From positions 1 through 64,000 of the forward strand of contig KZ538293.1 of the NCBI GenBank assembly GCA_000934665.2: a stretch of 64,000 nucleotides of DNA, given 5' to 3'. Made by a program: the position numbers and the translations under genes. Origin of the DNA: Catajapyx aquilonaris. Taxonomy: Eukaryota. The notes beneath the pieces are model-generated. The model was not told the DNA's origin and did not search any database. It saw nothing but the letters and a program-made list of their open reading frames with translations. Positions 1 through 64,000 of this stretch are shown here, piece after piece (positions within the stretch are counted from its first letter, which is position 1; each line of letters starts with the position of its first letter).

Positions 1-205
1 GTTTGCGTTTACATTTAATTTGGCGATCTCGAAAACGGCTGGGAATTTTGCGATTATGAGGATTTTTGAAAATAGGATTGCGGGTGCAAGGAATCCAGCG
101 GTGTAAGTCCGAGGTCTGTACGACCTCGGGAAGTGGGAGATCTTTTCCATCCTATATCCTCGTCGGATAGGGGCTTTTTATATATTAGATATTTTCCCCT
201 TGGAA

Positions 206-490
206 CCTGATGAATATATCGGCCAATTCCCCCGATAATAATGCGAAAATATGTCAGTGTCATTCGATCCGTGTAATTATGGGTAACAGCGTGTCCTTTC
301 ATTGTTATCCACTACTGTAAAGCAGGTGGCAGGGCTGCGAACCTTGGTGTATTCTACACAGGACAATGATCTCCACCGTGTATTTCTTGCGGAGAAATGC
401 AAAGTACGCTAAGTAATTTACATAACTTCCAGAACATGCTGTAGGGTTTGAAGGGAAGGTTGGAATATTGCAAGTATAACATTGAAGTTG
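206..490. repeat. Duplicated non-coding block, paralogous to ~6805-7075 (upstream of the lectin pseudogene)
   Basis: Shared run CCTGATGAATATATCGGCCAAT..CCCCGATAATAATGCGAAAATATGTCAGTGTCATTCGA...CTACACAGGACAATGA in both places. Each copy has a minus-strand TATA-like motif just to its left (~176-184 and 6766-6771). Confidence 0.85.
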
Positions 491-939
491 CTATCATAGA
501 TTCAATAATAAACTATAGTAAATATGTAAGTGAATATGTATTGAATTGTATGGGAAGTACCTTGGATAAGTCCATGTGCCCATTGAATAATAGATAGTTC
601 AGGGTGGAAAAAAATCATTCTCAGTACATTTGCTTGGGTAATGCTTCTATAGATACTGTCGTCATTGTCAGAACGGAAGTTCATGTATATTTCCGCAACT
701 GAACAAATCCACTCTATTTGATGAGATGTCGAAAATCCAAATCCATACCACTCATTTCCTGGGTGTAATTATTCTGTTGCATTACTTAACACTATGAGAG
801 TCAAGCGTTGCTATACCGACGCACAACGAAAGAGTCATGATTTATTCCGCTTAAGGTTTGTACATGCCTTGGTTGTGTAATGCCAATCACCTAAGTGCAA
901 CATGGTGAAACTTGGTGTGTATACACATCATGAATCGCT

Positions 940-2999
940 ATGTTGCAAATGTGTCCCTCTGAAGGAAAGATGTTGATTTGCTTGGTGCTGATTCTGCTGG
1001 TGTTGAGAATAGTTCAGGTAGATACAGTGGCATTGCTTCAGGAAGATGAGGAAGAAGAACTTGTGTCTCGTTTTGTTCAAGATCTTCTGGTCCATGAAGA
1101 GTTGAGTGGATGCTCGTTAGTGATGTCTGATGTTGATATGCACAAGGTTCAGACTATGAACAGATTGCTATTGCGACAGAGCCAGTTGTACTCGACATCT
1201 GTTTCAATCAGCACTGGACACAACGCGTTTCGACCCAAACCATGGAGTGAATACATTGGACTAACAGGTCCGGAACAGATGTACTCCTTCACTACCATGC
1301 CACCTGATATGATGTCCCAAGTGCACCTCGGACACAAATGTGTCCTGCAAGTCTTGGTGTCCGACAGTCCGTCTACCTTGCCTGAACAACTGGTGCAAGT
1401 CGCCGGAACAGTCCGAGTCAGAAACCTGGATGACTTCTTCTTCTTTCACTTCAGAAACATGTCACGAGAAATCAAGAACGATGTGATGGATCATCCGGCC
1501 AAAGGAATACGGTTCAAACTGATAAGCAGGTATGTCCAACTTACACCATTTTTGATTAGGTAAAACATTCTCTATTGCGTACTTACAGCAAAGATGAAAA
1601 CGGGCTGCTGTTGGAGACAGTCTGCTTCTTCTGCCACGATGGAAACGTGTCTTTTCAAACCCTTGGAATCTACCCTAGTCAAGGTGTTCCTCAAGATGTC
1701 TACAGGAACAAGGAATCGATCAGAAGAAACCAACCGATAGTCATCAGATTCGTTCATTTCGAAACACTAGACACCACAGTGTCCAGAAAGAACCAGAGGA
1801 TCCTTGGAAAGCAATATCTGAGCACAACTGAAAGGATGTTTGTTGAGTTAGAAAATTATCTGAACGCCAAGATGAAAGTGATTGTATACGCGGATTATGG
1901 CGAAGAAGCGATGGATTCAATGAGACCAAACGGAAGCTGGACAGGATCAGCTGCATACATCCTAGATGGTAAAGCTGACGGAGGAGGAATCTACATACTG
2001 TCAGATTTGCATATCCGACAGGTGACATACCCGACTTTACCTGCGTCATTAAACCTAAAATTTGTCACTGCTGTGCCTCAGGTGGTGATTCCTCTGGATG
2101 TACTGTTCCTTCCATTCACACCATCAATGTGGATGACCCTTTCTGTCACCTGGATCGTCTCTGGAGTCGTGCTATGGGGTGTGATTCGCGCATCAGGAGG
2201 ATCAACCAGTTTCGGTTCATCCATATCTTCAGTATTGAAAATGATGATTTACCAGCCGAACAACCTGCCACCGTTTGAAGCTTCGAGAATCTTCGAAGCC
2301 TCTTTGTGGATCGCGTCTATCATCATATCCTGCGCATATGTGACCAAAGTCCTAGCTTTTCTATCTGCTGTATCCAAAACTGAGATGCCCAAGACACTGG
2401 ATGAGCTTCAGCAGAAAGGATTTGAAAGCTTGATACCACTTCAAACCTGGATTCTTCTGAAGCATGCGACTCCCAGAAGCTCAGTTGACTTAGAGCTGTT
2501 CAACAGATCCTCATTCTTTCCTAACATTGAAAGCTGCATGGATGAAGTTGTTGGAAATTCGAATAAAGCTTGTGTCTCATACAACTACTTCATCCGCCGA
2601 AGTCTGTACAGCTACATGGATCCAATGGGACGAAATACCTTACAAGTTGCTCCAGAAGAATCTTACATCATCTACGCCATATTATCATTCAGCAAGAGTT
2701 TCATATTGGGTCCAAATTTTTCCAGGTTCTGGATGAGGGTTCTGGAAGGTGGTATGGTTGACCAGTGGTCACGAGAAGAATCTTTCGTCAATTACTGGCT
2801 GAAGAGGAGACGACTTAGACACGAAGGAGGAGCCTTGATTTATGAAGCTGCTGATGTTGGAGTCAAATCAGAGAATTTGAATGTATTGTTCGCTTTTTGG
2901 GTCATTGGAATGTGGGCTGCTTGTGTGGTCTTCTTGGTCGAGTTGGCCTACAGGGTTTGTTGCAAGAGGAAGAACAATAAGATTGTTGCTACTAACTGA
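940..2999 (+). CDS. Divergent ionotropic receptor (IR, iGluR-derived chemoreceptor), 2 exons: 940-1529 and 1589-2999
   Basis: ORFs 940..1563 and 1575..2999 are joined in frame by a 59-bp phase-2 intron (AG|GTATGT 1530 ... TTACAG 1588). Signal peptide, S1 motif NGSWTG...DGKAD, PF..MW at M1, M2/M3 hydrophobic segments, S2 Cys and a C-terminal TM (FWVIGMWAACVVFLVEL). Start could be ATG 970. Confidence 0.9.
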
Positions 3000-3121
3000 T
3001 ATAAAATGAGACGACCAATGTTGCTTCAAGTGCACTTTAATGCTTCATAATAGATGTTCAGATGGTGATACACGTGTGAAATATTAATTTTAAAAAACAT
3101 GTTTACCTTATTCATAAAGTC

Positions 3122-3612
3122 ATGTAGCGGCTACATTTGATAGCCAAGTTATTTATAGCAACTGATGGGCGCTAAGAGATGGGTTAACAATATTAGTTAT
3201 TTATACCTGGAGATATAGCTAGTCGTCATTTGGAAATGTACTAGAGCAGTCGGTAGATTGAGTTGTCCTGTAGGATTGACTGATTTCATCGTGTCCTCGA
3301 CCGGAATTTCAGCAAATCGTCCTCATTACACCTCGTAACATCTGTAAGGTAAGGTGCTGCAATTAATTTTGTAGGTTAAGATCGGACTCAATATTATAGT
3401 TGGTGAATTGGCAATGTCGGGTGTGGGATTGCTTGACTGCACTTTATTTTAAATATTGCTCATATTTCCATTTGAGAATCGGGCTTGAGTTGGGGATGGG
3501 GACTGTGGCAAAGGGGTCATTTTAAATGTATTTAAAATCAGGGAAACCTTTTTACGGTCCCGGCAACGTCACCTTAGTAACTCAACATGTAACAATGTTG
3601 TATAGCTTAATT
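3122..3612 (+). repeat. Block upstream of GTSF1-like genes, copy 1 of 3 (others ~9783-10261 and ~10851-11340); possible promoter plus non-coding first exon
   Basis: All three start GCGGCTACATT(T)GATAGCCAAGTTATTTATAGCAAC, contain an Inr-like (C)TAGTC/TCAGTC and a strong donor AG|GTAAGG, and end ...ACTCAACATGTAACAAT. The promoter role is inference. Confidence 0.8.
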
Positions 3613-4474
3613 CTTGTACTAACGCAATGCAGTGCACATCCAGATGACACAGCCACTCTATTTACTGGCCGTATTGCATGGCGCAAAAATTACACTGAAA
3701 TAAATGAAATCAATTTGTAATGAAATCAGCGAGGCTTACAGGACCCCACCCAAACACAGTCATGAAAATGGCCGCGCTTCAGTTTCTCAACCTAATATTT
3801 TGATTATTGAATAAACATGTTGCCACGGAATTTACTTTGACATATTGATATACTATAAAATATTGATTCAAACAGACAATAGTATTGACGTCACTGAGGG
3901 CAACAACGATCTTTCACATTGTCAGCAATGACAGTAACTATATTAAAATCTTACAACGTCAGCTGGTGAAACATAAGACAAATGCAGATAATATTTGTCC
4001 ACTCTCTAATGAGAAAAACAACAAAAAATTGCCTTCAATAGGTTCAATAGGGCTATCAAAAATTAAATTAATTTTACTTCACTGTGTACTGTATCCACAG
4101 TATTCCTAATGTCCTCATCAGTGTGATTGCAATGGCAACATCTCGTTCAGCAATGCACATTACCTCACGACAATGTCACATTGAACATATTCAACATGTT
4201 CAATGTGACATTGTCGTGAAACAAATTTTGTTTCAGTTCCTGGTGCAAAAATCTGCTTGTCTTGGATCGAGCCACGTCCTCAAACGAACTCCTGTGCAAT
4301 GGCAAGCTGGAAGAAAAGGTACGGACAACAATTGTTTATTCTGTGCAAAATCATATTTGGCCATATCCAAAATAATAGTGTGCCCACCCTACAATATTAC
4401 ACGTGACATGACATAGCAAACAAATTACTGTACATCGAAATCAATGTTCAATAATTAGGGAGGTGAAGGCAGCG

Positions 4475-5491
4475 ATGTCAGGTGTCAACAGAGTTAAGAA
4501 GCCAGCTGTCCCACTGGCTGAAGGCGAGTATTGGAAAATGTGCCCGTACAATCGCGGGCACGTCATCCTGGCAACCAAGTATGTCCGCCATCTACTCAAG
4601 TGTAGAAAGCAGTACCCAAACGCGGATATCAAGATTTGCTGTTTTAATGCGTCTCACCACGTTCCCATGGCTGACCTGGAGAGCCATCAGAGGAGCTGCT
4701 CCAATCGTGTTAGGATGGAATATGTCCCGCGTGAGTAGTCCATGTCCACTGTAATGTGTTTGTTCGGCTTCGGCACAGTGTAGCCGACCCATAGGGTCAA
4801 ATAACGATTACAACTTGTCCTGTTTTTGCGTTAATAATATGCAATTGTAGCATATTCTAATCTGTTATTTTGTATTTAGATGGCTCAAGTGCTAAGGATG
4901 ATGATGCTTTGAAGGGCATGGGGCATACCAATCAGAACACGACTAATGATGACGACTGCTGGGACGATGCTTCTGATGGCACGTACGATCCCAACCAAAA
5001 GCTGAAGACCGTGACTCTCCTTATGTAAGATCATATCCCCAGTAAATAATACAGTAGTCAGCTACAGGATATGCAATAATTATTACTTCCGATGTTATGC
5101 TATAACTTTCTCAATATGCAACGGAATAATTTTGCATTATAATATTGGAAATATATAATTATATATATATGCTATTAGTGCATCAGAGGTTTGATAATAT
5201 TGTGCCTTTTGATTTCAGTGCTCCACAGAACATTAGCCGATCGCAGCGAATAAATTTTAGGAACAAGCAAGCCAACTTGTACAGGTAGGTTGACCCAAAA
5301 GCAACAAGGGAACCAACATCCAAGAAGAGGTGTAGTAACAATGTCATTTCAGGTTGTCAAAGTCTGTTGAGGTACATCCTCCTTCTCCACCTTCCCCATC
5401 TACTGGTGTGAAGCCACATTTGCGCCTACCTCGATTTCCAAGCCTACCAGGCTTCAAAAACAGGGTTGCAAAGGCTGTCATCTCCAGGTAG
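4475..5491 (+). CDS. Gtsf1: GTSF1/Asterix-like protein (two CHHC U11-48K zinc fingers), copy A; exons 4475-4730, 4880-5024, 5219-5284, 5353-5491
   Basis: Fingers CPYNRGH-x9-HLLKC and CCFNASH-x9-HQRSC. Exon 2 gives the acidic DDDCWDD...TYDP segment and exon 3 gives SRSQRINFR, both typical of arthropod GTSF1. All three GT-AG junctions keep frame (phases 1,2,2) and are conserved in copy B. Confidence 0.9.
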
Positions 5492-6269
5492 AAGAACAAG
5501 TCTGCTGAAGAAGAACGCAGGAGTAGCTCACGATGATGGCTAATTTTGAGAATACTATTGCCCTGTCGTCACCGTGTGGTTCCCAGATTTCTTCACAAGA
5601 TGGGACAACAATATTGTTTCTACAGTATTTAACAATTTCTCGTTTTGGATCATTAACCCACCCCCGTACCCCCATGTTAGTTTTAAGCAAGTTACGTCAC
5701 AGTTGATGAGCACCTACAGCCCCATTCCTCCTGAGTCAGTGATAACCTCCATAGTCAACCAGAAAATTCAGCGACACGGCCTTGAGAACCCCCTCCTATC
5801 AACAAGGACAAAATGCGCAGAAAATTACTAGTCTTTTCGACATCAAATTTTCCGACGTCATTTGAAGAAGAACCTTCACCATAAATCAAAACTCTTTTTG
5901 TGGCCTTCAACCTGCAAAGCATACATTTAGACCAGGTTAGACGTTGTAACTTGCACCGAGAAATCCGATGAAGTCACCTAAATGTAACTACTATTCCTGG
6001 TCTGATGGCATACAAGCATGCCTCCTGAGTAATATTACATGATGGTGTGACTGTGAGTCACTCCTTGTAAAAAGTGAGTGCGAAATACAACATATTGTGC
6101 CCTTTTCATGCGTTTTTATGACTAATGGGCCGTAAAGACGGCTTTCAATATTACAAGAGAAGAACGGTCATGAACTGATATGAACTCTCTACCATTTATT
6201 TTTTATTCAGTTTTATTCAATTCTCGAAAGTACATTTTACAGCAGGTTACGAAGAACAACAAGTTTCTT

Positions 6270-6696
6270 TAGTACATGTCAGAGCGTAGTGAAGTTTCAC
6301 AGTCATATAAAGCCAAAGTTGACTGTCATGGAGCAGAGCAGGACATGTCGTTCCAGCGAAATCCAAATTGCGTTTCCAGCAGAGTTGTCATGCAATTTTC
6401 ATTTCCTCTTCTCCACTATCACAACATCAGAAACCGTTTATTAGTAGTTTCATATTCAAAAAATTATGAAATTCAAAATGCAAGCTAGGCATCGGAAAAA
6501 ATTGTTGTGACTTACTGCGTGCTGAAGGTGCAATAGGTGTGATCTATGACGAGGAGATGTCCCCTAAAAGGCCCAAGGAGGCCTATTGCAGGATATTCAG
6601 CGCATTTTTATCCCGTAATATTATTATTATTACGTCTTGAGCAGATGCAATTGTTGCGACAATTAGAGCCGTGACAATGGATCGCAAAATATTCAT
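6270..6696 (-). pseudogene. C-type lectin pseudogene (damaged exon 1, exon 2 apparently deleted, 3' part of exon 3)
   Basis: ATG 6696 gives signal-like MNILRSIVTALIVATIASAQD with later stops, ending ...IAPSAR|GTAAGT like the neighbours' exon 1. ~6410-6290 reads RGNENCMTTLLETQFGFRWNDMSCSAP* followed by a disrupted GFI/CET end. TATA at 6766-6771. Confidence 0.75.
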
Positions 6697-7535
6697 AGTT
6701 AATGATGATCTGCCACTTCTGATGGAAGATCCTGGAATGCTCCACTTCGCAGCATTACCGCTGGCTTTATAAGGAAGAATTTTCGCCTTGTAATAATATT
6801 ATTTCCTGATGAATATATCGGCCAATGCCCCCGATAATAATGCGAAAATATGTCAGTGTCATTCGACCCGTGTAATTATGGGTAACAGCGTGTCCTTTCA
6901 TTGTTATCCACTACTCTAAAGCAGGTGGCAGGGCTGCGAACCCTGGTGTATTCTACACAGGACAATGACCTTTCTGGAAGAGAAATGCAGAGTACATAAT
7001 TAACATCACTTCCTGAACATGCTGTAGGGTTTGAAGTGAAGGTTGGAATCTATAAATATTGCGAGTGTGACATATTGTCCGATTCCTTCCGTTATGGAAA
7101 GTTATCAGAGACTTAATAATAATTTTGAACTGTAATAATAAACTGTTACAAGTGGATCTGTCTTTATTTTAATCTTACTAAATTACCAAGGGTTCATTTT
7201 TCAGAGGGAAACACAATCACAAGCTTCAGATATTAGAAAATGTCAGTGTTTCAGATGTGTCAGACACGAAGCAGATTAATCAGACATATTTTATTTTTTA
7301 AATTTATTACAGTATTACATGAAAACATTTCTTCACAAACAAATTGAGTGCTTTTATGCTATGTGGACTGAAATTATGCTTATAATGTTATTGGCCTAGA
7401 AGCAATCGGACACAATGCAAAACAAAATATTTGTAACTAATAAAATACACGCATGTCCTTCTGTTTGAATGTTTATGGCTGCTTATTGTAACATGTGTTA
7501 TTGTAGCAAAATATTAATTGCAATTTCAGAAAATG

Positions 7536-8197
7536 TTAAGCTTCGCAAATAAATCCTTGATTAGCCAGAGCGCAGTTCCTGTCATCCCATCGAAACGCAT
7601 AGGATGAAACCAAAGACATGCAATTTTCATTTCCTCTGTAATTGTCAGGCGCCCCCGGGAACCAATCGGTGTAATCGACTGGCTTCAATGTTCCTTGCCA
7701 ATACCAGGTTCCTTCGTGACCTAGGTCGTATCCGCCAACGAAGAAATTACGGCCACGAAAATCTGTAACATAACAATTTTATAAGCACATGTTGAAGGTG
7801 CACTTGAATAGTCTTACATCTCAACAGGTGATCTTGAATGTAATCGTTTTCCACCGGAGACTCAATTGTAATAAGATTTCCTCCAATGACTCTGCAGTAT
7901 TCGGCTGCTCTCCACCAATTTTTTTTCATACTCGGATTTCCGAAATAGTAACATCCTGAAGCAATGTTCTGGAAAGGAACTGGGCAGGCCTCTGAAATAA
8001 ATTGAAAGACTGTACTTTTCAATAGACGCACACAAAATATGACTTCATGTATGAAGCAGACAGTTTCTCAACACATACAGTCAGTAACAAGACTTACTTG
8101 CAGAACGTAATGCAGGTGCAACATTTGTCCTGTTGGATGATCCATAAACTGATGTTACAGCGATGACCGCCAGAAATGAAGCCAGAACCTTAGCCAT
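7536..8197 (-). CDS. Secreted single-domain C-type lectin; exons 8197-8098, 7991-7818, 7762-7536
   Basis: Signal peptide MAKVLASFLAVIAVTSVYG; CP..F.....CYYF...NWWRAAEYC...GGNLITIES; FFVGGYDLGHEGTWYW...DW...APDN...ENCM...WDD.NC...FICE*. Two phase-1 GT-AG introns keep frame. Confidence 0.93.
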
Positions 8198-8237
8198 GAG
8201 GCTATCAAGTGCTTTTACGTGGAGTACCAGCTATGAA

Positions 8238-8243
8238 TTTATA
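8238..8243 (-). promoter_or_regulatory. TATA box of the lectin at 7536-8197 (equivalent box at 9495-9500 for the second lectin)
   Basis: Identical AGGTATAAATTC ~40-50 bp upstream of each lectin ATG, with GATA-like motifs nearby. Confidence 0.55.
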
Positions 8244-8791
8244 CCTAAAAAGAAATCTTGATAAGAAAATGCCTGGACTTAGATCCAAATGCGCGGGAAA
8301 TAAATCTATAGTGCAAAATTTTGCAACGCACGTCTTGTGAGTCTCCGTTTCGCTCAAATTATACGCCTGCCGATTGTTATGCAATGTCATATAACCGCAA
8401 TATTTCATTTTTAATATATCAGAACCACTAGATAAGAGGGTTTTAATTTATGTGAACTTCCCCGCAATATCTGCTTTGAGAGAAAAGCCGCCGACTGATC
8501 TGGCGAAAATTTTGCAACATTTTACATAACCTACATCTTGAAAAATGTTTGAGAATAAAAGGTATATTGCTATGAACTAGTTATGTAATTCTCATTATGT
8601 GAGATAATGAAGATGTAAATTAAAGTAGAAAACCACTTGATTCGCTCACTTTTTTCTATGCCTGCGACCTGCGGTGTAGACGTTATAAATTAAATGGAGA
8701 TAAACACCGTTCATTGCATACTGTTACTTGTCGACTTTATTCTTACGGCTAACATTGGTTTTGCCTTCATGAGTATTCTGCAGTGGACACT

Positions 8792-9448
8792 TTAGGTTTC
8801 ACAGATAAACCCATAGGTTCTGTTATCAGTAAGATGGCAGTAATCGTCGTCCCAGCGAAACCCGTAATCCACATTGAGGGTCATGCAATTTTGACCACGT
8901 ATGTCTCCCTTCATATCGTTGTTCGGTTGTCCAGCACCCCAATCGAAGAAGTCGATATGCCTCAATGTCGCCTGCCAATACCAGATTCCCTCGTGGCCGA
9001 GGTCGTAACCGCCAATGAAGAACCGACTCTGAGGGTAGTCTGTAAATGTTTACAACATTATGTAATTAAATATTGTTCAATATGTTTATGGATATGCTTA
9101 CTTCTTAACAGATGATCTTGAATGTACTCGTTTTCAACTGGATCTTCTATGGTGAGCAGGTTCCCCCCGATGATCCGGCAGTACTCTGCAGCCTCCCACC
9201 AGTTGTTCTTCAGATTGGCTGCACCGAAGTAGTAGCATCCTGAACCAATGTTCTGGAATGGCACTTTGCACGCCTCTGAAATTATCATCATTACATTTAA
9301 TGTCAATTTCGAAAAACTAAAAGCTGTTGCAGTAGGGCTTACCATGAGAGAGAACAGCAGGTGCGACAGATACTCTGCCAGCTGGAGGTGCTGCAGATAT
9401 TGCAGACACGACAAGTAAAGCCACAATAGCTACCAGTGTCTTCCACAT
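8792..9448 (-). CDS. Secreted single-domain C-type lectin, paralogue; exons 9448-9343, 9275-9102, 9039-8792
   Basis: Signal MWKTLVAIVALLVVSAISA and the same exon structure as the first lectin. CYYF...NWWEAAEYC; FFIGGYDLGHEGIWYW...DWGAGQPNN...QNCM...WDDDYC...GFICET*. Confidence 0.93.
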
Positions 9449-10582
9449 GGTGACCACTGTTGCGAAAAGGGCTTTTGATAGATAGCGATTGGAATTTATA
9501 CCTGAATTTTGCGATAATCTACCAAAGGACATAATGATATCGCCTTATCAATGACGCAAACAAGTGCAGAATATTCATTTTTTTTCAATCGATCAGTATA
9601 ACATGCCATGTTGTTTTATCACTGAACAAACACTTTACTTTAATATCTTATACATACTATATACATTGGGTCCCAGGAGGATAACCACACACACACACAC
9701 TTCCCATAACACTGCCCATCAAGTTTCATACATATTGAACAATAAAGTGGTGAGGAAAAAATTGCGCGAAAAAATCTGAAAAGCGGCTACATTGATAGCC
9801 AAGTTATTTATAGCAACCGGTGCCAAGAGACGGGTTAACAATAATATATTATATTAGTTGTTTACTAAGAGATATAGCTCTCAGTCGTCATTGTGATCAG
9901 CGACAGACCAGACGCAATATTGAGCTGTCCTGCAGGATTGTCTTAATATCACTGTCTCCTCATCAGTTTCCTTGAATCGTCTTGCATATTACATCTTACT
10001 GCAAGGTAAGGTGCTGCAATATTAGTTTGTATCATTATATTCGCGTCCCAGGATCGGACTCGATAGTTGTTGGTGAATAGGCGATGTCTGATGTGGGAAG
10101 ACTTGACTTTATTGTATTTAAATATTGCTCATATTTCTGGGGTTGAGGATGGGGACTGTGCTGGCAAAGGGGTCATTTTTAATATATTTAAAATCAAGGT
10201 GATTTGTATAATTATTATGTCCCTGCAACGTCACCTTGGAAACTCAACATGTAACAATATTCCAAAAGTATATGATGAAAAATTGAAGGCTGTGCAGTGT
10301 ATTGAAAGACCGGCACTACTCTTAGTTATTCCCCAACCCCAAAATGGCCAATCTGGCCCGGGTGACTGTGCCAGCAGGCAGCTATGGGGTCACTGGAGAA
10401 CTCAAGGCCCACCACCACGTCAAGGTGGAGATACCATGCACGACACTGTGATCGTGTATAGTGAAGGGAGTCATATTATCTGTGGGTCTCGGAAATCCTC
10501 TAGAGCTGTGGTCGCACCTCGGCAACTCAACAGTTGTTTACACCCCATTGCGCACGATTAGAACCCGGGCCAATGTCCCAAA

Positions 10583-10760
10583 GTCCTTTTCGCCTCCTGC
10601 GGCGAAGGATGACCTTGGATGTCAAGTCCAATGTGCTTATGACCTTCCCAGTAAAAAACTACCCCTAATCATTCCCCTGGGGCATATGTCGAGGCCTCCG
10701 TATGGATTGGAATTGGTAGCAAGAGGACAGACATACGTCTTGAAATATGTATTAGATACA
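10583..10760. repeat. Dispersed repeat fragment, second copy at ~24779-24945
   Basis: Shared CCTTTTC.CCTCCTGC.G..AAGGATGACCTTGGA.GTC.AGTCCAAT...AAAAACTACCCCTAAT...CCCTGGGGCATATGTCGAGGCC. Confidence 0.7.
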
Positions 10761-11460
10761 TACATGTCACATTAACACCAGATCCGGTAGAACAAACATT
10801 TGCTTGGGAAATGCTTCGGAAAAGGGTGAAAATGCCAACATAAAGTATAATGTAGCGGCTACATTGATAGCCAAGTTATTTATAGCAACCGGTGCCAAGA
10901 GACGGGCTAACAATAATATATTATATTAGTTGTTTACTTAGTGATATAGCTCTCAGTCGTCATTGTGATCAGCGACAGACCAGTCGCAATATTGAGTTGT
11001 CCTGCAGGATTGTCTTAAAATATCACTGTGTCTCCTCATCCATTTCCTTGAATCGCCTTGCACATTACATCTTACTGCAAGGTAAGGTGATGCAATATTA
11101 GTTTGTATCATTCGCGTCCCAGGATCGGACTCGATAGTTGGTGAATTGGCGATGTCTGATGTGGGAAGGCTTGACTTTATTGTACAGTATTTAAATATTG
11201 CTCATATTTCTGGGGTTGAGGATGGGGAATGTGGCAAAGAGGTCGTTTTATAAAATACATTTAAAATCAAGGCGATTTGTATAGGTCCCTGCAACGTCAC
11301 CTTGGAAACTCAACATGTAACAATATTGTGTAGCTTAATATTATGCGAAACCAATGTAGCTAACACACTTTTAATGAGAAAAGCAGTCTAAAATGGCTTT
11401 TAAGAAAGGGAATAGACATGTCAAAATTTTATCGCCAAGTCCACGTTCATTTACAATATA

Positions 11461-11657
11461 CAGAGTGACTCCAAAGTCAGGATACGCATAAGTAATTGGA
11501 TTGTATTGTTGTGCCAACTAGCAAATTGTTGACACTTACTGTTAGTAAATGATGAGTTGGTACAGTACGGTTGGCACTTGGAGTTGTCACTACTGAAAAC
11601 CAACAATGCAATTTATATTACTACATAATTATGTATCCTGACTTTAGATCCACCCTG
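11461..11657. mobile_element. Tc1/mariner-type MITE
   Basis: TA|CAGAGTGACTCCAAAGTCAGGATAC ... GTATCCTGACTTTAGATCCACCCTG|TA: imperfect TIRs with TA flanks. Confidence 0.75.
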
Positions 11658-12147
11658 TAGTTTGGCTTGATATGGCTGTTAGATTATGTCAATCATATAA
11701 TAAGGGAGGGATTGGTGTAGGATTAATTTTAGCGTCATAGAAAAATCCGATTTTAAGCACATTCACATCTTGGGAAATGGATATTAAATTTTACTTCACT
11801 GTACTCATGCTATGTACTTACAGTTTTCATCATATTCCTAACGTCACTATTATTGCAATGGCAACATCTCGTTCACTAATGCACCTTACGTCATGGCAAT
11901 GTCACATTGCACTTGTTTCAGTTCCTGGTGCGAAGGTCTGCTTGTCTTGAATCGAGCTACATCCTCAATCCAACTGCTGTGCAATGGCAAGCTGGAAGAA
12001 AAGATATGGACGACAATGCTGTGAAAAGTCATATTTGGCTATATCTAAAATAATAGTGTGCCCACCCTACAATACTGCATGTGACATGATATCGCAAACT
12101 AATTACATCGAAATCACTGTTCAATAACTAGGGAGGTGAAGGCAGCG

Positions 12148-13126
12148 ATGTCAGGTGTCAACGGAGTTAAGAAGCCAGCTGTCCCACTGGCAGAAGGAGA
12201 GTCGTGGAAAGTCTGTCCGTATGACAGAACCCACGTCATGCTAGCAACTAGGTATGTCCAACATATAACTAAGTGCAGGAAGCAGAATCAAAATGCCGCC
12301 GTCAAGATATGCCTTCATGATGCTTCGCATCACATCCCAATGGACGAACTGGACGAACATGAGCTGAACTGCGATAGTCGCAAGGATAGTCGCATCAGAA
12401 TGGAAGATACTATGCGTGAGTACTCCTTGTCCACTGCAATATGTTTGTTAGCCAGAGTGTCGCCTACCAAGATTTATTGTTGACCCTTGGCATGTTTTTG
12501 CATTATCGCCATCATATGTACGCCATGTAAAGCATTTCCAACCGGTTATTTTGCATTTAGGCTGCTCAAGTGACCAGGATGGTGATGCTTCGAAGGACAC
12601 TTTGGACATGGGGCAGACCAGTAGGAACACGACAGATGATGGCGACTGGTGGGACAACGCAATGGATGGCACGTATGACCCTAATCAAAAGCTGAAGACT
12701 GTGCATCTCCTTATGTAAGTTCATATCCGCACTAAAAACACAGTAGGCAGGCAAATGGAGCCTAGAGAAGGCAGCTGTTGTCCCCCACCTTACCAGACAA
12801 GTTCATCAGAGGTTTGATAATATTGTGCCTTATGATTTCAGTGTTCCACATAACATGACTCGATCTAAGAAAATAGATTTTAGGAACGAGCAATCCAACT
12901 TGTACAACCAGCAGACCAGGTAGGTTGACCCAGAAGAAACAATGGAACCGACATCCAAGAAGAGGTGTAGTAACAATGTCATTTCAGGTTCACGAAGTCT
13001 GTTGAGGTACATCCTCCTTCTCCACCTTCCCCATCTACTGGTGTAAAGTCACAGATGCGCCTACCTCGATTCCAAAGCCAACCAGGCTTCAAAAACATGG
13101 TTGCCAAGGCAGTTGTGACCAGGTAG
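12148..13126 (+). CDS. Gtsf1: GTSF1/Asterix-like protein, copy B; exons 12148-12415, 12561-12714, 12842-12919, 12988-13126
   Basis: Fingers CPYDRTH-x9-HITKC and CLHDASH-x9-HELNC; DDGDWWDN...TYDP segment. Same intron positions and phases as copy A, with an open frame throughout. Confidence 0.9.
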
Positions 13127-13197
13127 AAGAAGAAGAAGAAGAAGAAGAAGAAGAAGAAGAAGAAGAAGAAGAAGAAGAAGAAGAAGAAGAAGAAGAA
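13126..13197 (+). repeat. (GAA)24 microsatellite directly after the copy-B stop codon
   Basis: Perfect GAA run; copy A has only GAAGAA at this position. Confidence 0.95.
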
Positions 13198-13199
13198 CG

Positions 13200-14050
13200 G
13201 AGTAGCTTATGATAAGCATTTTTAGAAGATTTTTTCTCCCCGTCTTCACCTTCGTTCATAGATTTCTTCCACTTCTAGTTTTGGATAAATAATCCACCCT
13301 CCCCTACCCCCCCTGTTAGTTTGAAGAAAGTAACTTCATTGTTGATGATGTCCATGACATACACTTATAGTATTTAGCGAATACCTAGCTCATTTGGTAG
13401 GATATTTCACATTTAGCACTACCCAATGGAGGATTCATACAAGAAGTAAGTTCAAAACACTGCAAAACATTGTTAGGAAAAAACAACTATCAAGTCATGA
13501 AAGATGAGCTCGTTGATGGACTGGATGGTTGGTTTTTTCACTGGTGAGTGTCTACCAAAAGTTACCTCCACATGACACTGCGCTACTGAGGGACAAGTTT
13601 GCTTATGGTATTGATGATATACTGATGATGATAAATGAGCGGCATGGATTAGGACGTATGAGAGCTGAAAATATCTTCCATCACCAAGGGCCCGATTTTA
13701 CGAAGTAGAAAATTCTGCACAGGAAGAGACAAAAGTATGTCTGTATATCACTCGGAAAATAATGTAGGTTCAATACTAATGCAATTCTGTGCCTTTCAGC
13801 TGGGTCAAAGGTCATTGTCTGGAGCTGTACCACCTCCTGAGTGTCAGACGTGACCTCCTTCATCCAGAATCTGAAAGTCAGCGACACTATGAACCCTGGA
13901 GCCTATTGATGAACCAGAAAATGATGTGCACAATCTCTCCGACATCTCCAAATTTTCGGACATCATTTTTTAAGAAGAACCTTTCAACTCTTATTGCGGC
14001 CGCTGTAACTTTCACTGAGATATCCTGTGAAGTCATCTAAAATGTAACAA
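13200..14050 (-). pseudogene. Possible heavily decayed IR-like coding relic (internally deleted counterpart at ~5500-5990)
   Basis: Minus-strand fragments occur in IR order: MTFDPAERHRIALVLNLHYFPSD (cf. KFVTAVPQVVIPLDVLFLPFTPS), IIIS...SKLV (cf. IIISCAY/AKLVSF), FFPNNVLQCF (cf. FFPNIESCM). Many stops and frameshifts; similarity judged by eye only. Confidence 0.3.
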
Positions 14051-14897
14051 CAGTTGTTACATTTGCCATCAGTTGTTATGCCATCAGTTCAGGAATAGCT
14101 ACTTTTCCTGCGAACTTCCTGATAGTTAATATTACATGTTTGTGTGACCTCGTAAAAATGGGTTGCTAAATACAACAATTATCACCTTTTCGTGTGTATT
14201 TTATGTCACCTGACAGTGACTTCATTATTACTGAGTTTTTATTCTGATAAATAGTTGTGTATAAAATAGTTTCGGCCGGAAATGTGTAGACACATTGGAC
14301 AACAAATTGCGTCATACCAACTCCAGCTGGAATATCAATGAAGATTAGGCCAGTATCATGTCGCCTCATTAAGAAACATAATAAAGCGACTGAAAGCAAT
14401 GGTTAAATTACACATGGCTTTATCATATGGTCGCATTTTTTTAAAGCTTGGCTTATCTAAATTGCCTTTATTACCGCCCCTGCTCCTGATATGTTGTGTC
14501 TCTTCAGGTGTAATCACTTACGGATATATGTATCAGCAGGAATTTTTTTTTCTTCCTATTATTAAAACCTACTCTATCTGACTTTGTTAGTCGTCACGTT
14601 CACACAATGTGCTTATTTTGGGACCTTACTTTGTGTCCAGAATATGTGATAGAGGGAGGCGACAAAAGGCGTTGTAGTTGGTGCCTAAGGACTTTCCTTC
14701 AGTGGCTGCCTTACCAGGTACAGTACCTGGTGCTCTCTGGACATGGTGCTCTGACCATGGCTGGCTCAAATGGCTCAAGTACCCCACCGCCCCGTCCTTG
14801 GGCTGGCCCCGGCATTGCAGCACATCAAAACCACCCATATACAAAATGAAGCAGCTGAAGTCTGATGCCGATCTCTTTCGCAGGAAACATCTGAAAC

Positions 14898-15279
14898 ATG
14901 ATGAAGACCCTGCCATTTCTTGCCCTTGGATGCCTGATTGCCACTGTGTATGGTGCTGACAACGTATTTAAGCCGATAGGTGAGTACTCATTTCATTTAT
15001 TTTGGTGATGGTGTGTCAGAAATTCATATAATTTTCGTTCCAGCTAAGGGGAACTTCCCTTATTGCTGGTTCTTCAGGGCCGACTATTACTGCGAACGTG
15101 ATTGCATATTCAACGGATACACAGGAGGAAAATGCAGCGAAAATTGGCGTCCTCGTTTTATGTGCTGGTGCTGGTACATTGAAACCACCACAAATAAATC
15201 ATTTGTCACAGTCACAACTGCTACCACAACTACTCGTGAACCGAAGTCCAATGAACAAATTGTCGCTGAAATGACATAA
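14898..15279 (+). CDS. Secreted cysteine-stabilised alpha-beta (defensin/drosomycin/scorpion-toxin-like) peptide with Thr-rich C-terminal tail; exons 14898-14979 and 15044-15279
   Basis: Signal MMKTLPFLALGCLIATVYG; phase-1 intron GTGAGT 14980...TTCCAG 15043. Mature ADNVFKPIAKGNFPYCWFFRADYYCERDCIFNGYTGGKCSENWRPRFMCWCWY has C-x8-C-x3-C-x9-C-x9-C-x-C spacing with GKC and CWC. Confidence 0.85.
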
Positions 15280-15833
15280 ACATTTGTACCAATTTAAAAA
15301 AAGAGTTAATATTGAATGAACTTGTTTACTTCTCAAATCCTAGTCAATTACAGGGTGTTTCGTACTTACAGGACAACTTGGCCGATTCAACACATTCTAA
15401 TGGTTCTTTCCCAGCCAGAGGCTAAATGTGTTGTCTTTTATCTTTAATGAATTTGAATCGCGCGTGAAAATGTGCTGGGATGGCCTGGATCTGGTTTCAG
15501 GAAATTAACAGCTAAACAATTAATCTTATCGTATAGCTATGCCCTCCCAAAATATGATGTTTCGTATAGGACGGAGTTACAATGGGGAGGTTGTGAAGTC
15601 TTCCTTTTATTGCCTCGAGCAATCAAACTTGATAAGAGAAATAATAGTAATCTATGCACTGAATGTCCAGTAAGAATTTAAATATAAGAAAGAGTTATCT
15701 CATAGCTTCATATCAGAGTCCCTACAAATAATATCATTAATAATTAGTGGGTCGTGTTTTACGTCAGTATTATTACTCCTAATGTGGCAAAAAAATATAT
15801 ATATTTTTTTTTGTAATGAGAAGAAAATACAAC

Positions 15834-15915
15834 CGCAGCCGACAGGATTCGAACCTGTGCTCCCAGAGGGAATCTGATTTCGAGTCAGACGCCTTAACCA
15901 CTCGGCCACGACTGC
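15834..15915 (-). tRNA. tRNA-Ser(CGA)
   Basis: GCAGTCGTGGCCGAGTGGTTAAGGCGTCTGACTCGAAATCAGATTCCCTCTGGGAGCACAGGTTCGAATCCTGTCGGCTGCG: 82 nt, full cloverleaf with long variable arm, A/B boxes, discriminator G, downstream TTTT. Confidence 0.97.
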
Positions 15916-16206
15916 TTCTTACTCATGTCACTTGAAGACACGAGTGTAGTATTAGCAACATCACCACATGACGACATCATTTTTATGACCATCTTAATTG
16001 CTCCTTCTGGACGCTTCTTATCATTCTTCACCAACTGTCATAATAAAGCATGGATCAAATGCACCTCAAATTTAACGCAAAAAAAGAGAGATCCAAATTA
16101 AAATGTTGTCACCCAACAAATTGTAATTATTGACACGAGTCCTAAGAAAGCACTTAACAAATCCAAACGATTCACTCAACAATAGATAGACGAGGAAAGT
16201 AATATT

Positions 16207-16483
16207 GTAAGCAGTGACTTGCAACCGGTGATTTGTCGGAGGAATGGGAAATGGGGGGAAAAGAGGGTCACACATGACCCATGGCATGTGTGACCCTCAT
16301 TTTTTCCAGGCTTGACCTTCAATTATCAGCGGCCAGCACGTATGCCACTTCAACCTACGATTCGCAGGGAATATTCCCCGTACCTCCGAAAAATCACCGT
16401 TTTGCAAGTCACTGCTTACAAAAAGTAGCAGCTCCCGTGCAATTTTCCGATAACTGTTCGGACAAAAAAGTTGAGACACCCTA
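16207..16483. mobile_element. MITE, one end truncated; same family as 22529-22863 in opposite orientation
   Basis: Reverse-complement match of the internal sequence (GGGAATATTCCC, TCACACATG..CATGTGTGACCC) and terminal CCGATAACTGTTCGGACAAAAA...CACCCT.TA. Confidence 0.8.
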
Positions 16484-17417
16484 TATACTGGGAGAAGTAG
16501 CTGCCAGATGCAATTTTGATCAGAGCTAGAAGACAAGTTTAAAAGGGGGAAAAAATATAGTTAACGTCACAATAATATTCACTAGGGAACAAAATTGAAC
16601 TTCCTTTCTGGCACATGCACATAAACTTATGCGAACTTCAGGGATCAGCAGTTGCTGTGATAAGTACGAAAAATGTCAACGTGAAAAATAATGTAGGTGA
16701 CAATAAATCTAAGGACTAATCGAAAACCACTTTTCGTACACTGTATACTGCCATGGCATCGGAGAGAAGGGCATTAATCGGAAGGCACTTGATCAGAGAA
16801 ATCGAACCGTACCTTTCCGCGCAGACTGTGGAAACAATCGCATTATTTGTCATCTGGAAGGGGATTAGTATGTTGTCATGTGGTGACTAGATATAAACTC
16901 CTTGGCAACAGACTGCTTGTAAATGTTTTATGTAAATAATTGCTCTTATTATAGGGGAGATAATTATGTGCGCCGCGAGTATGACTACGTTGCTTATGAT
17001 TGATCCATCATTATTTTAGTGGAGAGAGCGGTTCGGGCTTGTTTTGAGAAATGTACGCTCGCTCAGGAAACGATTATTCTCGTATTAACCCGAGATATTG
17101 CGCTTATAATTATTTGGGACACTGGGGGCTGCACTCATATTAATGACGGAACATCCTATTTGGTACAATTATTCATTACGGATGCCTCTGCATAATGGAA
17201 CAGCCTCCACAATTTTCCGTCATTAGACCTAGAGCGGGAAATTATGAAATTGGATATCTAATTACGCCTGCTGTGAGATTATCCAAATCGTTCCCATTTT
17301 GCATCTGATATGTCCAGGTAATGGGCATTGACAAGGGTATCGCAGAAGCCATACGTGGCAAACAATACTATACATATACGTGGCACATCAGAATAATATG
17401 TGAGTGGGCCAGCAGAC

Positions 17418-19481
17418 ATGAAGTCGTTTAGACGTGTCCTGGTGTGGCTGGTGATGATGGTGAGAATAGTGTTGGGCAATAACATTAGCCTGGACAAGGA
17501 TTCGGAGGAGGACGAGTCTGCGTCCCGACTGGTGGGACACGTCCTTCGGAGGGCGGATCTGGCTGGATGCACGCTGGTCACCGCCACCGATTCAGTCTCC
17601 TTCAGCGTCCCGGTTCAGAAGCTCCTGATCGGACACTCGGACAGGTACCTGCCCACCTTCCCCCTCCGGATGACCACCTCCAGTCCGGACAGACAAAAAC
17701 ACTCGCTTGAGGACTACCCCTGGCTGGTCAGACAGGACCAGATGCACGACTTCACCACTGTCCCGCCTCAGCTCCTGTCCCGTCTCTGGCCCGGACTCTC
17801 CTGCACTTTGCACCTGTTCATGCCCACCCATGTCCACGCTCTGCCACCACTCGTCATGCACGCAGCCTCCTTGGTCAAGGTGGCTCCAGGGGAAGATCGA
17901 TTCATCATTCACTTCACGACTGATGGTCACACTCATCCTCATCATGCTCAGGAGGTAGGAGAGGTGCACAGGATCATGGCCCACTCCCCACCCGCCACCT
18001 CCCTCAGGCTAAAGGTCATGGTCACAGGGGATGGCCCCGATGGGCGGATCAAGGTGGACACGGTCTGCTTCTACTGCGCACAAGGAGGGTACCCACAAAT
18101 GCTGCATCTCGGCGTGTTCGATTCATCTGATGACGGTGGTGGAGCCATGGCGAATCTCTTCTTTCGAGACTACGATGTGAAGAGGATGAATGGAAGGGTT
18201 CTGAGAACTCGATTCTACGTGGACATTGACATGCCGGCTGCGAGGAAACAGAATGAGGCTGAGGGCGAGTTTACTCTCGATATGTATAAGAGAATGCTGA
18301 TATTACGGGAAGATACTTTAGGGGGGATACTTGAGTACACAGTGGAACAATTCAGAGTGGAGCTGGACTATCGTTACCCGAACGGAACCTGGGGAGGGTT
18401 GGTGGGTTGTCTGGTGCAGAACAAGTCGGACATATTGCCAGTCATTCTTCCTTCTGACGAATCCTACTCAGTCGTCAATGTACCCCAACCATACTTATTC
18501 GCCCATGCCACGGGTTTGACGAGAACACCTCGAGGAATGGTGACCTGGAAGGTGATCTTTCTGCCTTATCCACTCTTGGTTTGGGTGTTGATTGCAGTAA
18601 GCTTAATCACATTGTTTATTGCTGCATATTGTATTTCCAAACGGAGAGGCGCATCCAGGACACCTCTGCCAATTTCTCAATCGGTTGGCCTCATTTTGCG
18701 CACATTTGTGGACCAAAATACAAACCTAACAGGGAGGCATTTCTCTGTAACTTTCACCGCATGTATGCTCATGTTTGTCACCGTGATCGTTACCGGTTAC
18801 AAGGCGAAACTAGTGTCCTTCCTGACCTGGCCTCCGAGAGAATTTGTTCCAACCACTGGACAAGAAATCCTTGATTACAACTGGAATATGGAAGCAGATA
18901 TGTTAAACTATCTCGTCATGGGTCACTATGTAAAAGGAGCCGAAGACCCCCTTATTATTGAAATGTATAAACGCATTAAACTAATGGGAACAATTCAGGA
19001 TTGCCTGCGTAAAACACGAAAGGAAAACGTTGTGTGCTTCGGATTGAACATTCTTCTGGATCGCGAAACTTATCTTCACACAAGCAGTGACGGGACCTTA
19101 AACCTTCAGTACATTCGACAACAGATCGCCTCAGGGTATGCCTTCACTGGCACTGCTAAAGGACAAACCCAACTGTTTCACATGCTCAGAAAAGTGATGG
19201 CCCTGGCCGTGGAAACCGATTTATTCTACACCTTCCTCGAGCACGAGAAGTACATGAACTTCCTTCGCAACCTGAGGAGGATCCTAGAGGCTGAAGAGAT
19301 CGCTGCCAAGACATACGTTCGAGACGAAATGATAACAATGGCCAAGTTGGGGGCCATTTTCAATATGTGGTTTTCCGGCCTGGTAGGTTGTTTTCTGGTG
19401 CTGGTGATGGAAATAATTATTAATATACGTTACATTAACTCTGGTGTTACACGGCTTATCAGTGTTTCTCCCCGAACATGA
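17418..19481 (+). CDS. Divergent ionotropic receptor, intronless
   Basis: Single ORF (first ATG 17418): signal peptide, TVCFYC, PNGTWGGLVGCLVQNKSDI (S1), LPYPLLVW (M1), RTFVDQ pore region, GYKAKLVSFLT, S2 and a C-terminal TM. Confidence 0.93.
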   Translation: MKSFRRVLVWLVMMVRIVLGNNISLDKDSEEDESASRLVGHVLRRADLAGCTLVTATDSVSFSVPVQKLLIGHSDRYLPTFPLRMTTSSPDRQKHSLEDYPWLVRQDQMHDFTTVPPQLLSRLWPGLSCTLHLFMPTHVHALPPLVMHAASLVKVAPGEDRFIIHFTTDGHTHPHHAQEVGEVHRIMAHSPPATSLRLKVMVTGDGPDGRIKVDTVCFYCAQGGYPQMLHLGVFDSSDDGGGAMANLFFRDYDVKRMNGRVLRTRFYVDIDMPAARKQNEAEGEFTLDMYKRMLILREDTLGGILEYTVEQFRVELDYRYPNGTWGGLVGCLVQNKSDILPVILPSDESYSVVNVPQPYLFAHATGLTRTPRGMVTWKVIFLPYPLLVWVLIAVSLITLFIAAYCISKRRGASRTPLPISQSVGLILRTFVDQNTNLTGRHFSVTFTACMLMFVTVIVTGYKAKLVSFLTWPPREFVPTTGQEILDYNWNMEADMLNYLVMGHYVKGAEDPLIIEMYKRIKLMGTIQDCLRKTRKENVVCFGLNILLDRETYLHTSSDGTLNLQYIRQQIASGYAFTGTAKGQTQLFHMLRKVMALAVETDLFYTFLEHEKYMNFLRNLRRILEAEEIAAKTYVRDEMITMAKLGAIFNMWFSGLVGCFLVLVMEIIINIRYINSGVTRLISVSPRT

Positions 19482-21124
19482 GTAACTGCATCTACAATGC
19501 CTAGGACCAAGGTGTATAGAGGATTAGGTGAGCTCAGTTGATCCTACGGTTGATTGCCTGATTGACCGCCGCAGAAAGCTTCGCCAGCCTGTAGAGAGTT
19601 GGCGCTGTCGTCAGCAGACTATCTATTGGCGCGGCTCTTTCCCATCGCTGATAAGAAGAGGGAGATGTGCCCGGCAAAAAATTGTTCAATTGCCTTCATT
19701 TCCGGTCATTATGACTCTTGTGAAGCACACCATAGGAACGATGAATACCACCGGACATACATTACACGCCTTTGTGGGCCTTGCCATCACCGCTGAGGCT
19801 ACCGGAAGCCTCAAATATTCAAAGTCTACTTATTGGCGCCCAAAGATGTCAGGTGCCCGCTGTGTTGCATGCTCTCAACTATTGCAAAAATCTCGGTGTT
19901 GATTGTTTCTGTTTGTTGTGTGCGTGTAACGAGTACTATGAAGTTAATTGAGTACGTCTTTAAAATGTTCTTTCATTAATTTCCCGCACACTTTGGAGAG
20001 ACTTTCGAAAACCAGGATAGTGCGGCGGCGAGTAAAGCCGTAAAGGTCAGTATTGCATTGTTTTATGCTATATTTTTCAATTATTACATTCGTAGGGCCA
20101 AGGTAGGGCTGTTCCTGAGCTGTGCTGCGCAAAGAATCTTCAAGTGAGATACAGAGATATAAGAAAAAATACACTTTATTCCGATAATTATTATCCGTGC
20201 TAATGAATGCACCGGTGTACCCGGAAATTCAGAAAACACAGCAGGGTCCCCAGATACAAATTAGCTATTCGCCCATTTATGGACTGAAGTATGTAAAGGG
20301 AAGAATGTGGTCACCATATCATGGGTGAGTCAAAGGCCACGTGCCTATATCCCAGGTTGTCTAGTTTTGGCGACAAGAATCTCCCGGCAAGTTTCTTTTC
20401 TGCCTATGTGATCTACATAGTCATCCGTCATCGCCTATGATGCATGTATTCATAGGCGCTGGCCATATGTGCTGGTACTCTGCGGTCGACTTCTTATCAC
20501 CTAAGCTCGTAGGCTATTGATTAATCATTAATGAGACTGTCCACGAAAAAAAATCAAATTAGATGCGCGTCATCTCACTGCCAACTGTCTGATTCGGGTC
20601 TAGTGTGGCCAATGCATGACAGGGGTAGGGCCTACCTAGACCCCAAAAATTAGTGATGTATTTGCGTAAGAGCAGCCATATTTTTGGTGACAGGTGTTGT
20701 GACCCGTACAAGATTCAATAAGGTTCTATTGTAAATATCACTTTCGAGACCTTTCATGGTGACCTATGATCATTACTCCACAATCACGACCAAACCATAA
20801 TATTATTATATATTGTACCATACACCACCCGTGTGACATCCATTGCTCACATCAGGTTAGTGACAATAATATTATGCCGAGAAAGGCCAGTTCCCTTAGA
20901 AAGGCACGGAAGGCAAAATATATGCAGCAGAATCCAGCGACACGGGAAAAAAATACAATCAGGCACATCGAGAGGCAATACGAAAAAGGCAGAAAAGGTA
21001 CGATGCAGAGCATCGGGAGTACATCAGGAAGAATTGCAGAAACTACAAGTCAGAACATCGAGAGGTCATAATCAAGAAACAAATTTGTACATTAATTATT
21101 AGTTAAACTACATGTTCAAGTTCC

Positions 21125-21486
21125 TTTGTCAAAAAAATAACTGCAATTATCCCAAAGACACTTCCTACGGATTTTTTTTTTTTTAAAGTAAGATGCTATG
21201 TCATGGAGCGTCGAAACATCGACTTACACCAGGGGTTGGTGAACGGCTCCATGAGCACTGATGCCTTGACCAACACAATCTACGTATTTAATTTCGTAAA
21301 ATGCGTAAGTAAGACCTCTGGGTTACATTTACCCTTATGGTGTAGCTCTTACGCGGCCCCGTCTTGTTTTTAATTTCTATCCGACATCTAGCTCTTACTT
21401 TTTTTAAAAAATCCGTAGGAAGTGTTTTTGGGATAATACACTAGTGTAACTATCTTCTGAGATAAGTAACACATTTTTGACAAAAA
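21125..21486. mobile_element. Non-autonomous element with long imperfect inverted termini
   Basis: TTTGTCAAAAA...ATTATCCCAAAGACACTTCCTACGGATTTTT...AAAGTAAGA is mirrored by TCTTACTTT...AAAAATCCGTAGGAAGTGTTTTTGGGATAAT...TTTTTGACAAA. Confidence 0.65.
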
Positions 21487-22528
21487 GTGGATCTTGATCA
21501 TTCTTCCCTCGACATGTTCATATAATCACGATAATTAAGATAATATCACTTATGATGACATTTTATTGAACATTCTTCAACAATACTTATATACAAAATT
21601 ATTGATTTGAACAATCCACATGTTAGTAAACAACGGTAAAACATTGATTATTGTTCATTATTTCGACGATACCAGTATTTATATTGTCAATTTCGTGTCT
21701 AATTTTTGGCATAAAAGAAATTGGCTCATGACTAATGTGCGGTAGGCCTACTTCGGTTTTCCATGATGTTTTGGCTAGTCCTGTCCCAACTCTTTCTTTC
21801 ATCCTGGCTCGACGCATTTCAAAAGACAAGGTGTGAGTTTGGGTCTGTTGGTGTGTCGTTGTTGTTGTTGTTGTTGTTGTCATACTGAATACAGAAAAAT
21901 TTAATTTATTACAAGCAGCAAAATGAATTTCAGCAATAATTGGAATTGACCTAATTGGGGAGTATTGCCAAAGTGCTTTATCCTAAACATAAGCGAAAAT
22001 TTGATAATTTAATCCATATTGCACATTGTGAAAAATATATAAGCTGTAAAATGTTTTCCACACTCGATGGACTGGAGCGGATATCACGTGCGGCCAAGTT
22101 CACCCCTCTGACATACGGGAGATGAGTTCTGCTAGGAACTTTATAATGTGTCTTTAACTTGCATCACTTATTAGCTCTAATAAATATTGTCACCAGTGGA
22201 GAGCTTCGCATTTATCTCTTAAAAATGGACACGACACTTGTTTCACCAGTGTTTCACTTGTCACACTTGTCACACTTGTTTTGTAAAAATAAAGTTTGCA
22301 CACTGTGAAAATTGATTGCGTCCATTGGGTCACTTATATGTACCCCTACCTTTACCAGCACCCCCAACATTACCCGGGCAACGCCGGGTAACCTGCTAGT
22401 ACAGTATGTAGACACCGGACTACAGTGAAAGTTTTGAAGTCCCATAGAAAGATGAAGAGGACATAAAAAATTGCTAGACGAATTTAAATGCAACAACAAA
22501 ACATAACATCTTGCGAGTTCTCAATATG

Positions 22529-22863
22529 CGAAGGTGTTTCAACTTTTTTGTCCGAACAGTTATCGGAAAATAGCATGTAGCTGTTACCTTTTACCCAGTG
22601 ACTTGCAAACGGTGATTTTTCGGAGGAACGGGGAATATTCCCTGCGAATCGTAGGTTGAAGTGGCATACGTGCTGCCCGCTGAAAATTGAGGGTCAAGAC
22701 TGGAAAAAAAAGAGGATCACACATGCCATGGGATGTGTGACCCTCTTTTTCCCCATTCCCCAGTCCTCCGGCAAATCACCGGTTGCAAGTCACTGCTTAC
22801 AAAGTCACTGCAGCTACGTGTAATTTCCCGATAACTGTTCGGACAAAAAGGGGAAACACCCTG
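22529..22863. mobile_element. Tc1/mariner-type MITE with nested inverted repeats
   Basis: GGTGTTTC...TTTGTCCGAACAGTTATCGG at left and CCGATAACTGTTCGGACAAA...GAAACACCCTG|TA at right; inner CAGTGACTTGCAA/TTGCAAGTCACTG. Confidence 0.8.
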
Positions 22864-22925
22864 TATAGGGCGTACTCCATATGTACGTTATTATACTGTA
22901 TGTCTGTATATACAGTACTATTATA

Positions 22926-23111
22926 CAGTTTGATCCAACTCTATGGCACCAACAGTTATTGGAAAAATCGCGCAAGCTGCTTGTTTATAAGCAGGTCGTT
23001 GCTAAGAGATGCTTTCTGGAGAATCGGGAATAGCACCCCTTAGCAAGCATAAACAAGCAGCTTGCGCAATTTTTCCAATAACTGTTGGTGCCATAAAGTT
23101 GGATCACCCTG
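22926..23111. mobile_element. Palindromic Tc1/mariner-type MITE
   Basis: ~60-bp TIRs TGATCCAACT.TATGGCACCAACAGTTATTGGAAAAAT.GCGCAAGCTGCTTGTTTAT, TA flanks, right end CACCCTG|TA. Confidence 0.85.
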
Positions 23112-23657
23112 TATAGTTTTCAAGCATACGTTTATGTGAATGTTTATGCTTTTGCATGCCATTGCGTCATGGGCATAGAGTATATGTTTTTGTTAATTTT
23201 GTCGACGTGTTAAAAATATTTAGGTTCATTATTTTTTTAGCCAAAATTGCTACAACATTACGCAACATGGTCCACTTGTCAATTTTAATATTTTATTTTT
23301 TAAATTCAACCAGAATTAATTAAAAATTTGAATTTCATTATTTGCCATAGACTGCTATCTTGCCAACCCTTCCTAACCATGTAACATAAATAATATGTGA
23401 GGATACTGCTCCCAAAACCTGCACCAAAATGGGGGCAGGGGGGGGATTGTTTCGGCTGCCTATGTTTTCGCATGTGAATATAATATTAACCAGTTAAAGC
23501 CAAGCACTACGCCTTCAGGTGTATATGGATTGGTCATGAGGCCCATGTGTAGGGTGCTATGTAATCGATGGCCTCACTTATTCACTAAATCATATATTAG
23601 GCTCGAAGGAAAATGTATACCTGCCAAGTATATACGAGTACTTAAAACCGCGTTGAA

Positions 23658-24112
23658 GTTAACATATCAGCTTCCATATTCCAGTTTGTATCTATTATTT
23701 CTTGAAGAGTTGTTGGAACAATTTCTCTCGGAGACCAGGTAGGAAGGACACCAGTTTGGCTCTGTATCCAGTGGTGATCACGGTGACAAACATGAGCATG
23801 CAGGCAGTGAAGGTGATTGATAAATGAATAGCAGTAAGGTTTGAATTCTGGTCCACAAAGGTCCGCAAAATGGAGCTAACTGATTGTAACATCGATAGAG
23901 TACTGGTCGAATTTCGCCTCCATTTGGAAATTAAAAAAGAGGCAATAAACAATGTGAATAAGGTGGCTGCAATAAACATCCACACCAAGAGTGAATAAGG
24001 CATGAAGATCAGCTTCCAGGTTACAAATCTTCTAGGGATCCCTGTCAGACCAGTTCCATAGCCGAACCAATGAGGTTGGGGAATCTTCACGAATGAATAT
24101 GATTCCGCCGAC
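23658..24112 (-). pseudogene. Internal IR fragment (end of S1, M1, pore, M2, start of S2), inverted, frameshifted
   Basis: ESYSFVKIPQP...VTWKLIFMPYSLLVW...RTFVDQN...TGYRAKLVSFL, then a 1-nt frameshift to WSPREIVPTTLQEIIDTNWNMEADML. Both ends break into unrelated DNA. Confidence 0.88.
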
Positions 24113-24541
24113 GCCGTGTTTCCTTCGCCGGGCCCCCACTCATTTTGGCTGCGAGGGCTCCCTATGTTGGTATCTGTCATCTGTGAGATTCTGCTGTCCC
24201 ACTCTCAATTATGTAATGTCGATGCCCAAGATGAGTTGGGTAGATCTGCTCTGCATGAAGCGGCTGAGAATGGCAGTGTGCAAATATGCCGTCTCCTTCT
24301 GGATAGTGGTGCACAGCTAGGTGGACATCCGAAGCAACGTGCTGGTCACTCCCTTGCACCTGGCCTCCATGGCTGGTCACCTGGAGGCTGTCAAGCTCCT
24401 GGTCCAGAAGGGAGCTGATATTTTAGCCAAGACCAAGGATGGAAAGACCGCCTCGTATTTTGGTGTCAAGCATAGACATTATGATCTGTGCGTGTATCTG
24501 AAAGGCGAGATGGATAAACGTGGGATTCCAGGAGAAGCCAG
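24113..24541 (+). pseudogene. Ankyrin-repeat gene fragment with frameshifts
   Basis: PLILAAR / NVDAQDELGRSALHEAAENGSVQICRLLLDSGA / VTPLHLASMAGHLEAVKLLVQKGADILAKTKDGKTA spread over different frames; no plausible 5' part. Confidence 0.8.
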
Positions 24542-25331
24542 GTATATTCCTTCGCACACTTTGCATTTAACGTTAATGTAAGAATCTAAGACTAACACTG
24601 ACTAGCTCTAATGAGTTTTGTGCTTCAATTTCATGTGGCCCTCGCCTTGGTTAAAGTGATGTAAATTTTCATATTACATCAAAGTCAAATTCATATGCCA
24701 TCTCAGCGAGTGTAAAATAATTTTGAGTCGAACTCTGTAACTCTCAGCCTCGTAACAATAAAGGTAGGCCTGCTTATCTTCCTTTTCACCTCCTGCAGTC
24801 AAGGATGACCTTGGAGGTCTAGTCCAATACGGTAAAACCCTTCCCCCTTAAAAACTACCCCTAATGATCACCCTGGGGCATATGTCGAGGCCTTCGTATT
24901 GATTTGCATCGGGAACATACAGACATACGTTGTGAAAGATTTATAAGATGAGATTCCCAATTTACATTATTCTTTATTTTAATTCCTTTCTTTGCATGTA
25001 TTTCAGGCTGAATGAGAGTAGTACATGATCATAATTTTTATTTGTTTGCCATTGTGACCACCAGGGAGAATTTGTAATATTAAAATACGTGCTTTGTTTG
25101 TATAAGCATTCTGATTGGTCCGCCGCATATTGTTGTTTTACTGCCACGCTTCCGATTGGCACCCTCTATTGTTACCGCTAAACTTCCGATTGGCCCCCCG
25201 TTCAGCGCATGCGCAATGGGTGCAGGAACTCCTCAGTCGCTATCATACCGTATATCTGGCCAAAAACAGAATCCGTTTAGCTTGGTAATGAATTATTAAG
25301 ACACTGTGAGTGTCAGTACGCGGACGTAAGT

Positions 25332-25701
25332 CAAGGGCGGATCCGGAGAGGAATTTTGGGGGAGGAACTATTCTGTATTAATGTTGCCCCCCCCCCCCCC
25401 CNNNNNNNNNNNNNNNNNNNNNNNNNNNNNNNNNNNNNNNNNNNNNNNNNNNNNNNNNNNNNNNNNNNNNNNNNNNNNNNNNNNNNNNNAATTGGTAGGA
25501 CTTTTTTCCAAAAAAATCACGAATTAGTCATTTCTAATGCTATTTTAAACATTTCGGGACGGGGGAGGGGAGCAGCTTAATATTCATTTGCATCGAGGAT
25601 GGAACAAACATATAATTACACATATCCACCCATCTGCATAGTTTAGCCAGAGTGGGGGGGGATGTCCCCTATCCCCCCCCCCCCCCGTGCATCCGGCCCT
25701 G
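25332..25701. mobile_element. DNA-transposon-derived MITE with 7-bp TSD, spanning the assembly gap (N 25402-25489)
   Basis: CGTAAGT|CAAGGGCGGATCC ... GCATCCGGCCCTG|CGTAAGT, with poly-C/G subterminal hairpins. Confidence 0.75.
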
Positions 25702-25948
25702 CGTAAGTACAGGTGCAGTAGAGATATCCCCGGATTCCTTTCCTAGAAGATGATAGTTATCAGCTTGGGAATACTAGGAATATTGTCAATAACACCACTT
25801 AGTCCCACTTATCCCCATTATCTCTGTATTTTAATCTTCTGCCCGATACGGCCAGGATGTTGTCATTGATAAGGGGCTTTCTGGAAGGAGACGCCGATGC
25901 CACCAAAAATGCCTACGTGGCACAGAACATGTTAGTGAGGCAGCAGTC

Positions 25949-28018
25949 ATGGGGTCGTTTGGACGTGTCCTGGTGTTGGTGGTGCTGATTGTGAGAATAG
26001 TGTTGGGAAATAGCATTAGCCTGGACAAGGATTCGGAGGAGGACGAGTCTGTGTCCCGACTGGTGGGACACGTCCTTCGGAGGGCGGATCTGGCTGGATG
26101 CACGCTGGTCACCGCCACCGATTCAGTCTCCTTCAGCGTCCCGGTTCAGAAGCTCCTGATCGGACACTCGGACAGGTACCTGCCCACCTTCCCCCTCCGG
26201 ATGACCACCTCCAGTCCGGACAGACAAAAACACTCGCTTGAGGACTACCCCTGGCTGGTCAGACAGGACCAGATGCACGACTTCACCACTGTCCCGCCTC
26301 AGCTCCTGTCCCGTCTCTGGCCCGGACTCTCCTGCACTTTGCACCTGTTCATGCCCACCCATGTCCACGCTCTGCCACCACTCGTCATGCACGCAGCCTC
26401 CTTGGTCAAGGTGGCTCCAGGGGAAGATCGATTCATCATTCACTTCAGGACTGATGGTCACACTCATCCTCATCATGCTCAGGAGGTAGGAGAGGTGCAC
26501 AGGATCATGGCCCACTCCCCACCCGCCACCTCCCTCAGGCTAAAGGTCCTGGTCACAGGGGATGGCCCCGATGGGCGGATCAAGGTGGACACGGTCTGCT
26601 TCTACTGCGCACAAGGAGGGTACCCACAAATACTGCATCTCGGAGTGTTAGATCCATCAGATGACGACGGTGGAGGCATGGTGAATCTCTTCTTTCGAGA
26701 CTACGATGTCAAGAGGATGAACGGAAAGGTTGGTAGAATTCGATTTTACGCAGACATTGACTTGCCAGCTGCGAGGAAGCAGAAGGAGGCTGAGGGTGAG
26801 TTTACTCTCGACTTGTATCAGAGAATTGCGATTTGTGTGGAAAATGCTTTAAGAGGGATGTTTGAGTACACAGTGGAAGAATTCAGAGTTGAGCTGGACT
26901 TTCGTTACCCGAACGGAACCTGGGGAGGGTTGGTGGGTAGTCTGGTGCAGAACAAGTCGGACATATTGCCTGTCATTCTTACTTCTGACAAATCATACTC
27001 AGTCGTCAATGTTCCACAACCTTACGTATTCGGACATGCCACGGGTTTGACGAGAATACCTCGAGGCATCGTGACCTGGAAGGTGATCTTCATGCCTTAT
27101 CCCCTCTTGGTGTGGGTCTTAATTGCATTAAACTTATTTACATTGTTTATTACTTCATCTTGTATATCAAAAAGAAGACGCTGCAGATCGAAGAGACCTC
27201 TTTCACTGTCACAATCAGTTGGACTAATTTTGCGCACCTTTGTCGATCAGAACCTAAACCTGACAAGGAGGCATTTCTCTGTCAGTTTCACAGCATGTAT
27301 GCTCATGTTTGTCACCGTGATCACCACTGGATACAGGGCCAAACTAGTGTCCTTCCTGACATGGCCCCCGAGAGAATTTGTTCCAACAACTGGGCAAGAA
27401 ATTATAGATTCCAACTGGAATATGGACGCAGATATGTTAAACTATCTCGTCATGGGTCACTATGCAAAGGAAGCCAATAAAGGTACTCTTACTAGTGGAA
27501 TATTTGAACGTTTGAAATTAATGGGAACAATTCAGGATTGCCTGTGTAAAACACGAAAGGAAAACGTTGTGTGCTTCGGATTGAACATTCTTCTGGATCG
27601 CGAAACTTATCTTCACACTTGCAGTGACGGGACCTTAAACCTTCAGTACATTCAACAACAGATTGTCTCAGGGTATTCCTTCCCTGGCACTGCTAAAGGC
27701 CAAACCCAACTGTTTCATATTCAAAGAAAAGTAGTGGACTTGGCTGTGGAAACCAACTTACTCAACACATTCATCAAGCACGAGAAGTACATGAACTTCC
27801 TCCGCAATCTCAGGAAGATCCTAGAGGCGGAAGAGATCTCTGCCAAGACATACGTTCGAGATGAAGTGATGACAATGGCCAAGTTGGGAGCCATCTTCAA
27901 CATTTGGCTTCTGGGCCTCCTGGGGGGTATTGTGTTGCTGGTGATGGAAATAATTATTAATACACGTCGCCATAACTCTCGTGTTACACGACTAATCAGT
28001 GTTTCTCCCAAAACATGA
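25949..28018 (+). CDS. Divergent ionotropic receptor, intronless; close paralogue of 17418-19481
   Basis: 689-aa ORF collinear with the 17418 gene; AATAAA at ~28223. Confidence 0.93.
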   Translation: MGSFGRVLVLVVLIVRIVLGNSISLDKDSEEDESVSRLVGHVLRRADLAGCTLVTATDSVSFSVPVQKLLIGHSDRYLPTFPLRMTTSSPDRQKHSLEDYPWLVRQDQMHDFTTVPPQLLSRLWPGLSCTLHLFMPTHVHALPPLVMHAASLVKVAPGEDRFIIHFRTDGHTHPHHAQEVGEVHRIMAHSPPATSLRLKVLVTGDGPDGRIKVDTVCFYCAQGGYPQILHLGVLDPSDDDGGGMVNLFFRDYDVKRMNGKVGRIRFYADIDLPAARKQKEAEGEFTLDLYQRIAICVENALRGMFEYTVEEFRVELDFRYPNGTWGGLVGSLVQNKSDILPVILTSDKSYSVVNVPQPYVFGHATGLTRIPRGIVTWKVIFMPYPLLVWVLIALNLFTLFITSSCISKRRRCRSKRPLSLSQSVGLILRTFVDQNLNLTRRHFSVSFTACMLMFVTVITTGYRAKLVSFLTWPPREFVPTTGQEIIDSNWNMDADMLNYLVMGHYAKEANKGTLTSGIFERLKLMGTIQDCLCKTRKENVVCFGLNILLDRETYLHTCSDGTLNLQYIQQQIVSGYSFPGTAKGQTQLFHIQRKVVDLAVETNLLNTFIKHEKYMNFLRNLRKILEAEEISAKTYVRDEVMTMAKLGAIFNIWLLGLLGGIVLLVMEIIINTRRHNSRVTRLISVSPKT

Positions 28019-28067
28019 ATAACTGCAACTACAATGCCTAGGGCCAAACATCAATATGATCCATGGT

Positions 28068-28120
28068 GCCTCGGTACCGCAGTAGGCAGCGCGGCAGTCT
28101 CATAATATGAAGGCCGTGAG
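28068..28120 (+). pseudogene. 3'-truncated tRNA-Met(CAT) elongator-type pseudogene
   Basis: GCCTCGGTACCGCAGTAGGCAGCGCGGCAGTCTCATAATATGAAGGCCGTGAG matches the 5' two-thirds of metazoan tRNA-Met. T-loop, B box and 3' acceptor strand are missing; followed by a T run. Confidence 0.8.
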
Positions 28121-29934
28121 CACAACTTTTTTTTATGCGATATTATGCAAATTATTAACAATATGACAAATTATTGTTCATTGTAAACCAGGGACGTTGA
28201 ATGTTTCACACTCTCGCACAACAATAAAGCAACAGGGCATGATCGTAGTTGGAAGTGTTTTTATTCGCACAATTCCCCATACATACAAGAGTAATATGCT
28301 GCATTCAAGTAAAGCTGACTAGAGCCTCTTAAAACCTGAAGAACGCAATATCTCCGAAGCCGCCGCGGATTTTTTTCTTATTTTTTTTCCTCACATATTT
28401 ATATTTCTTCTTCTTCATATTCATAGCACGAGAAACCCAAGAAATGAGTGAGCGTGTATGGTGCAAATAGCTAATACAATTCTGACAATAAGGCAAAGAA
28501 GCGATCGAGAAAAGCACAAAGCTTGGGAATGTATTTTTTTAAAACCTGTTCATTATTTTTATGTCGTTTTTTTGTTGTATTAATTATTCTAACCCTCGTA
28601 CACACTGGAAGCAAAAAAGTACCTGTCAGTCAATTTACTACTGATGCCTCATTGTTTTTCACATCAATTGTTATCGTCACCGTTGCATGCGATGAGTAAA
28701 GAATCACCTCGTTTTTCTGCAGCTCACTTGATGGGAACATTACAGCAGATTGGTTTCATTGTTGCCATATAGAACCTGACATGTTGTAGATATGGATTTG
28801 TTGTCTTTTTTGTTAGAGCACAACAATAGGATATTTTTGTTGTCCATTGCTACAAGATGGCAGCAGCAGCAATTAAAAACCACGATCCACTGTTTAGAAA
28901 AATGACAAGGCAGCCCACGGCAAGGCTTTAGCACCACCATAATATTCTTCCTTCTTTTTCAATAAATAGCAAAAATTTAACACACACTCTCTCGCAATAA
29001 AAATTTTGATCACAGAGAGGCCGACAATGAAAGAACTGCAGAAAAACCCAAAACTGAACAATGTTTTAACAGCGGTCTTACACTTCTTTTTGATTATCCT
29101 GAAAACAATCAACCTTCCAACAGTGCGACACAACCCGTCACACCTAAAAAACACATACATACACAAACATTGTTACCGTACTTTTCATTTTTGGAAAAAC
29201 AAAAGCTGGATATTTTTTTTATTCCTCCAACACTTTCCCATTAATTCACTTCATCATCATCACCATCTTCAGTATAAAACAATGCCTTATATGATTACAA
29301 AATCGACATTTAAACACTGCTCTACTGGATTTGAAAATTAACAGCAGTTTGAGACGAATAGGGAGAGGCCTAGTTATACTCTTTTAAAAAAAATTTAATA
29401 GCATAAAATTATGTAGGAAAATGTGATTCGAATGGAATCCTATTCCCCCATATGAGCCTTAATTGTTGGATATATCTACATATGGGGCATGTTTTTTTCC
29501 ATTTAAATCACTTTTTTTGAGCTAAGATTGTTTCAGGGGAAATAAAATGATAAGTACACGTGTTTTGGAAACGGCGAAAGGAATCTAAGTGTGTGCTCGC
29601 CCTCTCAGCTCCGACACTCCTGACTACTACTTATTTTTATTTCTTCTTCTGAATTCCTTAAAAAAATTTGTGTGTGTTTTTTTTTTAAATCCATTATTTT
29701 GTTCAAAACACGGGGCCCGGATTATCGTTACGCAGCAACTTCAATGGGATGGATGCATTCAGTCCAAGACGTTTCTCTTTGTGGTTTATTTTGGGTTTCA
29801 AAAAAAAATTTAATGGGCCGATCAAATATGTGGTTCGCTTTACTTGGATAGAGTTGAGTCAGCAAATAATTGTGTCAAAAAATATTTGCAAAATAATCAG
29901 GATTAATATTTTAATTCATTATCTCCACAATATA

Positions 29935-30125
29935 CACTCTTAACCATTTACCTTCTCTAGAGAGGGTAAAAAAGAGGCCCTTTTTACCCTCTATTTTCTA
30001 AGGTAATACATGCAAAATTTACCTTAGAATCAATTTACCCAAGAATATTTACCCTACAATGTAGCCTAAGGTAGAAAAATTGCCACTTTCTTACCCTCTC
30101 TAGAGAAGGTAAATGGTTACGAGTG
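29935..30125. mobile_element. TA-flanked MITE
   Basis: TA|CACTCTTAACCATTTACCTTCTCTAGAGAGGGTAA ... TTACCCTCTCTAGAGAAGGTAAATGGTTACGAGTG|TA. Confidence 0.85.
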
Positions 30126-32996
30126 TATTTTATGGATGAACTTGATGACACAAAACAATTTTTATATTATAAATTTCAGTACTTAAAAATCGCGTTTTGT
30201 TCGAAGTAACACATCATAAACTATCATACGTAGTTATGATTAATTCGTAAGCAGTTTTACACTATTCTGTCCATACCAGCTGGAACATTTTGATTTTTAA
30301 AAAAATTTGCAAAATAATTTACTCCATTGCGAATCGTTTGAATTTGATCGACCCAACAGTTCGATTCTGGAAAGATCATTGACCAGTAAAGAGTTTATAG
30401 ATATAGGTACTATTCCTCGACCCTTTTTTTCTACAGCAATGGGAGGGGGGGTTAGGTTTTTATCTCGAATAGATCCCAGGACAAGAATGATATACTGATA
30501 TTATAACGATGTAATATTTGAAGCACTGAAGCTGCGTGCTGCAGGCACATACAATATTGTTAAAACTCAGCTACGATTAACGGTTAATTATTGTTAGAGG
30601 ACAAACGACACCTTGGATTATTGGGCCTATGTTACATAAATATTTTTTTTTGTCTTTTTTTTCTTCTTCTTAAATTGTTCATGTCGTGCTTATACTTTTT
30701 TTTTTTGAAATTCTCTGAGTGATATGGAGGAATGAAACGAAACTGAAACATTTTACAAGGGTTTTCAAACTATAAAAAATGGCTGCTTTTTTGACACTTT
30801 GTGATGATAAGACAGAACACACTCACAAATACAGCTGGTAAAATTATCAACTCCAGCACAGGCCTACAATTAATATATATATTTTTTGGGGGGGTATTTT
30901 TTTTCTTCAAAACATTTTTAAAATTCCTCACATCATTCTTAACTATCACGAACGTTCAACCAGTATCTATGGGAAGGAATTTATCTCACCCATTCCATAG
31001 AGTACTGGTTTTTTTTGAAATATTCTTCAAAAAAAAATTGGTAACATTGAACTAAAAAGCCTGCAGTCCAATGCTCATTGGAATGAATTGAATCAGTCAG
31101 GGCTAAGAGTACCAGAATAATTCCCTTCACGGTTCCGAAACCGGACTTTAACCCGGGAAGGTTTCAAGGAAGGCTTCATGGTCGGCCCAGTATGTTGGAT
31201 GGTCATGTATGTAGAGTTGGATGAAAAAAAAGTTGTGTCAAAATTTGTCACAACTGATTGTCCAACTCTTCGAGACGAGAGGACAAACAATAAAATAAAT
31301 AGTAACATAATTATTACAAAATTAAAACATGCAAACAAATAACCGCAACCACTCCCTCTCTCTCAACACTTACTCCCAATAAATTAAAACTCTCTAAATA
31401 CTTGTTACGGTTTGTTTTCTTACTCTCTCTCTCTTTTGAAAACATCCTTAAGCTCGTATCTGATAGGCAACCTGTACAATGAGTCTCCCATTATTTATAA
31501 TAATTAATTATCCACATTATCACAATCTGTGTGCTGAGTCTGCGTAATGTGCCCGAAGAGCACTCGCTAAGTAAAGGGTTTCTTCGTACAAACACCATCG
31601 AAGTCAACAATAGGCTAATAAATTTGTCCAAAATATTTGTTTTGGAAAATATATCATCCTGTTGCGAGTTAGAAGGAATATGTCTTCACTTGGTGCAAGC
31701 TCCTCTGCAAAATGGGGGGTCAGGCTAGGCCTAATTAGTATCAGACCATGCCTTGTTTTTAGAGTGACCCTCGTACAACAATGTTGGCACTTTTTCTGCC
31801 ATTCTTCTTTTATAATTTTTTTTAATATTCTAAAAAGTGTGTCCTCTTTTTTTTAAACATTATTTGGAAGTCATAGTCATGGCTGTGAATGGCATGCAAA
31901 TTTTCCTGATATGGTGTGCTTTGTGCACGTGTCGTTTTGTTTTGCTGTATACGTAAATTATGGGCAAAATTTGTCTCGTGAGGTGCGAGTCGTAGTTACG
32001 TACTTTTTTTTAGACGGATGGTGACACGTATGGGAATCAAAAAGGAGGGAATTGAATGGATGGATCCCCACAAAAAGGTGATTTTTTTTCTTCTTCCAAA
32101 GTATCACAATTCGCACATTTTCTTCCTACCTACATCTCGCACTAATTTTTAGTACACCTCTTAGTACACGTGGAGGTTTTTTTAAAAGTGTTGGCCAGTA
32201 CAAAAAATTAGGACGCCATTTTGTTTGTTTATAAAATGCAAACAAAGAACATATGGACTGCACCTCACAAGACTTTTTCTTTCAGATTTGAATTTTTGGT
32301 GGCAAAAAATTGGCCCACCTTCAGTGCGAAAACATAAAAAAAACTTATTTTTTTTGGCAATGATAAGCCTCTCCCAACATATTTCAGCAACCAATCATCA
32401 TGACGGCTGGTCAAAGTGAAACCTAAAAACCTCTCCCTTTCACGCTTAATTAATCCAGGCTCCATACACACTCTCATTATTTATCACAATGACCATCGTC
32501 ATCTGCTCCAGTAATGCAACAATGCTCAACAGTGCAAGTGCAAACATGACGTTTTTGCTTGCATGCATTTTACATTCTTTTAATAAATTGTAATAATAAT
32601 AATTTAAAAAAAAACAAAAAATTTGCATTACTCACTCTCGCTTACTCTCGTTTTCTCTCACTCTCTCGCTCTCTCATATCAGTCTATTCGTTTATAGAAT
32701 TTGTGAGCACAGATCTCTCTCGAATAACATTTTGTTAGGAACCTCTACTATGCTCCCCTAGAGTTGTGGACTTTGACTCTTTAACGGGTTAAGTTAGATA
32801 GTCAGTGGTTTTTTTGGAGAAAAAATTGAGTGGGCTATTAAACCCAAAAATTAAATAAATAAAAATGCAAGAAACGTACCCAGTACACTGTTCCCCACTT
32901 CTTTAAAGTACATCAGTCCTGTTTATCAACCACCATTATTGACACAAGCCCTTGGTTTTTTTTTCGTAATATTGGATACCATTATTTTTCCTGTTT

Positions 32997-35900
32997 TCAA
33001 AATTCAAGGCGGTAGGCTGAACAACTTGTTTCGTGGTCTTGCAGGTTGATTGTGCATCGACTGGCAGAAGGAGCCAGGTCTATGTTGCACCGGGCCAGGT
33101 TTTCCTCGTTTTCTGCCACCCAGTAGCCCAGTGTGTCCGTGTCGTATGTGGGTATGATTGTCACCTCTGAAAACACAAATCAAATCAGTATTCATACTAA
33201 GAAGAATCTTTAAGTTATTTTTTAAAAAATGGCAAATCAAATCATGATTCGAGTATACTTTTTCTCATTGGGAAGCTGTCAGACTTTTTTTTTCGATGAA
33301 AAAAGTCTAAAAGTGTGCAGGGTTAAGCACCACCCTGTAGTTGCCATCATGTGAAATTACACAAAAGTACCTCATCAGACATGAATTCTCTAGAAGAACA
33401 TCAATAAATGCCATGGGGCTATTGTTATCTCAATGATTTGCCCCATTACCCTCCCATGGCAGCCAGCCAAATTTAGTAGGTCAGTAGGTGAGGTGTGCAA
33501 TGTTGCCAAAATGTGCAAGTTTTTCTGTGAATATTCTGCTTATTAATGATTTGTGGGGATTTGTGGACTAATTTTGGCGAGTTTAATGTTGATTATTTTG
33601 TACTTATGATTCATGAAGGATTTGTGCCAGGTTTTGTTGATTTGTAGGTGATTGGTGGATATTTTTTTTTTGCGAATTATTGTAACTCTACTAATGATTT
33701 ACAGATGATTTGTGTGAACTTATGAATGACTGTGTGTGATTTATAGATAATTTTGTCAATTTTGTCAATCTCACCAAGATCTTTATCCTCCCAGGTCTGC
33801 TTGGACTCTAGCAAAGTGTTGAAGACCTCCTTGCTTGGGTCGATCCCGCTGAAGACGTAGTAACGGGCTCGAACCTTCCGGAAGAACTCGTTGGAAGTAT
33901 ACTTGGAGTTACCGTGGTGTGGTACGTAGGCCAGGTCCACGTAGATGGGGCTCCCTGCTCGACCTGACCTCTGTTGCTGACCTCTCCTCCTCTCTTTGGT
34001 TGGGGTGCCCTTGCTGTTGTTCTTCCCGGCGTTCTTCTCCTTTTTGGGGGTCCCTGGCTTGGAGTTGTTTACATCCGTGCTGTTAGACCCCGGGGGCGGG
34101 ATGGGGGCGGGCAGGCCCATGGGCTTGCCCCACCCTGCCAGAGGGTCTGGCTTAGTGTCTCCGGGTTTAGGCTGCGGTGGCTGTTGCTGAGGTTGCTGCT
34201 GTTGTGGCTGTTGCTGCGGTGGCTGCTGCGGTGGCTGTTGCTGCGGTTGCTGCTGTTGTGGCTGTTGCTGCGGTGGCTGCTGCTGTGGCTGTTGGTGTTG
34301 GAATTGTTGAGGAGGCGCTGGGTAGTAGTAGTCTTCAGGTGGGTATGGTGGCTGACCAGGTGTTCCCTTGATGTCTTTGTCTTGTGGAGGTTGCTGGTAA
34401 CTGAAAGGTCAAATCGTACGTTATTTCCGGACTCTACAAGCGACACTCAATAGAGGGCCAGACGCGTTCGAGACGGAAGGGCTTTCGTAATGGGAGACGG
34501 ATGTGGCAGGGGTAGGGGCACGCTGCACCAACCTGTCCCATGACCTAACCGTCCTTCCGGCGGATACAAGCCTATCCTTCAGCAGATACTAGGTAAAAGT
34601 GAGGGGTCTCCCAATACGAAAGTGTACCCTTCGAGACACGCTCGCCTCGTTTCCAGCCGAGTGGAGGGCACAGTCGTCATGTCTCCAGCGCGTCTAACCC
34701 GCAATGTCGCAACATCAACCTGAATTCCTGGAAGTACTGTGACATTCCACTGGCCGTGTCTCCTGGCACGTGTTGCTGAGCAGACGTGATGTCTCCACCA
34801 GACATCTCCATCCGGTAACTCTGGTACTGCGGAGGAGGCTGGAAGGCTCGTCTCTCCTCCTCCTCATGCTGCTCGTGCTGGGATGTGGACATGCCGTCGT
34901 GTCCTCGAACCACGCTGTACCGGTCATCATCGTCGTCGTCATCCTCACCTTCCTGCAGTACCATAGTGCTGGGCTGCGACTGGTAACTGTACTCCCCTGA
35001 GGTCATCTCTGGTGTAGATGTGATCTTGGTGTCTTTTAAGACCATGCTCGACGGTGGTTTCGGGTCAGGGGGCAGCTCTCCGTAGAACGAGCTGGTCATC
35101 GAGCTCTGCATAACGTCGTATGCTGGTGCTGTCTTCTCGGACGAGAACTTGCGTACCGGCTCAGGTGTTGCGACAGACGCGACCTTTGCTTTGTCGCTAG
35201 TGTCGCTGCGACCGGCGTCAGACGATGGAGAAATGGCTCGGCTGCTCTCTTTGCTGGCGTCGCTCTTGGTCTGCTTGGGCATCGCAGCGACGTGGAACGA
35301 GCTGGTCATGTCCATCTTGGCCAATGGGTCGTCGATGTCGCTGTGGCCTGCGTCAGACGATGGGGTCAAAGGTCGTGTGTGCTTTCCGTCGCTCTTTCCG
35401 GCGTCAGAAGAAGGCGTCAGAGGTCGGCCATGTTTGTCGCTAACGTCGCTCTTGCCCGCATCAGACGCTGGGGTCAAAGGTCGCGTTCCTTTGTCACTAA
35501 CGTCACTCTTGCCGGCGTCTGATGATATTGACTTTCTCTGCGGAGCTGGAGACGCCAAGCCCAGTAGCTCTGGATGAGCGTCGCTGGTGTCACTACGGCC
35601 TGCGTCGGACGATGGACTTATCGGACGGTGGCCTTTGTCGCTAACGTCGCTCTTCCCAGCGTCTGACGAAATAGACTTTCTCTGCGGAGCTGGGGATGCC
35701 AAGCCCAATAACTCTGGATGAGCGTCGCTGGTGTCGCTACGGCCTGCGTCGGACGATGGACTGATCGGACGGTGGCCTTTGTCGCTCACGTCGCTCTTCC
35801 CAGCGTCTGATGAAATAGACTTTCTCTGTGGGGCAGGTGATGCTGCCACGTCGCTCTTTGGTGACGAGGGCGGTTTGTCGCTGACGTCGCTCTTCCCAGC

Positions 35901-38900
35901 GTCTGATGAGATTGATTTGCGCTGCGGGGCTGGTGAAGCGAGTCCAATAACGTCGCTCTTTGGTGACGCGGGTATTTTCTCGCTGGTGTCACTGCGACCA
36001 GAGTCAGACGGTGTGGGACTCACTGGTCGCTGGCTCTTGTCGCTGACATCGCTCTTCCCAGCGTCTGAAGAAATAGACTTCCTCTGCATGGCTGGTGATT
36101 CAAGACCCACAAATTCACTCTTTGGTGACGGAGGCGGCTTGTCACTAATGTCACTCTTTCCGGCATCTGAAGCGGGGCTGTGTGGACGGCCTTTGTCACT
36201 GACGTCGCTCTTACCGGCGTCTGATGAAATAGACTTACGTTGCGGGGCTGGTGACGCCAGTCCTGCGATGTCGCTCTTTGGTGACGCAGGAGGCTTATCA
36301 CTAATATCACTCTTGCCCGCATCAGAAGCGGGGCTGAGTGGACGTCCTTTGTCACTGACGTCGCTCTTACCCGCGTCTGACGAAATTGACTTCCGTTGTG
36401 GGGCTGGTGATGCTGAGCCAACAATGTCACTCTTTGGTGACGCAGGCGGCTTATCACTAACATCACTCTTGCCTGCATCTGAACTCGGGCTGAGTGGACG
36501 GCCTTTGTCACTGACATCGCTTTTACCCGTATCGGATGAGATAGACTTCCGCTGCGGTGTTGGTGATGCTGAGCCAACAATGTCGCTCTTTGGTGATGAT
36601 GGAGGCTTGTCGCTAATGTCCGACGATGGGGTCAAAGGTCGACCGCCCTTGTCGCTGGCGTCATCACGACCCGCATCGGACGAGGTAGACTTCCGCTGAG
36701 TCATAGGCGATGGGAAGCCGCCTACAACATCGCTCACGTCGCTCTTAGCCGGACTAGCAGCCCTGTCGCTCTTAGCCGGACTAGCAGCCCTGTCGCTCTT
36801 AGCCGGACTGGCAGCCCTGTCACTCTTAGCCGGACTAGCAGCCCTGTCGCTCTTAGCCGGACTGGCAGCCCTGTCACTCTTAGCCGGACTAGCAGCCCTG
36901 TCGCTCTTTGGTGACATTGACCTGACATCTTCAGCCGCAAGGCTTCCTGACCTGCTGTCCTTCTCCAGTTTACTGATCTCCAGTTTCTCCTCAGCATCTT
37001 TAGCCTTCACCGAATCCTTGCTGCTGGAAGCCGACACGTCACTCTTGGGGCTCACCTGTGGCGACGTCTCCTGCTGTGATTCGCTCACCTTCAGCGACAA
37101 TGACTCCTCAGGTTTGGACTTATCCGGTACAATCGCTTCCTTCACTTCTTCTACCAGCTTCTTAGCTTCTGTTTGCAAAGTGGCAGCGATCTCAGCCGCA
37201 CCTTTTGCGACTGAGAATTCAGTCTTTTTCTCTTCCTTCTCGGAAGACTTTGGAGGTGGAGGACTAGGTTCTCTGGAAATGTCTTTTGGCGATTGGGGTT
37301 TAGGGGAAGGTGATGGGGACATGTCTTTTGGAGTAGGTTTTTGGTCCTTCTCCATCTTCTCTGTCTCTTCTTTAACGGGTTTCTTTGTCTCCTTCTCCAT
37401 CGCCTCGGTGTCCTCCTTTCCTTCCTTCTCCATTTTTTCAGTGACATCCTTCGAGTCCATGTCTTTCTGTGGCTTTATTGGAGACTCCGGAGATGAGTCA
37501 GGAGACACTGTCACCACTTCCGCTTTCTCAGCAGACCTTACTTCATAAACAGGCTCTTCTTCAATTCCGGCCTCGATGTACGGTTCACTCATCACTAGTT
37601 CAGTCGCTTCTGTCAACGGTGGTGGTTTGGTCTTATCAGCACTCTCGTCGTAAATATGTGTTTCTTTTAGGACCGGAGAAGCCGCGGCCATTATTGAGGA
37701 CATGAGTTCGTCGCCATCGACTTCCTTGCACGACGATGCCCTGTGGATTGTGACGTGTGGTATTCCAGCATGTTCTTCCTCACCTTCGCTGGATTCGCTC
37801 TTATTGTCGTCTTTTCCTCCCAAGTCGCCAGTGGTAGTGCTAGGTCCTTCTGACACCTGCTTCGACACCTCCTTCTCCTCCTTGGAAATGTCGTGCTTTT
37901 CTTCAGGAGTAACCGCTTTTGCTGGCTCCTTTGGCGCTTCTTTTGTTGAAGATGATTCGACAACTTTAGTGCCGACAGTGTCTTTGATTTCGATTTTGGT
38001 TGCCGCCTGAGTTTCTTTAGCCGACTCTAGTTCACCTTTGATCTTTTCCTCAACTTCTTCTTCCTCTTCTTCTTCTTCCGCTTTCAGGACATCTTTGAGT
38101 GAGCTGAGCTCGTCTTTAATTTGCGTCGCTAGTTTTGGCACATCTGCCAAAGCCTCGCTTACGCTAGTTGGCTTCGTTTCTTCAGTCTTTTGAGGGGCTG
38201 CTGCCTCCACTTTTGCTGCTTGGGCAAGTTGAACTGTTTCTTTTTCTGCGTGGACAGCTGGAGAAGATGGTTTAGCCTCTTCCTTTTCTGGAGCCAGCTT
38301 GTGATCTTCCTCTTCTTCCTCCTCCTCTTCCTCCTCCTCCTCTTCAACCTCTTCCTCCTCATCCATATGGCCCTTTACATACTCGTCCTCGATTCGTTCG
38401 TCCAACGAAGGCTCTTTTCTAAATAGGGCCTCTGGAATTGCTCGTCTCTTTATCTCCTTCTGCTCTTCGGTATCTTCTGTCTTTTTGTCGTCGACTTTTT
38501 CGACCACTGCAGGTGCTGCTTCTTCCTTCTTTTCTGGTTCAGGAGAAGCTTCTTTCTTTTCGTGAGTAGGAGAAGCTTCTTCCTTCTTATCGTGAGCAGG
38601 AGACGCTTCGAGTGTTTGCTTCTCCTCCACTTTTGTTGTCACCTCCACCTTTGTTTCTGTCTTTTCCTCTACAGCTTCTTTTGGCTTGTCGTCCTTCTTT
38701 TCTGCTGCTGCTTCTTTCTTCTCTTCAGCAACTGCTTTCTCAGCGGGTTTGGGTGCCTCTTTGGTCTCAATTTTGTGCTCTTTCTCAATCTCCTCCTCCT
38801 TCACCTCCACTTTTTTCTCTTCAACCTTTGGTTCCTCTTTTGGCGGTTCTGGTTTGTCATCAGCTTTTGGTTCCTTCTTTTCTTCTGGTTCTTTCTTCTC

Positions 38901-41900
38901 TACTTTGGTTTCCTCCTTTACCTCTGATACTTTCTCTTCCACTTTTGCTTCCTCCTTTGGTTTTTCGTCCTTATCGAGTACGGGTACCTTGTCTTTCTCC
39001 GGAGCAGAAGGCACGGACTCTTCAGGCACATGTTCCTCTTTCTCCTCCACATCATGTTTGTCTTCTTCTTTTTCTTCGGTTTCTACGCTCTTGGCGTCCC
39101 TTTCGGCTTCTACTTTCCCTTTTGATGCTTCCGTAACGCACTCGTCGGTGACATATGTTCCAGGTTCCACTTCTTCGTGGACAGGAAGGTCAGCCACTTC
39201 ATCAGGAGTTTTGACAACGTCTCTGTGGTGCATGTAAGCTCGAGGTGGTTGTTTGATAATCTCAGGGATTGTTGTTGGAACAACCTTTTCTTCAGAGGGT
39301 TTGGCTGCTTGTTGATGAGCCACGTCCACTTTCTTAAATTCTACCTCAACATGTTCTGGTTTAGGTTCTGGTTTGGGGGTGATGGCCTCCTTCACCTTCT
39401 CCAACACTTCCTCAACCTTCTTGGGAACATCCTCTGTGACCTTCTCTTTGATTTCTTCTGCCAGATGCTTCACTCCGTCCGCAGCTTTCTCAAGCTCTTC
39501 TTGAAGCTCCTCCTGAAGTGATTTACCATTCTCTTCGGCTGGAGGGACCTGAACTGTGTCCTTTTCTTCTGCTTCTTCTTTGGTGTCCGCTGCAGCTTCC
39601 TTCGCCTCTTCCTCTTCCTCTTCCTCTTCTTCAGCAGGAATTTCTCCAACCTTCACAACTTCTTCTTCCTCCTCCTCTTCCTCAGCATCTTTGCCCTTTT
39701 CAACAACAACTTCCTTCTCTCCTGCTGATTTCTCTTCCTCTTCTTCCTTTTCTTCCTCGGCCTCTTCTTCCTCTTCTCCTGCTTCTTCTTCTTCCTCCTC
39801 CTCTTTCTGTTCACCTTCCTTAATCTCAACTGCATCTTCCTCACCCAGGGGTTCGGTCGACTCTTCCTTCTCACTCCTCTCAGCTTCCTTCACCACCTCT
39901 TCATCCGGAGATTCCTCTTCCTCTTCCTCCTCCTGTTCCGTCTTCTGTACAGCAGGTGCACCAACCTCTTTTTCAATGATAAGATACTCCTCTTCTTCTT
40001 CGTCGTCTCCTGGTACTGCCTTTGTCTCCTGTGAAATGGTCAGTTTGATTATCTCGTCCCTATTGTCCTCCGCAGGCTCTTCGGCAGCTGCTCCTGCATC
40101 AGTCGATCCTCCTTCGCTCTCGTCCGCCATCACTCCATTTGTGATCGGTTTGTCGATCGGTTCTTGCTCCCCGGTCGAAGGAGTGGTCACCTCAGAGTCC
40201 ACCTGCTTGTCGTCTTGTTTGGATATCACAGCGTCCTTGTCCGATTTGACTGATTGAGTAGGAGTACTCTTGGGTGTGCTCTTGGCCGAGGAGCCTTTGC
40301 TTGGTGATTTTGATGGAGCTTTTGCTGGAGAAGATATAGGTCGTCGCTTCACAGCTGTTTCCTTAGTCTCCTGCTGAGGTTTGTCTTTCTTAGCCGGTGG
40401 TTTCTTGGCTGTTCCGGCTCTAGCAGCTATGTTCTTGGCTTCAATCACCTTCTTGTCCTTCGTCTTCTTGATCGGGGATGGGCCTGGAGATGGCCTTGAC
40501 ACTCCTGGTTTTGGTTTGGGTTCGGCCTTTATCGGTGGCTTGGAAGTTCCGTTGACCTGCTTCTTCGGGGTCGGAGGAGACGATTTCTTGGCCTCTGTCT
40601 TGGGCTTTGGAGGTGAGGCCTTCTTCTCAACAGTCTTTGGTGGTTTGGAGTCGACTTTGGCTTCGACTTTGGACTTCTGTACAGCTGCAGTCTTTGGTTT
40701 CTCTGTTTTTATTTTAGCTTCAGTCTTCTTCTCAGGCTTTGCATCTGATTTGTCAGCTCCGTCCTTGTTGCTTGGCTTGCTCTCCATTTTTGCAGGTTTC
40801 TTGGTCACACTGATCCTTGTGGCGGAGGCTGGCTTGGCCTTTTGCACCTCAATCAGCGTGGGCGGTTTCGGTTGCTTCAGCTCTGTTATGATTCTTTCGA
40901 CGCTCTTGGGTCTTGACTTGTTACTGGATGCTGACAGGGACTTGGCTGAGCACACTGGATACTTGAGGAAGTCCAGGTGTCTCACCTTCTCCAAGCCCTC
41001 GAATATCTTGTGTTCGGGTGTGCTTCCGGGGAAAAGTATCCTGGTGATGGAATCGTTGGGGTTTGCGGGCTGCCAGATGAGTAATGCACATACGGAAACA
41101 AAATTTGAGACTGGGAAAGACAGCTCCTTTCCATCTACTCTCACAACCATCTTTGATGTCGGGTAAGACCTAGCGTCCATGTTCCATTTGGCCATGAACT
41201 CTTTCAGTTCCCTACTATCCTTCACTGGGTTCAGAATGTACAAGTCCAGCTTGCCATGCCCTACTTTGTGGTAAAGGTTAATAGGATCTATATTGTTCTC
41301 TCGATAACAAATGTGGGGCTTCAACTGAATCTGCCTGAGATTCTCAACCATCTCGTGCCCTTCCTCCAGGATGTTGATCAACAAATCGTCCTGGTCCTTG
41401 TCCCCGTCCGGGGAATTCTTCTTGTCAAAAACGTTGCAGAAGAAGTGTCCCACCTGCGGGTACACCTTGCTGCACTTCTTCCTCTTCAGTACAGCCGAGA
41501 TACCATTGATGTTATTGTTGTTGAGCCTCGTGATGAGTATGGCATCCAACCTGTCCAGATGTCTTGTGAAGTCCCAGAAGCAGGCTTTCCGGCTAAAACC
41601 TCCATCCACCAGCATGTTGAACCCATTGATTCCGAACAGGGCACAGTCACCTTGACCTCCAGGGAAGACATACAGGGTCGGGTGACTGAACCGAATATTT
41701 CCGACCACATCCGAAGGCTCCAGAAGCTGCTGGATCGAAGTCGGATGCAGGAATGGCGCTAAGTATTCCACAAACGCGGCGGTACCTGGAGTCACCGACA
41801 TCTTATCTCCAGGATTGATCGACACCTTACACAGTCGACTGAACGGTTCCTTGCCCATCCGAGTATCAGTCCAGTCTCCTTCTTGGGTGCAGTGGACATC

Positions 41901-42601
41901 CACACTGATGCAGTTGTCATAAGCCCGAATCACTCGCTGGACATCATTCTCCTGGAATGCCTCGGTGAAGTCCGCCACAGAAAAGGTTCCGTCCTGGAAG
42001 CAGCAAAGAAACATTAATTCTCTGGCTGCTGTATACAGGTGGCCACAAGAAGCTAGGCCTAGTTAAGTCTGGCTGGCATGGCCTAGTTAGGTCTGACTGG
42101 CACGGCCACATGGAGCTAGGCCTAGTTAAGTCCGACTGGCATGGCCTAGTTAGGCCTGACTGGCACGGCCACATGGAGCTAGGCCTAGTTAAGTCTGACT
42201 GGCATAGCCACATGGAGCTAGGCCTAGTTAGACCTGACTGTTATGTTGCTAAACCAAAAGGCAAAACTGACCTGTAAGATCCAGGATCCGGAACCGGCGA
42301 AGGTGTACCCTGCATGGATGATGTGACGGTGCTTCGTGAAGCTGGCCAGAAGATTCTTCATGCATTGCAACAGCGTGTTGACTTGTGGATGGATCAGGAC
42401 TTCAGTCACCAAGCCCTCGCTCGCATATTGGATCAGCCTTTCTCCTGAAAATTGTCAAAAAAATGTTAGTTGACAAAATATGAATGTATGCGTAGGACTT
42501 ACCATTTCGTGCCTCTTCTCCTTCTGGCGCCTGCTGAGCGATGATCTGAAGTTCTTTGTCCAAATCCAAATGCGCCTTGTCTATGTCCCATGATAGGAAA
42601 C
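32997..42601 (-). CDS. futsch: Futsch / MAP1A-B-like microtubule-associated protein, 5'-partial; exons 42601-42503, 42444-42272, 41993-34720, 34400-33775, 33166-32997 (~2780 codons)
   Basis: Conserved MAP1 N-domain (GFLSWD, PEGEEARNGERLIQYASE, LYVFPGGQGDCALFGINGFNMLVDGGF), K/E-rich and Ser-Pro repeat middle, WGKPMGLP, and light chain (YVDLAYVPHHG, RARYYVFSG, EVTIIPTYDTD, SRCTINLQDHETSCSAYRLEF*). All junctions are GT-AG and in frame. First coding exon not found in the window. Confidence 0.95.
34440..34710 (-). ncRNA. Structured intronic RNA element of unknown class in futsch intron 34401-34719
   Basis: Nested complementary arms: 34440-45/34705-10, 34460-74/34681-95, 34476-81/34627-32 and 34482-98/34606-22 (16 of 17 bp), plus inner hairpins with GGAA and GAAA loops on the sense strand. 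Confidence 0.6.
35380..36910 (-). repeat. Coding tandem repeats of Futsch: (SDRAASPAK)x6 27-nt units at ~36740-36910, and longer SPAPQRKSISSDAGKSDVSDK...P.SP units
   Basis: Directly visible in DNA and protein. Confidence 0.95.
42040..42238. repeat. Intronic minisatellite with alternating ~38- and ~24-nt units around a CTAGGCCTAG palindrome
   Basis: GGCCACATGGAGCTAGGCCTAGTTAAGTCTGACTGGCA and GGCCTAGTTAGGTCTGACTGGCAC repeated. Confidence 0.9.
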
Positions 42602-45600
42602 CTGTAATGAAAATAGTGCTCAGACTTGTAATCTCCACCCAAAACTCCAGAAAAGAAAACAACCTCTTCCATCTTTGTATCTCACAGTGTTTATACTACG
42701 AAAGTCTCGACCCCTAAGGGCATCCTATGGTTGTGCAAATAAAGAAACCCCCAGTTTTTTTTTTGGAAGTTCTCTCCGGGAAGTCATTACGGTCCTTCCA
42801 AAACAAACTTAATGTCCTCTTCTTTCATCCTGTCGCAAGTCGCAAGTTTTGAAGGGGAGGATTGGATGTAGCCAGAGGACATTCTGTTGCAGTTGGAAGA
42901 TTCAATTACCTTCCAAGTGGAGGAGAAAGTTTTAGAGGCGGTTTGTGCTGAAGGACATGTCACAAACAATTACTGTACTTGCATTGCGGCAATGTGTACC
43001 TTGAATTCGTCATGAATTCGTTCCTTTGGCTATATCCTTTTGTGCTAATCGCGATTTCGTTAGCGACACTCCATTCCACTCGAATTGGCTTTTTTTATCC
43101 GGATTCTATCACTCGACATCCCCGGATTTTCAGTGAGTGAATTTAAGTCTCTTCACAGCCCCTAGTTTTCTCAGACGACACTTCAAAATGAAACCAATTT
43201 GCTATCTGGATTGGAATGATCCGTCGCCCCTTTTCGCTAACGAGACAAATCGGGACGAATAGTGCGACAGCGATGAAGGGATCTTAGATCACTTTAAAAT
43301 GTCAAAAGTTACGTGGATCATGTCTTGAGAGGAATGCTACGTAACAAAGATTGGATCTATAAAATAATATATTGTACGTTTGTTTTGTTACAATTTGACC
43401 AAATTTGCAAGGCCATTTCATATTGGAACAACTCATACCATTTTCGGTCCAATTTGACACAATCGTGCAAAAAAATTAACAAAGTTTTTGATCCCAATTT
43501 TTTGGCTCATGGCACATGCTTCTTGACCTTTGGCCCAAATAAGACTAACCGATCGACACAGTTACCCGATGACATTACGTGATCCGCAAAAAGTTCGCCC
43601 TCCTTTAATAACACAAATTCCACCATTTTCTTCGAAACGACTTCGTATCATGCATCTCAACACCTCAACACACGAGACCATCGATTTTCCCACTAACCAA
43701 GAAGAACAGATTGTGACTTCAAGTCTTGTCCCGTCCGACCAACGCCTATTCACTATTGATCCCACAGATTAGGACACACGAGGGAAAAAAAGGTTCCAAA
43801 ATGGCGTCTAGTGTCCTCCAACCGAGAAATAAACTTTGAAATGATTTTTTTTAAACCCCCTGAATTCGAGAACGAAAGGATGATGATGAATTGGCTTAGA
43901 TAACACTCAGGGTAATGATGACACCGAGTGAAAATATGGCCTAGAGATAAAAACATGCGCGACGGTGTGTAACACAATATTGTTGACACCGTCAGATCAT
44001 GAAGGGGCCGCTGCCAAGCGTAATGAGATTTCACGGTGCGTAATTTGTACGAACACTAATCGTCTGCACGGAAAACCACCGGCGGAACAAGTACAAGAGT
44101 TCACCGTATCAAGATTCACGATTAAATAATTAATCAACGTGACGATTCAATTGAATGTATAGACTTGGACGAAATGGCGTCATTGATTTATAATTATTTT
44201 AGGCCTAGTGTTTATTAACTTTTTGTGTGGATTGACCCATTTGTGGTTTTACTTTGTTTGCTGATTAACTTACTTATTATATGCCCCTCTAAGCATCTGG
44301 CTGGGAGTAACATTGTTATTGAGTTCAGATGTTAGCTAAAACAGTTCTGAGAATCGACTTGCGCAAACTTCCTGAAGGTTAATAATGGTCGTTACCAGCC
44401 GGAAACGGACCAAGGATTGAAGTAGTACCTAGTTAGAACAGGGCGTAACCCCTCTTCGAATGGCATTACAGTAATTTAGACTCCATTTGGAGCTGACAGG
44501 AATTTCAACTAGCTAAAACCCGCAGGACTAAAGATCAAAAAACGGCCATCATTGAACCGACCCTATGCTCCAACAGCTTCAGATGTACTATCGTTCCATA
44601 GCCGTTTTAACAAATTCAAACTAATGAATCCAGCCCATTTCCAGCCTATTGCGTAAGAGGCGGCCATCTTGGAGCGACCACTAGTATAATTCCAAACGGA
44701 TTTATACGGGTCTATAAATAATGTCAGGTGACTAAAGCTAGACTTTATCCCAAGTTCAACGCTCTGGATGTTTCTATACCCTCCCTTCCCCCTCCTCCCC
44801 GCCCATTTTGCTTCATCCTCTATAGTCCCTGCGCTTCGATATTGATTTCGCCTTCCCCCTGCGACTATGGTATGGGACTGGGATTTTCCCCCCAACAGCC
44901 CTAGAAACTCTCAGACCCGGGTATTGCGACATTTAAAAAAAAACCCGTAATGTCAACATAGTCTCTAGCCCAGCCGGATTTATTATTGGTATACACAGAG
45001 CGAATCCCACGTTCCCATTATTTTAGCTGGACGTCGGACGAAATTGCGAGGTCCTTTTTTGATAGAACTGGATTTAATTTCATGCATTGCTCGTAAAAAC
45101 ATTGGAATGGTTAAAATGCAGATAAGGGAGAACGGCATTTTTTTAAACGGTCGAAAAAAAACCGGTACAAACGATATCGCTGAGAAGAAAAATGGCAAAA
45201 GCTATGGAAAATGAAAGACAAGAAGTAAAACGACAAAATCTGATGGAAAATACAAAATAATGATAAAAATTATAAATAATACCAAGTATCGGTGACGAAA
45301 AACGTTAAAAAAGGTGGAAAAACGGTAGAAACGAAAATCGCGGAGAAGCGAAACGGCAAAAACTGTGGAAAACGAAAGATAAGTAAAGCGGTAAAATTAT
45401 GATAAAAACATAAATAAATATCCATACGAAAGTATCGGTGAAGAAAACGATAATACGGGGGAAAAACGGTAGAAACGAAAATTTCGGAGAAGAAAAAGGG
45501 CGAAAAACTATGAAAAACGAAAGACGAAAGACGCAAGTAAAACGGTAAAATCACTGTAAAACAACAACGATAAAACACAACATAACCGGCGTCAAAAAAA

Positions 45601-46070
45601 ACCAAACGAGAAACGGTTAAACGGTTAAATAATGGTAGAAAAGAACATATCGGATAAAAAACGTCAAAATCATGATAAAAAAAGAAACTCTTAAAAAACC
45701 GCGTTAAACCATACAAAAACCGAAAAAGACCACTAATATCATCGTTTCCATGTCCATTTTGCTACCGTTTCCCTCAAATTTCCCGGCCAATTATTGCCCA
45801 GAGAATTGATTGCAATATCCGGCGCAATTACTGTCAAGAAGGCGCGATTACTGGTGTTTGCTCGCATTATTTTCCATGGCATTGGGGGTAGATTTGAAGG
45901 ATTGTAATCCCTTTAATTACCATGAGGTTACGGCAGCTTCCGATTAAACTGCTGGCAGATCATAATTGCTGATTGTCAAAAAATTAATGTGCGGGCAACT
46001 GATCACGAAGGGTTAATGAAATTGTACAGATCCTAATAATTTGGGATAAAAATTGTTCATAATAAAAATT

Positions 46071-46257
46071 GTGAAACCTGACTCCATCACGTGAAACCTG
46101 ACTCCATCATATGAAACCTGACTCCATCATATGAAACCTGACTCCATCAAATGGCTACAGGGTAGAAATGCTTGCGCATGAGCAGAGATGATTGGGGCGG
46201 AGAGGGGGGATGGTGATGGTGGTGATGATAACGATAATGACGAGAAGGAGGAGGAGT

Positions 46258-46297
<40 letters not shown>

Positions 46298-46339
46298 TGA
46301 TGACGATGACGATGAAGATGATTATCATCATCCTCATCA

Positions 46340-46373
<34 letters not shown>

Positions 46374-46380
46374 GGTGACT
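46071..46380. repeat. 20-nt tandem repeat x4 (46071-46150) followed by a compound (GAC)/(GAT)/(GGT) microsatellite (~46200-46380)
   Basis: RTGAAACCTGACTCCATCAH x4; trinucleotide runs. Confidence 0.92.
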
Positions 46381-47499
46381 ATCCAATACTATCGCCCAAG
46401 GATTTAAAAATTAATCCTGCGGGATTGATCCAGGAGCCTAGATGATAGTATCGACTCGCTTCTGTCGCCCTGGAGCTAATGAAGCCCAGCAAATAAAGTA
46501 ACTCCACGGGACTCAATCTCCTCTGTTTTAATCTGGGAACTCCCGACAAAAGAAGAATTTCCATAAACTCTGTGCACCCAAGCGAAGTCCACCCCCACCA
46601 CTACCGCCCTCTAGCGAATGGAGTGTGCTGCCATGCCTTCCAAATTGTCTATAGCATCTATAGAGGCAGAGGATGGCTAACGATCAATAGCAAGCATTGA
46701 AATGCTAGAATAGAAGTTTAGAACACCCAAAAAATAGTGTCGCGCGACTCCAGGAAGGTAGTCATTGACGATGCTGGCAAATGTCACACTTCCTCTTACA
46801 TTGATCAAACATGGTAGGGTTGCTATGGGGGTTTGAAACGAGCCTGTTTTGCACACTGGGGTTGGCTGGAGAGAAGGAGACAGAGAGAGAGGAGATTCTC
46901 ATTTGTCAGTTGAGAGGATGATTGTTGCTGAGATTGAATGGCTGAGGGCCAGGAGGAAGACTAGTTTGAAGGCAAAGTGTCCACTCTGAGTCGATCCAAT
47001 ATCTCAAGAAGGACGGTTGAAGGAGGATGGGAAAAGAGACGGCGCCATGGTAATGTGGAGGGGGAGAAACTTATCTGAGGGGATGGTATCGATGACTGAT
47101 GTTTATTCAAGTGGGTTACAGCACTGTGTAAATGGGTTTGCTTACTTTGGTTTAAATAAATTTAAGGGAGCTAAACAGATGTTAATTAACATCATGCAAC
47201 CTTTAGGATTAATTAGGTCCTCTGGTTTTGGCGTATCGACACTATCGATCACTTGCCTTCCATATTATTAAATTTGAACAGCAACCAAAAATACACCCAG
47301 GCACCAGAATAGTCCTGATGATAAAACTGGCCATGTTATAAATATATATTTCCTTCAGCGATAAATCGATACTAAAGGTTGCTATCCTGCTGTCAATTAT
47401 TTCTTCTGGTTTAAACAAAGGATTGAAAGGAACGTACCGTATTTGTCACAGGTAATATATCGCCTACCATTAGTCATCTCATCAATAAGAGCGGCCCTT

Positions 47500-48360
47500 T
47501 CCATACTATATAACTAATAGGTAGTATCGATGCCATTAATAGAAATCGCTATCGATAGCTATGCTAAATTATATAGCTGCTGTCAATACTGCGTAATAAA
47601 TCCTATCGATACTATTTAATAGTATCGATATGATTTATTACGGCTGTTGTGTAGCATAAATAGCATCGATAGCGATGCTAAATAATATAGCTGCTGTCAA
47701 TACTGCGTAATAAATTCTATCGATACTATTAAATAGTATCGATAGGATTTATTACGGCTGTTGTGTAGCATAAATAGCATCGATAGCGATGCCTATTGAT
47801 AGCATCGATAGTGTCTATTATACGGTATCACAGTAGCTATTATGCGGTATCGACTGTAGCTGTTGTGTAGCATAAATAGTATCCAAAGCGATGTCCATTG
47901 ATATCATTGATAGCTTCTATTATACAGTATCCGCAGTAGCTATTATATAGAATAAAATATAATAGCTACTGTGGATACCGTATAATCGACACTATCGATG
48001 CTATCAATAGACATAACTAGCGATACTATTTATGCCACACAACAGCTACAGTCGATACCGCCGAAGGAGGCTGCGTTTACATGTGAGCTATTTGATCAGC
48101 GATCTGCAGCGACGCATCGTACATCGCTGAGCGAAAGTAACAATCGTGGTAACAATAATTATATTTTCACCCCTAAACAATAAATTGGTCCCATCGATGT
48201 ACATCGCTGCACATCGCTGATCAAATCGCTCACATTTAAACGCAGCTTAATTATATACGATTGATATGCTATCATAAATAGATCCCTATCGATACTAACG
48301 ATACCAAGAGTTAGCTAACAATTATTTACTAGCTCCCTAATGATACTATCGACTTGTTAC
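47500..48360. repeat. ATCGAT-rich palindromic repeat region with ~115-bp tandem duplication; related sequence at ~60060-60800
   Basis: CTATCGATACTATT(T/A)AATAGTATCGATA hairpin occurs twice; many (T)ATCGATA motifs. Confidence 0.7.
48070..48247. mobile_element. MITE with long imperfect TIRs (PIF/Harbinger-like ends)
   Basis: GCTGCGTTTACATGTGAGCTATTTGATCAGCGAT ... ATCGCTGATCAAATCGCTCACATTTAAACGCAGC. Confidence 0.7.
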
Positions 48361-49192
48361 TACTATAACCCATTCAACCGGTCAGATTCCAGGCTAATAG
48401 CCTCCCAAGGTATCAAATGCCCGCAATCATTCCTTCCCAACAATTAAAAAAAAAGAAGATCGTGACAATTATAATCATCATGTTAAGTTTCGGGAGGGCT
48501 TCACGCTCCCTTGGCTTCCATCATGAATCCCACGGGCTATTACCCTCCCTTGTAGACACAGTCATTAGTCCTACTCTGCAAAGCTATGCAGTGCCTTTTG
48601 GGGGCAACTAGGCCAACGATTTGTTCCTCATTGTTCTATGTGTTAAGTTACCTGACGTATATTAATCAAGCATAAAGAGGGACCCTGAAGTTGGCACATG
48701 CTATCGATATTATTTTTTTTCTCCGGCTCGAGTAGGAGTGAGACCGGAAAAAACGTGGTCTCTGCATTGCGGAATTTTCTAGTCCTAGAACCGAAAACTG
48801 GTTCTATCCGAGTGTAAATACTGGGTGAGAATTAGGCCAGAAATATGTGTAATTTCCCAAGGCACCACTAGAGATGCATCCTGATCAGCATGGGTAATCA
48901 GGAAGAACTGAAATATTTTTTGCCCAACCTTGTACTTAGTCCTGGTTCGCTTCCAGATGTAAGTTGAAGTTATGCTTACCTGCAAAGAAGAAAAAAAAAG
49001 TGTCTCGTTAGTGCACATAAATCTAGGTGTACAATTTTGAACAAATTGCAAAGAATCAGTGTAATGTATCCACCACCGTGACTTTAAGACGGCCATTTTG
49101 GGTCCAAGTTATGTGCGATCAGATCCTCTCAAAAGTCATATATTATTTTAAATGCATCCTACCACTATATTAGCCACCTAGGAATAATAATC

Positions 49193-49256
<64 letters not shown>

Positions 49257-52200
49257 TAAATAGCCATTGCATTAACCCAGATGTCTTTTAGTAATATAAA
49301 CAAACTCAAAAACCAATTAATTAATTAATAAGTAGCCTACATAAATCTGCATAAAAATAAATAAATAAAATTAATTAATTAATACATTAATCTGCAGAAA
49401 TAAATAAATAAATAAATACAAATCTGCAGAAAAATATAGCGAAAATATATAGCGAAAATATGTAGCTAAAATAATATAGCGAAAATATGTAGCTAAAATA
49501 TATAGCGAAAATATGTAGCGAAAATAAATAAAAGTCGATGAGAATATCCCAAAATATTGGTTATTATTATTGGTAAGCCATCAGTTGTTTCCTTTAACGT
49601 AGCAGCGAGCAGTTCAATAGCCGTTATTTTAATAACGCTATCTTGCATAAACTAGTTAGGTAACGACAGGTTAGCTACAGGGTGTTTCATAATGAATGTG
49701 ACTGATCTTTTTATATTACGCTATAATAATTATATTAATTATGGAAGCCACGTTGTGACATAATTTTAAATCCGGTTCGTTAGTTACGCAAAATTTAAGC
49801 AAAGGTCATACAGGGTCACATTGAATCAAAAAAGGTGGTTGTATATACTCCGGTTCCATCCATTAGCATTAGGCCCAAATTTGTAAAGCAAATCGTGCGT
49901 TTGCCAGAGGTATTTTGTCAATACCACACTGTCCACTTTGGAAGGACCGATGTAAAACTAGTTGCGTTGCACGGTTCTGGTTTTATCGGTACATATACCC
50001 CCCACCCCCCACTTAAAAAATGTGCCTACTTTTTTTTTTGTTCCGGCAATGCACACGTTGCATTTTACCCTTGGAAAACGTAATGTATGGTCCTCGTGAC
50101 ATTGCGGTTTTCCCATCGAGGTGTTTTGCGGTCAGACAAGACTTCGCGCCGTTCTGAGTCGCTGGTTACAACTCGGCGAAAACGACTTCGAACCAGCGCA
50201 AAAAAAAATTAGGCTACTGGTCGTGACCTGAGTTGGCAAATATTCTCTTTGTTTGCAAAATCGATCTGGGGGTGGGTTTTGGAAGGGGTTAACAATGTAG
50301 GGGGTGATACCTCGACTCAATAAACATGTTGACTAGTTTTTAGGCAGTGTTTATGTCCCGCGGTTATGTATCGGTTTGTTTGCGAATTTTTGGATTTGGC
50401 AAACAGAGTGACGTCATAATGTATGAATATTTGGACGCGATCACCGATCACGACTTGTGGTCGCGTCCAAATAGCTGTTACGTACACTGCAAATATTATT
50501 TTTTTTACCAGTCCACCGCTTGGACAAAGTTTAATATTTAACTTAAATTTAAAGCCATTTGGATTATATTAATTGAAATCATATACGTACAATTAAACAA
50601 ATTAATGCCACAAAATGGAATTTAAATAATAATAACTTAAATAAAATGAAATAAACAAAAATTTAATACATCATTTGACATAATAAATAATCAAACAAAT
50701 TAAGGGCAACAATGAATCATTTAAATAAAAATTAATAGCTGAAATAAATAAATTAAGTTAATAGTTGAAATAAATAAATGAAATTAATAGTTGAAATAAA
50801 TAAATGAAATTAATAGTTGAAATAAATAAATGAAATTAATAGTTGAAATAAATAAAATAAATAATAATAATAATAATTGAGAGAAATAAAATAAAATAAT
50901 ATTACCCATGGTAAAATTAATAAGCATTAATCAAGTAAATATTTAAAATTAATAAGCATTAATCAAGTAAATATTTAAAATTAATAAGCATTAATCAAGT
51001 AAATATTCAAAATTAATAAATATTAAACAAATCAATATTTTAAAGTAGTAGGCTACATATTATGAAATAAATAAATAAATACACAAAAATTTAACAACTT
51101 ATAAAAAACCTTATAAACAAATAGGAATTAAATGAAGAGCACACAACAGTGTAATATTGACATTAGTCTACAATACATAACATTTCCTTCCGATTTTCCA
51201 GCCGGAAAATGTTTCCTGGAGGCGGTGCAACCCCAGGATTTTCTCCATAACCTTTTCCGTGTATGAACCATATGCACATAGATATCCGCACTAATTAGTC
51301 CAGCGACAATTGGCTTCATACAGGCGTGTGATCAGGGAATTCACGCCTCTCGGACCTATTTAAATAGCAGCCCCAATCGCCATTGGCCTTTACACGCCAG
51401 CCATATTTACCCGAAAATAAAACGAGCCCAGCAAACACAACATTTATGAGCATTGCCGCTTCTCTTTGATCATCTAATTAACACAATACATTCCCAGTGA
51501 AAATGGGCTGATTTACACACTCAGCTCGTATCCAGGATATATCTCTGAATAGATATCAAAATGAAACCCACTGCGCCAATTCCCATGGCATTATCCGAAT
51601 CCTCTCTCAGAATTCTATATAAGGGTGCACACTATTATTCAGACCCGCTGCGGTTGCAATGCGCCATAGATATATATCCTCTTAAAGGCATATTTAACAC
51701 AACAAAAGGAGCTGAGTCTGTAGGAATTCAGCGGGCCAAAACGGTGCATTATGGGCCCCCATTTGTGCTCGGCTGGCTCCTTTACATGGCACGAAACTCA
51801 TGGAATTTTGGATAGACTAGGAAAGGCACTGGGATAAGCAAGATTGGTGCTGGATGTAAAATGTATAAGCATATATGCAAATAGGAGCCGCCAAGCGCCG
51901 AATGCGCGCGAACGGGGCCTGGCGGGGCCTATGTTGTCAAATGCGTGTTAATTCCTGGTTACAACATTAAATTCATATTTCCAATATGTGGAACGTATTC
52001 ACATCGGGTCAACCTTCCATTTGGGCAGGACATCTTGGCTGTGGAAAGCCGCACTAAATCTGAAGGATTCGTACAATACCGAAGATAGACTGGTTTTCTC
52101 ATAATAATATCAGATATCTCGTTTTCAAGGGTGACAAAACAGTTTTATTAATCACTTTCTGAGTTTAAAAGCGATGTACTGTATTACAATTCTTTTAGGC

Positions 52201-52959
52201 ACCAATAGGTCCGGTCCATCTGAACCGTGACATCACCCCCACCTTCATCAGACTGTAACGTCTTACACATTCTCAACACTTCATATCAGCCTCGTACCAT
52301 TCCATCTAAAGAACCGTCTTGAAAGGTGGTGTAACAAAGAACCGCATTTCCTTGATTAAATCGACCCGAAGCAGTCACCACATTTCCATTCCAGGCTTCC
52401 ATTTCTCCACAAAATGTCAGAGGTCGCACACCTAACGCCATCTGTAAGCCACCTTTTGGAACACCAAATTGTCCTTTAAAAAATCCACCATTTTTTGTTG
52501 GTAGGCTACAAAAGTAATCAATTTATAGACTTTGTAGACCTCGGAGTCAGGCCCTGTCCGGATTCAAGTCTCTTCCTTTCATATCTGGCCGTGACACTCC
52601 CGGATTACCTGCTCCTTGTCCCCCCTAATGTCACCTAGCTTTGTGTCTGACAAGCCGTGGCACTGGGTCCGGATCCCGGATTAACTGGACCCGGACTCGA
52701 AATCCGGGAGACTGGAAGCTCCGGAGATGCTGGAGGGACTTGATCCCATAATATTTTTAAACACGAAAACATATGGGTATTATATTTTGTCTGTTAGTTT
52801 TATATTTTATACTCTGTTGTATCGAATTGGAATGATCATGAATCCAATCTGGACAAACAAACAAACTTTGGTTTTTTTGTATATAGATTTATTGTTTTAC
52901 ACTTTAATAAATTCTGGACATAGATAGTTTCCCCTTCCACCTACCAAGGAGCTGCCTCC

Positions 52960-53350
52960 ACCCACTGCGCATGCGCAGAACGCGGCCCAATAGAAAGCGT
53001 CGCGGTAACAATATGTTACAGGCCAATAGGAAGCGTCGCGGTAACAATATGTTACAGGCCAATAGGAAGCGTCGCGGTAACAATATGTTGCGGGCCAATA
53101 GGAAGCGTCGCGGTAACAATATGTTGCGGGCCAATCAGAAGCCTTGCTAAAACACGACGAATGCGATCTTAATATTATAGATACTATCCTAGATATCAAA
53201 ATTATTTTTGATCGCATAATATCTATATTTTTAAAATCGCATTCGTCGTGATTTAGTAAGGCTTCTGATTGGTCCGCCGTATATTGTTAGCGCGACTCTT
53301 CCGATTGGCTCCGTCCTGCGCTTGCGCAATAGGGGGAGGAACTCTTCAGT
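52960..53350. repeat. Foldback element with 36-nt CCAAT-containing tandem repeats; related half-copy at ~25100-25235
   Basis: CCAATAGGAAGCGTCGCGGTAACAATATGTTRCRGG x4, mirrored about ~53200 (CACGACGAATGCGAT / ATCGCATTCGTCGTG); GCGCATGCGC at the outer end. Confidence 0.75.
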
Positions 53351-54589
53351 TGCTTGCTGACCGGCGGCGAGTAAACATCGTGGGACGTCTCTCCCGACAC
53401 TTCAACCCTTCCGGCCTAAAGAAATGCAAGCGAAGCGAGGTTTTTATAGCTAATACTTTAATAATACTAAAAAAATAATACAGTAACTATTTCGGTGTGA
53501 ATACAGGGTGATTGCTGATTTGCTGGACGTCAACGTCAACTTCCGGTGTCGTCATTAGCGTACTTTATAAAAAAATAATGGAAGTGCAAATTGTTGACCT
53601 CAGGCCATAACGCTCCGGATTATTACTTGCAACGAATAATAGCCAGAAATGAGTTATCCGGAAGCTGTTTAGAAACCGGTTCTATGAAAATCAACCTAAC
53701 CTGAGAGGAAAGAGTAATGATGTTAATTCACAAACTTGACGCTAAAAATAGCAGTTTGCGATATCCATTGCAGTCCCTTATCAGTGACTATCACACCATA
53801 TGTTCCCTTTAAAAAATTCTTTATCCGTAACCCCTGACACCAGCTGGAAATCTAATCAAAACTAGCCATAGATCCACTTAGCCACTTGTTTTTGAAAAAA
53901 AAAAAAAAGTAGATTCTAAACTTCCAAAAAATTCATGACGCATCCAGCAGGCATGTGTCAGGCGGCTTATAAAATATGTATGGGAAAGTGTGCTTTTTGG
54001 GAGGCCATATTTTTTTTCTCTCTCTCTCTTGCTGTGAAACGTACGTCACTAGCCGTTTAATATTGCAGGAGAAACTGGGCTCAAGTACCGCATAGCACGA
54101 GTGGGTGGAGCTAAGGAATCGATATCGAAAGAATGCGGGCTCAAATTAATCCTTTGTGGGCATCCATGGAATGTGACCTCTTGACCCCACTAGATAGAGA
54201 CACACACGGAATCTATTTTGCAAGAAAGATCCGGTGTGCTACCGGTTTTTTTTGGCTATGTAACCTGGCGTTACCTAACTTTGAATAGTGAAATGGGGGT
54301 GAAACTGCTATATTGGGGGTGTCATTGTGTGAATAAAAATGACGTTACAAAATAATTAAATATCAATCATTCATAAATTAATTTTCTTGTCTATAAGAAA
54401 AAGTTTGTCGGTTTGTCCCATTTCCCTTTCCCCCTGCCGCCCCCGCCCCTCTACCGCCCCGCCACTCTCCTGCCTCAGTGGGTCTGCTAGTAGACTAGTA
54501 AAATAATGCAAATTAAATAAATTGGATATCAAAACAATATAATAATAAAAATAAATTAAATAATGAAAACAGTTCTAATTACATAAATT

Positions 54590-54865
54590 AAATAATAAAA
54601 TGACATGACAATACAAATTAATTAATTAAATAATAAAATGACATGACAATACAAATTAATTAATTAAATAATAAAATGATATGACAATACAAATTAATTA
54701 ATTAAATAATAAAATGACATGACAATACAAATTCATTGATTAAATAATGAAAACAATACAAATTAAATAATTTAAATAGTAAAATGATATGATAATACAA
54801 ATTAATTAATTAAATAGTAAAATGATATGATAATACAAATTAATTAATTAAATAGTAAAATGATG
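54590..54865. repeat. AT-rich ~41-nt minisatellite (other AT-rich arrays at 49190-49530, 50730-51020, 58860-59080, 63860-64000)
   Basis: AATTAATTAAATAATAAAATGACATGACAATACAAATT units. Confidence 0.9.
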
Positions 54866-55859
54866 ATAAATTTAGTTTCAGGATTAATAATCCTATGTAG
54901 GCTTGTGCCTCTGTTTGTCTGCAGTGAGTCATCAGTAGGGTGCAAAGGAACGATGCGACATCTCATATCGTACTGCGTCGACAGTGCTGCCATTTTAGTA
55001 CGGGGGTTCACTCTTGTAATAAAATAAAATAATAAAATAATAAAACGTAGCGTTTATAAAATTATAAAATCTAAAAATAAAATTTACAAAAATAAAATGT
55101 GAGAATATTTAAAAGTAATCAAAGAGCAAAAGTCAAGTAGCTGTTATTAGGCACATGTTACGATTTTGTTGTTGTTGTTGCTGTTGCTGTTGTAAATTGC
55201 CATAGTTATGGCCTTTCTGTTGGAACAGCTTTTTTTCCAGACAACCAAAATAAACACACCTTGCAGACCTGCAACATGCTCCTAGCAAAGCAAGAAATCC
55301 ATAACTTGAAGCCCGTCTTTTCAAGGATATACAACAGCATTTGCTCATTCCATCAAAAATTCTGGCGAATACGGCTATAAAACTAGCTCACCTTGGAGTA
55401 GTACCACAATAGCAAATAGGGTATGAACAATCAGGGGATTTGCTCCCATTCTGCAGTAACAATCTTCCTGATCATGGACTCTGATCACGCAACAACCGCA
55501 AACGCATCCCCTTGTTCGTGGGTATACAGTATCACACCCCTTGAGGGTAAAAACGAGTGCATGTGATCACGCAGCACGTTCCTCCAGGGGTGGGCTAACA
55601 AGTGGGGGTGGGGGTGGGGGGGAAGACTTCAAATTGCTTTTCTTCTGCCAAGGGTTGTAAAGGAGAAAATGGCCGGCTTTTTTTTTCTTTCTCTCAGGAG
55701 AGTAAGGGGGAAATGTGAGGTAGAAGCAGACGATGCTTGGTAGAAGAAATACAGGAGGGGAAGGAAAATGGCCTGCTAGAATTGTAATCGTGGCTTGTAA
55801 ATGATACCATGGTTTTATAAAGTTTAGAAGGTTTGTACAGCATCATTTTTAGACACAAG

Positions 55860-56510
55860 GTACGTGTCTGCCATGCATAGTTGTGCTGAACGTGTCGGCC
55901 ATTTTGAACGGAACGAAATGTGTCGGCCATTTTGATTCAGGTGGAACGGGTCCGACATTTTGAGATATATGTCCACCATTTTTAAATGGAAGGAATGTGT
56001 CCCCCATTTTGAATGGAAGTGCCATTTCGAATGGAAAGACCATTTGGGATGGAAGAACCATTTCGAATGGAAGGACCATTTCGAATGGAAGGACCATTTT
56101 GGATGGAAATGGTTCAAATTGGGGGACACATTCTTTCCATTCAAAATGGGATACACATTCCTTCCATTCAAAATGGGGGATACGTTCTTTCCAGACATTC
56201 CGTGTCCCCCCCCCCCCCTTGAATGGAAGAAATGTGTCAGCCATTTTTACACGTAAGGAACGTGTCCACCATTTTGGATCAAACGGAACGTGTTTTGTAC
56301 CGAACAAGAAGTGTCCGCTATATGTAGACAAAATGCATGTGTCTGCCATTTTGAATGGAACGGAATGTGCCCGCTACTTTTAGACATAAACATGTCCGCC
56401 ATGTTTGAATGTGCGGAACGTGTCAACCACTTTTGGACCAAACGGAACATGTCGGCCATTTTGTAACGAACAATAAGTGTTGGCCATTTTGAACCCGAAT
56501 TGAACGAATG
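55860..56510. repeat. Degenerate ~19-28-nt tandem array built on CCATTTT
   Basis: Recurrent TGTGTC.GCCATTTTGAA.GGAA.GAA and CCATTTCGAATGGAAGGA. Confidence 0.85.
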
Positions 56511-57395
56511 GACCATTAGACACTGCTCCTATGCCATCTTTAAATGCTCTAATCATGTAGCCAATTAAAATATCGTCAATTCCACATCTCTTTTAACCAG
56601 AACTGGGCATTAAGCATAACTTTAGTCCGTTTTAAATTAAGCATTGGCCTAAATTACGTAACACTGTCAACCATTTTGAATCCTTATGCAAATACCCACC
56701 ATTTTGAATCTGCCACACTTAATGTGGGCAGCCATTTTGAATCCAGCACCCCAGATGTGGCAAACTTCTAGCCCGTTTCCAACACGAACTTGACCTATTG
56801 CCTCTGGGAGAGACTTTCAACAATGGGGGCTAACACCGGCTCATATGTCTAACATGGCGCCACGATCAATGTGGGGCCGAGTCCAATAATGGAACGGCGC
56901 CTAAGGCCAGCTCATGTGGGTATCACGTTGCGGATATGTGCCTGGGGGCATTTTTGTGTGTGTTTTTTATTGTTGTCGACCCGGTGGACTAATGGTCGGT
57001 GCGAGAATAGAATCCATGGCGTGTCCAGCCGACTGGACATTTCGAGTAATTAATGGACGGCGATGCAGACGTACCAAGGTTCAATACATATATGATGACT
57101 GGCGGCCATGTTTTGGCTTCAATTAGCTGATTAATTAACGTGGGGCACTTGATTTGGTCTCATTGTTCACTTGGAGCAATCCGGATTGTTGACTGGAGGC
57201 CTAATCGAGGCGTAAAATGAATCGCAAATTGGGGAAATGGTAGTGATATAGATTATCGGTGGAATAGTTTATACAGACGGACACAAAATGGCGGTTGACC
57301 CAGACTAATTTTGACTAACTTGAATATTTTTACTAAGCGTTACGATGTAACGGGAGGTTAGGTTAGGTTAGCGGAGGTTAGGTTAGAGGAGGTTA

Positions 57396-57560
57396 CCCTT
57401 ACCAAAATCCTCCCGACCTAGCAATTTGCGACCTGGCAGTTACGTTGTACATCGCAAAATGCCAGCTCGCACAAACCTCGTATTTTGCGACCTACGGGCG
57501 AGGTCGCCAGGTGCACCTCGTAAAATGCGACATCGTGGCAGTGTCAAATTTTGGTAAGGG
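57396..57560. mobile_element. Small TA-flanked MITE inserted in an AGGTT-rich repeat
   Basis: TA|CCCTTACCAAAAT ... ATTTTGGTAAGGG|TA, perfect 13-bp TIR. Confidence 0.75.
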
Positions 57561-57585
57561 TAGGACAGCGGATGTTAGCTTTGGT

Positions 57586-57820
57586 TAGAGGAGGTTACGA
57601 TAGAGGAGGCTACGATAGAGGAGGTTACGATAGAGGAGGTTACGATAGAGGAGGATACGATAGAGGAGGATACGATAGAGGAGGATACGATAGAGGAGGT
57701 TACGATAGAGGAGGTTACGATAGAGGAGGTTACGATAGAGGAGGTTACGATAGAGGAGGATACGATAGAGGAGGTTACGATAGAGGAGGATACGATAGAG
57801 GAGGTTACGATAGAGGAGGT
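57586..57820. repeat. 15-nt minisatellite, ~15.7 units
   Basis: TAGAGGAGG(T/A/C)TACGA. Confidence 0.95.
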
Positions 57821-60800
57821 TAGATTAGGTTAAGTTTAAAGAAAAGTTAAACATTAAACTGCCATTAACCCTTAACGCTCGGTTAGACATGTCGTATAGG
57901 TGGTTAAACACCACGTATACACTAGCCTTATCCACCATCTATATTTATAACCTTTTCTACCACTTCAGCGGCCATTTTCCGTCCGAATTCTCCTCGCTCC
58001 AGCAGAGTAGTCGCCATATTTCACCCCCATGGCAAAGACATACTCAAATCCATTAATAGAGAAATACGAGGTCCTGAGCCGAACCGAGCGAAGACAATTA
58101 CTATTGGTCCATAGACCTGAATGGTACTCCTGAGGTCTTGATGGGAAACACACCAAAAGGCATTGCTTTCGGCACCTCGTCTCAGGATCTGGGGAATTGC
58201 CCTTTTATTTATTTATCTTTTTCTTGGGCTCTTTTTTTGCCATCTCCATTTTGGAGCTGTCAAGATGGCTCGAAAATGGAGGGAGGAATCGAATGACACG
58301 GGCTTCCTTTTGTAATTCCGTTGGGAGGCTGGTACCAAGCCTGGTTTAGAAATCAGGTCTGTATGTGTGAAAGTTATTTTGGGCTGACTTAATGGGGGAC
58401 GCTCGATAGGCGCAATGTGACGTCTGCAAAAGGGCAGAGTTGCGCTGTGTAGGGTGGCCAAAATGTGGCCGGAAGAGAGATAACGCACATTTTTATACAA
58501 ATTGGGAGGAAAAATTAACATGATTAATCAATCTCTAATGAAAATATGTGCTAATTGCACAAATTAAAATTGATGTAATAAATTTGTCATTTAACTAGTT
58601 AGAAAATTATAAAGTGAAGATGAATACCTTAGAGGTTAACAAGAGATAATAAAAATGCAATAAAAATGATTAAATTGTAAATTTAATAAATCGATGAAAT
58701 ATAACGTAATAATAAAATAATGAAAATTAAGAAAGGAAAATTCATAAGAGAAAAATTTAAAACAAATTTAAAAAATTAATCTTATAATAATAAAACGAAA
58801 TAACCCAAGATATAGCTAAAATTATATAATATAATATAATATATAAATGACTGCACTAATAAAATAAAATAAGTTTATATATGACTAAATTAATATAAAA
58901 TAATAACATAATATAATATAACTATATAATAATATAAAATAATAATAATATAAAATAATAATAATATAAAATAATAATAATATAAAATAATAATAATATA
59001 AAATAGCAATAATATAAAATAATATAATAAAATAATATTATATCATATTATATTATAATATAATAATATAATAATAAAATACAATGACTGATAGAGTAAA
59101 ATTTAAATAATAAAGTAAAGTAAAACTTCAATAATAAATTGCATAACTAAAGTGAAACAAAAATAGCTAAAATGACATGAAATGATGTAATCAGTTATAA
59201 GATAATATGAACAGATAAAGGAACTGTTTGATGTGTACTCAGTACCAGTATGTGGAAAAAGTGGAATGTACTTAGGGAATTCTGGTTCTTTGGTGGAACA
59301 ACGTGTTCTGATAATTATGTGTCGGAACATAATCAATTTATAACTTCTGTTCAGGCTAATCCGGGTCCATCAGCTATTTTTAAAATGCCCAATATCCACT
59401 AAACGTCACTTCAGATTAAGCAAAAGCGACATGTCACGTTCAGTGTGTGATGGTTTGGTTACAAAACACATTCGGTTCAACCTAGCTTAAAGCTAATCGA
59501 ATTCGCAAATGCAAATATGATTGAACCCCAATTATTTTTGCAGTGATGTGTTCGATACTGTCTGGTATTATTGACAATCATCCCCTGTAGTTTTTAGCAG
59601 TGCTTGAAGGTCACCCCCAAAATGTCACCCTTAATTTTGCGACCGATCGAATTGGAAAATTCGAGCAGGTTCAACCAACCGGAATCGAGCGAAAATGCTA
59701 AGTTTCTTCCACCGTTATTTTTTTGTGTGCAACAATGGGCTTGAGTGAGCCAAGCTGGTCCTAGGAAAAACCAACTGGAGCGTAGCTGGTTTTTCGAAGC
59801 AGGGAGCAGAAAATGGCCTTTTTTTTCAGAGGGCTGGAGGATAGAGGCTATATCACACTAGGAGAGGCCAATTTTCATGACCAAAATCAAATTTATGCCC
59901 GTTTGATATCCTTCCAAGCCCTCCAGGGTTGGAATTACATTTCCTGGCAATTGGGCCGGGCATAACTTGGATATTAAACTTGAAGCGGTAATGATTTTTT
60001 GAAGAGAGAATTTGATCATTTGGCTTTAAAAACGGTTTTTTTCCGGTTAGAGACCGGCTGGGGCGATAGTATCGATTAATCATCATTGGCGCTACTTAAT
60101 GAAGGTCAGCAGTTATTAGGTGATCGTTTGGACATGCTTGATCGATCACATTATCAGTATCGTTCCATCACTATAGAACAGATATCGCCTGATCATTGGC
60201 ATGTTTTTCCTGACTATCGTAAGAGTATGGATATCGACTAATTATCTGTATTGTGGCACATGATGAGCAAGATAACATTTTCGGAAATACCCAGGTCATC
60301 ATCATAGCATCTCGCCATTGACAAGAGCGTTAAGTTACTGATAGTCAATAGTATCGATTTCTCATTAAGATGCTGTCCTGATCAGGCTATAGCAGATCAA
60401 TACCGCCCTGGTGATTAGGAGATGCAATGATGATAATCGTTGTTCAAAATCTTTATAAAGAGCCGACAGCATAGGTTAGTGATACTATCGTTATAATATA
60501 TGGACATATATGATACTATAGACAGATATATTTGGCCATTAACAGAGCAGCGTGGCCAGTTCGTCAATTCACTTGAAAATAATAGGCCTACTATGACAGA
60601 ATCGCAGGATGATCATATAGAACCGATAAAAATAGCATGGAAGATAGTATCGACTAGCGATAGTATCGATGGAAGTTATAAAATAATGTACATATAAACA
60701 GAGGACCACACTGCGTTGAACTACATTTCAAGCTACCGTAATCCAGTATATCACCATGAATAAATCCTAATGCATATAGACCTGATACTATCGTCAATCA

Positions 60801-63589
60801 TCACTCACAGCATGCGGTCAGAAAATCATTGCCGTCAACTCACCACACAAAACACTCACTCGGCACGCACTATGAACCACACGCACATCAAAAAGTGGTC
60901 TCGTTTAACACCCCTTGGCAAACCGCCATCACAGGGTGTGTTTCATTGACTGGTGACCAAGGCCCTTCCTCTCTCTCTCAAATTGACCCAGCTGGTTGAC
61001 CCCTTGAACCAGACTGATTCATCCTGAAGAAAATGCGTCATACAGTGACCTTGGCTAACACAGTCTGGCATGGATTCAAAATGGAGTGAGTCACAAGACA
61101 ACTTGGGGGATGCTCATCTGCATATTAAACGTTGAAAAGATTTTAAAGGAATTAAAATGAAAGCGGGCGGAAAATTAGTGTATTCAACGATGCGTCATGG
61201 CCTGTCAACAATGCTAAAAGGATGACAAATTTGCATTATTTTTTCGCATATTTATCATGTGTCGTTGCAAATGTAAACTCAATTAATCTTCTTTCAAATT
61301 AACCTTGTGATATCACGAAACAATGTTAATTTGTCAACAATGTCCTTTGTTGATATATACTTATATATTATAGACTCTTGTTAGGTAATACCGACGACAA
61401 ACGAGTCTACTTAGAGCTAGACAAAAAATGAAGTACTATTGTCTTTGTTTTACGATACCCATAAAAAGTTCCCATAGACATAGTCTTCGTCTATCTCGGT
61501 TTCGCAATGCAGGACAATTTGTTGAGTCCAAGCCTATTATTGTCTGAACGACCGACACACACACAAAAAAAATAGTGGGGCTAACTCTTTTATAGAATCG
61601 ATCAGTTTTTGTGGTGGGCCTAGGCAGGGCTTGGATTTTAAGCCCCTGTTTTGTAGGCCCACAAATTGACAGGATTACCCCCCGGACGTGCTGGACAAAA
61701 TTTTGGATGACAATGTCGCTACCAGGTTATCTTGACCTAAATAAGGTGGAAAAAATTCATAAACATATTTTGTATATGTAAAGCAAATGCGGCACCAAAC
61801 AGTAAACAAACAAACAAAAAAGTTGTGACACATCACGTTTGGACTGTTCAAACTAAACTTGCAGAGTATGCGAAGTAAATTTCGTAAGAAAAATGGTGGT
61901 AATCCACCCCCCCTAGAAGGGCTCTGTTCCCTCTAAGGGGGTAAAGCTTTAATAAAAACTAAACTCAACTGGCAGAAATATAGTTTTAAATCAATATTGC
62001 TAATTAGCAAATGTGGGCATTCATATCCGATTGCACACTCATGTCAATTTGCAAAAATGACAGGGCAAAAAATTTTGAAAATTAATCAGACAAGCGGACA
62101 TTATTAATGTCAGTTCAGCTACAAAATTGCAGGTAGTATTGGCCCAGCTATTACTCACAAGGGTAGTGATTTGCAAAAATATTGCAAAAATGTGGGCAAT
62201 ATCGTGTCTCTTTGCAATTTTACATGTATGATTGGTTACATTGCAAATTTTTGCGATATTAAAACCTTTGTCTCCTGCTTCATACCTTATTAAGCAATAG
62301 CTCCCAAAAAAACGGTCTCGCACAAACAACTTCACCTGCCTTTCGCAAAAAAATCGCGAAAAAATTGGCAAAAGACAATGACACTTTTTTATTATACAGC
62401 TGGCAATGTCGCCAAAGTAGTTACAGAGGGACGGGAGCAATGCCCATTTCAAGCACATCCTGCCCCTTTTTAGTACGCCAACCCTTTCCTGTCGATCCGA
62501 AACGAGGTTCCATTTTGGAAGCCAACAATCGTGCCAACTCGCCCACCAAAAAAGTATTGTTATAGCCAAGTTTGGAGGAAAAGTAAATAGCCTGAGACAT
62601 TTTGCGAGCAATGCAATTTCCTTTTTCATTTTCGCAAAAAAATTGGTAGCTCTCAGATAAGAATTTTATTCGTCCACAGCCAACGTTTATTTCAACAATG
62701 TCATCACCTAATTGTTGGCTTATCAATGATAATATCCAGCACCATTACAGGATATTAAGAAAATCACTTCACAAAATTTTTGATAATAATAATTAATATC
62801 CTCTCAGCATCCTGGAGTGCCAACAATGGAAAATGTCTTTTGCAAAAAAAAAAGTTTGCTATCTCACCATTGCCCCACTTGGAACCCCCCAAGCCTCCTA
62901 TTATCCTCAGGGCCCAACTTTTAAAGCCTTTCAAAAAATCCGGGCCATGAAAAAAAAAATATATATCTGGTATAGATAAGGCATGAAAAGAGCACCCTGT
63001 AGGCCCCTTCAAGAATAAAGCGCAAAAATTCTAATTGAGATACATGTGGTGATGACATTTTTTTTGCAGAAATGACATCCCTGAAGAATTGGATGCAAAA
63101 AATATTGCATTAATTCAAGGTTAAAATCTGCAAAAGTTGATAGCGCAGACTCATTTGCATTTTGCACCACTCTTTACATGCAAAATGGGGGGACTTTAAA
63201 TCTGCACTCTTTCTGCCAAAAAAAAGTTTGCAGAGATATAGGACAACCGGAGTGATTTCTGCAGGTTTGTCATGGCTACTGGCCAGAGAGGGATGTCCAA
63301 TGTCACACAGTGATGGAGACAATGCCAACATGGCTCCGATTGTTGGAAAATGAGAGGAAAAACCTTGTTTATTTTGATGTAGCCTATAGAGATTATAGAC
63401 TGTAACTCTTAACTAGTTGACATGACTAAAGTCAAGTGTAAATTGTAATGTAACTTATATTATGGTACTAATCACGTATTTTATTTTCAATTAAAATTTA
63501 TTGTATTGTTGTTTATTTTATTTCATATTGTTATTTATTTTAGTTTAATTATAATTGCGTGATTTTGTTATTTTTTATTTTTTGAAAAT

Positions 63590-63845
63590 TTTTTACACCC
63601 TATTGGGAGAATCGGCGCTCCATTAGGGCTTAGGGGGGTGGAGTACCACCATTGGATGGGGCCAATGATAGGGAAGGAAGGAAGCGGCTGTGGCCTATTG
63701 TACGGAAGCGACCCCGGAATTATCCTGAGGGGAGCGTGGAAAACCACAGAAAGCCACAGTCAGGGTTGCCGGCCCCGGGATTCGAACCCAGGACCTTCCG
63801 ATTAGCAGTCGGGCTCCTTAACCACCACACCAACTTGCTTCGGTT
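63590..63845 (-). mobile_element. tRNA-derived SINE
   Basis: Minus strand: A box TGGTGTGGTGG, B box GGTTCGAATCC, body CTGACTGTGGCTTTCTGTGGTTTTCC...GGCCACAGCCGCTTCCTTCC resembling hexapod SINE cores, A-rich tail. No proper acceptor stem. Confidence 0.8.
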
Positions 63846-64000
63846 CTGTAATTTATTATTGTAGTGTTTTTTATTTTATTTTATTATAGTTTTATTTTCA
63901 TAACTCATTATTTTATTTTATTATAGTTTTATTTTCATAACTCATTATTTTATTTTATTATAGTTTTATTTTTATAACTTATTATTTTATTTTATTGTAG

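Follow-up and report, generated by a model that had tools for sequence, protein, structure and literature searches.

The window analysed here, a stretch of 64,000 nucleotides from contig KZ538293.1 of Catajapyx aquilonaris, carries a tandem pair of intact four-exon genes of the GTSF1 family, copy A at 4475-5491 and copy B at 12148-13126, with predicted proteins of 201 and 212 amino acids, respectively. A duplicated block lies upstream of each gene, and a third copy, M, comprises the upstream block only.

3122..3620, + strand: duplicated block upstream of copy A; a donor-like GT at 3349 is conserved
4475..4730, + strand: copy A coding exon 1 (codons 1-85 plus one base)
4541-4699, + strand: copy A double CHHC finger module (codons 23-75)
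4880..5024, + strand: copy A exon 2 (central acidic region, W...YDP motif)
5219..5284, + strand: copy A exon 3
5353..5491, + strand: copy A exon 4, stop codon TAG
9782..10261, + strand: third copy M, upstream block only (86.5% identical to the B block, 70.7% to the A block)
10851..11339, + strand: duplicated block upstream of copy B (73% identical to the A block)
12148..12415, + strand: copy B coding exon 1 (finger module 12214-12372)
12373-12396, + strand: 12-nt tandem duplication in copy B exon 1 (four extra codons)
12561..12714, + strand: copy B exon 2 (WW...YDP motif, three additional codons)
12842..12919, + strand: copy B exon 3 (four codons more than in A)
12988..13126, + strand: copy B exon 4, stop codon TAG

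GT-AG borders are present at all six introns of the two genes and the three coding indels between them (4, 3 and 4 codons) are all in frame. The reading frames are open and the eight CHHC zinc ligands are intact in both copies, as an earlier sequence-only reading of this DNA had stated. The block upstream of A may contain a non-coding first exon and a promoter, and short invariant segments are common to the A, M and B blocks.

By their profile and structure matches, A and B are members of the known GTSF1/Asterix family, in agreement with the identity proposed from the sequence alone. Finger 1 matches the Pfam family zf-U11-48K (PF05253) over the curated cut-off (1.5e-8 in A, 8.7e-11 in B), both fingers align to the mouse GTSF1 structure 6x46 (E 4e-13 and 4e-10, respectively), finger 2 has a match in 2vy4, the CHHC structure of U11-48K (E 0.0037 and 0.0081), and the regular expression for the tandem CHHC double finger (C-x5-H-x9-H-x3-C) fits both copies. 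Like mouse GTSF1, each is a small protein with N-terminal tandem CHHC fingers, a central Trp motif and a long tail. The RNA-contact residues reported for finger 1 of mouse GTSF1 (R26, R29, K36 and K39; PMC9385479) correspond in the 6x46 alignment to residues 32, 35, 42 and 45, which are L, K, K and K in A and L, R, K and K in B; three of the four are basic in each copy, and the equivalent of mouse R26 is Leu in both.

The two finger modules differ in charge, with 8 basic and 3 acidic residues in A (net +5) versus 6 basic and 7 acidic in B (net -1); for finger 2 the net charge is -1 in A versus -6 in B. The motifs quoted in the earlier reading, MADLESHQ and DCWD in A and MDELDEHE and DWWD in B, are as given: in exon 2, A has W and B has WW ahead of ...YDP. 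Of the 106 library relatives with a tail of at least 60 amino acids, 55 have a W...[YF][DNS]P motif downstream of the fingers; the central region has no PDB match, and this Trp is only a candidate equivalent of mouse W98, W107 or W112. In a tree of 72 finger sequences (70 of 136 library hits with the full double finger, plus A and B), the modules of A and B are sisters (support 96/84) and each other's nearest relatives. The branch is longer in B (0.42) than in A (0.24); in a relative-rate comparison with the family consensus the excess in B (7 unique residues versus 2 in A) is not significant (p=0.18). No close relative was found in two protein libraries or in metagenome contigs, and tblastn detected no third finger-coding copy in the window.

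The divergence of A and B is strongly uneven along their length. Binary segmentation of the 1172 ungapped A/B columns, with 300 shuffles as a permutation test, places four breakpoints (A 4519, 4864, 5062 and 5181), each matched in fewer than one in 100 shuffles, and yields five segments.

A 4228..4518, B 11913-12191, + strand: young tract 1, 90.7% identity across 279 aligned nt (non-coding upstream DNA plus roughly the first 15 codons)
A 4519..4863, B 12192-12544, + strand: old island, 66.3% identical over 332 aligned nt (fingers, exon 1 tail and the whole of intron 1)
A 4864..5061, B 12545-12750, + strand: intermediate tract, 81.7% identical (exon 2 and its edges)
Between A 5062 and 5181: stretch that is unalignable between A and B
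A 5181..5491, B 12804-13126, + strand: young tract 2, 89.1% identity across 311 aligned nt (exons 3 and 4 with intron 3 between them, plus the end of intron 2)

The old island has an abrupt left edge. From the UTR through codon 18 there are 3 mismatches in 62 nt, in the next 202 nt there are 70, and amino-acid differences start again at codon 19, the edge itself lying about eight codons ahead of the first finger Cys. On the other side, segmentation gave no breakpoint between the finger coding sequence and the 149 nt of intron 1. Codons 19-85 have the lowest segment identity (65%) and intron 3 the highest (94%, with 4 mismatches in 68 nt, exactly as previously reported, and no gaps); over aligned columns, identity is 87.8% in exon 4, where 35 of 45 residues are identical, 69.9% in intron 1 and 70.9% in intron 2. 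Expressed as Jukes–Cantor (JC) divergence, the levels are about 0.05-0.13, 0.24 and 0.39-0.47, the number of age classes being uncertain since intron alignments understate divergence. At 0.24-0.39, the upstream block, exon 2, intron 2 and the 3' UTR stand far above the young tracts. No known RNA family was found in the young tracts, intron 3 included. GC enrichment is absent from them (0.43-0.45 versus 0.46-0.47 in the old island), a point against conversion, since its biased form might have produced such a signal; GC enrichment is a common feature of conversion, not an obligatory one.

This map supports some claims of the sequence-only reading and narrows others. The copies had been described as nearly identical in non-coding DNA, which is true of a stretch of about 290 nt that leads into exon 1 from upstream and of 5181-5491, but elsewhere the non-coding DNA is 70-78% identical or unalignable. 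The similarity noticed in the first codons, the upstream flank and exon 4 is real, while introns 1 and 2, which had been called intermediate, are at the identities given above, and intron 1 lies inside the old island. The divergence peak indeed covers the fingers; it is not confined to them and takes in all of intron 1.

Silent sites follow the same division. Across codons 23-75, from the first to the last finger Cys, 31 of 53 residues are identical, 22 differ and 17 codons are identical; the codon is changed at 14 of the 31 identical residues (the earlier counts were exact) versus 17 of 104 in the rest of the protein (Fisher p=0.0027). The Nei–Gojobori dS of the fingers is 1.86, a value near saturation from only 32 synonymous sites, and is 0.27 for codons 1-22, 0.49 for exon 2, 0.23 for exon 3 and 0.21 for exon 4. 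Fourfold sites differ at 6 of 11 positions in the fingers (JC about 1.0) versus 7 of 38 in the young tracts (p=0.047); against exon 2 (4 of 15) the contrast is not significant (p=0.23), and judged by fourfold sites alone the fingers are only weakly ahead of exon 2 and intron 1 in silent divergence. Since the young and old tracts differ at silent sites too, selection on the protein cannot explain the similar parts. With a finger dN/dS of 0.15, both finger modules look constrained and both copies look to be kept under purifying selection. Divergence that is non-uniform even at synonymous sites, as the earlier reading had proposed, is thus backed by permutation-supported breakpoints and fits exchange between old paralogues.

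We suggest that A and B are probably old tandem GTSF1 paralogues, both functional, which were partly homogenised by conversion or recombination with the finger tract spared; this is the history we favour, with some reserve. Conversion as the cause we infer from the pattern of two sequences, A and B, alone, and the function of both copies is likewise inferred. An old local duplication would have produced two tandem GTSF1/Asterix genes, and non-allelic gene conversion or unequal recombination would later have moved sequence between them. Divergence would have been set back to about 10% by at least two exchanges, each roughly 300 bp long, one reaching from just 5' of the start codon into the coding sequence (about codon 15-18) and the other taking in the end of intron 2 and all that follows as far as exon 4. 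For exon 2 the reset would have been partial or earlier, and the CHHC fingers with intron 1, never reset, would have retained the old divergence. Silent divergence that varies along the two genes in blocks of hundreds of bases fits interlocus conversion, and several exchanges of different age appear to fit the divergence levels better than one import. Both proteins would act as PIWI cofactors with a near-identical C-terminal tail and different finger modules, that of B being much more acidic; we assume this role for both because the eight zinc ligands, three of four basic contacts and the Trp...Tyr-Asp-Pro motif are kept.

Why the fingers were spared is a separate question, and a part for selection in this step is possible, though we regard it as doubtful. 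In its full form, which the earlier reading had proposed with two specialised piRNA cofactors as its outcome, this explanation holds that conversion of the whole gene was recurrent and that selection purged finger-converted alleles as the modules specialised, in the manner of the red and green opsins. The peak does lie over the sole folded, functionally defined module, its left edge is close to the first finger Cys, both finger versions appear to be under purifying selection, and their charge contrast is sharp. Moreover, peaks of divergence between duplicates under conversion are well established and have been described as a mark of such selection: in opsins, tandem duplicates are kept alike through conversion with a local peak over functionally important coding DNA (PMC3924837), and in a different gene family, the GOT1 paralogues of the copepod Tigriopus californicus, a marine invertebrate, islands of divergence persist despite conversion (PMC3728101). 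However, the island continues across intron 1 without a break at the finger end, so that the left flank is low in divergence and the right flank is not. In the opsins, according to the available text of PMC3924837, the introns on either side stay low and conversion is backed by orthologue data, while the present peak takes in the whole downstream intron, the background is patchy and two sequences are compared. A sharp left edge also points to the endpoint of a single event rather than to the gradual decay expected from recurrent conversion under selection; chance or a neutral homology barrier, whereby conversion fails in diverged DNA, would leave the same island; and the relative-rate comparison shows no significant excess in B. 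Purging by selection in this form seems unlikely.

Rather improbable, in our view, is the further idea that a shared PIWI-docking tail is kept alike by conversion and two finger modules are held apart by selection. If it were true, the acidic finger 2 of B could alter the engagement of the cofactor with the PIWI-guide-target complex, or, alternatively, B could be a competitor occupying the same PIWI without the same activation. Specialisation would then proceed via the fingers, which is the opposite of the tail-based specialisation in mouse and silkworm.

A chimeric exon 1, the alternative named in the earlier reading, is quite improbable. Here the duplication itself would be young (about 10%), and one copy would have subsequently acquired 4519-4863 from a more distant third GTSF1 paralogue at another place in the genome. 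The abrupt left edge, the behaviour of the island as a single tract with its intron, and the longer finger branch of B would agree with such an import. A single import does not account for the map, however, because high divergence extends to the upstream block, exon 2, intron 2 and the 3' UTR; in addition, the window holds no third finger-coding copy, and the fingers of A and B are sisters among the sampled family. A single duplication age, with conserved regulatory or splicing elements behind the similar non-coding DNA and fast-evolving fingers, is very improbable: promoter or UTR elements are possible upstream of the start codon and all three upstream copies share short invariant blocks, but the young tracts have several-fold lower divergence at synonymous and fourfold sites, intron 3 is highly similar with no known RNA inside, and the finger dN/dS indicates constraint, not acceleration.

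GTSF proteins switch on PIWI slicing, and several animals keep more than one of them. Mouse GTSF1 and its paralogues GTSF1L and GTSF2 are PIWI cofactors, and several paralogues per genome are usual (PMC9385479); specificity towards PIWI paralogues is assigned to the central and C-terminal regions (PMC9385479, PMC9808576). In Bombyx mori, Gtsf1 and Gtsf1L are orthogonal partners of Siwi and BmAgo3, a demonstrated division of labour that is ascribed to the unstructured C-terminal region (PMC9808576). Our pair resembles this system in having two GTSF paralogues in one genome; the available text of PMC9808576 describes neither a tandem arrangement nor sequence exchange for the silkworm genes. In the published GTSF comparisons, as far as their available text extends, the fingers are conserved and the central and C-terminal regions are diverged. 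Here, similarity is highest at the C-terminal end (exons 3-4, in the homogenised tract), intermediate in the central exon 2 (82%) and lowest in the fingers. That function can change via the fingers has a precedent in PMC13650160, where the finger region can be the partner-binding surface and partner choice can be rewired through it; those proteins are single-copy orthologues from another phylum, and nothing in the present pair points to a non-PIWI partner.

Under the favoured history of partial homogenisation, a known family and a known evolutionary signature are combined in a pattern not described before in the GTSF1 family. The roles of the regions are reversed in the sequence pattern, the C-terminal end being apparently homogenised and the fingers long diverged yet constrained, which would make the pair a natural swap experiment on the contribution of the fingers beyond generic RNA binding. 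The pair is a lead. For molecular evolution, it would add a further clean example of concerted evolution acting patchily on tandem genes.

The DNA upstream of B differs between the two haplotypes of the sequenced sample.

10192..11261: deletion on the second haplotype, 1070 nt absent (DNA contigs, depth 12 of 33)

The deletion contigs, obtained from three runs of one sample, link 10191 to 11262 at homologous positions of blocks M and B, forming a hybrid M-B allele; the deleted stretch contains a very high-copy repeat (about 10163-10916). In the same three runs, the k-mer depth of the B body is 16.9, 11.7 and 19.7 versus 41.3, 24.6 and 35.3 for A. Full depth (about 33, 22 and 31) is reached by copy A, by the 6.6 kb of intercopy DNA and by the DNA that flanks B on its upstream side, and A and B are therefore not alleles of one locus. 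As the B body is at about half the depth of A and of the flanks, the assembled B may represent one of two strongly differing alleles, or else a hemizygous copy. The runs possibly come from the assembly's own sample and serve as a check of the assembly, not as independent biology. That the mosaic is an assembly artefact (alleles, a collapsed or misjoined repeat, or haplotype mixing) is hardly credible: the half depth of B, the structural heterozygosity immediately upstream of it and an assembly gap in the window (25402-25489) would be in line with it, but read-built contigs cross the finger tract of each copy, running from exon 1 into intron 3 (A 4491-5345, B 12162-12980), with 0 differences.

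Non-allelic exchange is active at this locus, in keeping with the exchange proposed for A and B, and in the sequenced animal it is visible as the polymorphic hybrid M-B allele. The same mark is borne by another tandem pair of the window (17397-19478 and 25835-28015): about 500 nt are 99-100% identical within a background of 74-97%, and the flanks are unalignable.

Animal DNA with spliced genes and GT-AG introns makes up the window, in which two genes of the GTSF1 family, copies A and B, are arranged head to tail on the plus strand with four exons each, canonical splice sites throughout and open reading frames in both:

4475-4730, 4880-5024, 5219-5284, 5353-5491, plus strand: exons of copy A, 201 aa
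12148-12415, 12561-12714, 12842-12919, 12988-13126, plus strand: exons of copy B, 212 aa

Copy B is longer due to three in-frame insertions of 4, 3 and 4 codons; a 12-nt tandem duplication (12373-12396), the copies of which differ in their last bases, gave rise to the four additional codons that close its exon 1. A perfect (AGA)24 microsatellite (13125-13197), at which the read-built contigs break, begins within the stop codon region of copy B and has only a short, interrupted counterpart in copy A. A possible short 5' UTR exon of A, with its end at 4318, was dropped from the model because its GT donor is AT at the matching B position. No third coding copy was found when the A and B proteins were searched by tblastn against the 64 kb window.

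Every sequence feature that could be tested places A and B among the predicted members of the GTSF1 family. Exon 1 of each, which carries the double CHHC zinc fingers (codons 23-75, the finger module), passes the curated cut-off of Pfam zf-U11-48K (PF05253; A 1.5e-8, B 8.7e-11) and can be aligned along its two fingers to the structure of the mouse GTSF1 fingers, 6x46 (A 4.2e-13, B 4.2e-10), and also to a further GTSF1 chain, 9nhb_E; the U11-48K CHHC finger 2vy4 is matched by finger 2 alone. The predicted finger fold is settled by these matches to solved fingers. The basic residues R26, R29, K36 and K39, whose mutation by Arif et al. is reported to abolish RNA binding (PMC9385479), correspond in the alignment to mouse 6x46 to residues 32, 35, 42 and 45, which are L, K, K, K in A and L, R, K, K in B. 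Exon 2 encodes a Trp followed by Tyr-Asp-Pro, a pattern that also comes after the fingers in 55 of the 106 library relatives whose tails are of sufficient length, and in a language-model atlas exon 1 of A falls among the CHHC clusters (score 0.94). The central region of copy B had no match below E 0.5 among the solved structures.

The sequence-only reading of this locus had counted differences in the fingers by hand, and these counts are exact: of 53 residues, 31 are identical and 22 differ, while 17 codons are the same, which leaves 14 identical residues encoded by different codons; the count of 4 differences in the 68 nt of intron 3 is likewise confirmed. Global MAFFT alignment with a sliding window, segment-wise realignment and likelihood segmentation (1172 ungapped columns, A 4228-5491, 300 shuffles) concur that the divergence of A from B is segmented and not uniform, with four breakpoints, each equalled in fewer than 1/100 of the 300 shuffles:

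A 4228-4518: young tract, identity 90.7% over 279 aligned columns
A 4519-4863: divergent island, identity 66.3% over 332 aligned columns
A 4864-5061: intermediate, identity 81.7% over 197 aligned columns
A 5062-5180: essentially unalignable, 53 aligned columns
A 5181-5491: young tract, identity 89.1% over 311 aligned columns

The description of the non-coding DNA as nearly identical holds for the two tracts of about 300 bp and fails for the locus as a whole, since the duplicated unit, which begins at about 3122 (A) and 10851 (B), has an identity of 73-78%, is broken by unalignable DNA at 3629-4068 and loses similarity towards its end in the 3' UTR (about 70%). The divergent island spans the exon 1 tail and the whole of intron 1 (identity 69.9% in aligned columns, with 22 gap columns besides), and the segmentation placed no breakpoint at the finger end; the island is therefore not finger-specific. 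The two proteins are most alike at the C-terminal end, with 35 identical residues out of 45 in exon 4, and least alike in the fingers.

The same partition appears in the silent sites, for which the Nei-Gojobori dS values are as follows:

codons 1-22: 0.27
exon 2: 0.49
exon 3: 0.23
exon 4: 0.21
fingers: 1.86 (pS 0.69, 32 sites), a saturated estimate for which about 1.0 is equally defensible

Identical residues with changed codons amount to 14/31 in the fingers versus 17/104 elsewhere (p=0.0027), and fourfold sites differ at 6/11 in the fingers versus 7/38 in codons 1-18 with exons 3-4 (p=0.047); these contrasts show that the silent divergence of the fingers is several times that of the young tracts. 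Against exon 2 (4/15) the excess at fourfold sites is not significant (p=0.23). Judging from a dN/dS of 0.15 in the fingers, purifying selection appears to have acted on both finger versions, the tail (0.37-0.93) evolving more freely. In relative rate tests B was more derived than A, or equal, against 20 of 21 single outgroups, with at most one test at p<0.05, and against the consensus the count of 7 for B to 2 for A was not significant (p=0.18). GC and GC3 revealed neither conversion bias nor a foreign composition of the A or B finger tract.

Selection on the protein cannot be the source of the likeness in the young tracts, since this likeness takes in introns and synonymous sites; within 3000-14300, Rfam detected no known RNA family inside these tracts. 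On the simplest account, A and B would descend from an old duplication and would later have undergone non-allelic exchange over stretches a few hundred bases long; at least two such stretches would be required, with exon 2 left at an intermediate level. The conversion mosaic that the sequence-only reading proposed is supported by the segmented identity and the silent-site contrasts. Local non-allelic exchange is made credible by three further features of the window. A third copy (M, 9782-10261) of the duplicated non-coding block that lies upstream of both genes is 86.5% identical to the B block (10851-11339) and 70.7% identical to the A block. In read-built contigs from three DNA runs of one sample, 10191 is joined to 11262, the homologous positions in M and B, at a depth of about 12/33: the sample's other haplotype lacks the 1070 nt in between and carries M and B fused into one hybrid block. 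Finally, a second tandem pair, of intronless open reading frames without a Pfam family at E 1e-3, is present:

17397-19478, plus strand: first copy, 694 aa
25835-28015, plus strand: second copy, 727 aa, 83% protein identity between the two

About 500 nt of this pair (17529-18028 vs 26060-26559) are 99-100% identical within a background of 74-97% and between unalignable flanks, and resemble the product of a recent conversion. An N run at 25402-25489 marks an assembly gap immediately 5' of the second copy.

Conversion stalls in already diverged DNA, and the divergent island between A and B could have persisted by such stalling or by chance. The proposal that selection blocked homogenisation of the fingers does not follow from this pattern: the island takes in a whole intron and has one sharp edge; in opsins, a divergence peak is described as an established sign of such selection (PMC3924837). 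The other explanation offered was a finger tract brought in from a third paralogue. A lineage-specific third copy is a possible source. Nothing in the sequence comparisons would point to an anciently separate GTSF subfamily as the origin of the A or B tract, because A and B are sisters in the finger-module tree (72 rows, namely A, B and 70 of the 136 library hits with a full double finger; 53 columns), with support of 96/84 from a bootstrap that is not fully settled and with branches of 0.42 for B vs 0.24 for A. There is no close relative in the protein libraries, where the best identity to A or B is about 52% and an exhaustive profile search reached E<=1e-3 with 1005 hits and E<=1e-30 with none; a word-indexed search was empty for longer proteins, whose 15 candidates gave no score, and for near-length proteins, which yielded no candidate. 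One metagenome locus was rejected as a relative, since only residues 3-20 matched, no finger followed and the match was a chance one to the pattern.

That A and B are alleles of one locus is ruled out by the equal depth of copy A, the spacer and the B upstream flank (about 33, 22 and 31 in the three runs). Misassembly was likewise not found: the read-built contigs are identical to the window over A 4491-5345 and B 12162-12980, their breaks are confined to long identical words common to A and B, and the copies are distinct loci, although the three DNA runs are possibly the assembly's own source, so that this agreement checks the assembly only. The contig of the copy B body (12162 to about 13500) has about half the depth of A and the flanks (16.9, 11.7 and 19.7 in the three runs), and bins 12425-13178 contain no other contig of >=90% likeness; possible explanations are a hemizygous copy B, a strongly diverged second allele, and a contig-building artefact in which one path was dropped.

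In the published accounts GTSF1 speeds target cleavage, for which it requires RNA binding by finger 1 and PIWI binding by central aromatic residues, and GTSF paralogues tell PIWI proteins apart via their central and C-terminal regions, the fingers being the conserved part (PMC9385479, PMC9808576, PMC9539491). The A/B pair shows the reverse, with the C-terminal end most alike and the fingers least alike. Charged residues in the finger module number 8 basic and 3 acidic in A versus 6 basic and 7 acidic in B, and the net charge of finger 2 is -1 in A versus -6 in B, where this finger is without any basic residue. In nematodes the finger region by itself is reported to bind the partner RRF-3 (PMC13650160), so GTSF fingers can serve as a protein-binding surface. 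Taken together, the alike C-terminal end, the finger charges and the RRF-3 precedent suggest that A and B, as predicted PIWI cofactors, probably share a docking partner, with a possible difference in what their fingers engage. Their main use is as a natural finger swap, through which the role of GTSF fingers can be explored. Already known are the gene family, the occurrence of more than one paralogue, and concerted evolution that is patchy and leaves a divergence island; many animals have several GTSF paralogues, and knock-outs of these are described as lacking a phenotype in PMC9385479 and PMC9539491. A literature search for GTSF1 with "gene conversion" returned nothing on the subject, as judged by title or abstract.

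Several other elements surround the pair. The three upstream blocks (overall identity 71-87%) contain two near-invariant stretches of about 40 nt, which would be candidate shared promoter or enhancer sites:

3124-3162, 9784-9821, 10853-10890: block 1, starting with a short inverted repeat
3556-3600 and two counterparts: block 2, with an ACGTCA core

On the 5' side of copy A, a hairpin (4153-4233) contains a near-perfect inverted repeat of 55 nt (4165-4219, 94.5% self-complementary), only one arm of which has a counterpart at copy B. The sole Rfam matches in 3000-14300 were sub-threshold ones to miRNA families (27-37 bits vs gathering scores of 67-100), all on this hairpin; they involve several unrelated precursor families and are what any long hairpin draws. 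Between the M and B blocks there is a very high-copy repeat (about 10163-10916, summed contig depth 2,600-10,400 vs about 30), and moderate repeats (depth about 210-375) occupy 6393-6769 in the spacer and 11294-11670 in the intron-like region upstream of B, where A and B are unalignable; all three are probably transposable elements.

Just 5' of the duplicated block of A, two adjoining open frames of 209 and 479 codons (934-2996, plus strand) gave no Pfam family at E 1e-3. Between the GTSF1 copies, a C-type-lectin-like open reading frame lies at 8721-9429 on the minus strand (Pfam Lectin_C 9e-5 for 9061-9429). A contig at 8721-9039 (depth 387) from a run of unrecorded kind skips 62 nt with CT..AC ends, as would a spliced minus-strand transcript; this run is without cover on A or B and carries no information on GTSF1 expression. 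Farther downstream, a MAP1B-like gene (34680-42062, minus strand) has a giant exon with 2461 open codons (Pfam MBL_MAP1B 3.9e-105, MAPB1_N 9e-17).
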